A stretch of 64,000 bases of DNA from the NCBI GenBank assembly GCA_963699755.1, contig CAVOVB010000003.1:608001-672000 (forward strand), in the 5' to 3' direction. A program made the position numbers and the translations under genes. This stretch comes from an uncultured delta proteobacterium. GTDB lineage: Bacteria; Myxococcota_A; Polyangia; Polyangiales; Houyiibacteriaceae. Positions within the stretch are counted from its first letter, which is position 1; the number at the start of each line of letters is the position of its first letter. Shown here piece after piece: positions 1-64,000 of the stretch. The notes beneath the pieces are model-generated. The model did not search any database, was not told the DNA's origin, and saw only the letters and a list, made by a program, of their open reading frames with translations.

Positions 1-276
1 GTGCCTCGAGCACGCATAGTCGATTGCGCCAGAGCGAGGTCCCGGCCCAAGCCCGCAACCCCATCTCTCTCCCGGACCCGGGTGCCCGGACACGTCTGTG
101 CTGGACAGCAAGGCCACTACATAGTCGGGTGGGGGTGGGTGGGCGGTGCAACCAAACTTCACCAGCCCCCAAGCCAAGCAACCCCCCCACATCACATCCG
201 CCGCAGCTTCCTCGAGCAGCGTCGCAGCTGTCGCGTCTTTTTTCGCGTCCCGGTACGTCCCCGTTCGGGATTGCGC

Positions 277-1176
277 TCAGTCGGTGGTCTTCATCTTCGG
301 TGGCAACACGAAGATCAGCCCGACGGTGAACATGCTGTTGAACTGCCTCAGGCGGTCGGCGCTGTCGATCTGTCCGTCGTCGTTGTTGTCGGTGCCGCTG
401 GTGTTGTACTTGAAGGGGATGCCTCGCCAGCGGAGGGCGATCCCTAGGAAGTCGCGGAAGAAAGCGTTAAACGAGACTCCGAAGGAGGGTGCGATGACCG
501 TACGGCTGGAGCGGGCCTGCTGGCTGTCGAGACAGCCGGGATCTTGCGGGGTGCTGGCCCCGAGCGGCACGCAGTACTGCGGCGTGGTTAGCGAGTCACG
601 CCGGATTTCGGTATCGGCTCGCTCCTCAACGCCCACGAACGCCGCACCCACGAAGAAGTCGAGGTCCGCGTCGAAGAAGACCTTCTGGAACATCGCGAGC
701 TTCCCGCGGAAGGGCATGAAGTGAGCCTCCACACCAGACCACCAGTTCAAGCGAGCGATCTGATCGGGGTAGCTCTCACGGCTTGGCAGGTCCAAGCGGT
801 TCGCATCTCGCGTGACGCCCTTCGCCTGAATCTCCTTGGTCAGGTTGGTGTCGAGCTTCCCGACCGAGTACCCGCCCCAGCCGCCGATGCCGAACCAGTC
901 CACGAAGTGGAAGCGAAGCTCGCCTCCAACGATCAGCGAGCGAGCGTATTCGTCACCGATCGTGAACGCGAAGAACGGCTCGACGTGCAAGCGGTTCTTG
1001 CGCCAGAGCCTGAGCTTCTTCACCGCATCGGCCCCGGCCAGCGGTCCGCTTACGTGTACGTCCTGAGCGCTCGCCGTGCCCGCGCCCTCGCGCAGGCCGT
1101 CGCCGAGGACGAGGCAGAGCGCCAGAGCCGCCCAGATGGCGATTCGCAAAAGCGTCTGATGTGCGAGCTTCATCAT
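277..1176 (-). CDS. Outer-membrane beta-barrel protein, GltA/GltB-like (myxobacterial gliding OM platform)
   Basis: Signal peptide ending ASA-QD; alternating amphipathic strands (GGELRFHFVDWFGIGGWGGY, FDADLDFFVGAAFVG, MFTVGLIFVLP); overlaps the upstream paralogous barrel gene by 4 bp; near gltK- and gltC-like genes. Cannot tell GltA from GltB. Confidence 0.7.
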   Translation of the reverse strand: MMKLAHQTLLRIAIWAALALCLVLGDGLREGAGTASAQDVHVSGPLAGADAVKKLRLWRKNRLHVEPFFAFTIGDEYARSLIVGGELRFHFVDWFGIGGWGGYSVGKLDTNLTKEIQAKGVTRDANRLDLPSRESYPDQIARLNWWSGVEAHFMPFRGKLAMFQKVFFDADLDFFVGAAFVGVEERADTEIRRDSLTTPQYCVPLGASTPQDPGCLDSQQARSSRTVIAPSFGVSFNAFFRDFLGIALRWRGIPFKYNTSGTDNNDDGQIDSADRLRQFNSMFTVGLIFVLPPKMKTTD

Positions 1177-2072
1177 TTCGGTAGCCGGTACTCGAACTTA
1201 ATCGGTAGGAAGAGGGTGAAGCCGATCTGGATCGACGTGTTTGCAACGAACGACGAACCCGATTGAAGCCAGGTGGACGAATCGCTGCGCCCGGCCCCCG
1301 GAGCCACTTGGGTATTTTCGAATTGATCGGGCCACATGTAGGCCCTGAACTCGGTGAAAAAAGTGAGGTATCGCGTGAGGAAGATGCGGAGACCTGCGCC
1401 GACGTTGAATGCGACGTTGGTTTGCCAATCGAAGCTACGGTTCGTATCGAACACGGGGATTGGTTGCGTCCGCATCAGCCCGACCCCGCCGATGAGATAC
1501 GCATCCCATTGGAAGATCTTCTTACGGACCTTGAATTTCCCGTAGAAGGGCACGTAGGTAAAATTCACCCAGAGCCCGAACTGCCAATCGTTGATCGGGA
1601 CACTCAGCCGAAACTGGTCCTGAATCCGGGGTACGAAGCTCGTGTTTCGCTCGAGCGGGTTAGAGCCCCAGTCGTACCAAATGAAGTTCGCGCCGACCGC
1701 CAGGACGTTGGTGAACCAGTAGTTGACCGCGAAGCCCAAGCCATAGTGCTTGAGGTACGGATCATTGAGCGTGAATGCGGCCGACGGCGCAAGCTCGAGG
1801 CGCTTCAAGCGAAGCGCGTAGATTTGTTGCACCGCGTAGATCTCCTCGGCCGTCTCCTCGCGCTGAGGCGCGGGCTCGGTCGGACCGGAGTCGGTCTCGT
1901 CCCCTGCCGCGAGCTCTTCGATGAGATCCCCTTGGCTCTTCGACTCCTTGGCCGGCTTGGCATTCTCCTCTTCGACCTCGTCGAGGGAGAACTCCATCTG
2001 GGCCTGGGCGGCCATCGGAAACGCCATCAGGAGCGCCGCGATGAGTAGCGCAATCCCCCCAAAATCTCGCAT
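1173..2072 (-). CDS. Outer-membrane beta-barrel protein, GltA/GltB-like
   Basis: ATG at 2072 gives a signal peptide ending AQA-QM, an acidic linker, then RLELAPSAAFTLNDPY, YVPFYGKF, WDAYLIGGVG, AFNVGAGLRIF and IQIGFTLFLP, typical of myxobacterial Glt/Nfs barrels. Confidence 0.72.
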   Translation of the reverse strand: MRDFGGIALLIAALLMAFPMAAQAQMEFSLDEVEEENAKPAKESKSQGDLIEELAAGDETDSGPTEPAPQREETAEEIYAVQQIYALRLKRLELAPSAAFTLNDPYLKHYGLGFAVNYWFTNVLAVGANFIWYDWGSNPLERNTSFVPRIQDQFRLSVPINDWQFGLWVNFTYVPFYGKFKVRKKIFQWDAYLIGGVGLMRTQPIPVFDTNRSFDWQTNVAFNVGAGLRIFLTRYLTFFTEFRAYMWPDQFENTQVAPGAGRSDSSTWLQSGSSFVANTSIQIGFTLFLPIKFEYRLPK

Positions 2073-2166
2073 CGGCCTCTGGCCTTCCCCCCTGAGCACC
2101 CCGGCCCCCACCGTGGCAACTCTCTGAAATCACGTAGTAACTGTCCGACTTCAACCGAACGACAAG

Positions 2167-2175
2167 ACTATATCA
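2167..2175 (-). promoter_or_regulatory. Candidate extended -10 promoter (TGaTATAGT) for the beta-barrel pair
   Basis: Minus strand reads TGATATAGT about 95 nt upstream of the ATG at 2072, in an AT-richer intergenic gap. Confidence 0.35.
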
Positions 2176-2239
2176 CGGTGAATATCGCACTACCAAATCC
2201 GCTCGCCATTTTCGACGGATTTGTGGTGGCCGCCTGCTC

Positions 2240-3499
2240 TTAGCCGAGGCTCTGGGCCTCATCGCCAGGCTCGAGGGCCTCCGGAGACTCGAAAAGCGCC
2301 TGCAAGAAGGCATCGGCGTCGAAGGGCTTCAGATCTTCGACCTTCTCGCCGATCCCGATGAACTCGATCGGCACCTGATGTTGGTCGACGATTCCGAGAA
2401 TCACGCCACCCTTGGCCGTCCCGTCGAGCTTGGTCAGCACGATGCCGCTCAGGGGTAAGGCTTCCTTGAAGAGCTGAGCTTGCTGAATCGCGTTTTGGCC
2501 GGTCGTCGCGTCGAGCACCAGTAAGACGTGATCCGCCGAACGGCCGAGGGCTTTCTCGACGGTGCGTCCGAGCTTCTTGAGCTCATCCATGAGCGGGACC
2601 TTCGTGTGAAGTCGTCCCGCAGTGTCAGCGATCACGAGATCGATGCCGCCGTCTGTCGCCTTCTGAATCGCGTCGAAGATCACCGAGCCGGGATCGGCGC
2701 GGTCCTTACCCTTGACGACGTCGCAGCCGACCCGTCGGCCCCAAACCTCGAGCTGCGTCACCGCGGCAGCGCGGAAGGTGTCCCCTGCGGCTAGGAGCAC
2801 GCTCTTGCCTTGACGGTCGAACCGACTCGCCAACTTTCCGATTGTGGTCGTCTTCCCGACTCCGTTGACGCCGACGACCAAAATCACCGTTGGCGTTGCG
2901 TCGATCGCGAGCCCTTGGCCGCTCGTCGCGAGGATGCTTCGAGCCTCTTCGCGAATCGCGGCCCAGGCATCGTCCGAGCTGGAGAGTTGACCGGCGTCCA
3001 TCTGCGCGCGAAGGGCTTGGAGCACGCGCTCTGTCGTGTGCACGCCGACGTCTGCAGTGATCAGGACTTCTTCCACCTCGTCGAGGATCGAAGTGTCGAG
3101 CTCGCGGCCGCGCCGAAACACGCCAGCGAGGCGCGAAATCAAATTGCCGCGGGTCGACTTGAGCCCGCTACGGAACGCTCCGAGATCGACGGGAGGCGGC
3201 GGAGGCGTAACCCGCTCCTCGGGGACTGGGGCGGGGGCCGCCGGGGGCTGTGGCGGGCCCGGCACGAGGTCCTCGATCCGAAGCGCCTCGGTCGGTTCGG
3301 GCTCCGCTTCCGGAGCCGCCTCGAGGCGGATCTTTGGGCGCTCTTCTTCGAGCGCTTCGGGCCGAGGCTCCTCCGGAAGCGCGTGCTTCCTTCGGCCCCG
3401 CATGAAACCGATGATGATGCCGATGAGGATCAACCCGGCCACCGCTGCAATTACCGCGAGCGTTGTCGGGTCGTTCAGATCTAGTTGTAGTGACTCCAT
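2240..3499 (-). CDS. ftsY: Signal recognition particle receptor FtsY
   Basis: GVNGVGKTTT, DTFRAAA, DTAGR and TKLDGTAKGG motifs; N-terminal TM helix plus Pro/Glu-rich linker; ATG at 3499. Confidence 0.96.
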   Translation of the reverse strand: MESLQLDLNDPTTLAVIAAVAGLILIGIIIGFMRGRRKHALPEEPRPEALEEERPKIRLEAAPEAEPEPTEALRIEDLVPGPPQPPAAPAPVPEERVTPPPPPVDLGAFRSGLKSTRGNLISRLAGVFRRGRELDTSILDEVEEVLITADVGVHTTERVLQALRAQMDAGQLSSSDDAWAAIREEARSILATSGQGLAIDATPTVILVVGVNGVGKTTTIGKLASRFDRQGKSVLLAAGDTFRAAAVTQLEVWGRRVGCDVVKGKDRADPGSVIFDAIQKATDGGIDLVIADTAGRLHTKVPLMDELKKLGRTVEKALGRSADHVLLVLDATTGQNAIQQAQLFKEALPLSGIVLTKLDGTAKGGVILGIVDQHQVPIEFIGIGEKVEDLKPFDADAFLQALFESPEALEPGDEAQSLG

Positions 3500-3648
3500 T
3501 CGACCTCTGTCAGCCCCCGATGGCCCTTGGGACCGCCGCAATATAGAGACGCCTGCACCGGGCAGTCAACGTGGCCGCCTCGTCGAATCGCTTGCGGTCG
3601 CGCTTCGCGAGCTGTGATACTGAAAATGCAGGGGAAGGGCGAAGGCTG

Positions 3649-4473
3649 TTGAAGGGGCACATTGGCCGATGGCATCGGTGGCGAGCGCTCGCGCTGGCCG
3701 CTTTCCTCATCGCGAGCACGGCGCAAGCCGATGGCCGCGACGAATACCTCGTACACTTGCTTCGCGACTCGCCAGCCTTTCGTGTTCGGGCGCAGGCCGC
3801 CTTATCGCTTGGTCAGTTGGAGCGGACCCGCCGCTCTGTCGTGGCGCTCGAGCGGGCGGTTCAGGACAAGCATCCAGCAGTGCGCGTATCGGCGATCTCC
3901 TCTCTGCGCCGACTGCAGGCCAAGGAGTCGCTGCCGGTGGTCGAGAAGGCGATGAGGGACGGGAACAAGTCCGTGCGACGTGCCGCCGTCGAAGCCGCGG
4001 CCGCGCTCAGCGCGGTGGGCGAGCGAGAACGGGGGCCAGGCCGCACCGAGTACTTGGTGGCGGTCGGGATGCCAGGCGCCAAAGCAGAGCGGGTCTCCCG
4101 ACAGATGCTCTTCGACGCACGGATCTTCCTGTCCGAACAGCTACTCACGCTCAACGGGGTCGAGCTCGCCCCCGATGACCTGACCCCGGCCGATGCAAAA
4201 CGCGAAATCGCCCAGCGACGGCTACACGGGTATCACTTGGAGAGCTCGATCGTCACCCTCGAGCCCAAGGGGGCCGGCGTGCGCGCGGTGGTTTCCATCA
4301 TCGTGCTGACGTACCCAGGGCGCGACATGCGCGGGATGTTACGCGGCGCAGCTACGGCGACCGGCCGGTACAGCGACGAAACAGTCGAGCAGGCAGTTCA
4401 TGGCGCCTTCGTGAGCGCGCTGCGGCGCCTGCCCACTCTGCTCGAGGCAGCGAAATCGCAGGGAAGCCTTTGA
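3649..4473 (+). CDS. Exported HEAT-repeat protein
   Basis: Signal peptide ending AQA-DG; HEAT-like repeats (DSPAFRVRAQAALSLG, DKHPAVRVSAISSL, DGNKSVRRAAVEA). TTG start uncertain. Confidence 0.7.
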   Translation: MKGHIGRWHRWRALALAAFLIASTAQADGRDEYLVHLLRDSPAFRVRAQAALSLGQLERTRRSVVALERAVQDKHPAVRVSAISSLRRLQAKESLPVVEKAMRDGNKSVRRAAVEAAAALSAVGERERGPGRTEYLVAVGMPGAKAERVSRQMLFDARIFLSEQLLTLNGVELAPDDLTPADAKREIAQRRLHGYHLESSIVTLEPKGAGVRAVVSIIVLTYPGRDMRGMLRGAATATGRYSDETVEQAVHGAFVSALRRLPTLLEAAKSQGSL

Positions 4474-4511
4474 CTGATGGAGAACGATGGGCGTAGGAAG
4501 TGAGAAACGCG

Positions 4512-5099
4512 ATGGCTGACAAGAAACAACGCAAGCTGCGAAACTACCTGCTCGATCGGCGTTTTCAGCTGAAGTATACGGGTATGGTCCTGCTGGTCAC
4601 GGTGTCGGTCGCCAGCGCGCTCGGGTTCGTGGCGTACCGCTTATCGCAGCGCCAGACCGAGGCCCTGACAGCGCAAATCGCCGCGCAGCCCGATCTCGAT
4701 CCACAGACCGCGAACGACCTCGAGCAGTTCGCCAAGCAGGAAGACCGAAAGATTCGCAACGCCATCGTCTTGGGCGTGCTCGTTCTGACCGTCGTTCTCG
4801 GGCTCACCGGCATCGTCGTGACCCATCGAGTGGTGGGGCCCACCTACCGGATGAGGCGACTCTTCGCGCACGTCGGCAAGGGCCGCTTGGAGATCAACAC
4901 CGGCATCCGAAAAGGCGACGAGCTTCAAGAGCTCTTTCGCTCCTTCGCCGAGATGGTGGAGTCGCTGCGCGACCAGCGGTCTGAAGAGATCGAGCAGCTC
5001 GAGCAGACCTTGATCAAGATGGAAGCGGCTGGCGTCCAATCGGCCTACATCACGGAGCTCCGCGCGGTCATCGAACGCATTCGTAAGACAGTCGATTAG
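4512..5099 (+). CDS. Two-TM membrane protein with a HAMP domain and no output domain
   Basis: RNYLLDRRFQLKY N-terminus, two hydrophobic helices, HAMP (THRVVGP...RKGDELQELFRSFAEMVESL), short coiled-coil tail. Confidence 0.78.
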   Translation: MADKKQRKLRNYLLDRRFQLKYTGMVLLVTVSVASALGFVAYRLSQRQTEALTAQIAAQPDLDPQTANDLEQFAKQEDRKIRNAIVLGVLVLTVVLGLTGIVVTHRVVGPTYRMRRLFAHVGKGRLEINTGIRKGDELQELFRSFAEMVESLRDQRSEEIEQLEQTLIKMEAAGVQSAYITELRAVIERIRKTVD

Positions 5100-5104
5100 C
5101 GATC

Positions 5105-5124
5105 GGGGCGCTTTTTCGCGCCCC
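5105..5124 (+). terminator. Hairpin after the HAMP gene (possible terminator)
   Basis: GGGGCGC-TTTTTC-GCGCCCC inverted repeat just after the stop codon; no classical U-tract. Confidence 0.3.
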
Positions 5125-5335
5125 TCCGTACGGTGACATTTCGAACCGCGTTCCTCCGCACGGAGATAGGACCAAGCACCTCCCCCAACATCCGCGGCAG
5201 CACGAGCCGTTCGACGCCGCCCCGTGTCGCGCTTTTTCAGCGCCCCGGTCTGCCCGCCGCGAGCTATCTCACGCTGCACGACTGGGCCTTTGGGATCTCT
5301 TCGGAGTCCGCTAGAGTCGCGGGGCGGAGGTGGTC

Positions 5336-5872
5336 ATGCGGGCTCTGAAAGTGGCGGTGTTGGTTGTGCTTGGTCTCGTCGTTCTGGTGCTGGGCATTGG
5401 CGCTCTTCTTCCAAAGGATTTCCGCGTGGAGCGATCGATCGAGATCGGTGCTCCCCCGGAGGTCGTTTTCGATCACGTGAGCTCCCTCCGAAAATGGGAG
5501 GCCTGGTCGCCCTGGATTGCGCGGGACCCTTCGATCAAGAACGAGTTCACGGGGCCCGAGGCCGGAGTGGGTTCCACGGTGACCTGGACGAGCGAGAAGT
5601 CGGGCGACGGCACGCAGACCATCACCCTGAGCGAGCGTCCGACGCGAATCGAAATGAAGCTCGACTTCGGCGAGATGGGACAGCCGACTGCGGATTGGAC
5701 GTTTGTGCCGAAGGGCGACGGGGTTCGTGTGACCTGGGGCCTGAGCGGAACGGCAGCCGGCCCGCTTGGCGGGTACTTCGCCAAGATGATGGATGGCTGG
5801 GTCGGGGCAGACTACGAGGACGGCCTTGCTCGCTTGAAGAAAGTCGCCGAGTCACTTCCAGTCGGCGAGTAG
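5336..5872 (+). CDS. SRPBCC/polyketide cyclase (START-like) family protein
   Basis: N-terminal anchor, then FRVERSIEIGAPPEVVFDHV, WEAWSPW and YEDGLARLK; GGAGG RBS. Confidence 0.85.
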   Translation: MRALKVAVLVVLGLVVLVLGIGALLPKDFRVERSIEIGAPPEVVFDHVSSLRKWEAWSPWIARDPSIKNEFTGPEAGVGSTVTWTSEKSGDGTQTITLSERPTRIEMKLDFGEMGQPTADWTFVPKGDGVRVTWGLSGTAAGPLGGYFAKMMDGWVGADYEDGLARLKKVAESLPVGE

Positions 5873-5881
5873 CCACGCACG

Positions 5882-6039
5882 ATGCTTGTCTCGCATTCAT
5901 CGCAGCGGCGCTGCTCTTGCTTGCGGCTTGCCAGAGCATGCCGAACCCGAACGACCCGGAACGACAGAAGGGCATCGACGATTGCTGGAAGCAATGCGGG
6001 AGCGGAACCCCGAAACCCGACCTATCCGCCCGCGCCTAG
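5882..6039 (+). pseudogene. Probable frameshifted small lipoprotein
   Basis: The frame encoding LAFIAAALLLLAAC (lipobox) followed by QSMPNPND... has no nearby start codon; the ATG at 5882 is in another frame and would join it with one extra base. Confidence 0.35.
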
Positions 6040-6095
6040 CGAGCAGACCGACATTCGGACGCCGTGCGAGCGGAGGTGCCACGGGATCCCGTAGT

Positions 6096-6131
6096 AGCGC
6101 CAGTGTCAGCGCGAGTGCGAGTGCCAGTGAC
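6096..6131 (+). repeat. Degenerate hexamer tandem repeat (AGYGNS x6)
   Basis: agcgcc agtgtc agcgcg agtgcg agtgcc agtgac. Confidence 0.6.
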
Positions 6132-6141
6132 CGCGAACGGG

Positions 6142-6501
6142 CTAGACGTGTCGGAAAGGGAACGAGACGTTTTCATAGTACTCGATCCGTGCTTTCCCCT
6201 CGCTCGCGTCGAACACCACTGCTGCGGCGTCGATGCGAGCGTGGACGCGGCCTAGCGTTTGCTGGCGCAACCAGATTGCAGTCGCGCGCCTCACCCTGGC
6301 GAGCTTCTTTGCGCTGATCGTCTCCGCGGGAAACACCGGCCGTGCGCTCGAACGCGATCGCACCTCGCACACGACCAGGAGCGCGCCGCGCCTGGCGATG
6401 ACGTCCAGCTCCAATCGGCCGACGCGGACGTTGCGTCCGCAGATTTCGAAACCGCGTTCTTCGAGCAAGGACGCGATCAGCTCTTCGCCGTGGCGCGCCA
6501 G
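6142..6501 (-). CDS. yraN: YraN family (UPF0102) putative endonuclease
   Basis: GEELIASLL..GFEI.GRNVR...ELDVIA.RG.LLVVCEVRSR and RIDAAAV PD-(D/E)xK-like signature. Start uncertain (CTG near 6501, just downstream of the upstream gene's stop). Confidence 0.8.
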   Translation of the reverse strand: MARHGEELIASLLEERGFEICGRNVRVGRLELDVIARRGALLVVCEVRSRSSARPVFPAETISAKKLARVRRATAIWLRQQTLGRVHARIDAAAVVFDASEGKARIEYYENVSFPFRHV

Positions 6502-6511
6502 CTCCGGTCTA

Positions 6512-6967
6512 CTAACCCTCGGTGAGCGGATCGCGGATGCAGTAGCTTCCGACGACGCCCGGGCCGCCCGTCTCGAGAACCTCTTCGCAGATGAAGCCAC
6601 CTGGGCATTCGCAAGTTGGCAACCCGCTTTGTGCGGGCGCGCCGCAGCGGCACGAGCAGTAGACCTGGCGCTCGACCTCACTTTCGCTGACGCAGGTCGT
6701 GGGTTCGCCTTCGACATCCCTTGGGCAGGGGGGGTCGTCTTCTTGGAGGTTGTTCGGGTCACCCATCAGTCCTCGGACGAGACAGACCCGCGTTGCGCAC
6801 TGCACTGAGCTCGTCTCGAGATAGGTCTCCGAGGCCAAGAATCCGCCAACGGGCACCTGCTCCGGCGAGCATGGCTCACCCACCGCGCTGTTCGAACAGC
6901 CGGTCCCAACCGCCATGAGCAGCGAGAACGCCACAAACCCCATCAATTCAAGCCATCTTCCACACAT
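6512..6967 (-). CDS. Cys-rich lipoprotein, GltK/CglC (AgmO)-like
   Basis: Lipobox GTGC; Cys pattern GEPC...SSVQCATRVCLV...VYCSCRC...CEC...IC...SYC resembles CglC; divergent from the gltC-like gene. Confidence 0.62.
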   Translation of the reverse strand: MCGRWLELMGFVAFSLLMAVGTGCSNSAVGEPCSPEQVPVGGFLASETYLETSSVQCATRVCLVRGLMGDPNNLQEDDPPCPRDVEGEPTTCVSESEVERQVYCSCRCGAPAQSGLPTCECPGGFICEEVLETGGPGVVGSYCIRDPLTEG

Positions 6968-7164
6968 CACGCCCCCCTAAGAAGCCCCCGGCCATCTACA
7001 GCATAACGGCAATAAGAGATCGTACCCAAACTTCCCCGGCCGTCCGGGGTCAAAAACTTGAGACGCAGCCAGGACCGACGCCTCTGCCTGAATTTGTCAG
7101 CTCCATGAGCAGGTTTCCACTATCAATTGCAGTCAGCCCACCAAAAGCCCAATGGCGCTATACC

Positions 7165-7194
7165 TTGACGACCCCTTCAGCTGGTTTCTATGAT
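7165..7194 (+). promoter_or_regulatory. Candidate sigma70 promoter of the gltCDEFG operon
   Basis: TTGACG-N18-TATGAT about 95 nt upstream of ATG 7290. Confidence 0.5.
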
Positions 7195-7289
7195 GGATCG
7201 GGAGCGTGCCGGAAGGGGTCGGTTTCGTTCGAATTTTGGGGGACAGGGGGAAACTTGGAAAACCAAGGTTCCGCACGAAGGAGCGCTTT

Positions 7290-8924
7290 ATGAAGGGGAT
7301 CCGCTTGTTGGCGGTGCCTGTGTTGATCTGCGGTCTTGGGTTGCCCAAGTCCGTGGGGGCCCAGGACATGAGCTTCGGGCTCGAAGAAACCGGGCAGAGC
7401 CGTGCGCCGGTCAAGCGAGGCAAGCCGTCCGAGCTGCTCGCCGAGGCGCAGAGCGCATTCGATGGCAGAAAGTACGAACCCGCTGCGATCGGTTTCGAGA
7501 AGGTAGCGGCCGGCAAGTCCAAGGACGACCGAGGCAACCGTCAGCACGCGCAGTTCCTCTTGGGTCAGTCGCTCTTCCAACTGGGCTTCTACCAGTCCTC
7601 GCTCACCGTGTTCGACGAGATCAGCGCCCAGGGGCCGGCCCACCTATACTTCGGCGAGACGCTCGAGTGGCTCGGCCTCTTGGCGTCGAAGCTTCCAGAG
7701 TCGTCGGGGATCATCGAGAAAGTCGGCCGCTACGGCATCGGCGCACTCGACCAGTTCAAAGAGACAGACCGCGCGCTCTACAACCAGCTTCTCTACTTGA
7801 TGGGCCGTCACCTGTACGAACAGGCTTCGTTCCGGCAGGCCATCGACGTCTTTCAAGAAGTCGACCCCAAGTCGGCGCAGTACAGCTACGCAAAGTTCTT
7901 CGAAGGCATTTCGTTCATCCGGATGCGCAAGTCGCGCCCCGCCATTGCGTCGTTCCGCGCGATTCTCGATGCGATCGATGCCGGCGATGTCAAGGGCGTC
8001 GACGAAGACCGGATGCGAAACCTCGCCTGGATTTCTCTGGCTCGTGTCTACTACACGGCTGCGAACCAGGGGAAGGGCGGCCAGATCGACGGCACCCTGC
8101 TCGGTCAGTCGGTCGAGTCCTGGACTAAGATCGACCAGTCGAGCGAGTACTGGCTCGATTCGCTCTTCGAGTCATCCTGGGCGTTTTTCTTGGCGGACGA
8201 GTACTCCCGCGCGCTCGGCAACGTGCACACCCTCTACTCGCCATACTTCGAAAATGCGTTCTACCCCGAGGCGCTCGTCTTGAAGGCGGTTACCTTCTTC
8301 GTGAACTGCCAGGTCGACAACGCCGAAGCCACGGTGGCGAAGTTCCATGACCAGTACGATCCGGTCAAGAAGGAGCTCGACTCGGTGCTTGCGAAGCACC
8401 AGGACAACGCCAGCTTCTTCGAGTTTCTGAAGAAGGTGCAGAACGGCGAAGCAGACCTTTCGCTTCGTGTCCGTCCGATCGTGTCGACGGCATTGAGCGA
8501 CCGCACCGTCCTTCAGCACCTCGAGTACGTGTCCTTGCTCGACAAGGAAGAAGCGCGGCTCGCCAAGTCGGATGAGAAGTTCGCAGGCTCGCCCGTCGGT
8601 GAAAAGATCCTCGAGGACGTTTCCCTGGCAAAGGCATTCGGGGTGGATCAAGCAGGTGACCTCGCGCGTGGCCGATACAAGCGGCTGATTCGCGAGCTTC
8701 AAGATCTCAGCAACCAGGTCGACACCGTGGAGCTCGAAATCGCGACCTTTCGTCGCGGTCAAATCGACCAGGAGCTCCAACAGCAAATGTCGCTCGCCAA
8801 GCAGTCGAGAGGTGGCGACGTAAACGTGGACGAAGAACATCAGCTCTGGCCGTTCAACGGCGAGTGGTGGCGGGATGAGCTCGGGTTCTATCGACAGCAG
8901 GTGACCAACCTATGTACACGCTAG
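7290..8924 (+). CDS. gltC: Gliding motility periplasmic TPR-like protein GltC
   Basis: Signal peptide; helical repeats (WLDSLFESSWAFF, YSRALGNVHTLYSPYF, FYPEALVLKAVTFFVNC); diagnostic C-terminus LWPFNGEWWRDELGFY...C; AAGGAG RBS. Confidence 0.8.
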   Translation: MKGIRLLAVPVLICGLGLPKSVGAQDMSFGLEETGQSRAPVKRGKPSELLAEAQSAFDGRKYEPAAIGFEKVAAGKSKDDRGNRQHAQFLLGQSLFQLGFYQSSLTVFDEISAQGPAHLYFGETLEWLGLLASKLPESSGIIEKVGRYGIGALDQFKETDRALYNQLLYLMGRHLYEQASFRQAIDVFQEVDPKSAQYSYAKFFEGISFIRMRKSRPAIASFRAILDAIDAGDVKGVDEDRMRNLAWISLARVYYTAANQGKGGQIDGTLLGQSVESWTKIDQSSEYWLDSLFESSWAFFLADEYSRALGNVHTLYSPYFENAFYPEALVLKAVTFFVNCQVDNAEATVAKFHDQYDPVKKELDSVLAKHQDNASFFEFLKKVQNGEADLSLRVRPIVSTALSDRTVLQHLEYVSLLDKEEARLAKSDEKFAGSPVGEKILEDVSLAKAFGVDQAGDLARGRYKRLIRELQDLSNQVDTVELEIATFRRGQIDQELQQQMSLAKQSRGGDVNVDEEHQLWPFNGEWWRDELGFYRQQVTNLCTR

Positions 8925-11900
8925 CGAAATCAAAGTACGCGACGAGCTTCCTTTGCGGGTTGCTCGCGATGGCCATTGGGGGCGAGGCAGCAGCGGAGCA
9001 AGCGCCGATGAGCACCGCCCCTATGTGCATTCCGGAAAGCACGGAGCGAGAGATCGCCGCCTGTCCCGATGGTGCGAAGAAGTCGGCTGCGAAGGAAGGC
9101 GGCAGGGCGCCCGTCTCGCGGATGAAGGCCACGGAGCCGAAGAAGCGAGCGCCACAAGGGGCGACTGGCCCGTCGCTTCAGATCGACATGAGCACTCGGC
9201 TGGGTCGAGAGCAGACGCGCGCTAGGGCAGAGAGCTTGCTGGAGAAAGAAATCGCGATCCTCCAGCGCCTCGTAAAGAACAGCGACGAGGACGACCCTCG
9301 ACGGCCCGAAGTTCTCTTGCGTCTCGCGGAGACGCAGTTCGAGATGCAAATCGCGAAGAATGCAAAGGTTCGATCCTTCGACGACCCGGTCTACGAGGCA
9401 TGCACGCGCGACGACGACAAGGCTCGCTGTAAGCAGGCGGTTGACGGGCAGAAGGCGGCTAAGGCCGAGCTCGACAAGATACGCGAGGACAGCATACGCA
9501 CCTACGCCACGCTCGTTCGCGACCATCCGAACTTCGAGCGGATGGACGAGGTCCTGTTTTCGTTGGCCTTTGCGCTCCAAGAGCTCGATCAGTTCGAGAA
9601 GGCGCGTTCGGTCTACCGACGCCTGATCAAGGATTTTCCGAAGAGCCGCTTCGTGCCAAACGCCTATCTCTCCTTCGCCGAGTACTACTTCAACGAGAGC
9701 GACATGGAGTCCGCGGTCAAGTTCTACCGCAAGGTGCTCGAGTTCCCGCCCAAGGAGAATGCGGTCTATGGCTACGCGCTCTACAAGGTCGCCTGGGTGG
9801 AATACAATCGGGAGCGCTACAGGCAATCCTTGCAGGGCTTCGTGGACATTCTCGAGTTTGCCCGCACCAGCAAGTACGCCAATGACGCCAAGAATCTGGC
9901 GAGGCAGGCCCGAAAAGACCTCGTACTTCCGTATTCCAGGTACGGCTCGCCAGGGAAGGCGCTCGACTTCTTCCGTCGATACGCGAAAGACGACGCCCAG
10001 GCCCACGAGATGCTAGAGCATCTGGCCAACCTTTATTTCGATACCGGCCAATGGCCCCAGGCGATTACCGTCTACCACAAGCTCATGGCCGATACGCCGC
10101 GCAGCAACTCGCTCTGCGACTGGCAAACCAAAGTCACCGGCGCGGTGATTTCGTCGAGGGGCAAGGACGAGCAAATCGTCGAGCTCAAGCGCCTCGTCGA
10201 CGTCTATCGAACGTTTACCAAGGGTGGTAAGCCGGCCGACAAGGTCGAGCAGTGCAAGGTCGAGACAGCCACCACCATGCTCTGGCTCGGAACTTCCTGG
10301 CACCGGGAGGCGATTGGTACCGACGCCGCCCCTGGCACCAAGGACAAAAAGACCATGTCGCAAGCTGCGGTGCTCTATCGGACACTGCTCAAAGAGTTCC
10401 CCGACATGGAAGAGATGGAGTTCGCGAACATCGACAAGCGCGACTGGCCGAGCAACTACAAGATTTCGTACTTCTACGCGGAGCTCCTTTGGAAGATGGA
10501 GGAGTGGGGGCAGTGTGGGCCCGCATTTGACCACGTCGTCGAGCTCAACCCGCAGGGCGAGTTCACGAGCGACGCCGCCTACGCCGCCGTGCTTTGCTAC
10601 AACAACCTCTACCAGCAGCAATACGTGCCGCGCGAGACGGAAACCCGATTCGTCAGCAAGAGCAATCAGAGGGCAATCAAGAACGCCAAGGCCCAGCCGG
10701 AGAACAAGTTCGGGAAGAAGAAGCTCACGCCTCTTCAAGAGGGCATGCTCGAGGCCTTCAATCGTTACGTTTGCTACGTCGACAAGGCCGAAGATCTATC
10801 GACCATCAAGTATCGTCGCGCCCGCATCTACTACGAGGCTAACCGCTTCGAAGAGGCTGCGGTGCTCTTCCGCGACATCGCGTTCAATCACAAGGACAGC
10901 GAGCTCGCGGAGTACGCTGCGAATCTGTATCTCGATTGCCTCAACGTCCTGGGGACTCAGATACCCGAGCCGCGAGTCGCCTGCGTGCAGGAGCTGAGCG
11001 CGTCGATTGACCCGATGTCGGCGTCGTACTGCGGAACCGAGCAGCTCAGCGAGCAGCACCCGGACTTGTGCGGGACGCTCGGCACTCTGCAGTGTCAGGT
11101 TCGCCGCAAGGAAGCGGAAACCTATCAGAAGACCCAGCAGTTCAAGAAAGCCGCCTCGACCTACGTTCGAATCTTCCGGCGCCACGAGGAGTGCGGCGAG
11201 ATGGACGAGATGCTCTACAACGCTGCGATCAACTTCGAGGCAGCGCACTTGCTCGGCCGCGCAATCCAGGTGCGAACCGTGCTGATCGAGCGCTACCCGG
11301 AGAGCCCGCTCTCGAAGAAGGCGGTGTACCTGATCGGCCAGAACTTCCAGGCGCTCGCGTACTATGAGCAGGCCGCGAAGTACTACGAGCAGTTCGCCAG
11401 GAAGTTCCCCGGCGAGGACGGTACGAAGTGCACTGCCGCAGAGAAGCAGGACCGCACCTGTCCGAACGCCATCGAAGGCTTGGAGCAGGCGACCTTCTTC
11501 CGCATCGGCCTCGGAGACGACAAGACGGCGATGGAGGACTCTGATCTATTCGCCCGCAATTACAAGCGGAAGCTGCCGCGTCAGACTTCGCAGGTCATGT
11601 TCTCGATCGGCTCGATCTACGAGCGCCAGAGCCGCTGGCCCCAGGTCATCTCGCACTATAAGGAGTATCTGGGCACATACGGCAAGGTCGGGATGCCCAA
11701 TCAGCTCATTCAGGCCAACACGGCCATAGGGCGGGCGTTTTGGGAGCTCAACAAAAAGGCCGAAGCACGGAAGTACTTCCAAGACGCGGTCAAGGGCTGG
11801 ACCTCGGGCGCCCCGAAACGAATCCGCGCGCTCAAGGACACCTCGAACGAGAACAAGATTCTCTATCTCCGTGAAGCGCTCGATAGCGCCGCGGAGTCTC

Positions 11901-12529
11901 AGTTCTACCTGTCGGAATTTGGATTCGCCGATTTCCAGAAGGTTGCGTTTCCGCAATATCGCGGAGGCAAGAGCCTGGCCAAAGTGAAGAAATGGTCCGA
12001 CACGGAGTTCAAGAAGTGGGTGACCCGCAAGCAGAGCGCGCTCCGAGCAGCCGAGGCGGATTACGCAAACGTCGCCAAGATGACCGCTAGCGTCGATGGT
12101 GTTGAGATGAAGTCGGCGCCCTGGCAGATCGCAGCCGCGTCGCGGACCGGCGAAATGTACCGGAGCTTCGTGGACGAGTTCCGCGACGCACCGATTCCAC
12201 GCGAAATCGAGAACGATCCAGGGCTGTTCGACATCTACGTAGGGGCCCTCGACGACGTCTCGGAGCCGCTTCAGCGCCAAGCGATAGACAAGTTCGAGTT
12301 CTGCTTGAAGACGGCAACGCAAGTCCGCTGGTTCAACAAGTGGTCGCGCAGCTGTGAGCAGGAGCTCAACGGGCTCAATCCATCGAAGTACCCGATTGCG
12401 GCCGAGCTTCGAGGCGAGCCCAACTACGTCAAAGCCACCGTCGGGGATCCGGGCGCCGTGGATCTCGGAGCGATCTATCAGCAACGGCTGGATGTGAAGG
12501 ATGCGGTCGCCAAGAGGGAGGAACCCTGA
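8912..12529 (+). CDS. gltD: Gliding motility TPR protein GltD (AgmU)-like
   Basis: 1205 aa exported protein with many TPRs (DEVLFSLAF, YRRLIKDFPKSRFVPNAYLSFAEYYF, YALYKVAW); C-terminal WQIAAASRTGEMY...FNKWS...LN..YP; lies between gltC and gltE. Confidence 0.8.
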   Translation: MYTLAKSKYATSFLCGLLAMAIGGEAAAEQAPMSTAPMCIPESTEREIAACPDGAKKSAAKEGGRAPVSRMKATEPKKRAPQGATGPSLQIDMSTRLGREQTRARAESLLEKEIAILQRLVKNSDEDDPRRPEVLLRLAETQFEMQIAKNAKVRSFDDPVYEACTRDDDKARCKQAVDGQKAAKAELDKIREDSIRTYATLVRDHPNFERMDEVLFSLAFALQELDQFEKARSVYRRLIKDFPKSRFVPNAYLSFAEYYFNESDMESAVKFYRKVLEFPPKENAVYGYALYKVAWVEYNRERYRQSLQGFVDILEFARTSKYANDAKNLARQARKDLVLPYSRYGSPGKALDFFRRYAKDDAQAHEMLEHLANLYFDTGQWPQAITVYHKLMADTPRSNSLCDWQTKVTGAVISSRGKDEQIVELKRLVDVYRTFTKGGKPADKVEQCKVETATTMLWLGTSWHREAIGTDAAPGTKDKKTMSQAAVLYRTLLKEFPDMEEMEFANIDKRDWPSNYKISYFYAELLWKMEEWGQCGPAFDHVVELNPQGEFTSDAAYAAVLCYNNLYQQQYVPRETETRFVSKSNQRAIKNAKAQPENKFGKKKLTPLQEGMLEAFNRYVCYVDKAEDLSTIKYRRARIYYEANRFEEAAVLFRDIAFNHKDSELAEYAANLYLDCLNVLGTQIPEPRVACVQELSASIDPMSASYCGTEQLSEQHPDLCGTLGTLQCQVRRKEAETYQKTQQFKKAASTYVRIFRRHEECGEMDEMLYNAAINFEAAHLLGRAIQVRTVLIERYPESPLSKKAVYLIGQNFQALAYYEQAAKYYEQFARKFPGEDGTKCTAAEKQDRTCPNAIEGLEQATFFRIGLGDDKTAMEDSDLFARNYKRKLPRQTSQVMFSIGSIYERQSRWPQVISHYKEYLGTYGKVGMPNQLIQANTAIGRAFWELNKKAEARKYFQDAVKGWTSGAPKRIRALKDTSNENKILYLREALDSAAESQFYLSEFGFADFQKVAFPQYRGGKSLAKVKKWSDTEFKKWVTRKQSALRAAEADYANVAKMTASVDGVEMKSAPWQIAAASRTGEMYRSFVDEFRDAPIPREIENDPGLFDIYVGALDDVSEPLQRQAIDKFEFCLKTATQVRWFNKWSRSCEQELNGLNPSKYPIAAELRGEPNYVKATVGDPGAVDLGAIYQQRLDVKDAVAKREEP

Positions 12530-13806
12530 TGCGAAGTCAGAAGGTAACGTTCATGGCCATCGCGCTGATCGTGGGCTGCGGCGGCGAGAGCACGAGCTCG
12601 AAGAAGGTAAGCACACCGCCCGCAGACGTCGCGCGAACCGCAGGCGGCGAAGCGATCACGACCGCAGACGGAAATGCCGTGAGCAAGAAGGCGCACAGCA
12701 AGTGGGAGTCGGCCCTGGAGGAGTTCGATGCCAACGAGAAGAGCGGCTGGAATTCGGCCAAGTGCAGCTCATCGTCGAAGTCGTTCCAGAACGCCGCCGA
12801 TGCGCAGGGCGGGGGCTTTGCCGAGGCGGACTACATGGCTGGGCTCGCTCTGTCACGCTGCGGTGACTCCGATGCGTACAGTCACTATGAAGCGGCGCTC
12901 GAGGTCGATCCGAACTTCTGCAAGGCGAGAGTGGCTCTGGGCCTTCGAGACCTCGAAAGCGGCCGGACGTCGCAGGCGAAGTCTGCCTTCGAGCGATCGA
13001 TCAAAGACGATCCCCAGTGCACCTCCGGCTACACCAACCTCGCGATCGTGCAGCGTTCGGAAGGCGAGAGCGAAGAGGCGCTCAAGAACCTCCGGCGCGC
13101 CCTGGCGATTGAGTCCGACTATTTGTCCGCCTTCAATCAGATGGCGCTCCTGCACTACGACCGCGGCCGCAAGGGGAATGCGGCCGAGCTCGACCTCGCC
13201 GAGGTCGTCTGCCGTCAGGCGCAGATGCTCGATGCTGACTACGCGCCCATTTACAACACTTGGGGCCTGATCAAGGTGTACAAAGGCGATGTCATTTCTG
13301 CGCTTCGCTTCTTCCAGAAGGCCATCACGCTCGATCCCGACCTCTTCGAAGCGCAGATGAACTTCGGTGAGGTCACCATTTCCTTCCGCGGATACGAGGA
13401 CGGTCGCCAGGCGTTCGCCCGGGCGGTCGAGCTTGAGCCAAACAACTACGAAGCGGTCATCGGCTTGGGCACCGCCTTGCGCGGACTCGATCGGTTCGCC
13501 GAAGCCGAGGCGCAATACGAGCGCGCCAAGCAACTCGATGCCAATCGACCCGAAGCGTACTTCAACCTCGGCGTCCTCTATCAGGACTACATGTCGGGCT
13601 CTGTCGCTGATCTCAAGAAGGCGAAGGGTTACTTCGGCGAGTTCCTGAAGCGGGCAGGCAAGGAAGCAGAATTCCGTTCGAGCGTGCAGGACGTGAGCAA
13701 TCGCTGCGCGCCGAAGTCCGGCAAGAGCCGCGGCGCAACCAAGTGCAGGCCGGGGCGCATCCAGAACATCGACATCTCGGTGGAAGCCATGCAGATCGCG
13801 GGTTGA
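12529..13806 (+). CDS. gltE: Gliding motility TPR lipoprotein GltE (AglT/CglE)-like
   Basis: Lipobox IVGC; TPR run (ALKNLRRALAI, FEAQMNFG, RPEAYFNLGVLY); TGATG coupling to gltD. Confidence 0.78.
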   Translation: MRSQKVTFMAIALIVGCGGESTSSKKVSTPPADVARTAGGEAITTADGNAVSKKAHSKWESALEEFDANEKSGWNSAKCSSSSKSFQNAADAQGGGFAEADYMAGLALSRCGDSDAYSHYEAALEVDPNFCKARVALGLRDLESGRTSQAKSAFERSIKDDPQCTSGYTNLAIVQRSEGESEEALKNLRRALAIESDYLSAFNQMALLHYDRGRKGNAAELDLAEVVCRQAQMLDADYAPIYNTWGLIKVYKGDVISALRFFQKAITLDPDLFEAQMNFGEVTISFRGYEDGRQAFARAVELEPNNYEAVIGLGTALRGLDRFAEAEAQYERAKQLDANRPEAYFNLGVLYQDYMSGSVADLKKAKGYFGEFLKRAGKEAEFRSSVQDVSNRCAPKSGKSRGATKCRPGRIQNIDISVEAMQIAG

Positions 13807-13815
13807 GGACGAATC

Positions 13816-14085
13816 ATGAAACGAATCATTTCGAGTTTTATCTCACAAGTGCTTGTTTTCATTGCGCTAAATTCAGCGATGTTCCTACTCGCTGGGACGG
13901 TGCAGGCCCAGGACACACCGAGCCCGGAGACGACCTACGACTTCGATGACGACCTGGTGACCGGCGACCTGGTGCGACCTGACGGCGAGCAATTGATCGT
14001 GCGACGCCGCGGGCGTCGGGCGTCTCTAATTCAGATTCGAGAGCATTTTATTCCCGAGATGCTGAAATCTGTGGAAGATTTGTAA
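13816..14085 (+). CDS. gltF: Gliding motility small exported protein GltF (CglF)-like
   Basis: Signal peptide, then YDFDDDLVTGDLVRPDG...SLIQIREHFIPEMLKSVEDL, the CglF/GltF signature. Confidence 0.82.
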   Translation: MKRIISSFISQVLVFIALNSAMFLLAGTVQAQDTPSPETTYDFDDDLVTGDLVRPDGEQLIVRRRGRRASLIQIREHFIPEMLKSVEDL

Positions 14086-14097
14086 TGGGGGATCCGG

Positions 14098-16128
14098 GTG
14101 AGTGAGTCGAGCCACAATACGTCGGTCGCGTTTTCCGTCTACGACGGAGACGAGTTGCTCAGCACTGAGACGCTGAGCCAAGAGATCATCAAGATCGGTC
14201 GTCTCCAGACGAGCGATGTTCGCCTCGATGACGACAAGGTCAGCCGCATGCATGCGGTCATCGAGGTCACGGGTCCGGGCGAGGTGTTCATCATCGACCT
14301 CGGTTCAGCGTCGGGCACGCTCGTCAATGGCGAGAAGATCAACAAACGCAAGCTGCAGACCGGCGACGAGATTCAAATCGGCAAGAAGCGGCTGCACGTG
14401 GACATCATCACCGGGAGGGTGGCGGTGGCCTCGCGCCCGCCGGTTGCAATGGCCGCCGGCGGCGGGCGTGCAACACCGGTCGTCGACGAACGCGCGATGA
14501 GGACGATGCTCGACGAAGAGTCGGAGCCCAGGGTCAAAGCGGTCGCCAAGAAGGCGAGCGAAGAGCCAGAAGAGTCGGGGCCGAAGTTCAATCCCTTCGA
14601 GGTGGGTGCGAAACGCTTTTCGAAGACACCGTTCGCGAATACCGTCGGCGAAGATGGACCCGAGTTTGGCCTGGTGGCGACCGCGCCCGCGGTTCCGAGC
14701 CACGAAATCGAAACCGACGAGCGCGCGATCGAGGTTTCCATCCTCTGGGGTGACCGCAGCGTCTTGAACGTCGACTACCTGACACCGCCGCGCGATTACT
14801 ATGTGGGCGAGCCTGACGTTGACGAGGTCGACTTCGTGCTCGGTCACGACGCCATCGGCGTCGACCGGATGCCGCTCTGCATCGCAGCCGGCGCGGGCGT
14901 CACGGCGATCGTCCCTTCTGACGCGAAGGGCGAGTTCGCGATTGGCGATAAGACCCGCTCCTTCGACCTGATGCGCGGCCAGGGTGATTTTCAGCCGAGC
15001 TCCACCATGGCGGGGGCCCTGGAGTTCCCGGTACCCGAAGGTGGCACGGTTCGCATGAAGCACCGGAACTTTACCTTCATCATCAAAGACGTGAAGGCCG
15101 GCAAGAAGGTCGCGGGACACGCGAAGATGGACATCCGTCCGATGATCTACGTCGCCGGTGCGGCGCTCTTCGCGAGCCTCGTCTTGACGATGTTCTACTT
15201 CCAGCCGCCGCGTCCGCGAGGGCTTTCTTCGGATCTCTTGGCGACAGATTCGCGCTTGATTCAGTTTCTCATGGAGCCCGAAGAGCTCGAAGAGCCAGAG
15301 CCCGAGTGGCTCAATGGTGATGACTCGCAAGGTGGCGGCACCGGTAAGGCCCACGAGGGCGAGCAAGGTCAGATGGGCGACGAAAAAGCCGAAAAGACCA
15401 AGAACAAGTACGGCATTCAGGGGCCGGAAGACAATCCCGACCCCGTCATGGCTCGTCAGCAGGCCGAAGAAAACGCACGGACTGCAGGCATCATCGGGAC
15501 GCTCGCGTCGATGCAAGGCTCGTTCAATGCACCGACCTCACCTTATGGCGCGGACTTCGCGCTCGGCAATGACCCGACCAGCGCACTCGGCGCGATGACC
15601 GGCAACGACATCGGTCAGAACTTCGGATTCGGTGGCCTCGGTCTTCGAGGCACCGGTCGCGGTGGCGGTGGGCTCGGCCAGGGCACCATCGGAATGGGCA
15701 ACTTCGGCACGATCGGTCGCGGTGGCGGCCGAGGTGACGGCGAGGGCGGCTACGGGAGCGGCGTTGGCGGGTTCCGCGGACGCTCGGCTGGTGTGCCTCA
15801 GGTTCGCAGCGGCGGTGCCGAGGTTCGAGGCTCGCTGTCAAAGGAAGTTATTCGGCGCGTGGTGCGACGTCACATCAACGAGGTGAAGTTCTGCTACGAG
15901 CAGCAGCTCAACGCGCGACCCGATCTGTCCGGTCGTGTGACGACGAAGTTCGTCATCTCGCCCACCGGCTCGGTCCAGTCGGCGATGGTAGGCAGCTCGA
16001 GCTTGCGAAACGAAGCGGTCGAGAGTTGCATCGTGAGCGCGGTTCGAAGGTGGACCTTCCCAGCGCCCGATGGAGGCGGCGTTGTGGTCGTGAACTATCC
16101 CTTCCTGCTCGACGCAGCGGGCCAGTGA
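14098..16128 (+). CDS. gltG: Gliding motility inner-membrane protein GltG (PglI): FHA - TM - Gly-rich - TonB_C-like domain
   Basis: FHA (IKIGR...VSRMHA...DLGSASGTLVNG), one TM helix, Gly-rich linker, C-terminal LSKEVIRRVV...CYE..L...PDLSGRV...WTFPAPDGGGVVVVNYPF. Confidence 0.85.
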   Translation: MSESSHNTSVAFSVYDGDELLSTETLSQEIIKIGRLQTSDVRLDDDKVSRMHAVIEVTGPGEVFIIDLGSASGTLVNGEKINKRKLQTGDEIQIGKKRLHVDIITGRVAVASRPPVAMAAGGGRATPVVDERAMRTMLDEESEPRVKAVAKKASEEPEESGPKFNPFEVGAKRFSKTPFANTVGEDGPEFGLVATAPAVPSHEIETDERAIEVSILWGDRSVLNVDYLTPPRDYYVGEPDVDEVDFVLGHDAIGVDRMPLCIAAGAGVTAIVPSDAKGEFAIGDKTRSFDLMRGQGDFQPSSTMAGALEFPVPEGGTVRMKHRNFTFIIKDVKAGKKVAGHAKMDIRPMIYVAGAALFASLVLTMFYFQPPRPRGLSSDLLATDSRLIQFLMEPEELEEPEPEWLNGDDSQGGGTGKAHEGEQGQMGDEKAEKTKNKYGIQGPEDNPDPVMARQQAEENARTAGIIGTLASMQGSFNAPTSPYGADFALGNDPTSALGAMTGNDIGQNFGFGGLGLRGTGRGGGGLGQGTIGMGNFGTIGRGGGRGDGEGGYGSGVGGFRGRSAGVPQVRSGGAEVRGSLSKEVIRRVVRRHINEVKFCYEQQLNARPDLSGRVTTKFVISPTGSVQSAMVGSSSLRNEAVESCIVSAVRRWTFPAPDGGGVVVVNYPFLLDAAGQ

Positions 16129-16337
16129 TCGCCCCGCCAGAGAGCAAAGAAGCGAGATTTCCCGCCGATATCCCTTCTTTCCAGGGCCTGCGCCCACGTA
16201 CAGCGCGGCGCTCCTGGTCTGAAACTGGCCAAAAAGCATGAAACAGCTGAAAAAAGAGCTGTGTTTACGGTTGTTCGCGACCAGACAAATGCTGTAGGAT
16301 TGAAGTGCTTGTGAATTTCCAAGCCTAGGAGGCAAGC

Positions 16338-17207
16338 ATGCGAGCTCAGATGTTCGGGTTTGTGATGGTGGGACTAGTCCTGATGGGCGGCAATTGTTCG
16401 CGCGCTCGCGTCGAGTCGATGAACGAGATGAATGCCGGGGTGGAGCTCGCTCAGATGAAGCGGTTCAACGAAGCCGCGCAGAGCCTCGAGAAGGCGACGG
16501 TCCTCGATCCGACCAACCATCAGGCGTACTTCAATCTCGCAATCGTGCAGATCGAGTTGCGCTCATTCTCCGCAGCCCGCGAAGCGCTCGAGCGAGCCAT
16601 CATCGCGAAACCCGACGCCGCGGGCTACCACGAAAAGCTCGGCACCGTGCTGATCGAGCTCAAGGACTGGAAGGGGGCCCAAGCCGCGCTCACGAAGTCG
16701 CTCGAGCTAGACCCTTCGCTGTTCAAGGCGCACTTCAAGCTCGGGCGCTGCAGCGAGGAGCTCGACGACCCCCAGAATGCGCTCTACCAGTATACGGACG
16801 CGATCAAGACCGGTCCTCGGTTCCTCCCCGCGTACTCCGCGCTTGGCCGGCTCTACGCCGACCTCCGCTACCCGGAGCAGGCCGCTCAAGTCTTGACCGA
16901 AGCGCTCAAAGTGGCGATGCCCGGAACTGAAGAGGAGGCGAACATCCATCACCTCCTAGGCACGGTCTACCAGCAGCAACGCAAGTACGACGAGGCGATT
17001 GCGCAGTTTCAGTCGGCGCTCGGGATCGTCCCGGGGATGAGTGACGCCTTGTTTTCGCTCGGTTGGACCTACGCCCTTCAGGGCAACGACGAGGAAGCGA
17101 AACGCTACCTCGACAAATACGTGATGATGGCGGGTGCAGACGCTCCCGAACACTACCTCAAAGCTGCGCGAGACCGTCTCGCTGAGTTGAGAACCGAATC
17201 GCCGTAG
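16338..17207 (+). CDS. TPR protein, probably exported or lipoprotein, inside the glt locus
   Basis: AGGAGG RBS; hydrophobic N-terminus ending GGNC; about 7 canonical TPRs. Confidence 0.8.
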   Translation: MRAQMFGFVMVGLVLMGGNCSRARVESMNEMNAGVELAQMKRFNEAAQSLEKATVLDPTNHQAYFNLAIVQIELRSFSAAREALERAIIAKPDAAGYHEKLGTVLIELKDWKGAQAALTKSLELDPSLFKAHFKLGRCSEELDDPQNALYQYTDAIKTGPRFLPAYSALGRLYADLRYPEQAAQVLTEALKVAMPGTEEEANIHHLLGTVYQQQRKYDEAIAQFQSALGIVPGMSDALFSLGWTYALQGNDEEAKRYLDKYVMMAGADAPEHYLKAARDRLAELRTESP

Positions 17208-17222
17208 GGGGGCTTAGGCAAG

Positions 17223-20200
17223 ATGTCGGAAGAACAATCGGGGGATGAAGTCCGCGAGCTGACAGCGGCCGAAGAGGCCGAGCTCGAAAAGCTCGACGAC
17301 GCGATCGCGAAGTTCGAGGAACAGAAGCGTTGGTCGGACATGATCCGGTCCATTCTGAAGAAGGCGGAGCTGGTCCAAGCGCCGGCGCAGAAGGCTGAGC
17401 TCTTCCGCCAGGGGGGGGCACTCTATCTCGAACGATCGAGCAACCAGGCCGAGGCGATCAAGTGCTTCGAGCAGGTACTAGAGCTCGAGCCGCAGGACAG
17501 CGATGCGATCGAGCGTCTCAAGGCAATGTACGAGAAGCGCCGCGATTGGGAGAAGCTCATTCGGACCATGCAGCGAGAGGTCGAGCTTCTCTCCGAAGAC
17601 GACCAGCTGCTTCGCTATAGCGAGATGGCCGATCTCGCGACCCAACGCCTACGCAAGCCAGAAGTCTGTATAGAGCTCTGGCAGAAGGTGCTCGAGAACG
17701 ACCCGGAGAACCCGAATGCACTGAACAATCTCGCGCAGCTCTATGAACGCGCGCGCGAATGGGAGCCGCTCGCCGAGGTTTTAGAAACCCTGGTGGACAG
17801 CGAGACGGACGTCGCCTCGATGAAGCAGCAGCTCCAAAAGCTCGGGATGATTTACGCCGACAAGATCGGCAACGACGAGGGAGCCATCGGCGCCTTCAAG
17901 AAGCTGCTCGACCTCGATCCATCCGATCGCCGTGCGCAGGAACAGCTCAAGCGACGCTACGTTTCACTCGGCGCCTGGGACGAGTTAGAGACCTTCTACG
18001 CGGCCAACGAGAAGTGGGACGAGCTGATTCGCATCGTCGAACGGCAGGCCGAAGCCGAGGAGACCAGCGCCGAGGAGCGCATTCCGCTCCTGTTTAGGGC
18101 AGCACGGCTCTGGGAAGACAAAAAGGGCAAAGCCGATCGGGCCGCCCGCGTGTACGAGAAGATCCTCGCCGCAGACCCGGACAACGTTCAAGCTGCCGAG
18201 GCGCTGACGCCGATCTACCAAGAGGCGCACGACGCGCGGAAACTGGTTTCGGTTCTCGAAGTGCGCTTTGCGCATGCCGAGAGCGGCGAGTCGAAGATCG
18301 AGCTTCTCCGCCAGATCGGACACGTGTTTGAAGAGCGCCTGAGGCAGCCCGAAGTGGCGTTCGAACGCTACCTCGAAGCGTTCTCGCTTGCACCGACGCA
18401 CGACGAGGCGCGTGTCGACGTCGAGCGTCTGGCCGAACAGATGAGCGGCTGGGACCGATTAGTGTCCGGTTTCGAGTCGGCGATCGACGCGGTGTCCGAT
18501 CCGCATCAAGCCGTTCCGATTCGACTGAGCTACGGGCAAACTTTGACTCAGCTCAATCGAATCGACGAGGCCATCGACCAGTACGAGCTCGTCTATGGGG
18601 CCGAGAGTGACAATCTCGATGCGATCGGCGCGCTCTCGGACTTGTACGTTCGAACCGAGCGATTCCGTGATCTGCTGGACATCTATGGCCGCCAGATCGA
18701 GCTGGAAGAGGATCCGGATGCCCGGCTGGAAATCACGTATCGCCGCGCGCGGCTATATGCGGAGGCGCTGAACGATCGTGACAAGGCGATCGATGCTTTC
18801 GAGGGCATCATCGACGAGTACGGCGTCGAGCAAAGCGACGCCTCTCGGGAGCTCGAGCAGCTCTACGAGGCAGAGTCGCGCTGGCAGGACCAAGCGCAGC
18901 TCCTCGAGCGCTGCATCGAAGCCGGACCGGAGACTCAGGAAGAGCTGGCGGCGCTCACGTTCCGACTAGGCCGCGTTTGCGAGTCAAAGCTGGACGACAA
19001 GGCGCGCTCGGTGGATCTCTATCGCGAGGTGCTCTCGCTCCTCGCAGAGCACGAGGGCGCGAAGGGCAGGCTCGAGCAACTGCTCGATGACCCGGAAGTG
19101 GCCGCGGAGGCTTCGCGCGTTCTCGAGCCCGTCTACGAAATGAGCGAGGACTGGGGGCCGTACGTCCACGCGCTTCGGGTTCAGCACGGATTCAGCAGCG
19201 TGCCTCGCGAAAGGTTGCAGCTGCTGACGCGTGTCGCCGACACGTACTTCCAGCACATCGGCGATTCAGATCGGGGGTTTGCCTCGCTCTGCGAAGCGTT
19301 CCGCGAGGTGCCATCGGACACGGCAACCCTGCAGCGACTCGAGATGCTCGCGAGCGAGCACGACTCCTTCGAGTCTGTCGCAAAGCTCACCGGCGATCTC
19401 GCAGCCACCGTGGAAGACCCTTCTCTGAGTCGGTCGCTTTGGATCAAGACGGCGCAGATTCACGATTCGCAGCTCGAGAACCAGGAAGCGGCCGTTTCGG
19501 CGTATCGCAAAGTCCTCGAGGCCGACCCCGGGGACTTTGAAGTTCTCGACCTGCTGGATGCGGTCTACCGAGGCGCCCAGCGATGGCCTGAGCTCGTTGG
19601 CGTTCTCCGCGCCCGCGCCGAGGCACATGTGGACCCCGATGAAAAGATTGCAGTGCTCGCCGAGATGTCGCGCATTCACGCAGACCTTCTCGAGGAGACC
19701 GACCAGGCGATTACGCTACAGAACGAAATCCTGGAGCTGGATCCGAGTAGCCGAGATGCCTTGAGTGCGCTCGACGGATTGCTTGCGCGACAAGGTCTTT
19801 GGAGCGACCTCGCCGACAACGTCGAGCGTCAGCTCTCCACGACCGATGACCAGGGCGAACAGACGGCGCTTCTCCTTCGCCTCGCGGAAATACGTGAAGA
19901 GCGAATGGGCTCGACCGAATCCGCTATCGAGATCTACCGTGACGTGCTCGCCAACGACGCCAGCAATCCAGCCGCACTGGGCGCGCTAGAGCGCCTGCTC
20001 GAGTCCTCGGAGCACCAGGCGACGGTCGCCGACATCCTCGAACCCATCTACAAGGACGGCGGGGCATCCGCCCGGCTCGTCGAGGTCTACGAGATTCAAG
20101 CGCACCATGCGATCGCCCCAGAGCGACGCATCGAGCTCTTCCACGAGATCGCCAAGCTCAAGGAGTTTTCTCTGAGCGACTTGCACGGGGCTTTCGAGAG

Positions 20201-23200
20201 CTACGCGCGAGCGTTTCGCGAGGACGCGGGAGAGCCGAAGAGCCGAGCCGAGCTCGAGCGCCTCAGCGTGGCCATAGGCGCGTCTGACGCTCTAGCCGGC
20301 GTCTACGAAGAGGCCATCGCGTGTTCGGAGGACCGGGAGCTCGCAGTTGGGCTATTGCTCAGGGCCGCCGAGATCCGCGAAGAAGACCTCGGTCAGATCG
20401 ACCGTGCGATCGAGCACTACGAGAAGGTGCTCGAGCTCGACGAGGAGCATCGGCAATCGGCAGACGCGCTGGAGCGTATGTTTCAGCAAGCCGAGCGCTA
20501 CGAAGACCTGGCCGCGATCTACCGCCGCAAGGCCCAGATGCTGCCGTCGCCGACGGACAAACGAGAGCAGCTCGTGAAGGCCGCAGCGATCTACGAGGAT
20601 ATCCTCGAGCGGCCCATGGACGCGATCGCGGCGCACCAGGAGGTGCTCGAAGTCGACCCCGGCGACCTCCAGTCGCTCGACCGATTGATCGAGCTTCAGA
20701 CGCAGCTCGGCAAATGGACCTCCCTGCTCGAGACCTACGAGCGCAAGGCCGAGGTCGTCTCCGACCCCGATGCTCGAAAAGAGCTCTTCCTGGCGACCGG
20801 CCAGGTCTACGCGGGGCAGCTCGAGGATTTCGAGCAGGCGATCGACGCTTACCAGCGGGTCCTCGAAATCGATCCCGACGATCTTCGGGCTCTCTCTCAA
20901 CTCGATGGCTTGTACGAAAGCACAGCACAGTGGCGAGACCTGCTGCAGGTGCTCGAACGTCAGTCCGAGCTCACGGCAGACGAGGATGCGCGTAACGAGC
21001 TCCGCTTCCGCATCGGCGAGCTCTGGCGAACCCAGCTCGAGGACCCGACCCAGGCGATCGAGATCTATCGAGACATTCTGGCTGACACACCGGTCCATCA
21101 GCCGACGCTCGATGCGCTGACCGCGATGACCAAGGACGCGGTCGCGCCCTTGGCCGCGGCCGAGGCGCTCGAGCAGGTCTACCTCCAGGTCGGTGAATTC
21201 CGCAAGCTGGCCGAGGTCCGCGAGGCACAGATTCGGTTCACCGAAGACCCTTCGGAGCGGGTCGAAATGCTCCAGCAGCTGGCGGAGATCTACGAGCTTC
21301 AGCTCGACGATCCGCCCTCGGCATTCAACGCCTTCGTCCGTGCGCTTCCGCTCGACAACGGGAACGAGCTGACGCTTTCCTCGCTGGAGCGCCTCGCCGA
21401 GCAGACGAGCAGCTGGCATGAAGCGGCTTCACGTTATGATGCCGAAGTGCAGAAGATGAAAGATGAATTCCCGGAAGACGTCGTGCACCTCGCTAAGCGC
21501 TCGGCCGTGATCAACGAGGTGCAGTTGGACGATGTCGATGCCGCGATTTCCCGCTACCAGTTCGTCGTCGACATCGACCCTTCGGACGTGGCCGCCATCG
21601 AGGCCCTCGACCGGCTCTACGAGCAAACCGAGCGCTGGGACGAGCTTGCCGCGACGCTTCAAAAGGAAGCTGCGGTCGCCACGACGCCAGACGAAATCCT
21701 GAATCTGCAGTTCCGGACCGGGCAGGTTTACCAAAACCGACTGGGCAACATGGATTCTGCGATCGAGCAGTACCGGGACATCATCGCCGCCGCACCGGAG
21801 TATTCACCAGCCGTGTCGGCACTGGAGGACCTGTTCTCCCGCGGCGTCCAGCCCATGGCCATCGGCGAAGTGCTCGAGCCGCTTTACCGGATGCAGGGCA
21901 ACTGGGATCAGCTTCTCAACGTGCAAGCGGTGCAGGTGGAGCACCAGAGCGATCCGATCGAGCGTGTCATCATGATGCACCGGCTCGCAGAGATCGCCGA
22001 GAACAAGGCCGATGACCACGCGCGCGCATTCGAGTGGATGCAGAAGGCGCTACTCGAAGACCCGAGTCACGACCATTCGCTCGGAGAGGCTGAGCGCCTT
22101 TCGGCGATCGTCGATGGCTGGACCCAGCTGGCCACCACCTACGCCAACGGCATTGAGCACACCGGCGATCCGTTGAGCAAGGCGGAGCTCGGACGCCGTC
22201 TTGCCAAGGTGTACGAGAATCAGCTCCATGACACGGAGCGCGCCGAAGAGACCTACCGATTCGTGCTCGGCGTCGATGATCACGACGAAAAAGCCCTCGT
22301 GGCGCTCGATCGAATCTACTCTGAGCACGGAGCCTATCGAGCGCTCGCCCAGGTGCTTCGCAAGCGAATCGAAGGATCGAACAACGGTTCGGAGCTCCTC
22401 GACCTGCACTTCCGCTTGGGCACGGTCCTCGAGCAGCGACTCGGCTGCACGGAGGATGCCATCGAGGTCTTCAACAAGCTGCTCGACGATCACGACTCAG
22501 AGCATGCCGACGCGATTCGCGCTCTTCAGGGCATCTACGCCAACCTCGAACGTTGGCCCGAGCTTTTCGCCACCTTCGAAAAGGAGCTCAGCATTGCGCT
22601 TGGGGACTTGCAGCAGGCCGACATCTTTGCACGCATGGCTAAGCTCTGTTCAAACCGGCTCGGCGATGCGGAGAGGGCCATCGGCCTCTGGCAGCGAGTT
22701 CTCGACCTGCGCGGTGAAGATCCCGAAGCACTCAACGCCCTCGGCGACATCTACGCCGCTCAGGGCAACTGGCGCGACCTCGTCGACGTCCTCGAACGCG
22801 AGGCAGGGGTCGCCGACGACGACAGCTTCCGTATTCAGGTGTACTCCGACCTCGCGAGGGTCTGGCACGAGAAGCTCGGGCGCGAGCGTAACGCGATCGA
22901 GAATTGGGAGCGGGTCCTCGATATCGACGAGGGCAACACCTATGCGTTGTTCAGCATCGCAGAAATCCACAGGGAGAGCGGCCAGTCGCGTGAGCGTGCA
23001 GACACTTTGCAGCGGATCATCGACGTCGGCGCCGCGACTCTCGAAGACGCCGATCTCGTCACTGTTTACATGCAGCTCGGTCACATCTACGGCAGCGAGC
23101 TCCAGCAGCCGAGCGATGCCGTGGACGCGTATCGCAACGTACTGACGATCGATCCAGCCTTCTTCGAGGCCCTCGACGCGCTCGAGCTCATTCATCGGCA

Positions 23201-26200
23201 AGAGGGCGACTGGGAAGCCGCGATCGACGTGATGGAGCAGCGGGCGCAGGTGCTCGTCGAACCGCACGACAAGATTCGCCAGCTCATCGCGGTCACCGAG
23301 CTCTGGGAAGCCGAGGTCGGCCGCAAGGACGGCGGAGCGGGCGCCTTCGGCCGCATCCTGGAAATCGACCCGATGCACCAGTACGCGTTCTCCGAGCTGC
23401 AGTCGCTACACAAGGAGGCGGAGCGCTGGGACGAGCTGATCGACCTCTACGTCACCCGCATCGAAGCTACCGAGGATCGCGACGAGCGCATCGAGCTCTT
23501 GCGTGCGGCTGCACGGGTCTACGAGGAGAAGCTCGATGACCTCGAGCAGGCGTACCACACGCTCTACATCGCCTGGACGGAAGATTTTTCGAACACGAAC
23601 ACAGCGGTCGACCTGGAACGCGTCACCGCTGCGAGTGACCGTTGGAACGAGCTTCTGACCTCGGCGAATGCGGTCTTGCAGGAGGGGCAGGAGCCCGCCA
23701 CGCAAATCGCCATCTGTCTGTGTTGCGCCAAGTGGTACGGGCAGGAGCTCGGACACCCCGAGTACGCGATTCCGTATTACGAGCAGATTCGTGCGCTCGA
23801 TCCGAGCAACGCCAAGGCATGGTGGCAGCTTGGTGACCTCTACGAGACGACTCAGCAATGGGATAAGCTCGCCCAGGCGCTCGCCAAGCTCGTCGAGCTC
23901 ACCAACGACGACGAGGTCAAGGCGAACACCTACGTCCGAATGGGTGACCTGGCCGATGACCGCTTCGCGATGCGACAAGAGGCGGAGGACTACTATCGCC
24001 GGGCGCTGCACCTCCAAGAACGTCACGTCGGAGCCCTCGAAGCGCTGGAGCGCATCTATCGCGAAGAGGGACGCTCGAACAAGCTGCTCAACATCCTCGA
24101 GCGCAAGGCGGAGGCCGTCGAGGACGTCGACAGCATCGTCTCCGCGCTCTTGCAGGTCGCCGAGGCCTACGAAGAGCGATTCGACGACCGGAGGGCAGCG
24201 ATCGAGAACTATGAAAAGGCGTCCGAGCTCTCGCCTTCGGACCTCAGCGCGCTTCGAGGTCTTAGGCGCTTGTACGCTCAGGAGGGCCGCTACAAGGAGT
24301 TGATCGGAATCCTCGAGCGAGAGTACGAGGTCGTCGCGACCGAGCGCGAGCGCATCGAGATCCTGATGCGACTGGCCGACATGTGGCAGCAAGAGTTCCG
24401 CAAGCCCGACAACGCGGCAGATCGCCTGGAGCAGATCCTCGACATTGACCCGCTGCACGACGAAGCCCTTTGCCGGCTCGAGGAGCTCTATCGAGCGATG
24501 CAGCGCTGGGACGACTTGGTGCGCACCTATGACCGTCACGCGAGCGCGACGACCGATACCGAGCAGCGGGTTCGCATCTTCCGCGACCTCGGGCAGGTGT
24601 ACGCCTCGCACAAAGACGACGTCGAGATGGCGATCGACAGCTATCTCAACGCCCTCAATCTCGATGAGCAGGACCTCGTCAGCCTCCGAGCGCTGACGAA
24701 GCTCTTCGAGCGCAAGGCAGACTACGCCGCGGCGCTCGACACGATGGGCCAGCTCGTGGGGGTCGTGCCGGAGCCCGCCGAACAGGTTGCGCTCAAGCAC
24801 CGCATGGGCCGGATTCTCGACCAGGAGCTCGGCGACCGGGTCGCGGCGCTCGAGCAATTCCAGGCGGCGGTCGACCTCGACCCTGCACACCTGGCGTCGC
24901 TCGAAGCGATGCGAGGCATTCACGTCGACTCCGGCGACTGGATCGCGGCCGCAAAGACCTTGGGCCTGGAGATCGAGCACACCGAAAAGGACCGCATCCG
25001 GGCCGCGCGACTCATCGAGCTGGGCCGCATTCGGGCCGATCGGCTCGATGACGAGCCGGGCGCCGTGCAGGCTTTCGAAGCTGCGATGGCGGCCGATCCG
25101 GATAACGAGGACGCCCTGCTGCCGCTGGTCGATTTCTACGTGGCCCAGGAGCGTCACGAAGACGCATTCCCGCTGCTTCAAACGCTGGTGCAGCGCTGCG
25201 ACAAGTGCGACGACCACGAGAAGCATCGCCTGGCATCGACGCTCGGCGAAACCGCAACCAAGCTCGGCAACGCCGATGAGGCCGTCCGGGCGTATGAGCG
25301 GGCGTACCAGCTCGACAGCAACGATCCGGTCACGCTCAAGGGGCTGGCGGGCGCTTACTTTCAAGCGGAGCGCTGGGACGACGCGTTTAAGTACCACCAG
25401 TTGATTCTGGTCCAGCAGCGCGACGCGCTCGGCCGCGACGAGATCACGGAAGTCTTCTATCGGCTGGGCGTCATCAAGCGAGAGCAGGGCGAAGACAAGA
25501 AGGCGCGCAACATGTTCGACAAGGCGCTCGAGGAGGACACGCACTACGTGCCCGCACTCGAGGCGATGGTCGAGCTGCAAGCCGCCGAGGGCGACTGGGA
25601 TTCGGTGGTTCAGTACAAGAAGCGCATCCTCGATGTGGCCGACGATCCATCGGTGCGCGCGGCGCTCTTCGTCGAGGTCGGTGACCTCTGGCAGGAGAAG
25701 CTCGGGGATTCGGACGCGGCCGCAGAGGCGTACACCGAGTCGCTCGATGCCGAACCAGAGAACCACGTGGTGCTTCACAAGCTCTTAGTGGCCTATCAGG
25801 GTGCCGAGCGTTGGTCGGAGGCCATCGACGTGATCGAGCGCGTGGCTGAGATTGAGGAGCGCGACGAGGCCAAGGCCAAGTACATGTACACAATCGGCGT
25901 CATCCTCCGCGACAAGCTCGAGGACGAGGATGCGGCGCTCGAGCGCTTCAACGAGGCGCTCGACCTCGACAGCCAGCAGCTCAAGCCCTTCGAGGCGATC
26001 AACAAGCTGCTCAATCAGCGCAAAGACTGGAAGGCGCTCGAGCGGGCGTACCGGAAGATGCTTCACCGCATCATCAACGAGGGCAACACCGATCTCGAGC
26101 ACAACCTCTGGCACACGCTCGGCATCATCTACCGCGATCGTCAGCGTAACTTCGATGCTGCCGCGGAGTCATTCAGAATGGCCGCGGGGCTCAAGCCCGA

Positions 26201-27275
26201 CGATGCCGTGGAGCACCAGATCCTCGCTGAGCTCTACGCCACGATGCCGGACAAGACTTCGGAGGCCATCGCGGAGCACCAGTGGCTCCTCGCGTCCGAC
26301 CCGAACCGGCTCGATTCGTACACGGCCCTCTACAAGCTCTACTTCGATGCACGCGCCTACGACAAGGCCTGGTGCATCGCGCGAACTCTGTCCCACTTCA
26401 AGAAGGCGGACGCCGAGCAGCAGCAGTTCTACCAGCAGTACAAGCAGGACCGCGAGATCCAACCGAAGACGCGGCTCAGCAACGAGAACTGGGTCAAAGA
26501 CCTGATGCACGTCAACCAAGACATCTACATTTCCAAGATCATGGAGGTCATCGCCCCCGTGGTTCGTGCGTCGCTCGCCGTGCCAGACAAGAAGCTCAAT
26601 CTGAACAAGCGCAAGCCCGAAGACCTCGCCAACCCGAGCCTCGCACTCGCGCGGCAGTTCAAGTTGGCGCAGGACGTTCTCAACGTGACCATCCCCGTTC
26701 GTCTCTTCATCCAAAAAGAGCTTTCGGGCGCCCTTCGAGACGAGCCGCGAAGCAACCCGCCGGCGATCATCACTGGCTACACGCTTCTCTCCGGCTACCG
26801 TCCCATCGACCTCGCGTTCGTTTGCGGGCGTCATCTCACCTATTACCGCGGAGAGCACTTCATCCGGACGATGTACCAGTCGCACACCGAGCTCAAGACG
26901 CTCCTCCTGGCCGCCATGCGCGTGGTTGGGATGGGCGGTGGAGATGCTGCGGTGGAGGCCACCGCGAAGCAACTCGCCAAGTACATGGATCAGCCGCATC
27001 TCGACGTGCTCAAGCAGGTGGTTCGCAAGTTCGTCGATGCAGGCGGCCACGCGGACATCAAGCGATGGATGCAGGCTGTGGAGATCACCGCGCTTCGCGC
27101 TGGCCTGCTGCTATGTGACGACGTCGATACCGCGGTTCACATGACGCAGCAAATCGCATCCGAGTCCACGGCCGACCTCGCGCCACGGGAGAAGGTCAAA
27201 GAGATCGTGCTCTACAGCATCTCGGAGAGCTACTTCCGGCTCCGCGAGCAACTGGGCATCCAAATCAAGGTCTGA
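17223..27275 (+). CDS. gltI: Giant cytoplasmic TPR protein GltI (AgmK)-like
   Basis: 3350 aa of acidic helical repeats (A+..Y..VL..DP....AL..L..LY....W..L); no signal peptide; downstream of gltG. Confidence 0.72.
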   Translation: MSEEQSGDEVRELTAAEEAELEKLDDAIAKFEEQKRWSDMIRSILKKAELVQAPAQKAELFRQGGALYLERSSNQAEAIKCFEQVLELEPQDSDAIERLKAMYEKRRDWEKLIRTMQREVELLSEDDQLLRYSEMADLATQRLRKPEVCIELWQKVLENDPENPNALNNLAQLYERAREWEPLAEVLETLVDSETDVASMKQQLQKLGMIYADKIGNDEGAIGAFKKLLDLDPSDRRAQEQLKRRYVSLGAWDELETFYAANEKWDELIRIVERQAEAEETSAEERIPLLFRAARLWEDKKGKADRAARVYEKILAADPDNVQAAEALTPIYQEAHDARKLVSVLEVRFAHAESGESKIELLRQIGHVFEERLRQPEVAFERYLEAFSLAPTHDEARVDVERLAEQMSGWDRLVSGFESAIDAVSDPHQAVPIRLSYGQTLTQLNRIDEAIDQYELVYGAESDNLDAIGALSDLYVRTERFRDLLDIYGRQIELEEDPDARLEITYRRARLYAEALNDRDKAIDAFEGIIDEYGVEQSDASRELEQLYEAESRWQDQAQLLERCIEAGPETQEELAALTFRLGRVCESKLDDKARSVDLYREVLSLLAEHEGAKGRLEQLLDDPEVAAEASRVLEPVYEMSEDWGPYVHALRVQHGFSSVPRERLQLLTRVADTYFQHIGDSDRGFASLCEAFREVPSDTATLQRLEMLASEHDSFESVAKLTGDLAATVEDPSLSRSLWIKTAQIHDSQLENQEAAVSAYRKVLEADPGDFEVLDLLDAVYRGAQRWPELVGVLRARAEAHVDPDEKIAVLAEMSRIHADLLEETDQAITLQNEILELDPSSRDALSALDGLLARQGLWSDLADNVERQLSTTDDQGEQTALLLRLAEIREERMGSTESAIEIYRDVLANDASNPAALGALERLLESSEHQATVADILEPIYKDGGASARLVEVYEIQAHHAIAPERRIELFHEIAKLKEFSLSDLHGAFESYARAFREDAGEPKSRAELERLSVAIGASDALAGVYEEAIACSEDRELAVGLLLRAAEIREEDLGQIDRAIEHYEKVLELDEEHRQSADALERMFQQAERYEDLAAIYRRKAQMLPSPTDKREQLVKAAAIYEDILERPMDAIAAHQEVLEVDPGDLQSLDRLIELQTQLGKWTSLLETYERKAEVVSDPDARKELFLATGQVYAGQLEDFEQAIDAYQRVLEIDPDDLRALSQLDGLYESTAQWRDLLQVLERQSELTADEDARNELRFRIGELWRTQLEDPTQAIEIYRDILADTPVHQPTLDALTAMTKDAVAPLAAAEALEQVYLQVGEFRKLAEVREAQIRFTEDPSERVEMLQQLAEIYELQLDDPPSAFNAFVRALPLDNGNELTLSSLERLAEQTSSWHEAASRYDAEVQKMKDEFPEDVVHLAKRSAVINEVQLDDVDAAISRYQFVVDIDPSDVAAIEALDRLYEQTERWDELAATLQKEAAVATTPDEILNLQFRTGQVYQNRLGNMDSAIEQYRDIIAAAPEYSPAVSALEDLFSRGVQPMAIGEVLEPLYRMQGNWDQLLNVQAVQVEHQSDPIERVIMMHRLAEIAENKADDHARAFEWMQKALLEDPSHDHSLGEAERLSAIVDGWTQLATTYANGIEHTGDPLSKAELGRRLAKVYENQLHDTERAEETYRFVLGVDDHDEKALVALDRIYSEHGAYRALAQVLRKRIEGSNNGSELLDLHFRLGTVLEQRLGCTEDAIEVFNKLLDDHDSEHADAIRALQGIYANLERWPELFATFEKELSIALGDLQQADIFARMAKLCSNRLGDAERAIGLWQRVLDLRGEDPEALNALGDIYAAQGNWRDLVDVLEREAGVADDDSFRIQVYSDLARVWHEKLGRERNAIENWERVLDIDEGNTYALFSIAEIHRESGQSRERADTLQRIIDVGAATLEDADLVTVYMQLGHIYGSELQQPSDAVDAYRNVLTIDPAFFEALDALELIHRQEGDWEAAIDVMEQRAQVLVEPHDKIRQLIAVTELWEAEVGRKDGGAGAFGRILEIDPMHQYAFSELQSLHKEAERWDELIDLYVTRIEATEDRDERIELLRAAARVYEEKLDDLEQAYHTLYIAWTEDFSNTNTAVDLERVTAASDRWNELLTSANAVLQEGQEPATQIAICLCCAKWYGQELGHPEYAIPYYEQIRALDPSNAKAWWQLGDLYETTQQWDKLAQALAKLVELTNDDEVKANTYVRMGDLADDRFAMRQEAEDYYRRALHLQERHVGALEALERIYREEGRSNKLLNILERKAEAVEDVDSIVSALLQVAEAYEERFDDRRAAIENYEKASELSPSDLSALRGLRRLYAQEGRYKELIGILEREYEVVATERERIEILMRLADMWQQEFRKPDNAADRLEQILDIDPLHDEALCRLEELYRAMQRWDDLVRTYDRHASATTDTEQRVRIFRDLGQVYASHKDDVEMAIDSYLNALNLDEQDLVSLRALTKLFERKADYAAALDTMGQLVGVVPEPAEQVALKHRMGRILDQELGDRVAALEQFQAAVDLDPAHLASLEAMRGIHVDSGDWIAAAKTLGLEIEHTEKDRIRAARLIELGRIRADRLDDEPGAVQAFEAAMAADPDNEDALLPLVDFYVAQERHEDAFPLLQTLVQRCDKCDDHEKHRLASTLGETATKLGNADEAVRAYERAYQLDSNDPVTLKGLAGAYFQAERWDDAFKYHQLILVQQRDALGRDEITEVFYRLGVIKREQGEDKKARNMFDKALEEDTHYVPALEAMVELQAAEGDWDSVVQYKKRILDVADDPSVRAALFVEVGDLWQEKLGDSDAAAEAYTESLDAEPENHVVLHKLLVAYQGAERWSEAIDVIERVAEIEERDEAKAKYMYTIGVILRDKLEDEDAALERFNEALDLDSQQLKPFEAINKLLNQRKDWKALERAYRKMLHRIINEGNTDLEHNLWHTLGIIYRDRQRNFDAAAESFRMAAGLKPDDAVEHQILAELYATMPDKTSEAIAEHQWLLASDPNRLDSYTALYKLYFDARAYDKAWCIARTLSHFKKADAEQQQFYQQYKQDREIQPKTRLSNENWVKDLMHVNQDIYISKIMEVIAPVVRASLAVPDKKLNLNKRKPEDLANPSLALARQFKLAQDVLNVTIPVRLFIQKELSGALRDEPRSNPPAIITGYTLLSGYRPIDLAFVCGRHLTYYRGEHFIRTMYQSHTELKTLLLAAMRVVGMGGGDAAVEATAKQLAKYMDQPHLDVLKQVVRKFVDAGGHADIKRWMQAVEITALRAGLLLCDDVDTAVHMTQQIASESTADLAPREKVKEIVLYSISESYFRLREQLGIQIKV

Positions 27276-27331
27276 GCCAGTCCGACTCGGCCGAGCGTGC
27301 ATGGGGCCCCGTCATGTGACAGGGCTTGGGC

Positions 27332-27805
27332 ATGCTGGAGCTCGACCTCGACAGTGAAGCCGAGACGCTTTCTCTCGCACGGTCGCTGGCGGCGGTGCTC
27401 GAGGGCGGCGACGTGATCGGGCTCGAAGGAGGGCTCGGCGCTGGAAAGACGACCTTCACGCGGGCTGCGATCTACGGGCTCGGCGTGTCTGAGCAAACCG
27501 CCGTGACGAGCCCGACCTTTGCGCTCCTGCACCGGTATCAGGGACGGCTGCCGATCGCCCACGCCGACTTCTATCGGCTTGGCGATGAGGTCGAGCTCGA
27601 GGAGCTTGGCGTCGACGAGCTTCTGGAAGAGGGCGCCGTCCTTTTCGTCGAGTGGGGCCGGAAGTTTCCCGCAATGGCGGGGCGCATTGCGGTCTGGGTC
27701 GAGCTCGAGATCGTCTCGGACCGCGCTCGACGCGCTCGATTGTATCCGCATGGTGGGCGCGGCGACGCGATCATCGGCGCGGTTCGCAAGCGAGTAGGAA
27801 GCTAG
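27332..27805 (+). CDS. tsaE: tRNA threonylcarbamoyladenosine biosynthesis ATPase TsaE
   Basis: GGLGAGKTTF, VTSPTF, HADFYRL and VEWG motifs. Confidence 0.95.
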   Translation: MLELDLDSEAETLSLARSLAAVLEGGDVIGLEGGLGAGKTTFTRAAIYGLGVSEQTAVTSPTFALLHRYQGRLPIAHADFYRLGDEVELEELGVDELLEEGAVLFVEWGRKFPAMAGRIAVWVELEIVSDRARRARLYPHGGRGDAIIGAVRKRVGS

Positions 27806-27874
27806 GGAAATCCCGGTTGCGGGGTGCATAGGGCTCTGGTAAGCCCGCGCGAACGCCGAGGTTGAACCAACTCC

Positions 27875-30800
27875 ATGCCCCGCCGCGATGATATTGAAAG
27901 CGTCCTTCTGATTGGGTCGGGGCCGATCGTGATCGGACAGGCCTGCGAGTTCGACTACTCCGGCACCCAGGGCGCCAAGGCGCTCAAAGAAGAGGGTTAT
28001 CGGATCATCTTGGTCAACTCGAATCCTGCGACGATCATGACCGACCCGGAGTTCGCGGACCGGACCTACGTCGAACCGCTGACGCCTGAGATCCTCGAGT
28101 CGATCATCGAACGAGAAAAGCCGGACGCAGTCCTTCCGACACTTGGCGGGCAGACGGCGCTCAACCTCGCCTTGGCGCTGGCCGACCGAGGCGTTCTCGA
28201 GAAGCACGGTGTCGAGCTGATCGGCGCCAACGTCGACGCCATCCGTAAGGCCGAGGAGCGTGAGCTGTTCAAGGCCGCGATGGACAAGATCGGGCTTGCA
28301 AGCGCGCGCGCCGAAGTCGCCCGCACCCTCGAAGACGCCAACGCAGCGGCCGAGCGAATCGGTTTTCCAATCATTTTGCGACCATCGCTGACGATGGGCG
28401 GATCGGGCGGCGGCGTCGCCTACAACAAAGCCGAGTTCGAGGAGGCGATTCGTTGGGCTTTCCAGTGCAGCCCGATTCACGAGTGCTTGATCGAAGAGAG
28501 CCTGATCGGCTGGAAGGAATACGAGCTCGAGGTCATTAGGGACAACGCCGACAACTTCGGCGTGATTTGCACGATCGAGAACTTGGACCCCATGGGCGTG
28601 CACACCGGGGACTCGATCACGGTCGCTCCTGCCATGACGCTTACCGACCGCGAGTATCAGCGTCTTCGTGATGCGGCGCGCGCGATCATCACCGAGATCG
28701 GCGTCGAAACCGGCGGCTCGAACATCCAGTTCTCGGTCAACCCGGCCGACGGCCGCGTGATCGTCATCGAGATGAACCCTCGCGTCTCGCGTTCGAGCGC
28801 GCTCGCCTCGAAGGCTACGGGCTACCCGATCGCCAAGATCGCGGCCAAGCTCGCCGTCGGCTATCGGCTCGACGAGCTGCAAAACGACATCACCGGTACG
28901 AGTGCGGCCTTCGAGCCGACCATCGACTATGTCGTCACCAAGATCCCCCGCTTCGCCTTCGAGAAGTTCGCTGGCGCCGACCCGCGCCTCACCACGCAAA
29001 TGAAGTCGGTCGGAGAGGCGATGGCGATCGGCCGCACTTTCAAGGAGTCGGTCCAAAAGGCTGCGCGCTCCTTGGAGACGGGCAGGGACGGGCTGACGTC
29101 GCTTCTCAGCAAAGTCGACTATCGCGACCTCGCCGCGCAGGTGCGGCGGCTCGTCGAGACGGGCGAAGCGATCAACACCGCCAAGCCGATGCTGGGGGAC
29201 TTGCCCAAGGCTACCGAAGGCGAGCTCCGAGAATCGATTCTCGACCTCATTCGAACGCCTTTGGCCGACCGCCTTTGGTACCTCGCCGATGGCCTTCGGG
29301 TCGGGCTCAGCGTCGAAGAGCTTCACGGGGCGACGCAAATCGACGTTTGGTTCCTCGAACAGATGCGCCAGATCATCGCCTTCGAGCAGGATCTCAAAGA
29401 CTCGTCCGGTCAACCGGCGACTGAGACGCTGCTCCGCCGGGCGAAAGAGCTCGGCTTCAGCGACGGCCAAATCGCGGCCCTCCGAGGCGAGGCCGCTAGG
29501 GATGTTCGCGCGGCGCGCGCGACGCACGGCGTCGAACCGGTTTACTCACGCGTCGACACCTGCGCTGCCGAGTTCCCAGCACTCACCCCGTACATGTACT
29601 CGACCTGGGGCCGCGACAACGAGGCAAGGGCAGACAGCGACACGAGAAAGGTCATGATCCTCGGCGGCGGCCCCAACCGCATCGGCCAGGGGATCGAGTT
29701 CGACTACTGCTGTGTGCACGCCTCCTTCGCTCTCAAAGAAATGGGCTTCGAGACGATCATGGTGAACTGCAACCCGGAGACGGTGTCCACCGACTACGAC
29801 ACCTCGGACAAGCTCTACTTCGAGCCACTCACCTTCGAAGACGTCATGCACATCGTGGAGGTCGAAAAGCCCGACGGCATCATCGTCCAGTTCGGCGGCC
29901 AGACCCCCTTGAAGCTCGCGGTGCCCCTGTCTCGCGCAGGCGTTCCGATTCTCGGTACCTCGGCGGACGCGATCGACCGTGCCGAAGACCGGGAGCGCTT
30001 CGAAGAGCTGCTGACCAAGCTCGGCCTCGATCGACCGCGTGGCGGCATCGCCCACGGGACCAAGGACGCCTTCACGGTCGCCGAACGCATCGGGTTCCCT
30101 GTCGTCGTTCGCCCGAGCTATGTGCTGGGCGGGCGAGCAATGGAGATCGTCCACTCCCAGGAAGAGCTCGCGCGCTACATGACCGTCGCGCTCGAGGCAG
30201 TGGCCGATGCAGAGACCCAGACGATTCTCGTCGACGAGTTCTTGAAGGACGCGATCGAGGTCGATGTGGACTGCGTCTCCGATGGCAAACACGTCGTCAT
30301 CGGCGGCCTGCTCCAGCACATCGAAGAGGCGGGGATCCATTCGGGCGATTCCTCGATGGCGCTTCCGGCACACGCGCTTCCGCCAGACGTTCTCGCCACG
30401 CTTCGTGCCTCTACCCGTGCCCTCGCGCTGGAGCTCGGCGTGATCGGCCTGATGAACGTCCAGTTCGCGGTTCGTGGAAGCGCGGTGTACGTCATCGAGG
30501 TGAACCCGCGGGCCTCGCGCACGATTCCCTTCATCAGTAAGGCGATCGGCGTGCCCCTCGCCAAGATCGCCGCCAAGGTCATGGCCGGCTCGACGCTCCG
30601 GGAGCTCGGCTACACGCGTGAAGTCGTCCCCCAGCACATCGCCGTCAAGGAGTCGGTCTTTCCGTTCACCAAGTTCCCCGGCGTCGACACGATTCTCAGC
30701 CCGGAGATGCGCTCGACCGGCGAGGTGATGGGCATCGCCGACAACTTCCCCGACGCTTTCTACAAAGCGCTTCTCTCCGCGTACACAGAGCTTCCCGACG

Positions 30801-31234
30801 AGGGCAAGGTCTTCATCAGCGTCAAAGAGGACGACAAATCCGCTGCTGCGGAGGTGGCGCGCCGCCTAAAGGAGCTGGGCTTCGACATCGTTGCCACCAA
30901 AGGCACCCGAGAGGTGCTCGAACGCGCGGGGGTCGACGCGGAGAATGTCTTCAAGGTCGGCGAGGGGAGGCCGCACAGCGTCGATCTGCTCCGAAATGGT
31001 GAGATCGCCCTCGTGGTCAACACTACCGAAGGCGCCAAGGCGATTCGAGACAGCCGCTCGATGCGACGCCAAACCGTCTTGAGTGACGTGCCGTATTTCA
31101 CGACGATCGCCGCGGCCGTCGCCGCAGTGGATGCGATCGAAGCGCGGCGCTTCGGGCCGCTGGCGGTTTGCTCTCTGCAGGAGTACCATGCGCAGAACCG
31201 CGAGCTACCGACGCTCCCGCCTCTGAGGCGCTAG
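27875..31234 (+). CDS. carB: Carbamoyl-phosphate synthase large subunit
   Basis: [50 protein letters not shown] and [11 protein letters not shown]-terminal MGS domain. Confidence 0.98.
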
Positions 31235-31276
31235 CTTTGGGTTGCCTTAGTTCAGGGCAGACATTACGAGTATCGG

Positions 31277-31747
31277 ATGAATCGGGTTCCGATGACCCCA
31301 GAAGGGCACGCCGCCCTAAGCGCTGAGCTCAACGCCCTCAAAGCCGAGCGGCCCAAGATCTCTCAGGAGATCGGGATCGCCCGCGAGCATGGGGACCTCA
31401 AAGAAAACGCCGAGTACCACGCCGCGAAAGAAAAGCAGGGCATGTGCGAGGCGCGCATCGCCGAGATCGAAGACAAGCTCTCCCGCGCCGAGGTCATCGA
31501 CCCGTCGACCCTCGGTGGCAGCAGGGTGAAGTTTGGTGCGTTCGTCGAGCTCGAGGACATGGACAACGGCAAGGTCGTCACGTACCGCCTGGTCGGTGCC
31601 GACGAGTCCGACCTGAAGCAGGGTAAGATCTCGATCACCTCTCCGGTGGCGCGCGCGCTCGTGGGCAAGGAAGTCGGCGACGAGGTGGCGGTCCAGACTC
31701 CGGGCGGCGTCCGAAACTACGAAATCAGCGACGTTCGCTGGGATTGA
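31277..31747 (+). CDS. greA: Transcription elongation factor GreA
   Basis: [18 protein letters not shown] and [11 protein letters not shown] motifs. Confidence 0.97.
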
Positions 31748-33870
31748 GTGAGCCTCGAACGGAGAGGCAGCGAGCGCTGGTGCCTAGACTGCTCGACCAT
31801 CCCGTCGAATCCTTGCCCGGCATAGGGCCGACGACCGGCGCACTCCTGCGTGCCCGTGGCTATGATTCAGTCGGCGACCTCTTGTGGCTTCTCCCACGGG
31901 GGTACGACGATCAACGAGAGCCCGTGCCGATTCACCGGCTTCGGGATGGTGTTTATGCGGTGGTCGAGGGGAGGGTCCGTCGGGCGCGCGCGTTTCCTCG
32001 CGGCGGGCAGACGGGCTTCGTGGCGCGGCTAGAGCCCATTGATGGGCCGGCGGAGAGCGAAGGTTATCGCGAGCTGAAGCTGGTCTGGTTTCGCTCCATT
32101 CCCGGGCTCGGGCGGCGCTTTGCCGAAGGAGAGAGGGTTCGCGTCGCGGGCAAGGTCCACGACTATCGCGGCACCGCGACCATGGCGCACCCCGAGTCGC
32201 TTGCGGCGGAGACGCCGGGCGCCGTCGAGCCTCGCTATCCGGAGATTCCAGGTGTCCGCCGCAAGCAGCTCCGGCGTGCGGTCCGAGCGGCGGTCGACCG
32301 CGCGGCAGCCCAGGTTCCCGATCTGATCCCGGCAGCCCTGCGCGCCGAGCTCGGGGTCTCCACCGTAGGCGCGGCCCTTCGCGAAATGCACATTCCCGAT
32401 CCTGCCACCTTCGATGCGGGGCACGAAACGGCGAGCCTGGCACAGCGACGGCTCGCGCTCGAGGAGCTCGTGCTCTGGGAGCTTGCCCTTCGGTTGAGGC
32501 GAGCCTCGGAGCAGGGCGGCATCGCGCAGAAATTCGAGATCGAGCCCGCGGTCTCGACGGCGTCTGCCGCGTTTCCTTTCCGCCTCACGGACGCGCAACG
32601 GTCGGCGGTCGCGGAGGTGAGTCAGGCGCTGCGGAGCGAAACGCCCATGCGACGCCTGCTTCAAGGCGACGTTGGATGCGGTAAGACGGCCGTGGCGATG
32701 GTCGCCTGCGCACAGGTCCATGCAGGCGGCGCGCAAGCGGTGTTTTTGGCGCCGACCGAGCTCTTGGCCGACCAGCACGCGGAGACCTTGAAGCCGACCG
32801 CCGACAAGCTCGGCCTTCGCCTCGGGGTCCTCACAGGCGCGCTCAGCAAGGATGAGCGACGCTCGATGCTCGACCGCTTGGCTACGGGCGCCGTCGACCT
32901 GGTCGTCGGAACACACGCGCTCCTGAGCGGAGAGGTCCGATTTGCGAACCTCGGCCTGGTCATCGTCGATGAGCAGCATCGCTTTGGCGTCGCTCAGCGG
33001 CTTCGTCTCGGCAACAGAGGCTCGGCTGGTCGGCCGCATCTGCTCGTCATGACCGCGACGCCAATCCCTCGAAGCCTCGCCTTGGTCCTCTATGCGGGCC
33101 TCGAGCTGACCAGCATCGAAGCGAAGCCACCGGGGCGTATCCCCGTCACGACCAGGATGCTCTCACGCTCGAAACGCGAAGCGGTGCTCCGTCAGATCGA
33201 GCGCGCGCTCGAAGCGGCGGGTAGGGCCTTTGTCGTCTGCCCCGCGATCTCGGCGTCGGACGATCTCGTCGGCGTCGACCGAACCGCCGCGGAAATGAAG
33301 GCGCGTTTCGGGGACGAGCGCGTCGGGCAAATCCACGGCCGTCTTTCGGGCGACGAGCGCCGCGACTTGATGCGCGCGTTTTCGGAAGGCGAGCTTCGGG
33401 TTTTGATTGGCACCACGGTGCTCGAGGTCGGCGTCGACGTGCCCGCGGCGAACATCATGGTGATCGAGCAAGCAGAACGCTTCGGGCTCGCGCAGCTCCA
33501 TCAACTTCGGGGCCGTGTGGGCAGGGCAGGTCAGCGGAGTGCCTGCCTGCTCACCTTCGCCGATCCCTTGTCCGAGGAAGCCGAGGCAAGGCTTCAAGCC
33601 CTTTGCGACACCGACGACGGCTTCGAGCTGGCGGAGCGCGACCTGGAGCTGAGAGGGCCGGGTCACCTTTTCGGATACCGGCAATCGGGGGCGAGCGGCC
33701 TCCAGTTTGCAAGCCTGGCCGAGGACCAGACGCTTCTCGAGTGCGCTGGCGATCTGGCCCAACGCATGATCGAGCGCGACCCCGACTTGTCGGCGCCCGA
33801 GCACGTCAACGCCCGTGCGGCCGTCGAGCGCTGGGAACGCAACGCCGCCGTGCGGGAAGACGCGGGCTAG
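31744..33870 (+). CDS. recG: ATP-dependent DNA helicase RecG
   Basis: [38 protein letters not shown] and DLELRGPG...RQSG. Confidence 0.95.
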
Positions 33871-33905
33871 GGGCGAATCACGATTGCTTCCTTCGTGCCG
33901 GCTTC

Positions 33906-33934
33906 TTGACGCCTTGCGGGGACCCAGGTAGTTC
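33906..33934 (+). promoter_or_regulatory. Candidate sigma70 promoter for a leaderless mglA-like transcript
   Basis: TTGACG-N17-TAGTTC ending 6 nt before ATG 33941; no SD sequence. Confidence 0.4.
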
Positions 33935-33940
33935 CCACTT

Positions 33941-34669
33941 ATGCCCCTGGTTCATCACGCGCAGCGCGAAGTCACGCTCAAGGTCGTCTACTACGGCGTT
34001 GGGCTCGGGGGGAAAACCACCAACCTCGAAACCATCCATGCCCAGACCCGGCCGGAGCTGCGCGGCAAGCTCGTGACCGTCAACACCGAGGCCGAGAGGA
34101 CGCTCTTCCTCGATTTCCTGCCACTGCAGCTCGGCACCTTCCGCGGCTACAAGGTGCGCCTTCATTTGATCTCGGTCCCCGGGCAGATCGCCCAGGACTC
34201 GACGCGCCGAATGGTGCTCCGCAACGTCGACGGCGTCGTGCTCGTCATCGATAGCCAGGCAGGCGCAATCGAGGGCAACAACTACGCGATACGGAACCTC
34301 GACTACAACTTGCGACAGCAGGGCGTCGACCCGGACCGAATCCCGCTCGTCGTGCAGTACAACAAGCGCGATCTGCACGGCGTCCTCGATGTCGAAGAGC
34401 TCAGCGAACGACTCGGCGTACCCGAAGGCATTCCCGAGCTCGTCGCGAGCGCACGAGATGGCTGGGGCGTCTTCGAAACCGTGAAATCGATCGTCCGCAT
34501 CTGCATGCATGAGCTGGGCGACCCCAGCCTGCGAGACGACGGCCGCATCGAGTGCTTGCTCGAGGAGCCACGAAACCGTTTCTACCCGAGCGGCCCGGTC
34601 TCCATGATTCACGCTTTGGCGCCCGAGGAAGAGCTCGACCTCGAAGATCTTGAGATCATCAGCGGCTAG
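33941..34669 (+). CDS. MglA-family small Ras-like GTPase (orphan paralog with C-terminal extension)
   Basis: KVVYYGVGLGGKTTNL, ERTLFLDF, VPGQ and QYNKRDL; G21, R53 and Q82 fall at MglA numbering. Confidence 0.88.
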   Translation: MPLVHHAQREVTLKVVYYGVGLGGKTTNLETIHAQTRPELRGKLVTVNTEAERTLFLDFLPLQLGTFRGYKVRLHLISVPGQIAQDSTRRMVLRNVDGVVLVIDSQAGAIEGNNYAIRNLDYNLRQQGVDPDRIPLVVQYNKRDLHGVLDVEELSERLGVPEGIPELVASARDGWGVFETVKSIVRICMHELGDPSLRDDGRIECLLEEPRNRFYPSGPVSMIHALAPEEELDLEDLEIISG

Positions 34670-34672
34670 ACG

Positions 34673-35554
34673 ATGAAGGCGCCCGGCCCAGAGTCCGTCG
34701 CCAAGCGTGTTCAGACCGTTGCCCCGACCATCGAAATGCTCCCGGTGCGCACGCCGACCTTGCCGCCGGCGACGCACACCAACACATTCCTGATCGGCAC
34801 CGGTGAAGCGGTCCTGATCGAGCCCGCAACCCCTTATCGGGAAGAGCAAGACCTCATGGTCCAGTGGATCCAGTCGGCTCGAATCCGGGGCGTCGAGCCC
34901 GTCGCGATCCTCGCCACGCATCATCATCCAGACCACGTGGGGGGCGCCATGGCGCTTCGCGAACGCTTGCAGCTCCCGCTCTGGGCACACGCGATGACCG
35001 CGCGGCGCCTCGACGGCATCGTCGATATCGACCGATTGATCCAAGACGGGGAGCGAATCGAGCTCGACGGCCCGACACCCACGTCGCTCACTGCGCTCCA
35101 CACCCCGGGCCACGCGCCCGGCCACCTCTGCTTCACCGACGAGGCCAGCGAAATCATGGTCGCCGGCGACATGGTCGCCTCCATCGGCACCATCATCGTC
35201 GAACCGACCGACGGCGACATGCTCCTCTACCTGGAGTCGCTTCGAAAGATGTCGACCCTAGAGCCGGCGGGCTTGCTCCCCGCACACGGAACCCTGATCG
35301 AGCAGCCGCAGGCAGTTCTGAGCTTCTACATCGAACACCGCTTGATGCGAGAGCGCAAAGTCCTCGCAGCACTCGAAGCCCGCGGCAAGGCATCGCGGCC
35401 GAGACACCTGGTTGCAAGCGCCTACGCGGACACGCCCAAGGCTCTGTGGCCGCTGGCTCTACTGTCCATCGAAGCGCACTTGATCAAGCTCGATCGCGAG
35501 GGGCGCGTCTGGAAAGAAGGCGACCGCTGGGCGCCAATTCCCGCCCCTGGCTGA
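34673..35554 (+). CDS. MBL-fold metallo-hydrolase (LACTB2-like)
   Basis: THHHPDHVGG, HTPGHAPGH, AGD and LPAHG; C-terminal winged-helix-like segment (AHLIKL). Confidence 0.9.
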   Translation: MKAPGPESVAKRVQTVAPTIEMLPVRTPTLPPATHTNTFLIGTGEAVLIEPATPYREEQDLMVQWIQSARIRGVEPVAILATHHHPDHVGGAMALRERLQLPLWAHAMTARRLDGIVDIDRLIQDGERIELDGPTPTSLTALHTPGHAPGHLCFTDEASEIMVAGDMVASIGTIIVEPTDGDMLLYLESLRKMSTLEPAGLLPAHGTLIEQPQAVLSFYIEHRLMRERKVLAALEARGKASRPRHLVASAYADTPKALWPLALLSIEAHLIKLDREGRVWKEGDRWAPIPAPG

Positions 35555-35656
35555 CGCTCGAACTAGCGCTGACACAGCCTCCCTGTCACGACTGCCCCCA
35601 AGCCACCGCGGCAGCTGCCCCTAGCCATGACGCAATCCCTTCGTTACAACCCCCGC

Positions 35657-36142
35657 ATGCCGCGCTTCCGATTCGAGCACCCCCAGAACGTCGACACGGT
35701 CTTCAACCTCATCACCAGCCCCGACGAGCTCACACGCCGATGTCAGGCGCTTGGTGAGCGCAACGTGAAGGTTGAAGCGAGTGAAAGCGGCGGCGTCACC
35801 AAGACCCAAATCGTCCGTGAGGTCGAGCAAGAGCTTCCCGGGTTTGCCAAGAAGCTCTTCAAGCCGAAGAACACCCTGGTCGAGCGAGAGGAATGGCGCT
35901 GCGTCGACGGCGGCTACGAAGCCAAAGGGCAGCTCAAGATCGTCGGCACCGGCGCCACCATCGACTCGACCATTCGGCTCTCCGCAAGCGGCGCAGGTTG
36001 CATCTACGAGATCGACTTCCAGGTCACCGCAAAGGCGCCGCTCATTCGCCGCAAGCTCGAATCGTTCATCGGCGACACGGCGCTCCAAAGCCTCCGCGAC
36101 CAGCATGCGCATTACGCGCGGAGGCTCGGGGAATCGGGATAG
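35657..36142 (+). CDS. START/SRPBCC-like protein (DUF2505-like)
   Basis: ELPGFAKKLF...EEW and VTAKAPLIRRKLESFI pattern; alternative ATG at 35627. Confidence 0.6.
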   Translation: MPRFRFEHPQNVDTVFNLITSPDELTRRCQALGERNVKVEASESGGVTKTQIVREVEQELPGFAKKLFKPKNTLVEREEWRCVDGGYEAKGQLKIVGTGATIDSTIRLSASGAGCIYEIDFQVTAKAPLIRRKLESFIGDTALQSLRDQHAHYARRLGESG

Positions 36143-36153
36143 AGCGAATTGTC

Positions 36154-36552
36154 ATGGCGGTGCGGGTGACGCTGTCGCTCGCATTGACGCTGACGCTGGC
36201 TCCGGCGCTGCCGTTCCGCCATCGACCCCGCATCGAACACGACGAGTTCGTCATGGGGCACATGGGCGCGTTGCAGAAGGCACGAAACATCCGACGCGAC
36301 CCTCGCGTCAGCCTCTCCTGCCTCGGTCAGCAAACGAACGAGATGGGCTTGCTAACGCACGTCGTCGCCTACGGAGAAGCCCGCGTGACCGAAGGAGGAG
36401 CCGCCGACCTCCTGCGACGCCCCGCACAGATCTCCATGGGACCCCACCTCGTCTTCCGACCCGAGCCCTACCGGAGCAACCCTGGGTACATCACGCGCAT
36501 CCATCCGATGCGATGTGGAGGCGTGGGCCCTTGGAGTGAGGCACAAAGCTAG
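36154..36552 (+). pseudogene. N-terminally truncated PPOX-class (pyridoxamine 5'-phosphate oxidase-like) oxidoreductase remnant
   Basis: KARNIRRDPRVSLS, YGEARVTEGGA and GYITRI.P...GVGPW match the C-terminal part of the family; the N-terminus is replaced by a low-complexity hexamer tract. Confidence 0.55.
36168..36215 (-). repeat. Degenerate hexamer tandem repeat (same type as 6096-6131, opposite strand)
   Basis: + strand gacgct gtcgct cgcatt gacgct gacgct ggctcc ggcgct gccgtt. Confidence 0.55.
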
Positions 36553-36639
36553 GCACACGGCCCTGGGTCGCGACTTCCTTGAGGAGTACATGGCAAACCC
36601 ACGTCGCAGATCGAGAGCAACGGTCGGCGGTTCGTTCGC

Positions 36640-37596
36640 TCACCCCATCGAATTCAACGACCAATCGTACCGATGGTAATCAAACGTATACCCAGCCTCG
36701 AACGCGGCTTCCAAGGTCGCCCGATGCTCCCCCCGCGCATGGTTCAACAAGAAGAACCGCACGCCTTCAAGCCGTCCGAAGTCGCTCTGATAGTACCGAA
36801 ACGTGATCGGCATGCGCACCACACGCGCTTCATTATCGACCTCGACGTCCGCGGCCACGTAGTTGAGAGTCGCTCGCTCCAGCTGATCATCGAGCTTGGA
36901 TGCATCGTAAAACGCGACGGGCGGGCAGCTCGTCGATGCGCAAACCAGCGCTGCATGAATCCGCGGGTCCACCTGGGAAGGACACAAAGACAGCCTCGGG
37001 TCGTCGAGGTCGAAGAGGCGCGAGCCCCGCGCGGGGTGAGGCGCGTTGCGGCGCAGCACGCCGTTTTCGATTTCGTCGAGGGTCAGCACGAAGTCACCGA
37101 CCCGATACGCCACCACCCCAAAAAACGAAGGAATCTCCATGACCGACTTGCGGATTCCCAAGGCCAGCACACCGTGAATCGCCAGCACGTTGTACAGGTT
37201 GATCCAAAACGCGATCCGCATCGCGTCATCGACGATGTCGTTCGGGTCGATGGCTTGCAGCAGCCCACTGGTCGCCTTCATCTCGGCAAAGGTCGGCGAG
37301 CTTTCGAGTGTTCTGTAGTCGACCTGCCCCTGCTCATCGAGCGCCTCGACCTTCAACTGATTCCGCATCTTGCGCAGCCGTTCGGCCACTTCGGTCGGAG
37401 AACCCGTTGCCCGAGGCGTCGGCGCATCATCGTTGAGCACCCTTCGCCGCAGCCACGGATTGGGCACAAAGGCCCTGGCGAGCTCTGCTGGATTGCGGGC
37501 GTGCTTCAGCATGTCGCCAGCGTCGCGAAGATTTCGGAACCAAGAGTCGCCCATCTCCCGGAGGGTACGGCCCGGAAAGGGGTTCGTCACTCTCAC
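36640..37596 (-). CDS. DUF547 domain protein
   Basis: GQVDY, AFWINLYNVL, TLDEIENGVLR, DPRIHAALVCASTSCP and YDWSLN; GTG start uncertain. Confidence 0.85.
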   Translation of the reverse strand: MRVTNPFPGRTLREMGDSWFRNLRDAGDMLKHARNPAELARAFVPNPWLRRRVLNDDAPTPRATGSPTEVAERLRKMRNQLKVEALDEQGQVDYRTLESSPTFAEMKATSGLLQAIDPNDIVDDAMRIAFWINLYNVLAIHGVLALGIRKSVMEIPSFFGVVAYRVGDFVLTLDEIENGVLRRNAPHPARGSRLFDLDDPRLSLCPSQVDPRIHAALVCASTSCPPVAFYDASKLDDQLERATLNYVAADVEVDNEARVVRMPITFRYYQSDFGRLEGVRFFLLNHARGEHRATLEAAFEAGYTFDYHRYDWSLNSMG

Positions 37597-37621
37597 ATCG
37601 AGCCCCGCGTGACGGGCAGCG

Positions 37622-39658
37622 TCAGTCTTGCACCGAACCCGGAAGCTGAACGACGACGCCGGGCGAGGTTTCGAGCGGCCGCACCGTGATCGGGTCGCTG
37701 CTGAAATTCTCGCCCGCGTCGGGGTGCCGGGCCGTAATCCAAACCGAACCTGCGGGGACCCCCCGCAGCCGAAATACGCCGCGAGCGTCGCTGAGTGCTG
37801 CTCGGTCCCATCGTGGTGGGTCGCCCCAGGTGACCTCTGCGCCCGGCACCCGGTCGCTGACTGCGTCCAACACCTGGCCCTCGATCGAGCCACCGGGTTT
37901 CAGGCGAACCCGGTCGAGCTCCTGCGGCTGGTCGACGTAACGCGGCGGCTCGAGCACCACACGCTGCGTTTGCGTTTCGTACTCGGGATGAGAGAACGAC
38001 ACCTCGTAGGTCCCGGTCGGCGCACGCCGAATCACGAAGCTGCCGTCGCTTCGGGTCGTGGTCTCGTGCTTTACAGGCCCGTCGAGCCCAACCCGAACGT
38101 CCGGAAGTCCGTCGCCGGTCCAGTCATCCACCACCTCGCCGAGGAGCGTCACCCCGGCCGTCATCACGACTCGAACTTCGTCGATGCTCTCGACAAGGGC
38201 AATCCGTGCAGAGCTAAACGCCGGATGCTCGGCGCCGAGCTCGAACGGTGGCTCGGGGAGGGCCGGCACCGAAAACGTTCCATCGGCATCGGATTTCGCG
38301 GTCCGTTGAATCGGAGTCGCTGGGCTCTTCGAGGTGACGGTCAAAATCGCGCCGCCCACGCCCAAGCCGCGCTCGTCGACCACGCGCCCACGCAGCGTAT
38401 AGAGCGTGCTCGCCAATGCCAGCTCGACGGTGACCAGCGCGTCCTCGCCGATCTCCACGGTTTCACGCGCGGGTGGAAGATCATACGGGAGGGCGGTGAC
38501 GGTGACTTCGTCCCGAACGCCTCGAAACGAGAACCAGCCGTCGGTCGCCGTCACCGAGATTCGGGGAATGCGCTCGCTGTCGCCTTGAAGCTCGACTGGG
38601 ATTCCCTCGAGCCCGTCTCCCCGCTCGTCCACGACCCGGCCCGAGAGCTCTGCCCCCGGTCGCATCACGAGCTCGAGCTCCGAGCGCGCGGCTCCGGCCT
38701 TCAGCTGGAGCCTTGCGGATTCCGCTGGTGCGAAGTCGTCGTGGCTTGCAACGATTCGGTACGGTCCAGGCTGGAGATTGCTCAGACGAAAACGACCGTC
38801 GGCGCCGGTCTCAGTCTGCCGGAGGAATGCAAGCGCTCCGCCAACACCAGCCGAGATCGGCGGCACAGGTCCCGAAGTCACCCCCAGTGAGTCACCGGCG
38901 CTTAGACCCGCGCCGGGCCGCTGTCCCTCCCCGAAGGCTCGCACCGTAGCCGCCTCCACGGGGAAACCCCGCTCATCGACGACCCGACCAGCAATCGTCG
39001 ATCCGCGCACGAGGCGAACCGTCATCGACGGATCAGACGCGCCGTGCCGCAAGGGACCAGCCGCGACGTATCCTTCCGCCTCGACGTACAAGCTCTGCTC
39101 GTCGCCGACGACCCCATCGAGCTCAAATCGCCCGCGCGCATCGCTTCGCGTGCGCCGAGTGTGCAGCCCGACCATCCCCGAGGCCAAGGTGATTTCGGCG
39201 CCTAGGATGGCCCGACCCGTTTGCGCGTCGATGACCTGACCCGCGACCATCCAGCCTGGCGCCAGCTGCACTCCGAAGGCCCGTCTTGTGCCCGCATCAA
39301 GGATTAGCCCTTCGACGGGCGGTGCGACGAGCGCCCCCTTGGAGACCCGGAGCTCGTAGATCCCCGCAGGGATATCAGGCCAATGAAACCGCCCATCGGC
39401 GCCGCTTCGAACCGAGCGCGCCGGCCAAAAGCCGCTACCGGCGAGCGACACCAGCGCCCCTTCGAGTGGAGCCCCGCGCTCGTCGAAGATTCGCCCCGAC
39501 ACAGTCGCCGATCCCAGGTCGAGCCCCGAGGACGAGCGGGCCCCGGGGCGGACGCCGTTCGGCGCAGCTGAGGCGATCTCCCTTTTTGGCCCGTAGGTGC
39601 CTGGAATTACGAAAGTCCCGAGCACCAAGAGCCCGGTGATCGCGCCCGCCACTCGCAT
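37622..39658 (-). CDS. Exported protein with tandem carboxypeptidase-regulatory-like (Ig-like) repeats
   Basis: About six GRVVDERG.P+.GA.V...T..DG.F....+..G.Y units after an N-terminal hydrophobic segment. Confidence 0.82.
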   Translation of the reverse strand: MRVAGAITGLLVLGTFVIPGTYGPKREIASAAPNGVRPGARSSSGLDLGSATVSGRIFDERGAPLEGALVSLAGSGFWPARSVRSGADGRFHWPDIPAGIYELRVSKGALVAPPVEGLILDAGTRRAFGVQLAPGWMVAGQVIDAQTGRAILGAEITLASGMVGLHTRRTRSDARGRFELDGVVGDEQSLYVEAEGYVAAGPLRHGASDPSMTVRLVRGSTIAGRVVDERGFPVEAATVRAFGEGQRPGAGLSAGDSLGVTSGPVPPISAGVGGALAFLRQTETGADGRFRLSNLQPGPYRIVASHDDFAPAESARLQLKAGAARSELELVMRPGAELSGRVVDERGDGLEGIPVELQGDSERIPRISVTATDGWFSFRGVRDEVTVTALPYDLPPARETVEIGEDALVTVELALASTLYTLRGRVVDERGLGVGGAILTVTSKSPATPIQRTAKSDADGTFSVPALPEPPFELGAEHPAFSSARIALVESIDEVRVVMTAGVTLLGEVVDDWTGDGLPDVRVGLDGPVKHETTTRSDGSFVIRRAPTGTYEVSFSHPEYETQTQRVVLEPPRYVDQPQELDRVRLKPGGSIEGQVLDAVSDRVPGAEVTWGDPPRWDRAALSDARGVFRLRGVPAGSVWITARHPDAGENFSSDPITVRPLETSPGVVVQLPGSVQD

Positions 39659-39763
39659 TCAGCTTGGTTCTATCTTCGATCGGTCCTCGGGGCGAGGCCG
39701 CATTCTTGCGACCCCCCAAGACCGGTGCTAGACCGCGGCTCCCTGAGAACTCGGACACCGGCC

Positions 39764-39955
39764 ATGGCACAGACATGTGATTTCTGCGGTAAGAACCGCC
39801 ACAAAGCTCACAAGGTGAGTCACTCGAACATCAAGACGAGGAAGTGGCAGCAGCCCAATCTGCAGTCGATTCGGGCGATCGTCGACGGCGAAATCCGCCG
39901 TGTATCGGCCTGCACGCGCTGCATTCGCTCGGGTAAGGTTGTCAAGGCTGCCTAG
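39764..39955 (+). CDS. rpmB: 50S ribosomal protein L28 (Zn-ribbon, C+ form)
   Basis: CDFCGK...VSHSNIKTRKWQQPNLQ...CTRCIRSGKV. Confidence 0.96.
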   Translation: MAQTCDFCGKNRHKAHKVSHSNIKTRKWQQPNLQSIRAIVDGEIRRVSACTRCIRSGKVVKAA

Positions 39956-40967
39956 GCGTTCAACTAGGCGACCACGGGCTCCGCTCCCGCCGGGTTGCGA
40001 TCCGGCTTCGATCATTCTGACGTTTCCCGTCGCGCCCGAGCATTCGGGCCAGCGCCTCGATCGCTTCGTCCAGCATCGAATCCCGCGGCTCTCGCGCACG
40101 CGTGCCCAAGAGGTAGTGCGCTCGTGCGCTTATCGCGCCGATGGCACGCGCCGCCGCGCAAGTGAGCGGGTACGCACCGGCGAGCTCGTCGTCCTCGTCA
40201 GACCTCCGTTCGATGAGCCCAACGTCCCCCTCTACTTCGACGTGCTCTACGAAGACGAGGCCATTGTCGCGGTCGACAAGCCGGCGGGCCTGCCGGTGCA
40301 TCCGTCGGCCACTTATCACAAGCACACGCTGACCTCGCTCCTCAAGGAACGCTTCGGTGAGGGCGCTCCACAGATCGCGCATCGCCTCGATCGCGAAACC
40401 AGCGGGCTCCTGGTTTGCGGGCGCACCCGAGCTTCCGAGCGACGGCTCAAAATCGCCTTTGAGAATCGCCGTGTTCGCAAACGCTACCTCGCGATCGTGC
40501 GCGGAGTCATCCCCGACGACCACGGCCGGATCGAGCTTCCGATGGACCGTGCCAAGGAGGGGCTGCACATGCTGATGGAGGTCACGCCCAAAGGAGAGGG
40601 CTATCCCTCGGTCACGCGGTACCGAGTCGTGGCCCGCCGGGACGACGCCACCCTGGTTTCGCTAGCGCCTCAGAGCGGCAGACAGCACCAGCTCCGCGTG
40701 CACCTGAGCGCGATCGGTTTTCCGATCATCGGCGACAAGCTCTACGGCCCCGAAGGCTCGCAACCCTTCCTCGACTACATCGAAACCGGCATGACCGATG
40801 CGCTCCTCGGGCGGCTCGGGCACCATCGCCAGGCTCTCCACGCCTACGCGCTCGAGCTCAGCCATCCGAGCACCGGCGAACCAACCACCCTCAAAGCACC
40901 GTTCCCAGAGGACTTGGTCAGGCTATGGGGAGCGCCCCTCGGGGAGTCGGCGTTCGCGTCGGCGTAG
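39939..40967 (+). CDS. RluA/RluD-family RNA pseudouridine synthase
   Basis: S4-like RLDRF, VDKPAGLPVHP, catalytic HRLDRETSG, GRQHQLRVH and RQALHA. Start uncertain (TTG 39939 or CTG 39948). Confidence 0.88.
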   Translation: MSRLPRRSTRRPRAPLPPGCDPASIILTFPVAPEHSGQRLDRFVQHRIPRLSRTRAQEVVRSCAYRADGTRRRASERVRTGELVVLVRPPFDEPNVPLYFDVLYEDEAIVAVDKPAGLPVHPSATYHKHTLTSLLKERFGEGAPQIAHRLDRETSGLLVCGRTRASERRLKIAFENRRVRKRYLAIVRGVIPDDHGRIELPMDRAKEGLHMLMEVTPKGEGYPSVTRYRVVARRDDATLVSLAPQSGRQHQLRVHLSAIGFPIIGDKLYGPEGSQPFLDYIETGMTDALLGRLGHHRQALHAYALELSHPSTGEPTTLKAPFPEDLVRLWGAPLGESAFASA

Positions 40968-40986
40968 GCATGCTAGGCTCGGCCTC

Positions 40987-41532
40987 GTGCGTGCGCTGAT
41001 CGAGGCCGTCGCTTGCTTGGGGATTGGATGTGCCGGGGCGTCTTCCAACATGCCCGCTCCTGACTTCCGTCCTTCGGACGCGCCGCTGTTCGACCACGCG
41101 GTCGATCTCGTCGAAACGCCCGCCATCGTCCGAGGCGAGTGGGGCGGCGCTTTTGAACAGCGCGCGAGTCGCGCAGACCTGATCGCGGTCGTGCGGGTGA
41201 GCTCGCTTTCCGCGGACTTCATCAGCCGGCGGTCCGCCTATCGCCTGACCCTCAAAGTCAAGGATCGACTCAAGGGGACCGCCTCGAAGGAGCTCGTCCT
41301 GCGCGTGGGGGACGACGAGCCGGGCTACGAGAGTGTCCTGGTGAACGAGGACCGGCTGCTGCACAATCCATTCGTCGTCTTCATCAAATGGGCGGCCGAC
41401 CCGGAGTCGGGCGAGCTCATCGCGCACTGGCATCTCTCACCCGATTCAGATGGAGTCCGCGAGAAGATTGACTACGTCCTCGCTCACCCGATGAAAGATG
41501 CTCGCACTGCGGTCGAGGTCGTCGAGCAATAG
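40987..41532 (+). CDS. Hypothetical lipoprotein
   Basis: GTG start, hydrophobic stretch with GIGC lipobox-like motif; fills the gap between co-oriented genes. Confidence 0.55.
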   Translation: MRALIEAVACLGIGCAGASSNMPAPDFRPSDAPLFDHAVDLVETPAIVRGEWGGAFEQRASRADLIAVVRVSSLSADFISRRSAYRLTLKVKDRLKGTASKELVLRVGDDEPGYESVLVNEDRLLHNPFVVFIKWAADPESGELIAHWHLSPDSDGVREKIDYVLAHPMKDARTAVEVVEQ

Positions 41533-41588
41533 CTTGGAGCTCGACGTAACCTCGACCTGCGTCGTAGACTAAGCACGGAGTGATGCAC

Positions 41589-42125
41589 ATGAGTATGAGG
41601 TCCCCAATTTCGATTCTCGCCTTGTTCGCTGCCCTCGTCGCTTGCGAGCGCGGTGCGCCGGCTCCCAAGGCCGCCGAGCACGATCATTCCCAGCACGACC
41701 ACTCCCAACACCAGGCAGCTGCCGAGCCCGCCGCCGGTCGCGAGAAGCCGGACGAACCCGCTGGCCCCAAGATCGAGACTGGCTCCTTCCTCTTGGCGGT
41801 CGCTCCGTCGGGGGGGGGCTACCGGATCGGCAAGGCAGGCGAGGTCGAGATCGCGCTCGAGAGCCGGGGCCAATGGCACGTCAACCAGGAGTACCCGATC
41901 CGGGTCGACCTGGAGGCCGCCCCAGGCGTCACGCTCACGAAGAACGAGCTCGTCAAAGACGACGCAAAGGAGTTTGGCGAGCAAAAGGTCCGCTTCCTCG
42001 CCGCGGTGGAGCCCTCGGCTGCAGGCGAGCACGAGCTGACCTGCGATGTTTCCTTTGCCATGTGCACCGAAGAAAACTGTATCCTCGAGAGGCGAACGGT
42101 GGCGATGCAACTCAAGGTGGAGTGA
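41589..42125 (+). CDS. Lipoprotein with His-rich linker and DsbD-N-like Ig domain
   Basis: Lipobox LVAC; EHDHSQHDHSQH; WHVNQEYP; C-terminal FAMCTEENC Cys pair. Confidence 0.65.
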   Translation: MSMRSPISILALFAALVACERGAPAPKAAEHDHSQHDHSQHQAAAEPAAGREKPDEPAGPKIETGSFLLAVAPSGGGYRIGKAGEVEIALESRGQWHVNQEYPIRVDLEAAPGVTLTKNELVKDDAKEFGEQKVRFLAAVEPSAAGEHELTCDVSFAMCTEENCILERRTVAMQLKVE

Positions 42126-42126
42126 G

Positions 42127-44376
42127 ATGAGCGAGGGGGGACTCAAGGCTGCGCTGGAGACGATCCGCGGGGAGGTGAAAACGCGGTTCGACGCGCAGAA
42201 GCGAGTGCTCTCGTTTCGAGAGTATCTGGATCTCGTAGCAGACAACCCTCGGCGTTATACGCGCGACGCGAGCCGGTACCTCAAGGATTGCCTGGACTTT
42301 TTCGGCACGTACGAAGTCGAGCGTCCGACCGTGAACCGCAAGCGATGGAGGCTCTTTGACCTCGAGTTCAGGCAAGAGAGCGGCGGCCACCAGGCCGAGC
42401 TCAGGCTCCGAGACCGTCTCGCAGGGCAGGAAGCCGCGCAGGAGTCGTTCTATCGAATCCTCGACGGCTTCGAGCGGGAAGGCCGCGCCAACCGCCTCGT
42501 CTTGCTCCACGGTCCCAACGGCAGCGCCAAGTCGACCTTTGCCACTTGCCTGATGCGCGGGCTCGAAGCCTACTCCGACACCGACGATGGGGCGCTCTAT
42601 CGCTTCTCGTGGGTTTTCCCGCGAGCGCGCGAGGGTGCGGGCATCGGCTTCACGACCTCATCGGACGAGATCGGCACAGGCGAATCGTTCGCGCACCTTC
42701 CCGAAGAGCGGATCATCGTCAAGCTCCAGAGCTCGGTGCGAGAGCATCCGCTCCTCTTGCTGCCTCGTGACGTGCGACAGCGATTGATCGCGAGCGTGTA
42801 CGAGTCGAGGGGGTTGTCGGAGGCGGCGCCCGACTGGGTGTGGACCGGTCAGCTTGCGCGGAAGAATCAACAGATTTTTCAGGCGCTCCTGACCGCGTAC
42901 CGCGGTGACCTCGACCGAGTCCTCGCTCACATCCAAGTCGAGCGATTCTACATCTCGCGACGCTACCGGGTCGGCGCCGTCACCATCGGCCCGCAGATGT
43001 CCGTCGATGCCTCGGAGCGTCAGATCACCGCGGACCACTCAATCGAATCGCTCCCGGCTTCCTTGAGCGCGCTCACGCTGTTCGAGCCCTATGGCGAGCT
43101 GGTCGATGCGTCGGGCGGCATCGTCGAGTTCAGCGACCTGCTCAAGCGTCCGCTCGAAGCCTGGAAGTACCTCCTGCTCGCGATCGAGAACGGCGAGGTT
43201 TCGCTACAAATGTCGAATCTGCCGATCAACGCCGTGATGATAGCAAGCTCGAACGAGCTTCATCTGAGCGCGTTTCGCCAGCACCCCGAGTTTAACTCCT
43301 TCCGCGGCCGCATCGTTCGCATTCGCATGGCCTATCTTCTCGACGTGCACCGCGAGCGTGAAATCTACGACGGACAAATCGTGCCGCAAATCCCCAAGCA
43401 CGTGGCGCCTCACACCACTTACGTGGCGGCCCTATGGGCGGTGCTCACGCGTCTTCGGCGGCCGGATGCCTCGCAGTTTACCGACAGCGAGCTCGGCACC
43501 CTCGCCGCGTCCCTGACCCCCTTGGAAAAGGCCGACCTCTTGGCCGACGGTCTGCTGCCTGCGCGCCTGGAGTCTGATCAAATGAATATTCTTGCCGGCG
43601 GAATCGCCGAGGTGGAGGCCCAAGGCGCCGCATCCTCGGACTACGAGGGTATCAACGGGGCCTCGCCACGAGAGATTCGGATGCTCCTGCTCGACGCCGC
43701 CGCTGGCTTCGAGGAGACCTGCGTTTCGCCGGTGAGCTTCTTGAACCGCCTTGCCGAGTTCTGTGAACGCGACGACTACGACTTTCTCAAGGAGAAGGCC
43801 GACGGTCAATATCGAGATCACCGCTCGTTCGTCGACATGGTCAAAGAGCGATGGCTCGACATCGTCGAGGGCGAGCTTCGCGCGGCCAGCGGCCTCATCG
43901 ACGAGAGCAGCCACCTCCAGCTGTTCGATCGCTATGTAACCCAGGTTTCGCACTGGGTGAAAAAGGAGCGGGTCTTCAACCCGGTGACGGGCAGAGACGA
44001 AGAAGCGGACGTCGATTTGATGGCCAGCGTCGAGAAGAAGCTCGGCGCCGGCGACGCGCCGGCGTTTCGAAACGAGCTCTTGGGCGCTTTTGCCAACTGG
44101 GCGATCGACCATCCCGAGCAGGAGGTCGACTATGAATCACTCTTCCCGCGCTACATCGAGCAGCTTCGCCAGGCTTACTTCGATGAGCGGCGAGGGCAGG
44201 TCGGCGAGATCGGTGAGGCGATCGTTGCACTCACGGAGGACGACGAAACGCTCGACGAGGAGCAGCGGGAAGCCGCCCAACAAGCCCTGCAGGTCCTCAT
44301 CGGTGTCTATGGCTACGAACGCTCGAGTGCCAAGGTCGCACTCGGTGCCCTGGTCGACGCCCGCTATCGCGACTGA
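42127..44376 (+). CDS. PrkA/YeaG-family AAA+ serine protein kinase-like protein
   Basis: VLSFREYLDL, Walker A LHGPNGSAKST, GIVEFSDLLKRP, YEGINGASPRE. Confidence 0.85.
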   Translation: MSEGGLKAALETIRGEVKTRFDAQKRVLSFREYLDLVADNPRRYTRDASRYLKDCLDFFGTYEVERPTVNRKRWRLFDLEFRQESGGHQAELRLRDRLAGQEAAQESFYRILDGFEREGRANRLVLLHGPNGSAKSTFATCLMRGLEAYSDTDDGALYRFSWVFPRAREGAGIGFTTSSDEIGTGESFAHLPEERIIVKLQSSVREHPLLLLPRDVRQRLIASVYESRGLSEAAPDWVWTGQLARKNQQIFQALLTAYRGDLDRVLAHIQVERFYISRRYRVGAVTIGPQMSVDASERQITADHSIESLPASLSALTLFEPYGELVDASGGIVEFSDLLKRPLEAWKYLLLAIENGEVSLQMSNLPINAVMIASSNELHLSAFRQHPEFNSFRGRIVRIRMAYLLDVHREREIYDGQIVPQIPKHVAPHTTYVAALWAVLTRLRRPDASQFTDSELGTLAASLTPLEKADLLADGLLPARLESDQMNILAGGIAEVEAQGAASSDYEGINGASPREIRMLLLDAAAGFEETCVSPVSFLNRLAEFCERDDYDFLKEKADGQYRDHRSFVDMVKERWLDIVEGELRAASGLIDESSHLQLFDRYVTQVSHWVKKERVFNPVTGRDEEADVDLMASVEKKLGAGDAPAFRNELLGAFANWAIDHPEQEVDYESLFPRYIEQLRQAYFDERRGQVGEIGEAIVALTEDDETLDEEQREAAQQALQVLIGVYGYERSSAKVALGALVDARYRD

Positions 44377-44474
44377 TTTGGCTTGGCCGCGCAGCGATTG
44401 CGCAAGACAGCCGCCGCGCGAAGATTCTGCATGAGGCCCGGGCCTGCCACCTCGAAATCTTGGAGAGAATGGGT

Positions 44475-44490
44475 CGGTATGCAACTTGCA
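44475..44490 (+). promoter_or_regulatory. Candidate sigma54 (-24/-12) promoter
   Basis: CGGTATGCAACTTGCA = GG-N10-GC with TTGCA -12 box, ending 26 nt before the AGGAGG-preceded ATG 44517. Confidence 0.5.
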
Positions 44491-44516
44491 GCCTTGGGCT
44501 CCATAGGAGGCTTGTC

Positions 44517-44924
44517 ATGAGGCTCAAGAACCTATTGTCTGTGATGGTTCTATCGGTGCTTCTTGCTGCGCTCGGGTCTTGCGGTCCCGGTGCTGGTTCG
44601 GAGGGGGGAGACGTCCTTCGCTTGGTCAATCCCTTGAACGCCCAAATCTCGGTCACGGTCGGCTTCCCAGACGGCTCGACGGAGACAGTTGCGCTTCCCA
44701 CTTCAGGCCTTGCGCCAGAGCGCATCTTGTATACGCACTATGTCTTTGGAGACATCTACACGTTTGACGCCGTTGCCCCCGGGGTCGACCCGGCTGTGAC
44801 GACTCGCTGCGCCGTCACGCAGCTAGCGACCATGACCGGCGCCGCGGATGTGCAGTTCTACGTGGAAACCGGCACGACGTTCATCACGGTCGAGTGCGAC
44901 GGCGCCGCTCTCGTGGAGCAATAG
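44517..44924 (+). CDS. Hypothetical lipoprotein
   Basis: AGGAGG RBS; signal peptide with LGSC lipobox; two further Cys. Confidence 0.7.
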   Translation: MRLKNLLSVMVLSVLLAALGSCGPGAGSEGGDVLRLVNPLNAQISVTVGFPDGSTETVALPTSGLAPERILYTHYVFGDIYTFDAVAPGVDPAVTTRCAVTQLATMTGAADVQFYVETGTTFITVECDGAALVEQ

Positions 44925-44934
44925 CGAGCCTCGG

Positions 44935-45912
44935 CTAGACCAGGAACTTACCGCTTCGCAGGCGCTGTGCTTCCATCTTCTCGAGCTCTCGCGAGCCGGA
45001 GATCACGACGTTCGGGTCGGGAACGAAATCGAGGCTGTCGTCCATGCGCTCGTAGGGAGCGGAATTCAAGATGAGCTTGATGGCGTTCAGCCGCGCCTGG
45101 TGCTTGTCGTTCGAGCGAATGATCTTCCAGGGCGCGTGCGTCGTATGAGTCCGCTTGAGCATCTCGTATTTCTCGTTGGTGAACTCGTCCCAGCGTTCTT
45201 GTGCTTGGACATCGACCTCACTCAGCTTCCACTGACGAAGCGGGTCGGCCTTGCGACGCTCGAAGCGCCGTTTCTGCTCTTCCTTCGTCACGCTGAAGTA
45301 GAGCTTGATCAGGACGGTGCCCTGACGCACGAGGTCCTTCTCGAACCCGGTGACGCCGCGCATGAAGTTCTTGTATTCCTTTTCACTGCAGAACCCGAAT
45401 ACCGGCTCCACCATCGCGCGGTTGTACCAGCTCCGGTCGAAGAGAACGACCTCACCGGCACGAGGAAAGTGCTGAACGTACTTCTGAAAGAACCATTGGG
45501 TGCGTTGGTGTTCGGTGGGTTTTCCGAGCGCGACGACGCGATAGTGTTTCTCGTTCATGTAGCGCGTGACCCGGCGGATGGTTCCGCCCTTTCCTGCGGC
45601 GTCGCGCCCTTCGAACAAGATGATCATCCGAGTGCCGCTCTCTTCGAGATACTGCTGCATCTTGATGAGCTCGGCCTGATACGGCTTGAGGCTCTCTTCA
45701 CGGAGATAGCGGCGAAGCGCCTTCGCCTTCATGGATTCGGCGGTCAGTTCCTCCTCCGAGGCTTCCGTCGTCTCCTCGAGCGACTCGACCTCCTGCTGAA
45801 GCGCGGCTGCCGCCTCTTCGCGCTTGACGTTCGCCTCGCGGGCTGTGGGCATCGCCTCCGCGCGGTCGTGGGCCTCTGCAGCGGTTTCTTGGTTCGTCTG
45901 TTCCTCGTCCAT
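44935..45912 (-). CDS. ppk2: Polyphosphate kinase 2 (single domain)
   Basis: FEGRDAAGKGG Walker A, FDRSWYNRA Walker B, DPLRQWKLS and APW motifs; own GAGGAG RBS before ATG 45912. Confidence 0.93.
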   Translation of the reverse strand: MDEEQTNQETAAEAHDRAEAMPTAREANVKREEAAAALQQEVESLEETTEASEEELTAESMKAKALRRYLREESLKPYQAELIKMQQYLEESGTRMIILFEGRDAAGKGGTIRRVTRYMNEKHYRVVALGKPTEHQRTQWFFQKYVQHFPRAGEVVLFDRSWYNRAMVEPVFGFCSEKEYKNFMRGVTGFEKDLVRQGTVLIKLYFSVTKEEQKRRFERRKADPLRQWKLSEVDVQAQERWDEFTNEKYEMLKRTHTTHAPWKIIRSNDKHQARLNAIKLILNSAPYERMDDSLDFVPDPNVVISGSRELEKMEAQRLRSGKFLV

Positions 45913-46797
45913 GATGCTCCTCGAGGTCGAGTGGTTAGGGCCGTTCGCCTGCGCTGAAAACGCTCGTGCCTTTTTCTCCTGTTTTTCGGAGGAAACCGGC
46001 TGCGCTTTCGAAGGGACTCCGTGGAAATAGCACCCCCGTCCGCCGAACGCGTAGTCGTAGGTCCCGTAGGTCCAGTTGTAATCCTTGCCGAACGGCGCGA
46101 CCAAGTCGCGGAGCTCTTGCTGAGAGTAGACGCGCAAGGTGCTGACGATCGCGTCCCAGGCTCCGGCGACCAGGCCTAGAGGCGTGAGCCAAGTCCATGT
46201 GGCTTTGGCGAGCCGGTCTCGGGGCGAGAGTAGCGGAGTCGCAAAGAGCGAAGGGATTCCGATTGGAATCAGCGGAAAGGCGCCCCGCAGATCTCGCTCG
46301 AAGGATTCGGAGATGAAGATCGGCGCTTGACTATGGACCGCGTCGCGGAGGATGGCGCCCGCGAGCTCCGGTCGGAAGTGATGAAACGCGTTGATGATCA
46401 CTCGAGCGCGCCCATCCGACAGGGACTTGGGAATCGATGTTGCGTCGACCGGTTCGGCGATGAAATCGATGCAGTCCGGGCGCTGCTCCCGGGCGTGGGT
46501 CCAGATGGAAACGCGAGGGAACAGATCGGTGAGCAGAAAGCGCGGCGCGCTCATCCCGAGTCGCTCGGCCTCCTGGCTCAAGATCATTGCGGGGCCCGCA
46601 GCTCCGGCGCAAAGGTCCAACACCTCGCGCGTTCCAGCGGCCGCGAGAAAGCCGTCGATCACCGGTACGAGGGGTCGAAGGAAGCCACCCCAGTCGAGCG
46701 AGCGGCTCAGCGTTTCGACAATCGTGTCGCGCAAGGTTTCGGGCACCCAGTCGCGATCATTGAATTCGAATAGCTGGGTTCTCGGAAGAAGGGGCAT
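44935..46797 (-). CDS. Class I SAM-dependent methyltransferase-like protein reading in frame into PPK2
   Basis: QLFEFND, VLDLCAGAAGP (motif I), LTDLFP, VDAT, NAFHHF and WDAIVSTLRVYS; no stop codon before the ppk2 start. Confidence 0.7.
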   Translation of the reverse strand: MPLLPRTQLFEFNDRDWVPETLRDTIVETLSRSLDWGGFLRPLVPVIDGFLAAAGTREVLDLCAGAAGPAMILSQEAERLGMSAPRFLLTDLFPRVSIWTHAREQRPDCIDFIAEPVDATSIPKSLSDGRARVIINAFHHFRPELAGAILRDAVHSQAPIFISESFERDLRGAFPLIPIGIPSLFATPLLSPRDRLAKATWTWLTPLGLVAGAWDAIVSTLRVYSQQELRDLVAPFGKDYNWTYGTYDYAFGGRGCYFHGVPSKAQPVSSEKQEKKARAFSAQANGPNHSTSRSIMDEEQTNQETAAEAHDRAEAMPTAREANVKREEAAAALQQEVESLEETTEASEEELTAESMKAKALRRYLREESLKPYQAELIKMQQYLEESGTRMIILFEGRDAAGKGGTIRRVTRYMNEKHYRVVALGKPTEHQRTQWFFQKYVQHFPRAGEVVLFDRSWYNRAMVEPVFGFCSEKEYKNFMRGVTGFEKDLVRQGTVLIKLYFSVTKEEQKRRFERRKADPLRQWKLSEVDVQAQERWDEFTNEKYEMLKRTHTTHAPWKIIRSNDKHQARLNAIKLILNSAPYERMDDSLDFVPDPNVVISGSRELEKMEAQRLRSGKFLV

Positions 46798-46819
46798 GAC
46801 GGTTTCGGGCGTGGGTCGA

Positions 46820-48412
46820 TCACTTCGTGAGGTCGAAGTCCAGGCTCTTTCGTTCACCCGGCCGAAGACGGATCGTCTGAGTCTTGAACGGTCTCTCCTG
46901 TCCGACCCCGATCTTGTATCGGCCCGCCTTCAGTGGCTGGTCCTTCAGGGGCGCTGCGCCGCGGAGCTTGCCATCGATCCAGACGTTGCCCCACGGAAAG
47001 ACGACCACGGTGAGTCGCGCCGGACGGGGCAGGGCGGCCGCCGCGGGAGCAATGTCTCGAGCGGAGTCAACGGTTGCCTCTTCCGCGGCGTCGAGCTTGG
47101 TTTCGGAGACGTCTCGTTTGCGCTCCTCGGGGCCGGGTAGGGGGGGTGCTCGGGGTTTCGGATCGGCGGTCGGAGGAGGAGCGAGCGCGCCCCTTGTCTC
47201 CGAGCGGGTCTGATCTTCCCTGCGGATCGTTGGCCAAAGTCCGATGGCGCCCGCCGCGCCAACCATGACAAGCAGGAGCCCGACGAGCGCGCGCTGAAAC
47301 GACCGGCGAGCTCCGTTGTTGGCACCCCATCTTTCGGACACAAGCAAGCCGTCCGTCGCAGAGGCGCTCGCTCCGGCGTCGCTCGGTCCTGGATCCGGGC
47401 CGGGGTCGGTGGCGTGCTTCCCGCCGGCCAGAGCGAGCAGGTCTTCGGTGCTGATCCGGTCTTTCGGAGGACGGCTCTCGGCAACGATCCGTCCGAGGTC
47501 TCGGCGCGCACGCGGCGACGGAACGAACTCGTCCAGCAAATCGATCAACTTGGATGCGCTCTCCGGCCGGTCTTCACGGTTCGGCAGGAGTAGGCTTTCG
47601 ATGACTTCGCAGAGCCCAGGAGGAGCAGCGGGTGCAAGGCTGTGAAGCGAGGGATGGTCGCCCGATAGAGTCAACATGATCGTCGCCGGATCGTGGGCGC
47701 CGTCGTAAGGCCGTTGTCCGGCGAGCGCCTCGTAGAGCACCACTCCAAGCGCGAACAGGTCGGCCCGTCCGTCGAGTGGCTCGGCGCGGAGCTGCTCGGG
47801 CGACATATAGGGAATCTTGCCCTTGACTGCGCTCTGCTTGCGTGACGTGCCAGACATTGCCTTGGCAACGCCGAAGTCCGAGAGAAAGACTTCACCGGTG
47901 CGGCTGATGAGCACGTTCGAAGGCGAGACATCGCGATGCACGATCGCGTCCCCGTCCGAATCCTCGATGGCGTTTCCTGGTCGCCTTGAATGCGCATGCT
48001 CCAGGGCGGCCGCGAGGTCGTGACCCAAGAGTGCGACCAATCCGTGCGGCAGACGGACCCCGTCCTGCGCGTCGAGCACGACACGCAGATCCGCTCCGTC
48101 CACCAGCTCAATCGCCATGTACGGCGTCCCTGCAATCTTGCCGAAGTCGATCACGCCAACGATGTTGCTGTGCCGAAGCTTCGCGGCGAGCCGCGCCTCC
48201 CGTTCAAAGAGCCGAATGAAGTCTTCATTGTCGCGGAAGAACGGAAGGACCAGCTTGAGGCAAACATGCTGGGCAAAGCCGCTCGGGCCCCGCCGAATGG
48301 CCTCGTAGGTTTCGGCCATTCCGCCCACGCCAAGCCGACGGACCAGCCGGTACGGCCCGAAATCCTCACCGGCGAGGCTACTCAGGGATGTTTGTGAGCG
48401 CACCTTCGACAT
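46820..48412 (-). CDS. Membrane-anchored Hanks-type Ser/Thr protein kinase with extracytoplasmic PEGA-like domain
   Basis: LGVGGMA, CLK, HRDVSPSN, SDFG, YMSPE and DLFALG; TM helix; C-terminal PWGNVWIDGK..G.AP. Confidence 0.92.
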   Translation of the reverse strand: MSKVRSQTSLSSLAGEDFGPYRLVRRLGVGGMAETYEAIRRGPSGFAQHVCLKLVLPFFRDNEDFIRLFEREARLAAKLRHSNIVGVIDFGKIAGTPYMAIELVDGADLRVVLDAQDGVRLPHGLVALLGHDLAAALEHAHSRRPGNAIEDSDGDAIVHRDVSPSNVLISRTGEVFLSDFGVAKAMSGTSRKQSAVKGKIPYMSPEQLRAEPLDGRADLFALGVVLYEALAGQRPYDGAHDPATIMLTLSGDHPSLHSLAPAAPPGLCEVIESLLLPNREDRPESASKLIDLLDEFVPSPRARRDLGRIVAESRPPKDRISTEDLLALAGGKHATDPGPDPGPSDAGASASATDGLLVSERWGANNGARRSFQRALVGLLLVMVGAAGAIGLWPTIRREDQTRSETRGALAPPPTADPKPRAPPLPGPEERKRDVSETKLDAAEEATVDSARDIAPAAAALPRPARLTVVVFPWGNVWIDGKLRGAAPLKDQPLKAGRYKIGVGQERPFKTQTIRLRPGERKSLDFDLTK

Positions 48413-48472
48413 GGGGTCGACTGGGTGGGCCGATGACCTCCAGGTCAGGACACACGCGCTCTGATGATACGC

Positions 48473-49594
48473 CTAAATTCCCAGCTTGAACAGCTGCGAA
48501 GCCCCTGCGTTCGAAGCCGAGAGGGAACCGCATCTGCCCTGGAACAAGGTCTCTGCCGCCCGCGACAGGGATCGGGGGCCCGGCCCTCCGGCCGGAGATT
48601 TGATCCAGGCGCAGCCTCGCCGGATCCCGTTTCGACTCACGAGTGCGAGGGCGATGGTGTTTGGCGTCGGCGTCGACACGAGGACCAGCATCCGCGCAGG
48701 TAGAACTCTTGCGAGCTTCTGCGCGTCCGCCAGCCAGCGATCCCCCTCGCCGTGCTTCGGGTACTGCAGCCGCAAGACAGGCCTGGTCCGGACCGCGCGA
48801 TCGAATCCGTCGTCGACGTGAAGCAGGCTCACGTCCGTTCCGATCTTCACCGAGTGCACGCGCCCGCGGTGCTGTCCGTCGCATTCGACTTGGACGCTGT
48901 ACTCGCCGGTCAAGAGCTCATCGGTCTCCAAGGGGGTGGAGCCAAAAAGCACACCGTTGACGCGGACGTCACATCCGGAAGGGCTGCTGTCGACGAGCAG
49001 TCCACCCACGTTCTTACGACCGGCCGCTAGCGCCTGATGGTAGAGCGCCAACACAGCCGGCGGATGCATCAGCGCTGCAGGACTTGCACGCGGCACTAGG
49101 CGCGCACAGTCGTCTGAGTACGCGACGGCGCGAGGTCGCTCCGCCGATTCGAGTAGCGCTCGCACCATGTAGAGGCAGGTGTCGAGAACCCGCTGCGCTC
49201 TGGGGCTCTCTCTATTGAGCTCCGCGGCAGCGGTCCGGGAAAGCCGTTCCGCGCGCGCGAGACGATCGAGCGCCGATGCCTGGTCACCGTGTGCAAGATG
49301 GTGGACACCCGCATGGGAATCTCGAAACCAACGCTCGATCTCCTTGTCGCTGACTTCGACCGCAACCGTGGAGCTTTCGCGCTCGAAGCGCATAGCTGCG
49401 TCCTCAGACCGCCACACCTGCCGGTCGTGCCCCTCCAGCTCTCGACGAAGCTCTGCAACAATTCGTTCCATGTAGGACGGCATCTCACCGTTCGTCACTG
49501 GAACGACCGCCCAGTCGTTGGTCTCCGCGGCCGCTGGCGAGAGCAAAGCCAACGAACTGAGGGTCGCGACTGCAATCGGCAATGCTCGTGTCAT
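48473..49594 (-). CDS. Exported PEGA-domain protein
   Basis: Signal peptide ending AAA-ET; helical region; PEGA (LLVDSSPSGCDVRVNGVLFGSTP...GEYSVQVEC); 4-bp overlap with the upstream gene. Confidence 0.75.
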   Translation of the reverse strand: MTRALPIAVATLSSLALLSPAAAETNDWAVVPVTNGEMPSYMERIVAELRRELEGHDRQVWRSEDAAMRFERESSTVAVEVSDKEIERWFRDSHAGVHHLAHGDQASALDRLARAERLSRTAAAELNRESPRAQRVLDTCLYMVRALLESAERPRAVAYSDDCARLVPRASPAALMHPPAVLALYHQALAAGRKNVGGLLVDSSPSGCDVRVNGVLFGSTPLETDELLTGEYSVQVECDGQHRGRVHSVKIGTDVSLLHVDDGFDRAVRTRPVLRLQYPKHGEGDRWLADAQKLARVLPARMLVLVSTPTPNTIALALVSRNGIRRGCAWIKSPAGGPGPRSLSRAAETLFQGRCGSLSASNAGASQLFKLGI

Positions 49595-50190
49595 CGAGCT
49601 TGGCTCCTGGCGAACCAGAGGTCGATCTTGACGAAGCTGCCTTCGTCGTAGGAGGCGCCCCGGAAATTCACGGCGATTTGGTTCAGCTCATGCGAGACCT
49701 CTGCGCTGGCAACCTCGACGTTGCTGGCCGTCTGATCCACCCCTGCCGCAACGAGCACCAGGTCGTCTTCTGGGCTCACGATCTGAAACAGGTACCCATC
49801 GAAGTCAGCGCTTGGGAATCGCCCCGCGCCTGCCACGCTGGAGAAGTCGAAGATCAGGCTGGCGCGGTCGAGATCGATCTCGAGGCCGGGGTTTGGGCTC
49901 GTGGCACAATGAGCACCGAGAGAGCTCACATCCACCGAAGAGAACTCCAGCCCGTCGCCGACTTTGGTCTGCAATGCCTTGGAGCCAGCGCCGTCGCAGA
50001 GGGTCGAGTGTCGGGATAGCTTCAAGTCGGCCCCAGCCAGGCTTGCGGCTGCACTGTCCGGATCGTAGTGAAAATGGCCTGGATCGATCGAAAAGGTGTG
50101 TGCGTCTCCGCAGCCTATCAGAAATCCAGAAGCGCTAACCAGAGCCAGCGCGGCGATGCGACGAGTCGCATGGATGGTCGTTCTTGTCAT
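49591..50190 (-). CDS. Hypothetical lipoprotein
   Basis: GGAGG RBS; ATG 50190; signal peptide with LIGC lipobox; beta-rich mature domain. Confidence 0.72.
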   Translation of the reverse strand: MTRTTIHATRRIAALALVSASGFLIGCGDAHTFSIDPGHFHYDPDSAAASLAGADLKLSRHSTLCDGAGSKALQTKVGDGLEFSSVDVSSLGAHCATSPNPGLEIDLDRASLIFDFSSVAGAGRFPSADFDGYLFQIVSPEDDLVLVAAGVDQTASNVEVASAEVSHELNQIAVNFRGASYDEGSFVKIDLWFARSQAR

Positions 50191-50236
50191 GTTGGTGTCC
50201 TCCCGGTATGTCGTTGTGGCGGCCTGCGGTTCCCAG

Positions 50237-50253
50237 TGCATCGAGCGTGCCAA
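50237..50253 (-). promoter_or_regulatory. Sigma54 (-24/-12) promoter of the lipoprotein-PEGA-kinase operon
   Basis: Minus strand TTGGCACGCTCGATGCA (TGGCACG-N4-ATGCA, GG-N10-GC). Confidence 0.75.
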
Positions 50254-50306
50254 TCGAGAAAGGCATTCGTTTTCCGCAAAGCGCAGAGCTTGCGGCAGCG
50301 GATCGA

Positions 50307-50342
50307 TGACGTTCGTCGTCGAAATCCTGACGACGGCCGTCA
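50307..50342. promoter_or_regulatory. Tandem palindromic upstream activator sites
   Basis: TGACG-TTCGT-CGTCG (50307-50321) and TGACG-ACGGC-CGTCA (50328-50342), 21 bp apart. Confidence 0.65.
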
Positions 50343-50376
50343 TTCGAGCGGACATCGAAGGTGCAGGAGACCGGCG

Positions 50377-51999
50377 TTAGACGCGGTTCTTGAACTTTTC
50401 GGGGTCGATCGCGAGCGTCGCCATCCGGCTGATCAGTCCGGTGCGCGGAACGGAAAGCATTCGGGCGGTGCGCGCGACGATGCCCCCGCAGGCCGTGAGA
50501 GCGTCCTCGATGATTCCTTTTTCGACGGCGTCGAGGCCTTCTTTTTGCTCCCCAAGCTGCTTCCAGCGGGCTTGGACTTCGTTGCTCGCCGAGCCGGCGC
50601 TGGGGTGCACCGAGGGAGGGCTGATGGAGCCGCGTAGAGAATGCTCGCCGTCGAGGTCCAAGTGGCGTGCCTCGATCACCGGGTCCGCGGATTCGCTCGC
50701 CCGAACGCGATTCCTGGCTCGCTCCAGCACCGCTTCGAGCTCGCGTATATTTCCCCCCCAATGAAGGTGGGGCGCCTGGAGCAGCTCACGAGCGTTGCCG
50801 TCGAGCTCCCAGTCGGTCTGTCCATCGGTGCGGCTGAGGTAACGCATGGCGATGCTCGGGATGTCGCTGCGCCGATCGCGCAGTGGTGGCAGCACGATGG
50901 GCACGGTGGCCAGGCGATAATAAAGGTCCTGCCGAAAGCGCTGGTCGGCGATGGCCTGCGACATGTCGCCGTTGGTCACCGAGATCAGGCGCACGTCGGC
51001 TGTCTTCGGCTCGCGGCCCTGATAGCCAAGCGGCCGGTACGAGCCGAACTGGGTGAAATCGAGGAGCAGCTGCTGCGCATGGCGAGGCAGGTTCAGCACC
51101 TCGTCGAGGATGAGCGTCCCCTCGTGTGCGTACTCGACCAGTCCCATGCGCCTGGAGACCGCGCCTGAAAACGCGCCTCGCTCATGCCCAAAAAGCTCCG
51201 AGGTGATCGTGTTCAGGTCATCCGCCAGACCGAGCGTCGCCCGAACGATCGGGTCGCGGTTGCTCGTGCGAGCAAACGCGGTCGCGAGCTGGGTCTTGCC
51301 TGTCCCCGATTCACCCAAGACCATGATCGACGCCTGGCTTCCGAGGGCGGCGCGGAGCTCTTCGCGGATCGCTGCCATGCTGTCACCGGCGAGGAGGTCG
51401 TCGAGACCGAGGTAGTGGTCGTTTCGGTCTTTGGCGCGCTCGACACGCAAATCTTCTTTGGTGGCCTCGATCAGCGTCTGCTGCGCGATCATGCCTCCGA
51501 GAAGGGAACCGACGCATTGGACGAAGTCGAGGACGGTGTCCTGCTCTCCTTCGTTTCCCGGAAACTCCAAATACATCACCCCGACCAGACTACGGCCTCG
51601 CCCCGAGGACGTGGGGTGCGACCAAAGCGGGACGGCGGCAAACGAGCCGCTCTGCGCGTAGGGTACGGGGCCGGCGACGGTCTTGAGCTCCCGCTGCACT
51701 CGGCTCAGCATTGCGGTGACGTGCTCTGCAAGCACGGCGGGCGGCACCCCGCGAAACCCTGCGGTGCGCGAACGGTGCATCGGCCCGCCGCCGCCCTTGG
51801 TCTCGAGCGTGCTCCAGGCGGAGGTCGCGCCAAGCTGAACACACAAGGCTTCGAGCGTCTCCTCGATGAAGCGGCCGCCATGAAGGCCGGTCACGACCGA
51901 CGCCACAATTTCACGCATTCGCGGCCAGGGATCTCGGTTCTCGACTATCGGCATCGGCCGTTGCGAGAGTAACTGGTTGAGCGTCTCGCGACTAGGCAT
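50377..51999 (-). CDS. Sigma54-dependent transcriptional activator (bEBP) with N-terminal GAF-like domain
   Basis: GESGTGKT, SELFGHERGAFSGA, LILDEV, FRQDLYYRL and WGGNIREL; Fis-type HTH; no receiver domain. Confidence 0.92.
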   Translation of the reverse strand: MPSRETLNQLLSQRPMPIVENRDPWPRMREIVASVVTGLHGGRFIEETLEALCVQLGATSAWSTLETKGGGGPMHRSRTAGFRGVPPAVLAEHVTAMLSRVQRELKTVAGPVPYAQSGSFAAVPLWSHPTSSGRGRSLVGVMYLEFPGNEGEQDTVLDFVQCVGSLLGGMIAQQTLIEATKEDLRVERAKDRNDHYLGLDDLLAGDSMAAIREELRAALGSQASIMVLGESGTGKTQLATAFARTSNRDPIVRATLGLADDLNTITSELFGHERGAFSGAVSRRMGLVEYAHEGTLILDEVLNLPRHAQQLLLDFTQFGSYRPLGYQGREPKTADVRLISVTNGDMSQAIADQRFRQDLYYRLATVPIVLPPLRDRRSDIPSIAMRYLSRTDGQTDWELDGNARELLQAPHLHWGGNIRELEAVLERARNRVRASESADPVIEARHLDLDGEHSLRGSISPPSVHPSAGSASNEVQARWKQLGEQKEGLDAVEKGIIEDALTACGGIVARTARMLSVPRTGLISRMATLAIDPEKFKNRV

Positions 52000-52555
52000 T
52001 GCGCAAGGTGGTTGAAGGCTTCTGTGTCTGAGGCCCGAGGACACGAACCATGATCACGAGTTGTGCCTTCGTTTTGACGCCCAGCTTGCGCATGGATCCC
52101 CTCAAGAGTGCGGACACCCGCGAAGGGCTGATCTTCAGCCGGTAGCCTGTCACCTTGCTGCTCTCGCCAAGCGCTGCGCCCATCGCGACTTGGTACTCAC
52201 GAGCCGTGAGCCCGGCGGCGCAGCTTCCTTTGACGTCATTGAGCTTCACCAAGACGATTCGTCTGCCGTTGGCGTCAAACCAGTCGACCAGCTTCATTCG
52301 TCCTCGGACCAGACCCTCCCAGAGAAGAAGGGCGCGTTCGGCGTCGATCGCACCCAGGTCTCGACGCGCCTCGTCGAGACTTCGGGCGGCGTCGCGGAGC
52401 ATGTCCGGGCTTGCCATGCCGTCGACGCCGCCCATCGCCCCCAAGGGCTCGGTGCATCCTCTTGGCTCCGACCCCTCGCTCGCTGGCCCTGTGGCGTCCC
52501 ACTCGGTCTCGAGGATCGGAGTGAAGGCAGCTCGTGTGGCATGGGCGCTCGTCAT
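51992..52555 (-). CDS. LuxR-type HTH transcriptional regulator
   Basis: C-terminal LTAREYQVAMGAALGESSK..GYRLKIS...V..LL...MRKLGVKTKAQL; stop codon overlaps the bEBP start region. Confidence 0.8.
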   Translation of the reverse strand: MTSAHATRAAFTPILETEWDATGPASEGSEPRGCTEPLGAMGGVDGMASPDMLRDAARSLDEARRDLGAIDAERALLLWEGLVRGRMKLVDWFDANGRRIVLVKLNDVKGSCAAGLTAREYQVAMGAALGESSKVTGYRLKISPSRVSALLRGSMRKLGVKTKAQLVIMVRVLGPQTQKPSTTLRNA

Positions 52556-52571
52556 CGTGTTCGACCGCAGG

Positions 52572-52588
52572 TGCAGGCGGCGTGCCAG
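52572..52588 (-). promoter_or_regulatory. Sigma54 (-24/-12) promoter of the luxR-bEBP operon
   Basis: Minus strand CTGGCACGCCGCCTGCA (TGGCACG-N4-CTGCA, GG-N10-GC). Confidence 0.7.
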
Positions 52589-52636
52589 GCGAAAAGCACT
52601 GTGATTCCGGTGAGCCCGGCGCGGGCTAGACGAAAA

Positions 52637-52674
52637 TGACGACGGCCGTCATCGAAATCCGACGCCTGGCGTCA
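52637..52674. promoter_or_regulatory. Tandem palindromic upstream activator sites
   Basis: TGACG-ACGGC-CGTCA (52637-52651) and CGACG-CCTGG-CGTCA (52660-52674), 23 bp apart; first site identical to 50328-50342. Confidence 0.65.
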
Positions 52675-52716
52675 TGTTCGAGGGCTCCAGATCGGAGCAA
52701 GCGGCCGGGAATTCGC

Positions 52717-53187
52717 TTAGCGCGATCGTTCCGAGGCACGCCTGCGCTCGCGCCGCGTGGCCGCGTCCGCAGCGGCCTGCCGATCGCTCTCGCTTTCCGC
52801 CAGCAGCGGCGGAACAGGGCAGGGCCTTCCGTCCTCACCGAGGTTGACGAAGGTCGCCCGCGCATCGGCGCAGAGCGACCGCGCCCCGGTCGCCGCGTGC
52901 TCCACTTCGACCCGAACCGCGATTTCCATCGAGCTCGTGAACGCCGCATTGAGGTGCGCCGTGAGGCGAACCACGTCGCCGACTCGAATTGGCGCCTTGA
53001 ACTCCAGCGCATCGACCCGCGCCGTGACGCAGACCCGGCCGCAATGCCGCTTCGCAGCGATGGAGCTGCAGATGTCGATCCAACTCATGATCACGCCACC
53101 AAATGCGGTGCCGATCGCGTTGGTGTGCTGCGGCAAGATGAGCTCGGTCATTTCCGTGAACGACTCGGAAGGGGGTTTCGCATCCAT
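52717..53187 (-). CDS. Acyl-CoA thioesterase (hotdog fold, YciA-like)
   Basis: LPQHTNAIGTAFGGVIMSWID, VTARVD, FKAPIRVGD and FTSSMEI. Confidence 0.92.
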   Translation of the reverse strand: MDAKPPSESFTEMTELILPQHTNAIGTAFGGVIMSWIDICSSIAAKRHCGRVCVTARVDALEFKAPIRVGDVVRLTAHLNAAFTSSMEIAVRVEVEHAATGARSLCADARATFVNLGEDGRPCPVPPLLAESESDRQAAADAATRRERRRASERSR

Positions 53188-53236
53188 TGGCGGAGCATAA
53201 GGTGTACGGATGGTGGATTAAAGGCATAATCCAAAC

Positions 53237-54745
53237 GTGCAGCGGCTTTTTACACGTGAGGAGTCACGCAAGCTGGATCGCGTCGCCATCGACGAGATTG
53301 GCGTCGTGAGCCTGGTGTTGATGGAGAATGCCGGGCGCGGGGCGAGCGATGCGATTTGCGATCTCTTTGCCGAGCGGCTCGGCCGTGTCGTCCTGGTCGG
53401 CGGGCCAGGGCAAAATGGCGGCGACGCCTGGGTGATCGCGAGGCGCTTGGCGCTGCTCGGCCATCCGCCGCTCGCTCTGTTGATTGGAGAGGCATCGCGC
53501 CTACGTGGTGACGCGCAGACCAACTGGGCGCTGCTTGGCGCGCTCGGCATCGAGACCGTCGAGGTATCGCCTGCCGACGCGGAACCGATCGCCGAGCACC
53601 TCGGGGATGCAACGCTGATCGTCGATGGACTCTTCGGAACAGGGCTCGATCGCCCGATCACCGGCGGCTACGCGCAGGCGATTGCAGCCATGGATGCAGC
53701 GCCTGTCCCCTTGGCTTCTTTGGATCTTCCGAGCGGCCTCGACGCGGACACCGGCGCGATCTTTGGCATCGCGCCCCATGCGTCGCTGACGATCACATTC
53801 GCCGGGCACAAGCGCGGGCTTCACCAGTACCCCGGCGTCGAGCATGCGGGCGCGGTGCGTGTCGCCGACATCGGGATCCCGATCATGTTTGCACCTGCCG
53901 CGAGCCTTTGGACAGCCGCAGACCTTGCCGCGCTCATCGCGCCCCGCAAGGCCGATGCGTACAAGGGCAGCAACGGACACCTTCTGGTCATCGGTGGCGC
54001 GCCGGGAAAGACCGGAGCTGCCGTGCTTGCAGGTCGCGCGGCGTTTCGCACCGGGGCAGGGCTCGTCACGATTGGCGCCCGACCGGATTCCCGCGCCGCG
54101 CTCGAACAAAAAGTCATCGAGCTGATGACGACGGCACTTCCTGAGCAAGCCAATGAAGCTTCAGTGCGACGCCTCTGCGAGGGGAAGCGCGCCGTCGTGC
54201 TTGGGCCGGGCATGGGTTTGGACCCGCTTGCAAGGAGCTGGACGCGGGCATTTGTCCAGCACGCTCCGGTCCCCACTGTGGTTGATGCAGACGGTCTCAC
54301 CCATCTTGCCGCCGATGGGCTCGATTCGCTCATGGGCGCGGCTGGCCCAAGGGTGCTCACGCCCCATCCGGGGGAAGCCGCGCGCCTGCTCGGGCGGTCG
54401 ACTTCGGAAGTTCAAGCCGACCGATATGGAGCAGCCGAAGCGCTGGCGGACAAGTCGGGGCAGGTCGTGATCTTGAAAGGCGCCCGCAGCATCGTGGCCG
54501 GCGGTGGTGAGCTTCGCGTTTGCGCGGAAGGCACGGCGGCGCTTGGCGTTGCGGGGACGGGCGACGTGCTGAGCGGGATCGTGGGCGCGCTCACGATGAG
54601 CATCTCGCCGCTCGACGCAGCGATCGGCGGCACGCTCCTACACGCGCTGGCAGGTGAGGCCGCAGCCACCGGCGACCGCGGCCTGATCGCCTCCGAAGTG
54701 GCGGACGCGGTGCCAGGCATCGTGGCCGAGCAGCTCGAGCTCTGA
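53237..54745 (+). CDS. nnr: Bifunctional NAD(P)H-hydrate epimerase/dehydratase
   Basis: LMENAG, GQNGGDA, DGLFGTG and DLPSG (YjeF_N); GPGMG, DADG, TPHPGEA and GTGDVLSG (dehydratase). Confidence 0.94.
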   Translation: MQRLFTREESRKLDRVAIDEIGVVSLVLMENAGRGASDAICDLFAERLGRVVLVGGPGQNGGDAWVIARRLALLGHPPLALLIGEASRLRGDAQTNWALLGALGIETVEVSPADAEPIAEHLGDATLIVDGLFGTGLDRPITGGYAQAIAAMDAAPVPLASLDLPSGLDADTGAIFGIAPHASLTITFAGHKRGLHQYPGVEHAGAVRVADIGIPIMFAPAASLWTAADLAALIAPRKADAYKGSNGHLLVIGGAPGKTGAAVLAGRAAFRTGAGLVTIGARPDSRAALEQKVIELMTTALPEQANEASVRRLCEGKRAVVLGPGMGLDPLARSWTRAFVQHAPVPTVVDADGLTHLAADGLDSLMGAAGPRVLTPHPGEAARLLGRSTSEVQADRYGAAEALADKSGQVVILKGARSIVAGGGELRVCAEGTAALGVAGTGDVLSGIVGALTMSISPLDAAIGGTLLHALAGEAAATGDRGLIASEVADAVPGIVAEQLEL

Positions 54746-54775
54746 CCGACCTGAGGGGACGCCCAGGCGACAGCT

Positions 54776-54793
54776 TGACACGACACCGTGTCA
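54776..54793. promoter_or_regulatory. Perfect palindrome, candidate activator site
   Basis: TGACACG-ACAC-CGTGTCA about 60 bp upstream of a sigma54 -24 box. Confidence 0.5.
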
Positions 54794-54853
54794 GCGAGGG
54801 GACAAGCTGGCGGTCCGAGGATGCAGCCCCCATGAAATGCTTTGGTTTTTTGC

Positions 54854-54869
54854 TGGCACTGCGGTTGCA
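54854..54869 (+). promoter_or_regulatory. Sigma54 (-24/-12) promoter of the ECF sigma gene
   Basis: TGGCACTGCGGTTGCA, near-consensus, preceded by a T-rich tract. Confidence 0.75.
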
Positions 54870-54895
54870 ATGAAGCCTCCGCGGAGACCCTCACA

Positions 54896-55417
54896 ATGAA
54901 TACCCAAGAACAGTACAACGAAGAAATCCTGCCTTGTGTCCCCGAGCTTTCCCGGACCGCCCTCCGACTGACGCGGGGTACCTCCCTTGCGGACGACCTG
55001 GTGCAAGAGACGCTGACGCGCGCCTGGCAAGCCCGCGCGAGCTTCCACCCTGGCACCAACGCGCGCGCCTGGACGCGACGGATCCTGTTCAACACCTACA
55101 TCAACCACTACCGAAAAAGGAAACGCGAGCGGGAAGCTTTCGAACAGCTCCGGGGCCTGGCCGAGGTTCGGGCCCGGTCTTGGCACGAGGAGGGTTTCGG
55201 CGACGAGGTGCTGGCGGCGCTGCGCTCGCTGAAGCCAGAGTTCCGCGAAGCCGTCGAGCTCGTCGACCTGGGGGAGCTCTCCTATCAGGCGGCCGCCGAG
55301 CGCTTGGCCTGCCCGGTCGGCACCGTCATGTCCCGCCTTCACAGGGGCCGGAAGCGGCTCAAGCGGACCCTTGCCGGCTACGCGCTCGACCAGGGCGTCG
55401 TCCGCTCTGCAGCCTAG
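54896..55417 (+). CDS. ECF (sigma70 group 4) RNA polymerase sigma factor
   Basis: ADDLVQETL.RAW, FHPGTNARAW..RILFN, LSYQAAAERLACPVGTVMSRLHRGR. Confidence 0.93.
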   Translation: MNTQEQYNEEILPCVPELSRTALRLTRGTSLADDLVQETLTRAWQARASFHPGTNARAWTRRILFNTYINHYRKRKREREAFEQLRGLAEVRARSWHEEGFGDEVLAALRSLKPEFREAVELVDLGELSYQAAAERLACPVGTVMSRLHRGRKRLKRTLAGYALDQGVVRSAA

Positions 55418-55527
55418 AGCTGGCCGGTCGCGAAAAATACCTGACAAAACCGATGTGAAAACCACAGCATAGACGCTAACGTCCTGTTAGCCTTGACGAA
55501 ACAGGCCAAAGTTACATAGTGGCGGGC

Positions 55528-56694
55528 ATGGCAAAGACATATGCTGACTTGCTCCAAGAGGTGAAGGCCGCCATTCGGCAGGTCTCCCTCGAAGACCTCA
55601 AGGACCGCCTGGACTCAGGCGAGGGCGTGATCCTGGTCGATGTTCGCGAGAAGGATGAGTGGCGGCAGGGGCACATTCCGGGTGCACTTCATATTCCCCG
55701 CGGATTTCTCGAAATGCAGTCTGGCTCGAGGCTGCCCGATAAGGACGCGAAGATCGTCACCATCTGTGCCGCCGGCATTCGGTCCGCCTTCGCGGCCAAG
55801 GTTCTTCAGGAGCTCGGCTACACGAACGTGGAGTCGGCGAACCCCGGGTTCAATCAGTGGAAAGATCAGGGCTTCCCCACGACGCAGCCGTTCGCCTTCA
55901 CCGACGCACAACTCAATCGCTATTCGCGGCATCTCTTGCTGCCCGAGGTCGGCGAGCAGGGGCAGGCGAAGCTGTTGCAAGGGCGCGTCTTGCTCCTCGG
56001 CGCAGGTGGGCTCGGTTCGCCGGCAGCGTTGTACCTTGCGGCGGCGGGCGTCGGAACGATCGGCATCGTGGATGGCGACACGGTGGATGAGTCGAACCTT
56101 CAACGCCAGGTCTTGCACGGGCTCGATCGCGTGGGTCAGTCAAAAGTCGAAAGCGGCAAACGAACGATTGAAAACCTCAACCCAGACGTCAACGTCATCG
56201 CGTTCAACGAGCGACTCACGCGCCAGAACGTCGATCGCATTTTCGATCAAGATTGGCACGTCATCGTCGACGGTCTCGACAACTTCGCGACGCGCTATCT
56301 CGTCAACGACGCCAGTGTCTGGAAAGACATCCCCGTCGTGCACGGCTCGATCTTCCGGTTCGACGGTCAAGTCACGACTTTCTGGCCGCGCCACGGGCCA
56401 TGCTACCGCTGCCTCTACCCGGAGCCGCCCCCGCCCCACCTTGCGCCGTCCTGTGCCGAAGCCGGTGTTCTCGGCGTTCTTCCCGGCGCAATCGGCACGC
56501 TTCAAGCAACCGAAGCCGTCAAAATCGTCCTCGAGCGCGGCGACCCCTTGGTCGGTCGACTGCTTCAGTACGACTCGCTCCAGATGCAGTTCCGCACCTT
56601 CAAGCTTCGACGGAACAAAGACTGCCCGGTCTGTGGCGATCATCCGACGATCACGGACTACATCGACTACGAGCATTTCTGCTCCGGCGGGTAA
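55528..56694 (+). CDS. moeB: Rhodanese-ThiF/MoeB adenylyltransferase (N-terminal rhodanese)
   Basis: DVREKDEW..GHIPGA and CAAGIRS rhodanese; RYSRHLLLPEVG, GAGGLGSP, SNLQRQ, CYRC and CPVC. Confidence 0.88.
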   Translation: MAKTYADLLQEVKAAIRQVSLEDLKDRLDSGEGVILVDVREKDEWRQGHIPGALHIPRGFLEMQSGSRLPDKDAKIVTICAAGIRSAFAAKVLQELGYTNVESANPGFNQWKDQGFPTTQPFAFTDAQLNRYSRHLLLPEVGEQGQAKLLQGRVLLLGAGGLGSPAALYLAAAGVGTIGIVDGDTVDESNLQRQVLHGLDRVGQSKVESGKRTIENLNPDVNVIAFNERLTRQNVDRIFDQDWHVIVDGLDNFATRYLVNDASVWKDIPVVHGSIFRFDGQVTTFWPRHGPCYRCLYPEPPPPHLAPSCAEAGVLGVLPGAIGTLQATEAVKIVLERGDPLVGRLLQYDSLQMQFRTFKLRRNKDCPVCGDHPTITDYIDYEHFCSGG

Positions 56695-56798
56695 GACCAC
56701 GACCCTCGGGACGGAGACATGCGCGTCAGCGCTTCACGAAGGGGGTGACGGGGCCCTTGAACGTGAACGGACACAGCTCGGCTCGGACCCGGGGGGGC

Positions 56799-56899
56799 AG
56801 TGTAGCAGGGGCGCCGTCGGCATCAGCGTCACGGCCAGCGTCGTGCGGGAGGGGGGACCGTGCCATGACCGCTCCTACTGGATGCGACCCTGCTACACT
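56799..56899. repeat. 12-bp perfect inverted repeat with 77-bp spacer
   Basis: AGTGTAGCAGGG (56799-56810) and CCCTGCTACACT (56888-56899). Confidence 0.7.
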
Positions 56900-56905
56900 C
56901 CTCCA

Positions 56906-57739
56906 ATGCCCCGAGCGCTCGTCCTCCTGACCGTGCTGTCCTTCCTCACCGCGTGCGAGGACAACGCCGCCGTCGAGCGTACCAGGGCTCAGCTCCGGGA
57001 CGTCGACTACCCACGGGTCCAGGAGCTCGTCGAGCAGGACCTTTCGAACCATCAGGCCGGCGTCGTGAAGGCCGCGGACAAGCTTGCCCCTGGATTCACC
57101 CTGAGCGATCCGGTCAAGCGCGAGTCACAGGTGCGGGCGGCTTTGAGAATTCTTCAGCAACCCAAGAAAGGTATTGATGAATTCGTCGCCTCCCCAATGT
57201 CGTTTCTCGCCGCGGTCGGTCCCGACGGCCTGGTCGTCGCGCGCGATCGGGAGCCCGATCGGATGAAGGGTCAGGACTTCAAGTCGCGCTTTGAAATCGT
57301 CGCTCAGGCCCTCCAAGGCACGGCGGCTACCGGGCTCGGCGAGTTCTACGCCAAGGATCCCAAAGCGCCTTCGTCCTGGTCGATCCTCTTCGCTGCGCCC
57401 TCTCTCCGGGACGGGCAGATGGTTGGCGCCGTGCTTGCCGGCATCCCCTTGTCGCGCCTCGCCCAGCGGCTGAGCCGTCAGTTCCGGGTCGAGCAGAAGG
57501 CCGGCGCACCGGTCTGGGTGTACCTCTACAAGGGCGAGCGCCTCTTCCATTGGGACACGCCACCCGAGGTCGATGCCCTCGTTCGAGACCCGGTCGCACG
57601 CACTCAGGCACTTGCCGCTTCGCCCGCCGGCTATACCGAGAAGGTACGGCTCCAGGGTGAGCTCCAGGTTTACGGGGTGTTCCCCCTCGCGCTTCTCGGG
57701 CCCGATGTTGGGACGATCATCTTCCGCACGCCTGAGTGA
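56906..57739 (+). CDS. Lipoprotein with a Cache/PAS-like sensor-type domain
   Basis: Lipobox LTAC; AAVGPDGLVVARD...IVAQALQG...FAAP..RDGQMVGAVLAG resembles dCache. Confidence 0.6.
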   Translation: MPRALVLLTVLSFLTACEDNAAVERTRAQLRDVDYPRVQELVEQDLSNHQAGVVKAADKLAPGFTLSDPVKRESQVRAALRILQQPKKGIDEFVASPMSFLAAVGPDGLVVARDREPDRMKGQDFKSRFEIVAQALQGTAATGLGEFYAKDPKAPSSWSILFAAPSLRDGQMVGAVLAGIPLSRLAQRLSRQFRVEQKAGAPVWVYLYKGERLFHWDTPPEVDALVRDPVARTQALAASPAGYTEKVRLQGELQVYGVFPLALLGPDVGTIIFRTPE

Positions 57740-57778
57740 AGGTTGACCGTTCGCTAGGATTGGGCGAACACTAGCGCG

Positions 57779-59773
57779 GTGTCGAGGCGGGGGTTGTCCT
57801 GGAGTGCCTGGCTGTGTGCGGCGGCCTTCTTCGTCGCCGGAGCGTTTCCGCTCTACAACGCCGACGCCTATGGACACTTGGCCCAGGGTCGTCAGATCGC
57901 GGCGCTTGGGCGCGTGCCATTGGTTGACCTCTTCTCCTTCTGGAAGCCCACCCCGCAACCCTGGAGCAACTATGAGTGGGGCTACGACCTGATCAGCTGG
58001 CTCGTCTACGACCGGTTGGGTCCGACGGCATTGATCGCGATCAAGTGCCTGCTGCTAGCAGCCCTGGGCTACATCCTCGTGCTGCTCGCCGATCGTCTTG
58101 CAAAGGGCACGCCGCTCGCAGCGCCCCTTGCTGCCGCCGTCGCGATCTCCTTTGCGCCACTGGCCAGGGTTCGATTCACGGTGAGACCGCAGATCCTTGG
58201 ACTGGTGTTTCCTGCGGTTCTGCTTCTCGGCATCAGCACCCTGTACGCCGAAGAGAGCTCGATGCGCACCAGGCGCTGGGTGGTGGTCGCCCTCGGCCTC
58301 ATGCACATCGCCTGGGTCAACATGCACGGCTCCCATCTCTTGGGCGCGCTGATCACGTTCTTGTTCCTGGCGTTTTCGATTCGCACGACCGCCTTTGCCT
58401 CGATGGCCTGGCTTTTCGTTTTGCAGCTGCTCGCCATGGCTTGCACACCCTTCGGCCTCGACATCGTGACCGACGCGGTCTCCCACGTCTTGCGCCCGGA
58501 GTACCGTGAGCTCGTCACCGAATGGGCGCCCTGGTCTCCGGCGCAACCCCTCTATCTGCTCCTCGGTCCGACGCTCGCTGCGCTTCTCGTCCTGGTCGCC
58601 ATGCGTCCGGTGACCCGGTCGAGCCGCTACGGCCTGGCCTATGGCGTCTTGTGCGTAGTGCTGACGATCATGGCCTTTCGCTCGATGCGCTTCGTGGCCC
58701 ATCAGCTGCTTTTCGCCGCACCCTTCATCGCTGCAGGAATCGCACACCTCGAGTGGTTTCGAGGTTTGCATCGTGCCGTCATGGTCGCCTTGGGATTGTC
58801 CGTCGCATGGCTGCTGCTATTGTCGCCGAGGCTCGAGCCCTTCGTCCCATTCGGCTTCAGCGAGCCACGGCTCGGGCACGCCTTTGCAGCCGCCGAGGTC
58901 ATCAACGCGGACGTCGATCGGCCGCGGATCCTCGCACCGATCGAAGACAGCTGGCCGCTGATGTTCGCCGTCCCCGAAGGCCGCTTCCTGGTCGATGGAC
59001 GCGTACCGTTTTACGGGCCGGAGTTCATTCGCAAGGTGACCGACAGCTTTGCCGATCCAACTTCCTTGAGCGCCATCCTCGAGGCCTATGAGGTGGATAC
59101 CGTCGTGCTCGATCACACCAAGGGCGCGCAGGCCGCCGCGGTAGAGTACCTCTGGCGCTCTCCGGACTGGGTGCTCGGCCAGGTTCAGAACAGGCAATCG
59201 CTATTCGTGCTCGCCGGGCGCTCGGCCTCGCTGAGGCCGCTGCGCATCGTCGCGCCCGGGTTTCGGGTCGGTCGCATGCTCGACCCGGACGTTTCCGATG
59301 CCGAGATCGAAGCCGAGTCCGAGCGGGTGGGGACGCATCGGAATTCGACGGCGATCCAAGGATGGATTCAGGGGCTCCGCGCGCTTCGTCCGCTCGCACG
59401 GGACGGCGAGCGAGCCGGCATTCGCATGTACCGGACCAGGGACGAACGGGAGGCGGCGCGTCGCGCGTATCGATCGCTATCCGAGGCGGCGAAGGTCTAT
59501 CCCGGCTTCAGCTCGATCGAGCTTTTCCGCGCCATGGCCGCGGCGGCGGCATGCGACGAGGTCGAGGCCCGCGAGGCACTCGACTGGGCGGCCTACTCTG
59601 GTGAAACGCGCGAGACATCGCTGGTCGCGGTCGAGCTCGCCTTGCGCGCCGGCGACGAGACCCGACGCGCGGCGGCCAGGTCCCAGATCGAGCGCTTGTC
59701 GACTCACCCCAAGACGGCAGGCGACCCCTGGGTGTCCGCGATCGCCCGCAACCTCGACGCGCGTTGCCCGTAG
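57779..59773 (+). CDS. Polytopic membrane protein, possible GT-C-fold glycosyltransferase
   Basis: D...HL..GR.I...D.FSF...W.NYEW first loop, RPQ, W.NMHGS, EW.P, about 10 TM helices, and VDGR...Y periplasmic tail. Confidence 0.55.
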   Translation: MSRRGLSWSAWLCAAAFFVAGAFPLYNADAYGHLAQGRQIAALGRVPLVDLFSFWKPTPQPWSNYEWGYDLISWLVYDRLGPTALIAIKCLLLAALGYILVLLADRLAKGTPLAAPLAAAVAISFAPLARVRFTVRPQILGLVFPAVLLLGISTLYAEESSMRTRRWVVVALGLMHIAWVNMHGSHLLGALITFLFLAFSIRTTAFASMAWLFVLQLLAMACTPFGLDIVTDAVSHVLRPEYRELVTEWAPWSPAQPLYLLLGPTLAALLVLVAMRPVTRSSRYGLAYGVLCVVLTIMAFRSMRFVAHQLLFAAPFIAAGIAHLEWFRGLHRAVMVALGLSVAWLLLLSPRLEPFVPFGFSEPRLGHAFAAAEVINADVDRPRILAPIEDSWPLMFAVPEGRFLVDGRVPFYGPEFIRKVTDSFADPTSLSAILEAYEVDTVVLDHTKGAQAAAVEYLWRSPDWVLGQVQNRQSLFVLAGRSASLRPLRIVAPGFRVGRMLDPDVSDAEIEAESERVGTHRNSTAIQGWIQGLRALRPLARDGERAGIRMYRTRDEREAARRAYRSLSEAAKVYPGFSSIELFRAMAAAAACDEVEAREALDWAAYSGETRETSLVAVELALRAGDETRRAAARSQIERLSTHPKTAGDPWVSAIARNLDARCP

Positions 59774-59796
59774 CCGCGAGTAGATCTCGTCAGGTT

Positions 59797-60522
59797 TCAT
59801 ACGTCCGCTTCCAGTCGATCGAGCGCCGCCCGCGGGGACAAGGTCAGCTGCCATGGCGCGAGGACGCTCGGCTCATCGACCGCCGCCCGCCATTGGGCGA
59901 GAAAGCGCTCGCGCGGCCACATCGTAGCGCCGAAGCGCGCCAGATGCTCCGTATGCACTTGGCAATCGATGATGCGAAAGCCCCACATCGCCAGATGGCC
60001 GAGCAGGGTCGTGAAGGCGACCTTGGACGCGTCGGGCTCCGAAGCGAACATCGACTCCCCCGCGAAGGTCTTGCCAAGGGCCACTCCGTAGAGGCCGCCG
60101 ACTAGCTGATCGTCGCGCCAGGCTTCGATGCTATGCGCGTATCCGAGCTCGTGAAGTCTGACGTAGCCGTCCCGCAGCTCGCGGGTGATCCAGGTGCCCT
60201 GCTGGTGTGGGCGTGGCGTCGCAGCACAGGCCGTAATCACGTCCGTAAAGGCGGTGTCCGCCGTGACTCGAAGCCGCCCTTTGCGAATGACTTTGCGCAA
60301 CGAGCGCGAGACATGAGCCGAAGAGGGCGCCAACGCGAACCGTGGATCGGGCGAGAACCAGAGCAATGGATAGCCGCGCGCAGGCCAGGGGAAGATGCCG
60401 TTCGCATACGCGATCAGCAGCCGCTCCGGTGACACGTCGCCGCCCACCGCAACGATGCCTTCCTCGTTGGCGTCTTCAGGGGCCGGGAAGGCGAGCTCCT
60501 TGTCGAGTAGGTACACGGGCAT
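59797..60522 (-). CDS. aat: Leucyl/phenylalanyl-tRNA--protein transferase
   Basis: AYANGIFPW, WFSPDPR, GTWI, AHSIEAW, GGLYGV, GESMF, DASKVA and IDCQ. Confidence 0.96.
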   Translation of the reverse strand: MPVYLLDKELAFPAPEDANEEGIVAVGGDVSPERLLIAYANGIFPWPARGYPLLWFSPDPRFALAPSSAHVSRSLRKVIRKGRLRVTADTAFTDVITACAATPRPHQQGTWITRELRDGYVRLHELGYAHSIEAWRDDQLVGGLYGVALGKTFAGESMFASEPDASKVAFTTLLGHLAMWGFRIIDCQVHTEHLARFGATMWPRERFLAQWRAAVDEPSVLAPWQLTLSPRAALDRLEADV

Positions 60523-60579
60523 CAGGGGACAACACGATAGGCTAGCGCAGGCGCGGCCCCGGTGCTGGGCTCCTGACGC

Positions 60580-62877
<2,298 letters not shown>

Positions 62878-62879
62878 GT

Positions 62880-63212
62880 TTACGTGTCTTCCTCTTCTTC
62901 GGGCTCCATGGTCAGGCGGAGTGGGAACTCCTGCTCTCGGGCCAATCGTTCGACCCGCTGGATCTTGGATTCCGCGACCTCGCGGGTGAACACCCCTGCG
63001 ACGCCCACCCCGTTGTGGTGCACGTGCAGCATGACGCGGATCGAATCCTGTTCTCCGAGGTGAAAAACGGTATGCAGCACGTGAACGACGAATTCCCTGG
63101 TGGTGTAATCATCATTGTGCAGAAGAACCCGATAGAGCCGTGGGCGTTTGAGCTTTTTCTGCGGTTTGACCTCGGTGATGGTCCCGGCATCGTTGTCGAA
63201 CCTGTCGGGCAT
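62880..63212 (-). CDS. clpS: Clp protease adaptor ClpS
   Basis: YRVLLHNDDYTTREFVV, MLHVHHNG and FPLRLTMEP. Confidence 0.97.
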   Translation of the reverse strand: MPDRFDNDAGTITEVKPQKKLKRPRLYRVLLHNDDYTTREFVVHVLHTVFHLGEQDSIRVMLHVHHNGVGVAGVFTREVAESKIQRVERLAREQEFPLRLTMEPEEEEDT

Positions 63213-63307
63213 TCCCTATTTTAGCGCTTTCTCCATTCCAGCCCAGTCCGCTACGACTGGTGCAGTCCCTAGAATCTAAGGCCCGTCCCCACGATGCGCT
63301 AGGGGGG

Positions 63308-63715
63308 TCAGTCAAGGGCGAGCCTCAGATAGAAAAGCTGGTTCTGTGAGTTGCGAACGGTCACCGAGGAGTCGCTGACTTCCTGAACGACGAAGCCGTT
63401 GCCGGAGCCCAGGGTGGAGAAGCTGCCATCTGGGTCGAAGGAGATGTAGCCGAGCACCTCGGTCGGAAGCCTCCCAAGCGGGTGCTCGATTTCATACTGG
63501 CTGCACCCCCGGAACTCGAGCCAGTAGCACCGTTCATCGGAAATGGGGGGGAAGGGGTGCGACTCCCAGCCTCCTTCTGCGTTCGTCATCATGCACGGAA
63601 GCTCATCCATCGGCACCACCCGGTCCTCGGCTTGACCGCACGGGTCGCCACAGGCCGCTCCGACCAGGGCGAGCAGCGCAAGGGCGACCCCAGCTGCAAA
63701 TCTAGGCATCCGCAT
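63308..63715 (-). CDS. Hypothetical Cys-containing lipoprotein
   Basis: Signal peptide with GAAC lipobox; HPLGRLP..V.GYISF...SVTVRN pattern; overlaps the hemD stop codon. Confidence 0.65.
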   Translation of the reverse strand: MRMPRFAAGVALALLALVGAACGDPCGQAEDRVVPMDELPCMMTNAEGGWESHPFPPISDERCYWLEFRGCSQYEIEHPLGRLPTEVLGYISFDPDGSFSTLGSGNGFVVQEVSDSSVTVRNSQNQLFYLRLALD

Positions 63716-64000
63716 CTCCGGCTGGGGCATAGTACGCGCGTACCGTCGCGACCAGTGATTCGATCGTCTGCTCGGCCGATGTCGCGGCGATGTGGAGGCC
63801 CAGGCCCTCGGCTGTGCTGGTCGTGACCGGGCCGATTGAAAACAGATCCAACGCACCGAGGCGATCGCTAGCGTCCGGACCGAGCAGCTCGAATAGGTGC
63901 TGCACGGTCGACGAGGAGGTGAACAAGACCGCGTCGCTCTCCCTGCGGTCGACCAGGTTTCGGATGCGTTCGACGTCCTTGGGCTCCGGGGGAAGGTTTC
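63702..64000 (-). CDS. hemD: Uroporphyrinogen-III synthase domain (C-terminal part; gene continues beyond the window)
   Basis: DAVLFTSSSTV, SIGPVT..A..LG and TIESLV. Confidence 0.85.
   Translation of the reverse strand, partial: NLPPEPKDVERIRNLVDRRESDAVLFTSSSTVQHLFELLGPDASDRLGALDLFSIGPVTTSTAEGLGLHIAATSAEQTIESLVATVRAYYAPAGDADA

Follow-up and report, generated by a model that had tools for sequence, protein, structure and literature searches.

A predicted sigma-54 enhancer circuit at a lipoprotein, PEGA-protein and Ser/Thr kinase module in an uncultured myxobacterium

Several described systems share components with the locus analysed here. PexR of Myxococcus xanthus, in the available text of its report, recognises repeats with dyad symmetry that lie ahead of sigma-54 promoters, and its own GAF domain keeps it inactive (PMC12754779). 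According to the accessible part of a second source, VasH together with RpoN promotes transcription of type VI secretion system (T6SS) genes in Vibrio, and the Tag/PpkA pathway relays an envelope signal by way of a lipoprotein in the outer membrane, a protein in the periplasm and a Hanks kinase in the membrane (PMC10482370). The MasABK operon of M. xanthus, in the portion of its description available, encodes a membrane protein, a lipoprotein and a protein kinase with mutual two-hybrid interaction and influences a sigma-54/PilR-dependent gene (PMC3546991).

The cassette and its regulatory elements

The cassette lies within a window of 64,000 nucleotides (the whole stretch of DNA analysed) from an uncultured marine-sediment myxobacterium, in whose genome rpoN is found. 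The proposal, made from the sequence alone, of five co-oriented genes including a GAF-like, receiver-less enhancer-binding protein (bEBP) is borne out by Pfam domains and a predicted GAF fold:

52555..51992, - strand, LuxR/GerE-type HTH regulator (longest ORF)
52044..50377, - strand, bEBP (the activator), with Sigma54_activat, AAA_lid_14 and HTH_8 domains
50190..49591, - strand, lipoprotein with lipobox LIGC
49594..48473, - strand, exported PEGA-domain protein with a signal peptide and five invariant Cys
48412..46820, - strand, Hanks-type Ser/Thr kinase with a kinase domain, TM segment and PEGA-like ectodomain

Conservation of the LuxR-type regulator begins near residue 53, so that its true start is probably M47 (52417) or M52 (52402), and the activator probably starts at M16 (51999). 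The activator has a GAF-AAA+-HTH architecture, with the Walker A motif GESGTGKT, a GAFSGA motif and HTH_8. Its GAF domain is assigned by predicted fold: the Pfam domain search returned no GAF match in the N-domain and no receiver domain in the protein, while a model of the N-domain (pLDDT 78) has structural matches in bEBP GAF domains, namely those of Nlh1 (E 9e-6, TM 0.76-0.81) and NifA. The cassette contains no histidine kinase. Among 1.84 billion proteins, the GAF sequence is found in 12 representative clusters, and among the searched genomes the activator family is found almost exclusively in this genus.

The lipoprotein, also of a genus-limited family, carries a conserved Cys pair and an IFDFSNV..GRFP..FEGY motif; structure comparison of its model, a predicted beta-sandwich, found no clear structural relative. 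Its stop overlaps the start of the PEGA protein by 4 nt. In the Ser/Thr kinase, the kinase domain (residues 21-283) is followed by a single TM segment at ~375-395; beyond it, a linker rich in Pro, Ala and Glu leads to the PEGA-like ectodomain at the C-terminus (~464-530).

Two promoters and two dyad pairs are found in the cassette:

52587..52572, - strand, sigma-54 -24/-12 promoter before luxR-bEBP, TGGCACGCCGCCTGCA, predicted start site ~52561
50252..50237, - strand, sigma-54 -24/-12 promoter before the lipoprotein operon, TGGCACGCTCGATGCA, predicted start site ~50226
52674..52660, - strand, distal dyad of the luxR-bEBP enhancer, TGACGCCAGGCGTCG, TGACG-N5-CGTCG, 1 mismatch to TGACG-N5-CGTCA
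52651..52637, - strand, proximal dyad of the luxR-bEBP enhancer, TGACGGCCGTCGTCA, perfect TGACG-N5-CGTCA, within a shared 16-mer
50342..50328, - strand, distal dyad of the lipoprotein-operon enhancer, TGACGGCCGTCGTCA, perfect TGACG-N5-CGTCA
50321..50307, - strand, proximal dyad of the lipoprotein-operon enhancer, CGACGACGAACGTCA, CGACG-N5-CGTCA, 1 mismatch

Both promoters (TGGCACG-N5-TGCA) are confirmed where the sequence-only reading had placed them, although its ranges were one base too long, and a conserved A/T-rich element, GGAATCACAGTGCTTTTCGCC, lies directly upstream of the luxR-side promoter. The tandem palindrome pairs are likewise in their proposed places, but each comprises one perfect and one single-mismatch dyad rather than two perfect ones. 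The dyads are spaced 23 bp (luxR side) and 21 bp (lipoprotein side) centre to centre; they start 86 and 63 nt (luxR side) and 89 and 68 nt (lipoprotein side) before the T of TGGCAC, with centres ~108 and ~87 nt upstream of the two predicted start sites. The leader of the lipoprotein operon is 36 nt long, and GGGAGG precedes the ATG at 50190. On the luxR side the predicted start site lies 7 nt ahead of the first ATG of the ORF and ~145-160 nt ahead of the conserved start, so that this leader would be unusual either way, which counts against the circuit proposed below.

Dyads and promoters across the genome and the genus

Two words had been reported as shared by the enhancer regions, of which the 16-mer is indeed unique to them (2 copies in the 5.35 Mb genome, both in the cassette), whereas the 9-mer is common (46 + 51 copies). 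A genome-wide scan, suggested together with a survey of related genomes as a check, found 361 sites matching TGACG-N5-CGTCA at <=1 mismatch and 3 tandem pairs, against ~0.39 expected. All three pairs precede one of the genome's 24 perfect TGGCACG-N5-TGCA promoters, each at 66-89 nt ahead of it; the third, on another contig, stands before the gene of an unlinked 203-aa lipoprotein that is 37% identical to that of the cassette. With the shorter half-sites, GACG-N5/6-CGTC is present at -130..-20 in 10 of 53 strong sigma-54 promoters (0.49 expected), and a control with wrong-spacing promoters gave 13 (10 expected). Neither a promoter nor a dyad of this kind occurs within 900 nt upstream of a fourth lipoprotein paralog of this genome, which is more divergent; this is a further point against the circuit.

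In related genomes, both cassette promoters and both dyad pairs are kept in orthologous loci. The luxR-side promoter and dyad are present in all five orthologs with upstream DNA; the proximal dyad is kept in each of them, and the distal dyad is conserved in three and degenerate in two. Across the genus, a sigma-54 promoter lies 28-81 nt before the ATG in 13/13 distinct lipoprotein-family loci with upstream DNA, and in 12 of these a pair of N5 dyads accompanies it, one beginning 87-89 nt and the other 66-69 nt ahead of the TGG.

A candidate activator circuit and its alternatives

The host genome encodes three paralogs of the activator, and the three closest paralogs of the kinase lie in those same three regions. 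One activator paralog, 63% identical to the cassette activator, is located within a T6SS cluster, directly before tssE-tssF-tssG-clpV, and the other two adjoin paralogous PEGA-ectodomain Ser/Thr kinases. The recognition helix, PRTGLISRM, is nearly invariant among the paralogs, and a half-site is common to the cassette, the two paralogous activator/kinase modules and the T6SS-linked paralog; dyads of the same half-site are found at a paralog's lipoprotein-kinase promoter, with no luxR adjacent, and at the sigma-54 promoter of hcp-vgrG. The activator family seems to have radiated within the genus and to be related to the T6SS-cluster activator. The GACG/CGTC half-site being common to the paralogs, cross-talk probably extends to the hcp-vgrG promoter. 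The description of the cassette as self-contained is contradicted by these shared half-sites, by the paralogous modules and by the third target on another contig. Also counted against the circuit are the near-identical HTHs of the paralogs, which leave it ambiguous which paralog acts at which site, and the N6 spacing of the P1 paralog site despite the same recognition helix.

Taken together, it is likely that the activator binds the dyads and switches on its own operon, the lipoprotein/PEGA/Ser-Thr-kinase operon and the unlinked lipoprotein paralog, with its Fis-type HTH, and not the LuxR-type protein, reading the tandem GACG-N5-CGTC dyads to drive transcription from all three promoters. At the luxR-side promoter this would produce positive autoregulation atop some basal expression. 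Such feedback had been proposed before, and conservation of that promoter and its dyads in the orthologs favours it, but the same architecture occurs at only 7 of 20 activator loci (the orthologous group and 2 others), so that autoregulation is not a family trait, which again weighs against the circuit. The GAF domain would keep the ATPase off until a signal arrives. The PEGA ectodomain of the kinase may sense the envelope jointly with the lipoprotein and the PEGA protein, and it is possible, though we suggest it only tentatively, that the co-regulated kinase delivers the signal to the activator; a candidate phospho-acceptor would be the invariant, flexible HRSRT loop, a Ser/Thr-containing part of the GAF domain. 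The catalytic loop of the kinase, HRDVSPSN, lacks the catalytic-loop Lys, and this is counted against the circuit; an HRDxSxxN loop is found in 16 of the 39 kinases of the host genome. The observation made in the sequence-only reading is confirmed, and its interpretation is partly supported.

A serious alternative, to which we give somewhat less than an even chance, is that the kinase, PEGA protein and lipoprotein are outputs of the activator only, its GAF domain sensing a metal or small ligand from the cytoplasm, in the manner of NifA or PexR; the kinase would then phosphorylate other targets, such as the T6SS Fha or envelope proteins, and there would be no feedback loop. This would be consistent with the GAF-type activators studied so far, which sense ligands, metals or partner proteins, among them PexR (PMC12754779), and with the action of a lipoprotein, periplasmic protein and membrane kinase on Fha1 in Pseudomonas, as given in the accessible part of PMC10482370. 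The T6SS cluster encodes an Fha protein, and in the T6SS-rich region hcp-vgrG and a PEGA-kinase operon are driven by promoters of the same type. However, the cluster also encodes its own kinase-like gene (which counts against the circuit as well), and at most loci a paralogous kinase stands next to the activator, with several different orders of the genes and also away from any T6SS gene. The co-location of activator and kinase paralogs in three regions and the invariance of the HRSRT loop likewise argue against outputs alone.

It is improbable that the LuxR-type protein binds the dyads instead, as co-activator, repressor or anti-activator, with the bEBP working from other sites or from solution. 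GerE-type HTH dimers recognise short inverted repeats, a form which the dyads share; luxR is the first gene of the putatively autoregulated operon, a position conserved in orthologs, and at P1, the only locus of the host genome where no luxR adjoins, the dyads are arranged differently. By predicted operon, LuxR is co-transcribed with the activator in the cassette, a point counted against the activator circuit. Nevertheless, luxR is absent beside the activator in other loci that retain dyads: in G041 and G064 (2/2 other genomes checked) the activator adjoins a lipoprotein gene with tandem dyads, and no luxR lies within 1.5 kb, its closest homolog being located on a different contig. The luxR family has 1-8 unlinked copies per genome, the distance and phasing of the dyads to the sigma-54 promoter are those of an enhancer, and at the T6SS promoters with the same half-site dyads the linked regulator is the activator paralog. 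Judged by these gene neighbourhoods, LuxR is not an obligate partner.

That the palindromes are RNA hairpins terminating or stabilising the upstream transcripts (thioesterase gene, activator gene) rather than protein sites is very unlikely: the paired dyads can fold (-21 to -25 kcal/mol, z -1.2 to -2.4), which also counts against the circuit, and a T-rich run follows the proximal luxR-side dyad, which scored weakly terminator-like, but terminator-like hits number 6 against a shuffled expectation of 6.0, the lipoprotein-side pair has no T run, the dyads keep their distance from the -24 box to within 3 nt irrespective of the upstream gene, and the GACG/CGTC letters are kept while the spacer is free to vary (13 + 5 loci), which points to conserved sequence and not just pairing.

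Comparison with described systems

The activator circuit preferred here resembles NtrC-type two-component systems in having tandem dyad enhancers some 80-110 nt ahead of a -24/-12 promoter, and in the AAA+ and Fis-type HTH domains of the activator; in contrast to these, the cassette has neither receiver nor histidine kinase, and a Ser/Thr kinase occupies the neighbouring position. VasH-type T6SS activators are likened by setting, through the T6SS position of the paralog and the sigma-54 promoter of hcp-vgrG, whereas the cassette activator lies outside any T6SS cluster and putatively drives other genes.

MasABK is likened by parts list, as a myxobacterial operon with a lipoprotein and a kinase, but the protein sizes differ, and PEGA domains, a linked activator or an enhancer are not mentioned in the available text of PMC3546991. 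The TagQ/TagR/TagST-PpkA-Fha1 threonine phosphorylation pathway of the Pseudomonas aeruginosa H1-T6SS also has a similar parts list; no sequence similarity of the cassette to these parts was seen, Pfam giving only PEGA and Pkinase. The proposed output of the cassette would be transcription via the activator rather than assembly via Fha, and the module is itself under predicted sigma-54 control.

Nlh1 (Aquifex aeolicus), NifA and PexR (M. xanthus) are receiver-less and have the same three-domain order as the cassette activator, on whose predicted N-domain the GAF domains of Nlh1 and NifA superpose. The cassette activator differs from them in its lineage-specific GAF sequence, in its constant kinase neighbour and in its putative targets, which are the lipoprotein/PEGA/kinase genes and its own operon, not nif, ahpC or katB. 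The predicted circuit is well supported and limited to the genus; the type of gene switch is itself familiar.

The sigma-54 promoters and their paired dyads

The cassette comprises five co-oriented genes, flanked by a 4HBT thioesterase gene and a PPK2 gene, in a genome (G000) of 5.35 Mb, 62.5% G+C and 11 contigs (C1, C2 and so on), of which the window spans C3:608001-672000. Marine, estuary and other sediments are the source of the sequencing runs in which the locus was found, all of them DNA and none RNA. Two sigma-54 promoters are found, before luxR and before the lipoprotein gene, each preceded by two palindromes of the form GACG-N5-CGTC (in full TGACG-N5-CGTCA), here called dyads. A sigma-70 consensus scan of 44800-53300 gave 0 sites against 0.8 expected.

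Genes, promoters and dyads of the cassette and its flanks, in window positions
53187..52717, minus strand: 4HBT thioesterase gene (flank)
52674..52660: luxR-side dyad, one mismatch
52651..52637: luxR-side dyad, perfect
52587..52572: sigma-54 promoter TGGCACGCCGCCTGCA, luxR-activator side
52555..51992, minus strand: GerE/LuxR-type regulator (ORF)
52044..50377, minus strand: enhancer-binding protein (the activator)
50342..50328: lipoprotein-side dyad, perfect
50321..50307: lipoprotein-side dyad, one mismatch
50252..50237: sigma-54 promoter TGGCACGCTCGATGCA, lipoprotein side
50190..49591, minus strand: lipoprotein
49594..48473, minus strand: exported PEGA protein, 4-nt overlap with the lipoprotein stop
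48412..46820, minus strand: Hanks-type kinase with a single transmembrane segment, a Pro/Ala/Glu-rich linker and a C-terminal PEGA-like domain
46857..44935, minus strand: PPK2 gene (flank), co-oriented and directly 3' of the kinase

Translation of the LuxR protein probably begins at M47 or M52, as conservation sets in at about residue 53, and the probable start of the activator is M16, at 51999. The longest PPK2 ORF has a 38-nt overlap with the kinase stop and includes an N-terminal extension of about 380 residues ahead of the PPK2 domain. Elsewhere in the window lie a PrkA-type kinase (42046-44376) and, on the plus strand, a 3350-aa TPR-repeat protein (17223-27275), ahead of which further TPR proteins and an FHA-domain protein (14098-16128) occupy 8912-17207.

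The sequence-only reading had placed a tandem pair of TGACG-N5-CGTCA palindromes before each promoter; the two promoters and the tandem arrangement stand, but each pair consists of one perfect and one near-perfect dyad. The 16-mer that it had reported as common to both regions occurs at these two places and nowhere else in the genome. The shared 9-mer TCGAAATCC is likewise present at both, but with 46 + 51 copies in the genome it is not rare, and these 97 copies led to its rejection as a signal in itself; it is the partly conserved spacer that separates the dyads. A third exact TGACG-N5-CGTCA in the window (37610-37624) lies within coding DNA with no sigma-54 promoter nearby and is probably due to chance.

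Genome-wide, there are 14 exact and 347 one-mismatch TGACG-N5-CGTCA sites, which form three tandem pairs (15-30 bp apart) where about 0.39 are expected from site density. All three pairs lie directly 5' of TGGCACG-N5-TGCA, a sequence with 24 occurrences in the genome. The broader strong pattern, TGGCAC[GA]-N5-TGC[AT], is found 53 times, almost always 0-70 nt ahead of an ORF, and 10 of these 53 promoters have GACG-N5/6-CGTC at -130 to -20 (0.49 expected). For a looser promoter pattern the figure is 25 of 1044 against 15 expected, and for a negative control with the wrong -24/-12 spacing it is 13 of 694 against 10. The third tandem pair (C2:138916-138950) is situated 5' of promoter TGGCACGATCGCTGCA, 14 nt after which begins a 203-aa lipoprotein, 37% identical to that of the cassette; its gene appears to stand alone, because the next genes are convergent to it. 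The sigma-54 regulon is real and unusually well delimited.

Promoter sequences also point to what may be another sigma-54 regulon, serving exported proteins. The 16-mer TGGCACGCCTGATGCA occurs three times within 2 kb (C2:844841, 845438 and 846677), in each case 45-51 nt before a small exported protein, and similar promoters ending in TGATGCA/T (C2:831736, C3:2442, C3:3213, C3:33859, C4:287 and C10:18195) precede further lipoprotein-like ORFs with signal peptides of the 'MRYL.GF' type; none of these promoters has a dyad.

The gene order thioesterase-luxR-activator-lipoprotein-PEGA-kinase-PPK2 is found again in two relatives (loci L025 and L027), and in alignments of the orthologous intergenic regions both promoters and the dyads are kept, together with an A/T-rich element directly 5' of the -24 box. 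The sequence separating these elements is free to diverge. In the contig of another relative (L032), the activator gene is split into six out-of-frame pieces (1568-2540) and no lipoprotein, PEGA or kinase genes remain between luxR and PPK2; the cassette is thus in decay in this relative. The PPK2 gene is retained despite the loss and is therefore counted as flanking the cassette, not as part of it.

In the lipoprotein family, upstream DNA was available for 13 distinct loci (a fourteenth ends at a contig edge). A sigma-54 promoter is present 28-81 nt 5' of the ATG in all 13, and in 12 of them two N5 dyads begin 87-89 and 66-69 nt upstream of the T of TGG; the exception is the locus of P1, an activator paralog in G000, with one N6 dyad. 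A fourth, more divergent lipoprotein paralog in G000 has neither a sigma-54 promoter nor a dyad upstream. On the activator side, promoter and dyads are found in 5/5 orthologs with DNA available (the distal dyad being degenerate in two) and at two non-orthologous loci; they are absent from the remaining 13 of the 20 loci scanned.

The activator, the envelope proteins and the kinase

The activator possesses an AAA+ domain (PF00158, E 8.4e-42) with the Walker A sequence GESGTGKT and LILDEV, an AAA lid and a C-terminal HTH_8 domain (E 1.2e-8), and its closest PDB sequence matches are FleQ, NifA, LuxO and NtrC1. The sigma-54-contacting GAFTGA loop reads GAFSGA (Thr to Ser); its F, S, G and final A are invariant in 22/22 aligned family members, and the first A is replaced by S in eight of them (GSFSGA). 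The genome encodes RpoN (DNA-binding domain, E 1.1e-66). The N-terminal 200 residues of the activator have 12 representative relatives among 1.84 billion proteins and match no Pfam GAF family at E <= 0.01. An AlphaFold (AF2) model of this domain (pLDDT 78.4, pTM 0.70, 25-row alignment) adopts a GAF fold, and Foldseek relates it to the GAF domains of Nlh1 (4g3k, E 9e-6, TM 0.76-0.81) and NifA (8jrc, E 8e-4), so that the putative GAF domain is assigned by modeled fold alone. The description as a receiver-less, GAF-like enhancer-binding protein agrees with this model and with the absence of a Response_reg match in Pfam, and on the same two grounds the protein does not qualify as an NtrC-type response regulator. 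Nor does location make the window activator a VasH-type regulator of type VI secretion, as it sits between the thioesterase gene and PPK2. Of 18 genomes sampled from the genus, 14 encode this GAF type; in the phylum sample outside the genus only weak matches appeared, in 5 of 382 genomes. A loop of the GAF domain, HRSRT, is invariant and of low confidence in the model; it is a possible phospho-acceptor. In the Fis-type HTH, the recognition helix (PRTGLISRM) hardly varies across all paralogs.

NCBIfam offered no equivalog for any of the five cassette proteins, every match falling far below cut-off, and no TagQ, TagR, TagST or PpkA-type family was matched by the lipoprotein or the PEGA protein in Pfam or NCBIfam. 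The lipoprotein has the lipobox LIGC (residues 24-27), of which G and C are invariant in nine aligned members. Its model (pLDDT 75.8) is a beta-sandwich with no convincing structural relative: Foldseek returned nothing at E <= 1e-3, a wide VIA-align search reached at best Z 4.9 with generic beta-sandwiches, and the best ESM Atlas score, 0.81, is a lead only. The family is a previously unseen one; it was detected in 38 of 54 further congeneric genomes and in none of the 246 genomes that represent 116 other genera in the order sample. The exported protein (PEGA domain PF08308, E 9.1e-9; five invariant cysteines) belongs to a Myxococcota-wide set of PEGA proteins of about 400 aa, its Atlas neighbors being PEGA clusters of Myxococcota (score 0.97).

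The kinase domain (PF00069, E 3.9e-32) retains the beta3 Lys (CLK), HRD, DFG and SPE motifs, and the C-terminal 65 residues are PEGA-like by eye, with no Pfam match. Its catalytic loop, HRDVSPSN (window 47890-47920), lacks the usual Lys of HRDxKxxN, and the activity of the predicted kinase therefore cannot be assumed. In eight aligned loops of the kinase family HRD, S, P and N are invariant, the fourth residue is V, I or L, and the seventh is G in one; HRDxSxxN replaces HRDxKxxN in 16 of the 39 Hanks-kinase loops of G000, including those of the cassette, the P1 locus and an operon at C3:102 kb.

Activator paralogs and type VI secretion

The activator family has three members in G000. P1 (C1:286.8 kb) is 69% identical to the window activator and is followed 3' by promoter TGGCACGCGCGCTGCA with GACGT-N4-ACGTC and then by genes for a lipoprotein paralog (31% identical), a kinase paralog and a giant DUF11 protein; a divergent PEGA gene lies upstream, and luxR is missing. 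Beside this module (C1:296745, minus strand, locus L047), promoter TGGCACGAACGCTGCT, with GACGCACACACGTC 111 nt upstream, precedes a 124-aa exported protein; the likeness of the GACGCACACACGTC dyad to the N6 dyad at the P1 lipoprotein promoter makes this a candidate second P1 target.

P2 (C3:150 kb, 149-151 kb; 63% identical), the only one of the three to lie in a type VI secretion (T6SS) cluster, is located directly 5' of tssE-tssF-tssG-clpV-fha, in a cluster that additionally holds tssM, tagF, tssA, tssC and a kinase-like gene. The type VI secretion region as a whole (C3:~100-155 kb; loci L066, L045, L046, L049 and L023) also holds VanW and a VipB-like fragment (L066:1022-2098), and its kinase-like gene encodes 547 aa. 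Strong sigma-54 promoters, each with one GACG-N5-CGTC 54-64 nt further upstream, precede three genes or operons of this region.

Single-dyad promoters of the type VI secretion region precede
hcp-vgrG
a PG-binding protein gene
an operon of a 618-aa PEGA protein and a kinase (C3:102 kb)

Within the kinase domain, the kinase of this operon is 71% identical to the window kinase, whose PEGA ectodomain it shares. Each of three regions thus combines one activator paralog with one of the three closest kinase paralogs. Genus-wide, the activator is flanked by this kinase family, often together with PEGA, lipoprotein or luxR genes in varying orders and orientations, and distant activator relatives (43-47% identical) from two further families of the order likewise have a neighboring kinase. 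Maximum-likelihood analysis places the window orthologs in a clade (98/99) and has the T6SS-linked copy branching first (87/95), an order of events that is only suggested because the root depends on one long outgroup branch and a midpoint.

Reading of the dyads and relation to known systems

The near-invariant recognition helix fits the common GACG/CGTC half-site at the cassette, P1 and type VI secretion promoters. In the mechanism that we propose, the activator would be expressed at a basal level, for which read-through from the thioesterase gene is a possible source, and would occupy the two dyads, centered near -108 and -87. Relief of the GAF domain would then allow its assembly and open-complex formation at both promoters, yielding more activator, more of the lipoprotein/PEGA/kinase module and more of the orphan C2 lipoprotein. 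The signal to the GAF domain may come from the co-regulated kinase, a tentative assignment that we do not favor beyond a possibility; a cytoplasmic ligand, with the kinase acting elsewhere, is a plausible source that still falls short of being probable.

LuxR is a weaker candidate than the activator for the protein that binds the dyads. Indirect evidence speaks against it: two relatives (G041 and G064) have an activator beside a lipoprotein gene with tandem dyads and no luxR within 1.5 kb, their nearest luxR homolog being on a different contig, and each genome carries 1-8 unlinked members of the LuxR family. That the dyads act as RNA hairpins or terminators is unlikely, since terminator-like matches equal the shuffled expectation, folding z-scores are modest, and relatives keep the half-site letters themselves, beyond the ability to pair, at a constant spacing from the -24 box.

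The usual inputs to sigma-54 activators are histidine kinases, small ligands or partner proteins. In the family described here, the activator is linked gene by gene to PEGA-ectodomain membrane Ser/Thr kinases and to a lipoprotein family. The enhancer is delimited sharply enough for regulon prediction from sequence alone. A bolder conjecture, which we consider rather doubtful, envisages a Ser/Thr-kinase equivalent of two-component sigma-54 control: each PEGA-ectodomain Hanks kinase would have its own GAF-type activator paralog as cognate substrate, and a putative lipoprotein/PEGA/kinase complex would convey envelope state or cell contact to sigma-54 transcription, with positive feedback on sensor and activator. 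Should the kinase prove to control the activator, the system would provide a tractable eukaryote-like kinase input into sigma-54 transcription in Myxococcota, and one linked to type VI secretion. Independently of the kinase step, the dyad-plus-promoter signature can serve as an annotation marker for these uncultured sediment bacteria and offers a ready test set for footprinting and reporter work.

No description of a system of activator, Ser/Thr kinase and PEGA protein or lipoprotein was found in the open-access PMC and bioRxiv literature. The activator shares the domain plan and enhancer logic of the GAF-type activators NifA, Nlh1 and PexR (PMC12754779), and MasABK is a myxobacterial operon of a membrane protein, a lipoprotein and a kinase whose products interact (PMC3546991). 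By analogy, the T6SS-linked P2 may parallel VasH, and the trio of lipoprotein, periplasmic protein and kinase may parallel TagQ/TagR/PpkA (PMC10482370); according to the same review, PpkA2 of Vibrio alginolyticus phosphorylates the regulator VtsR.
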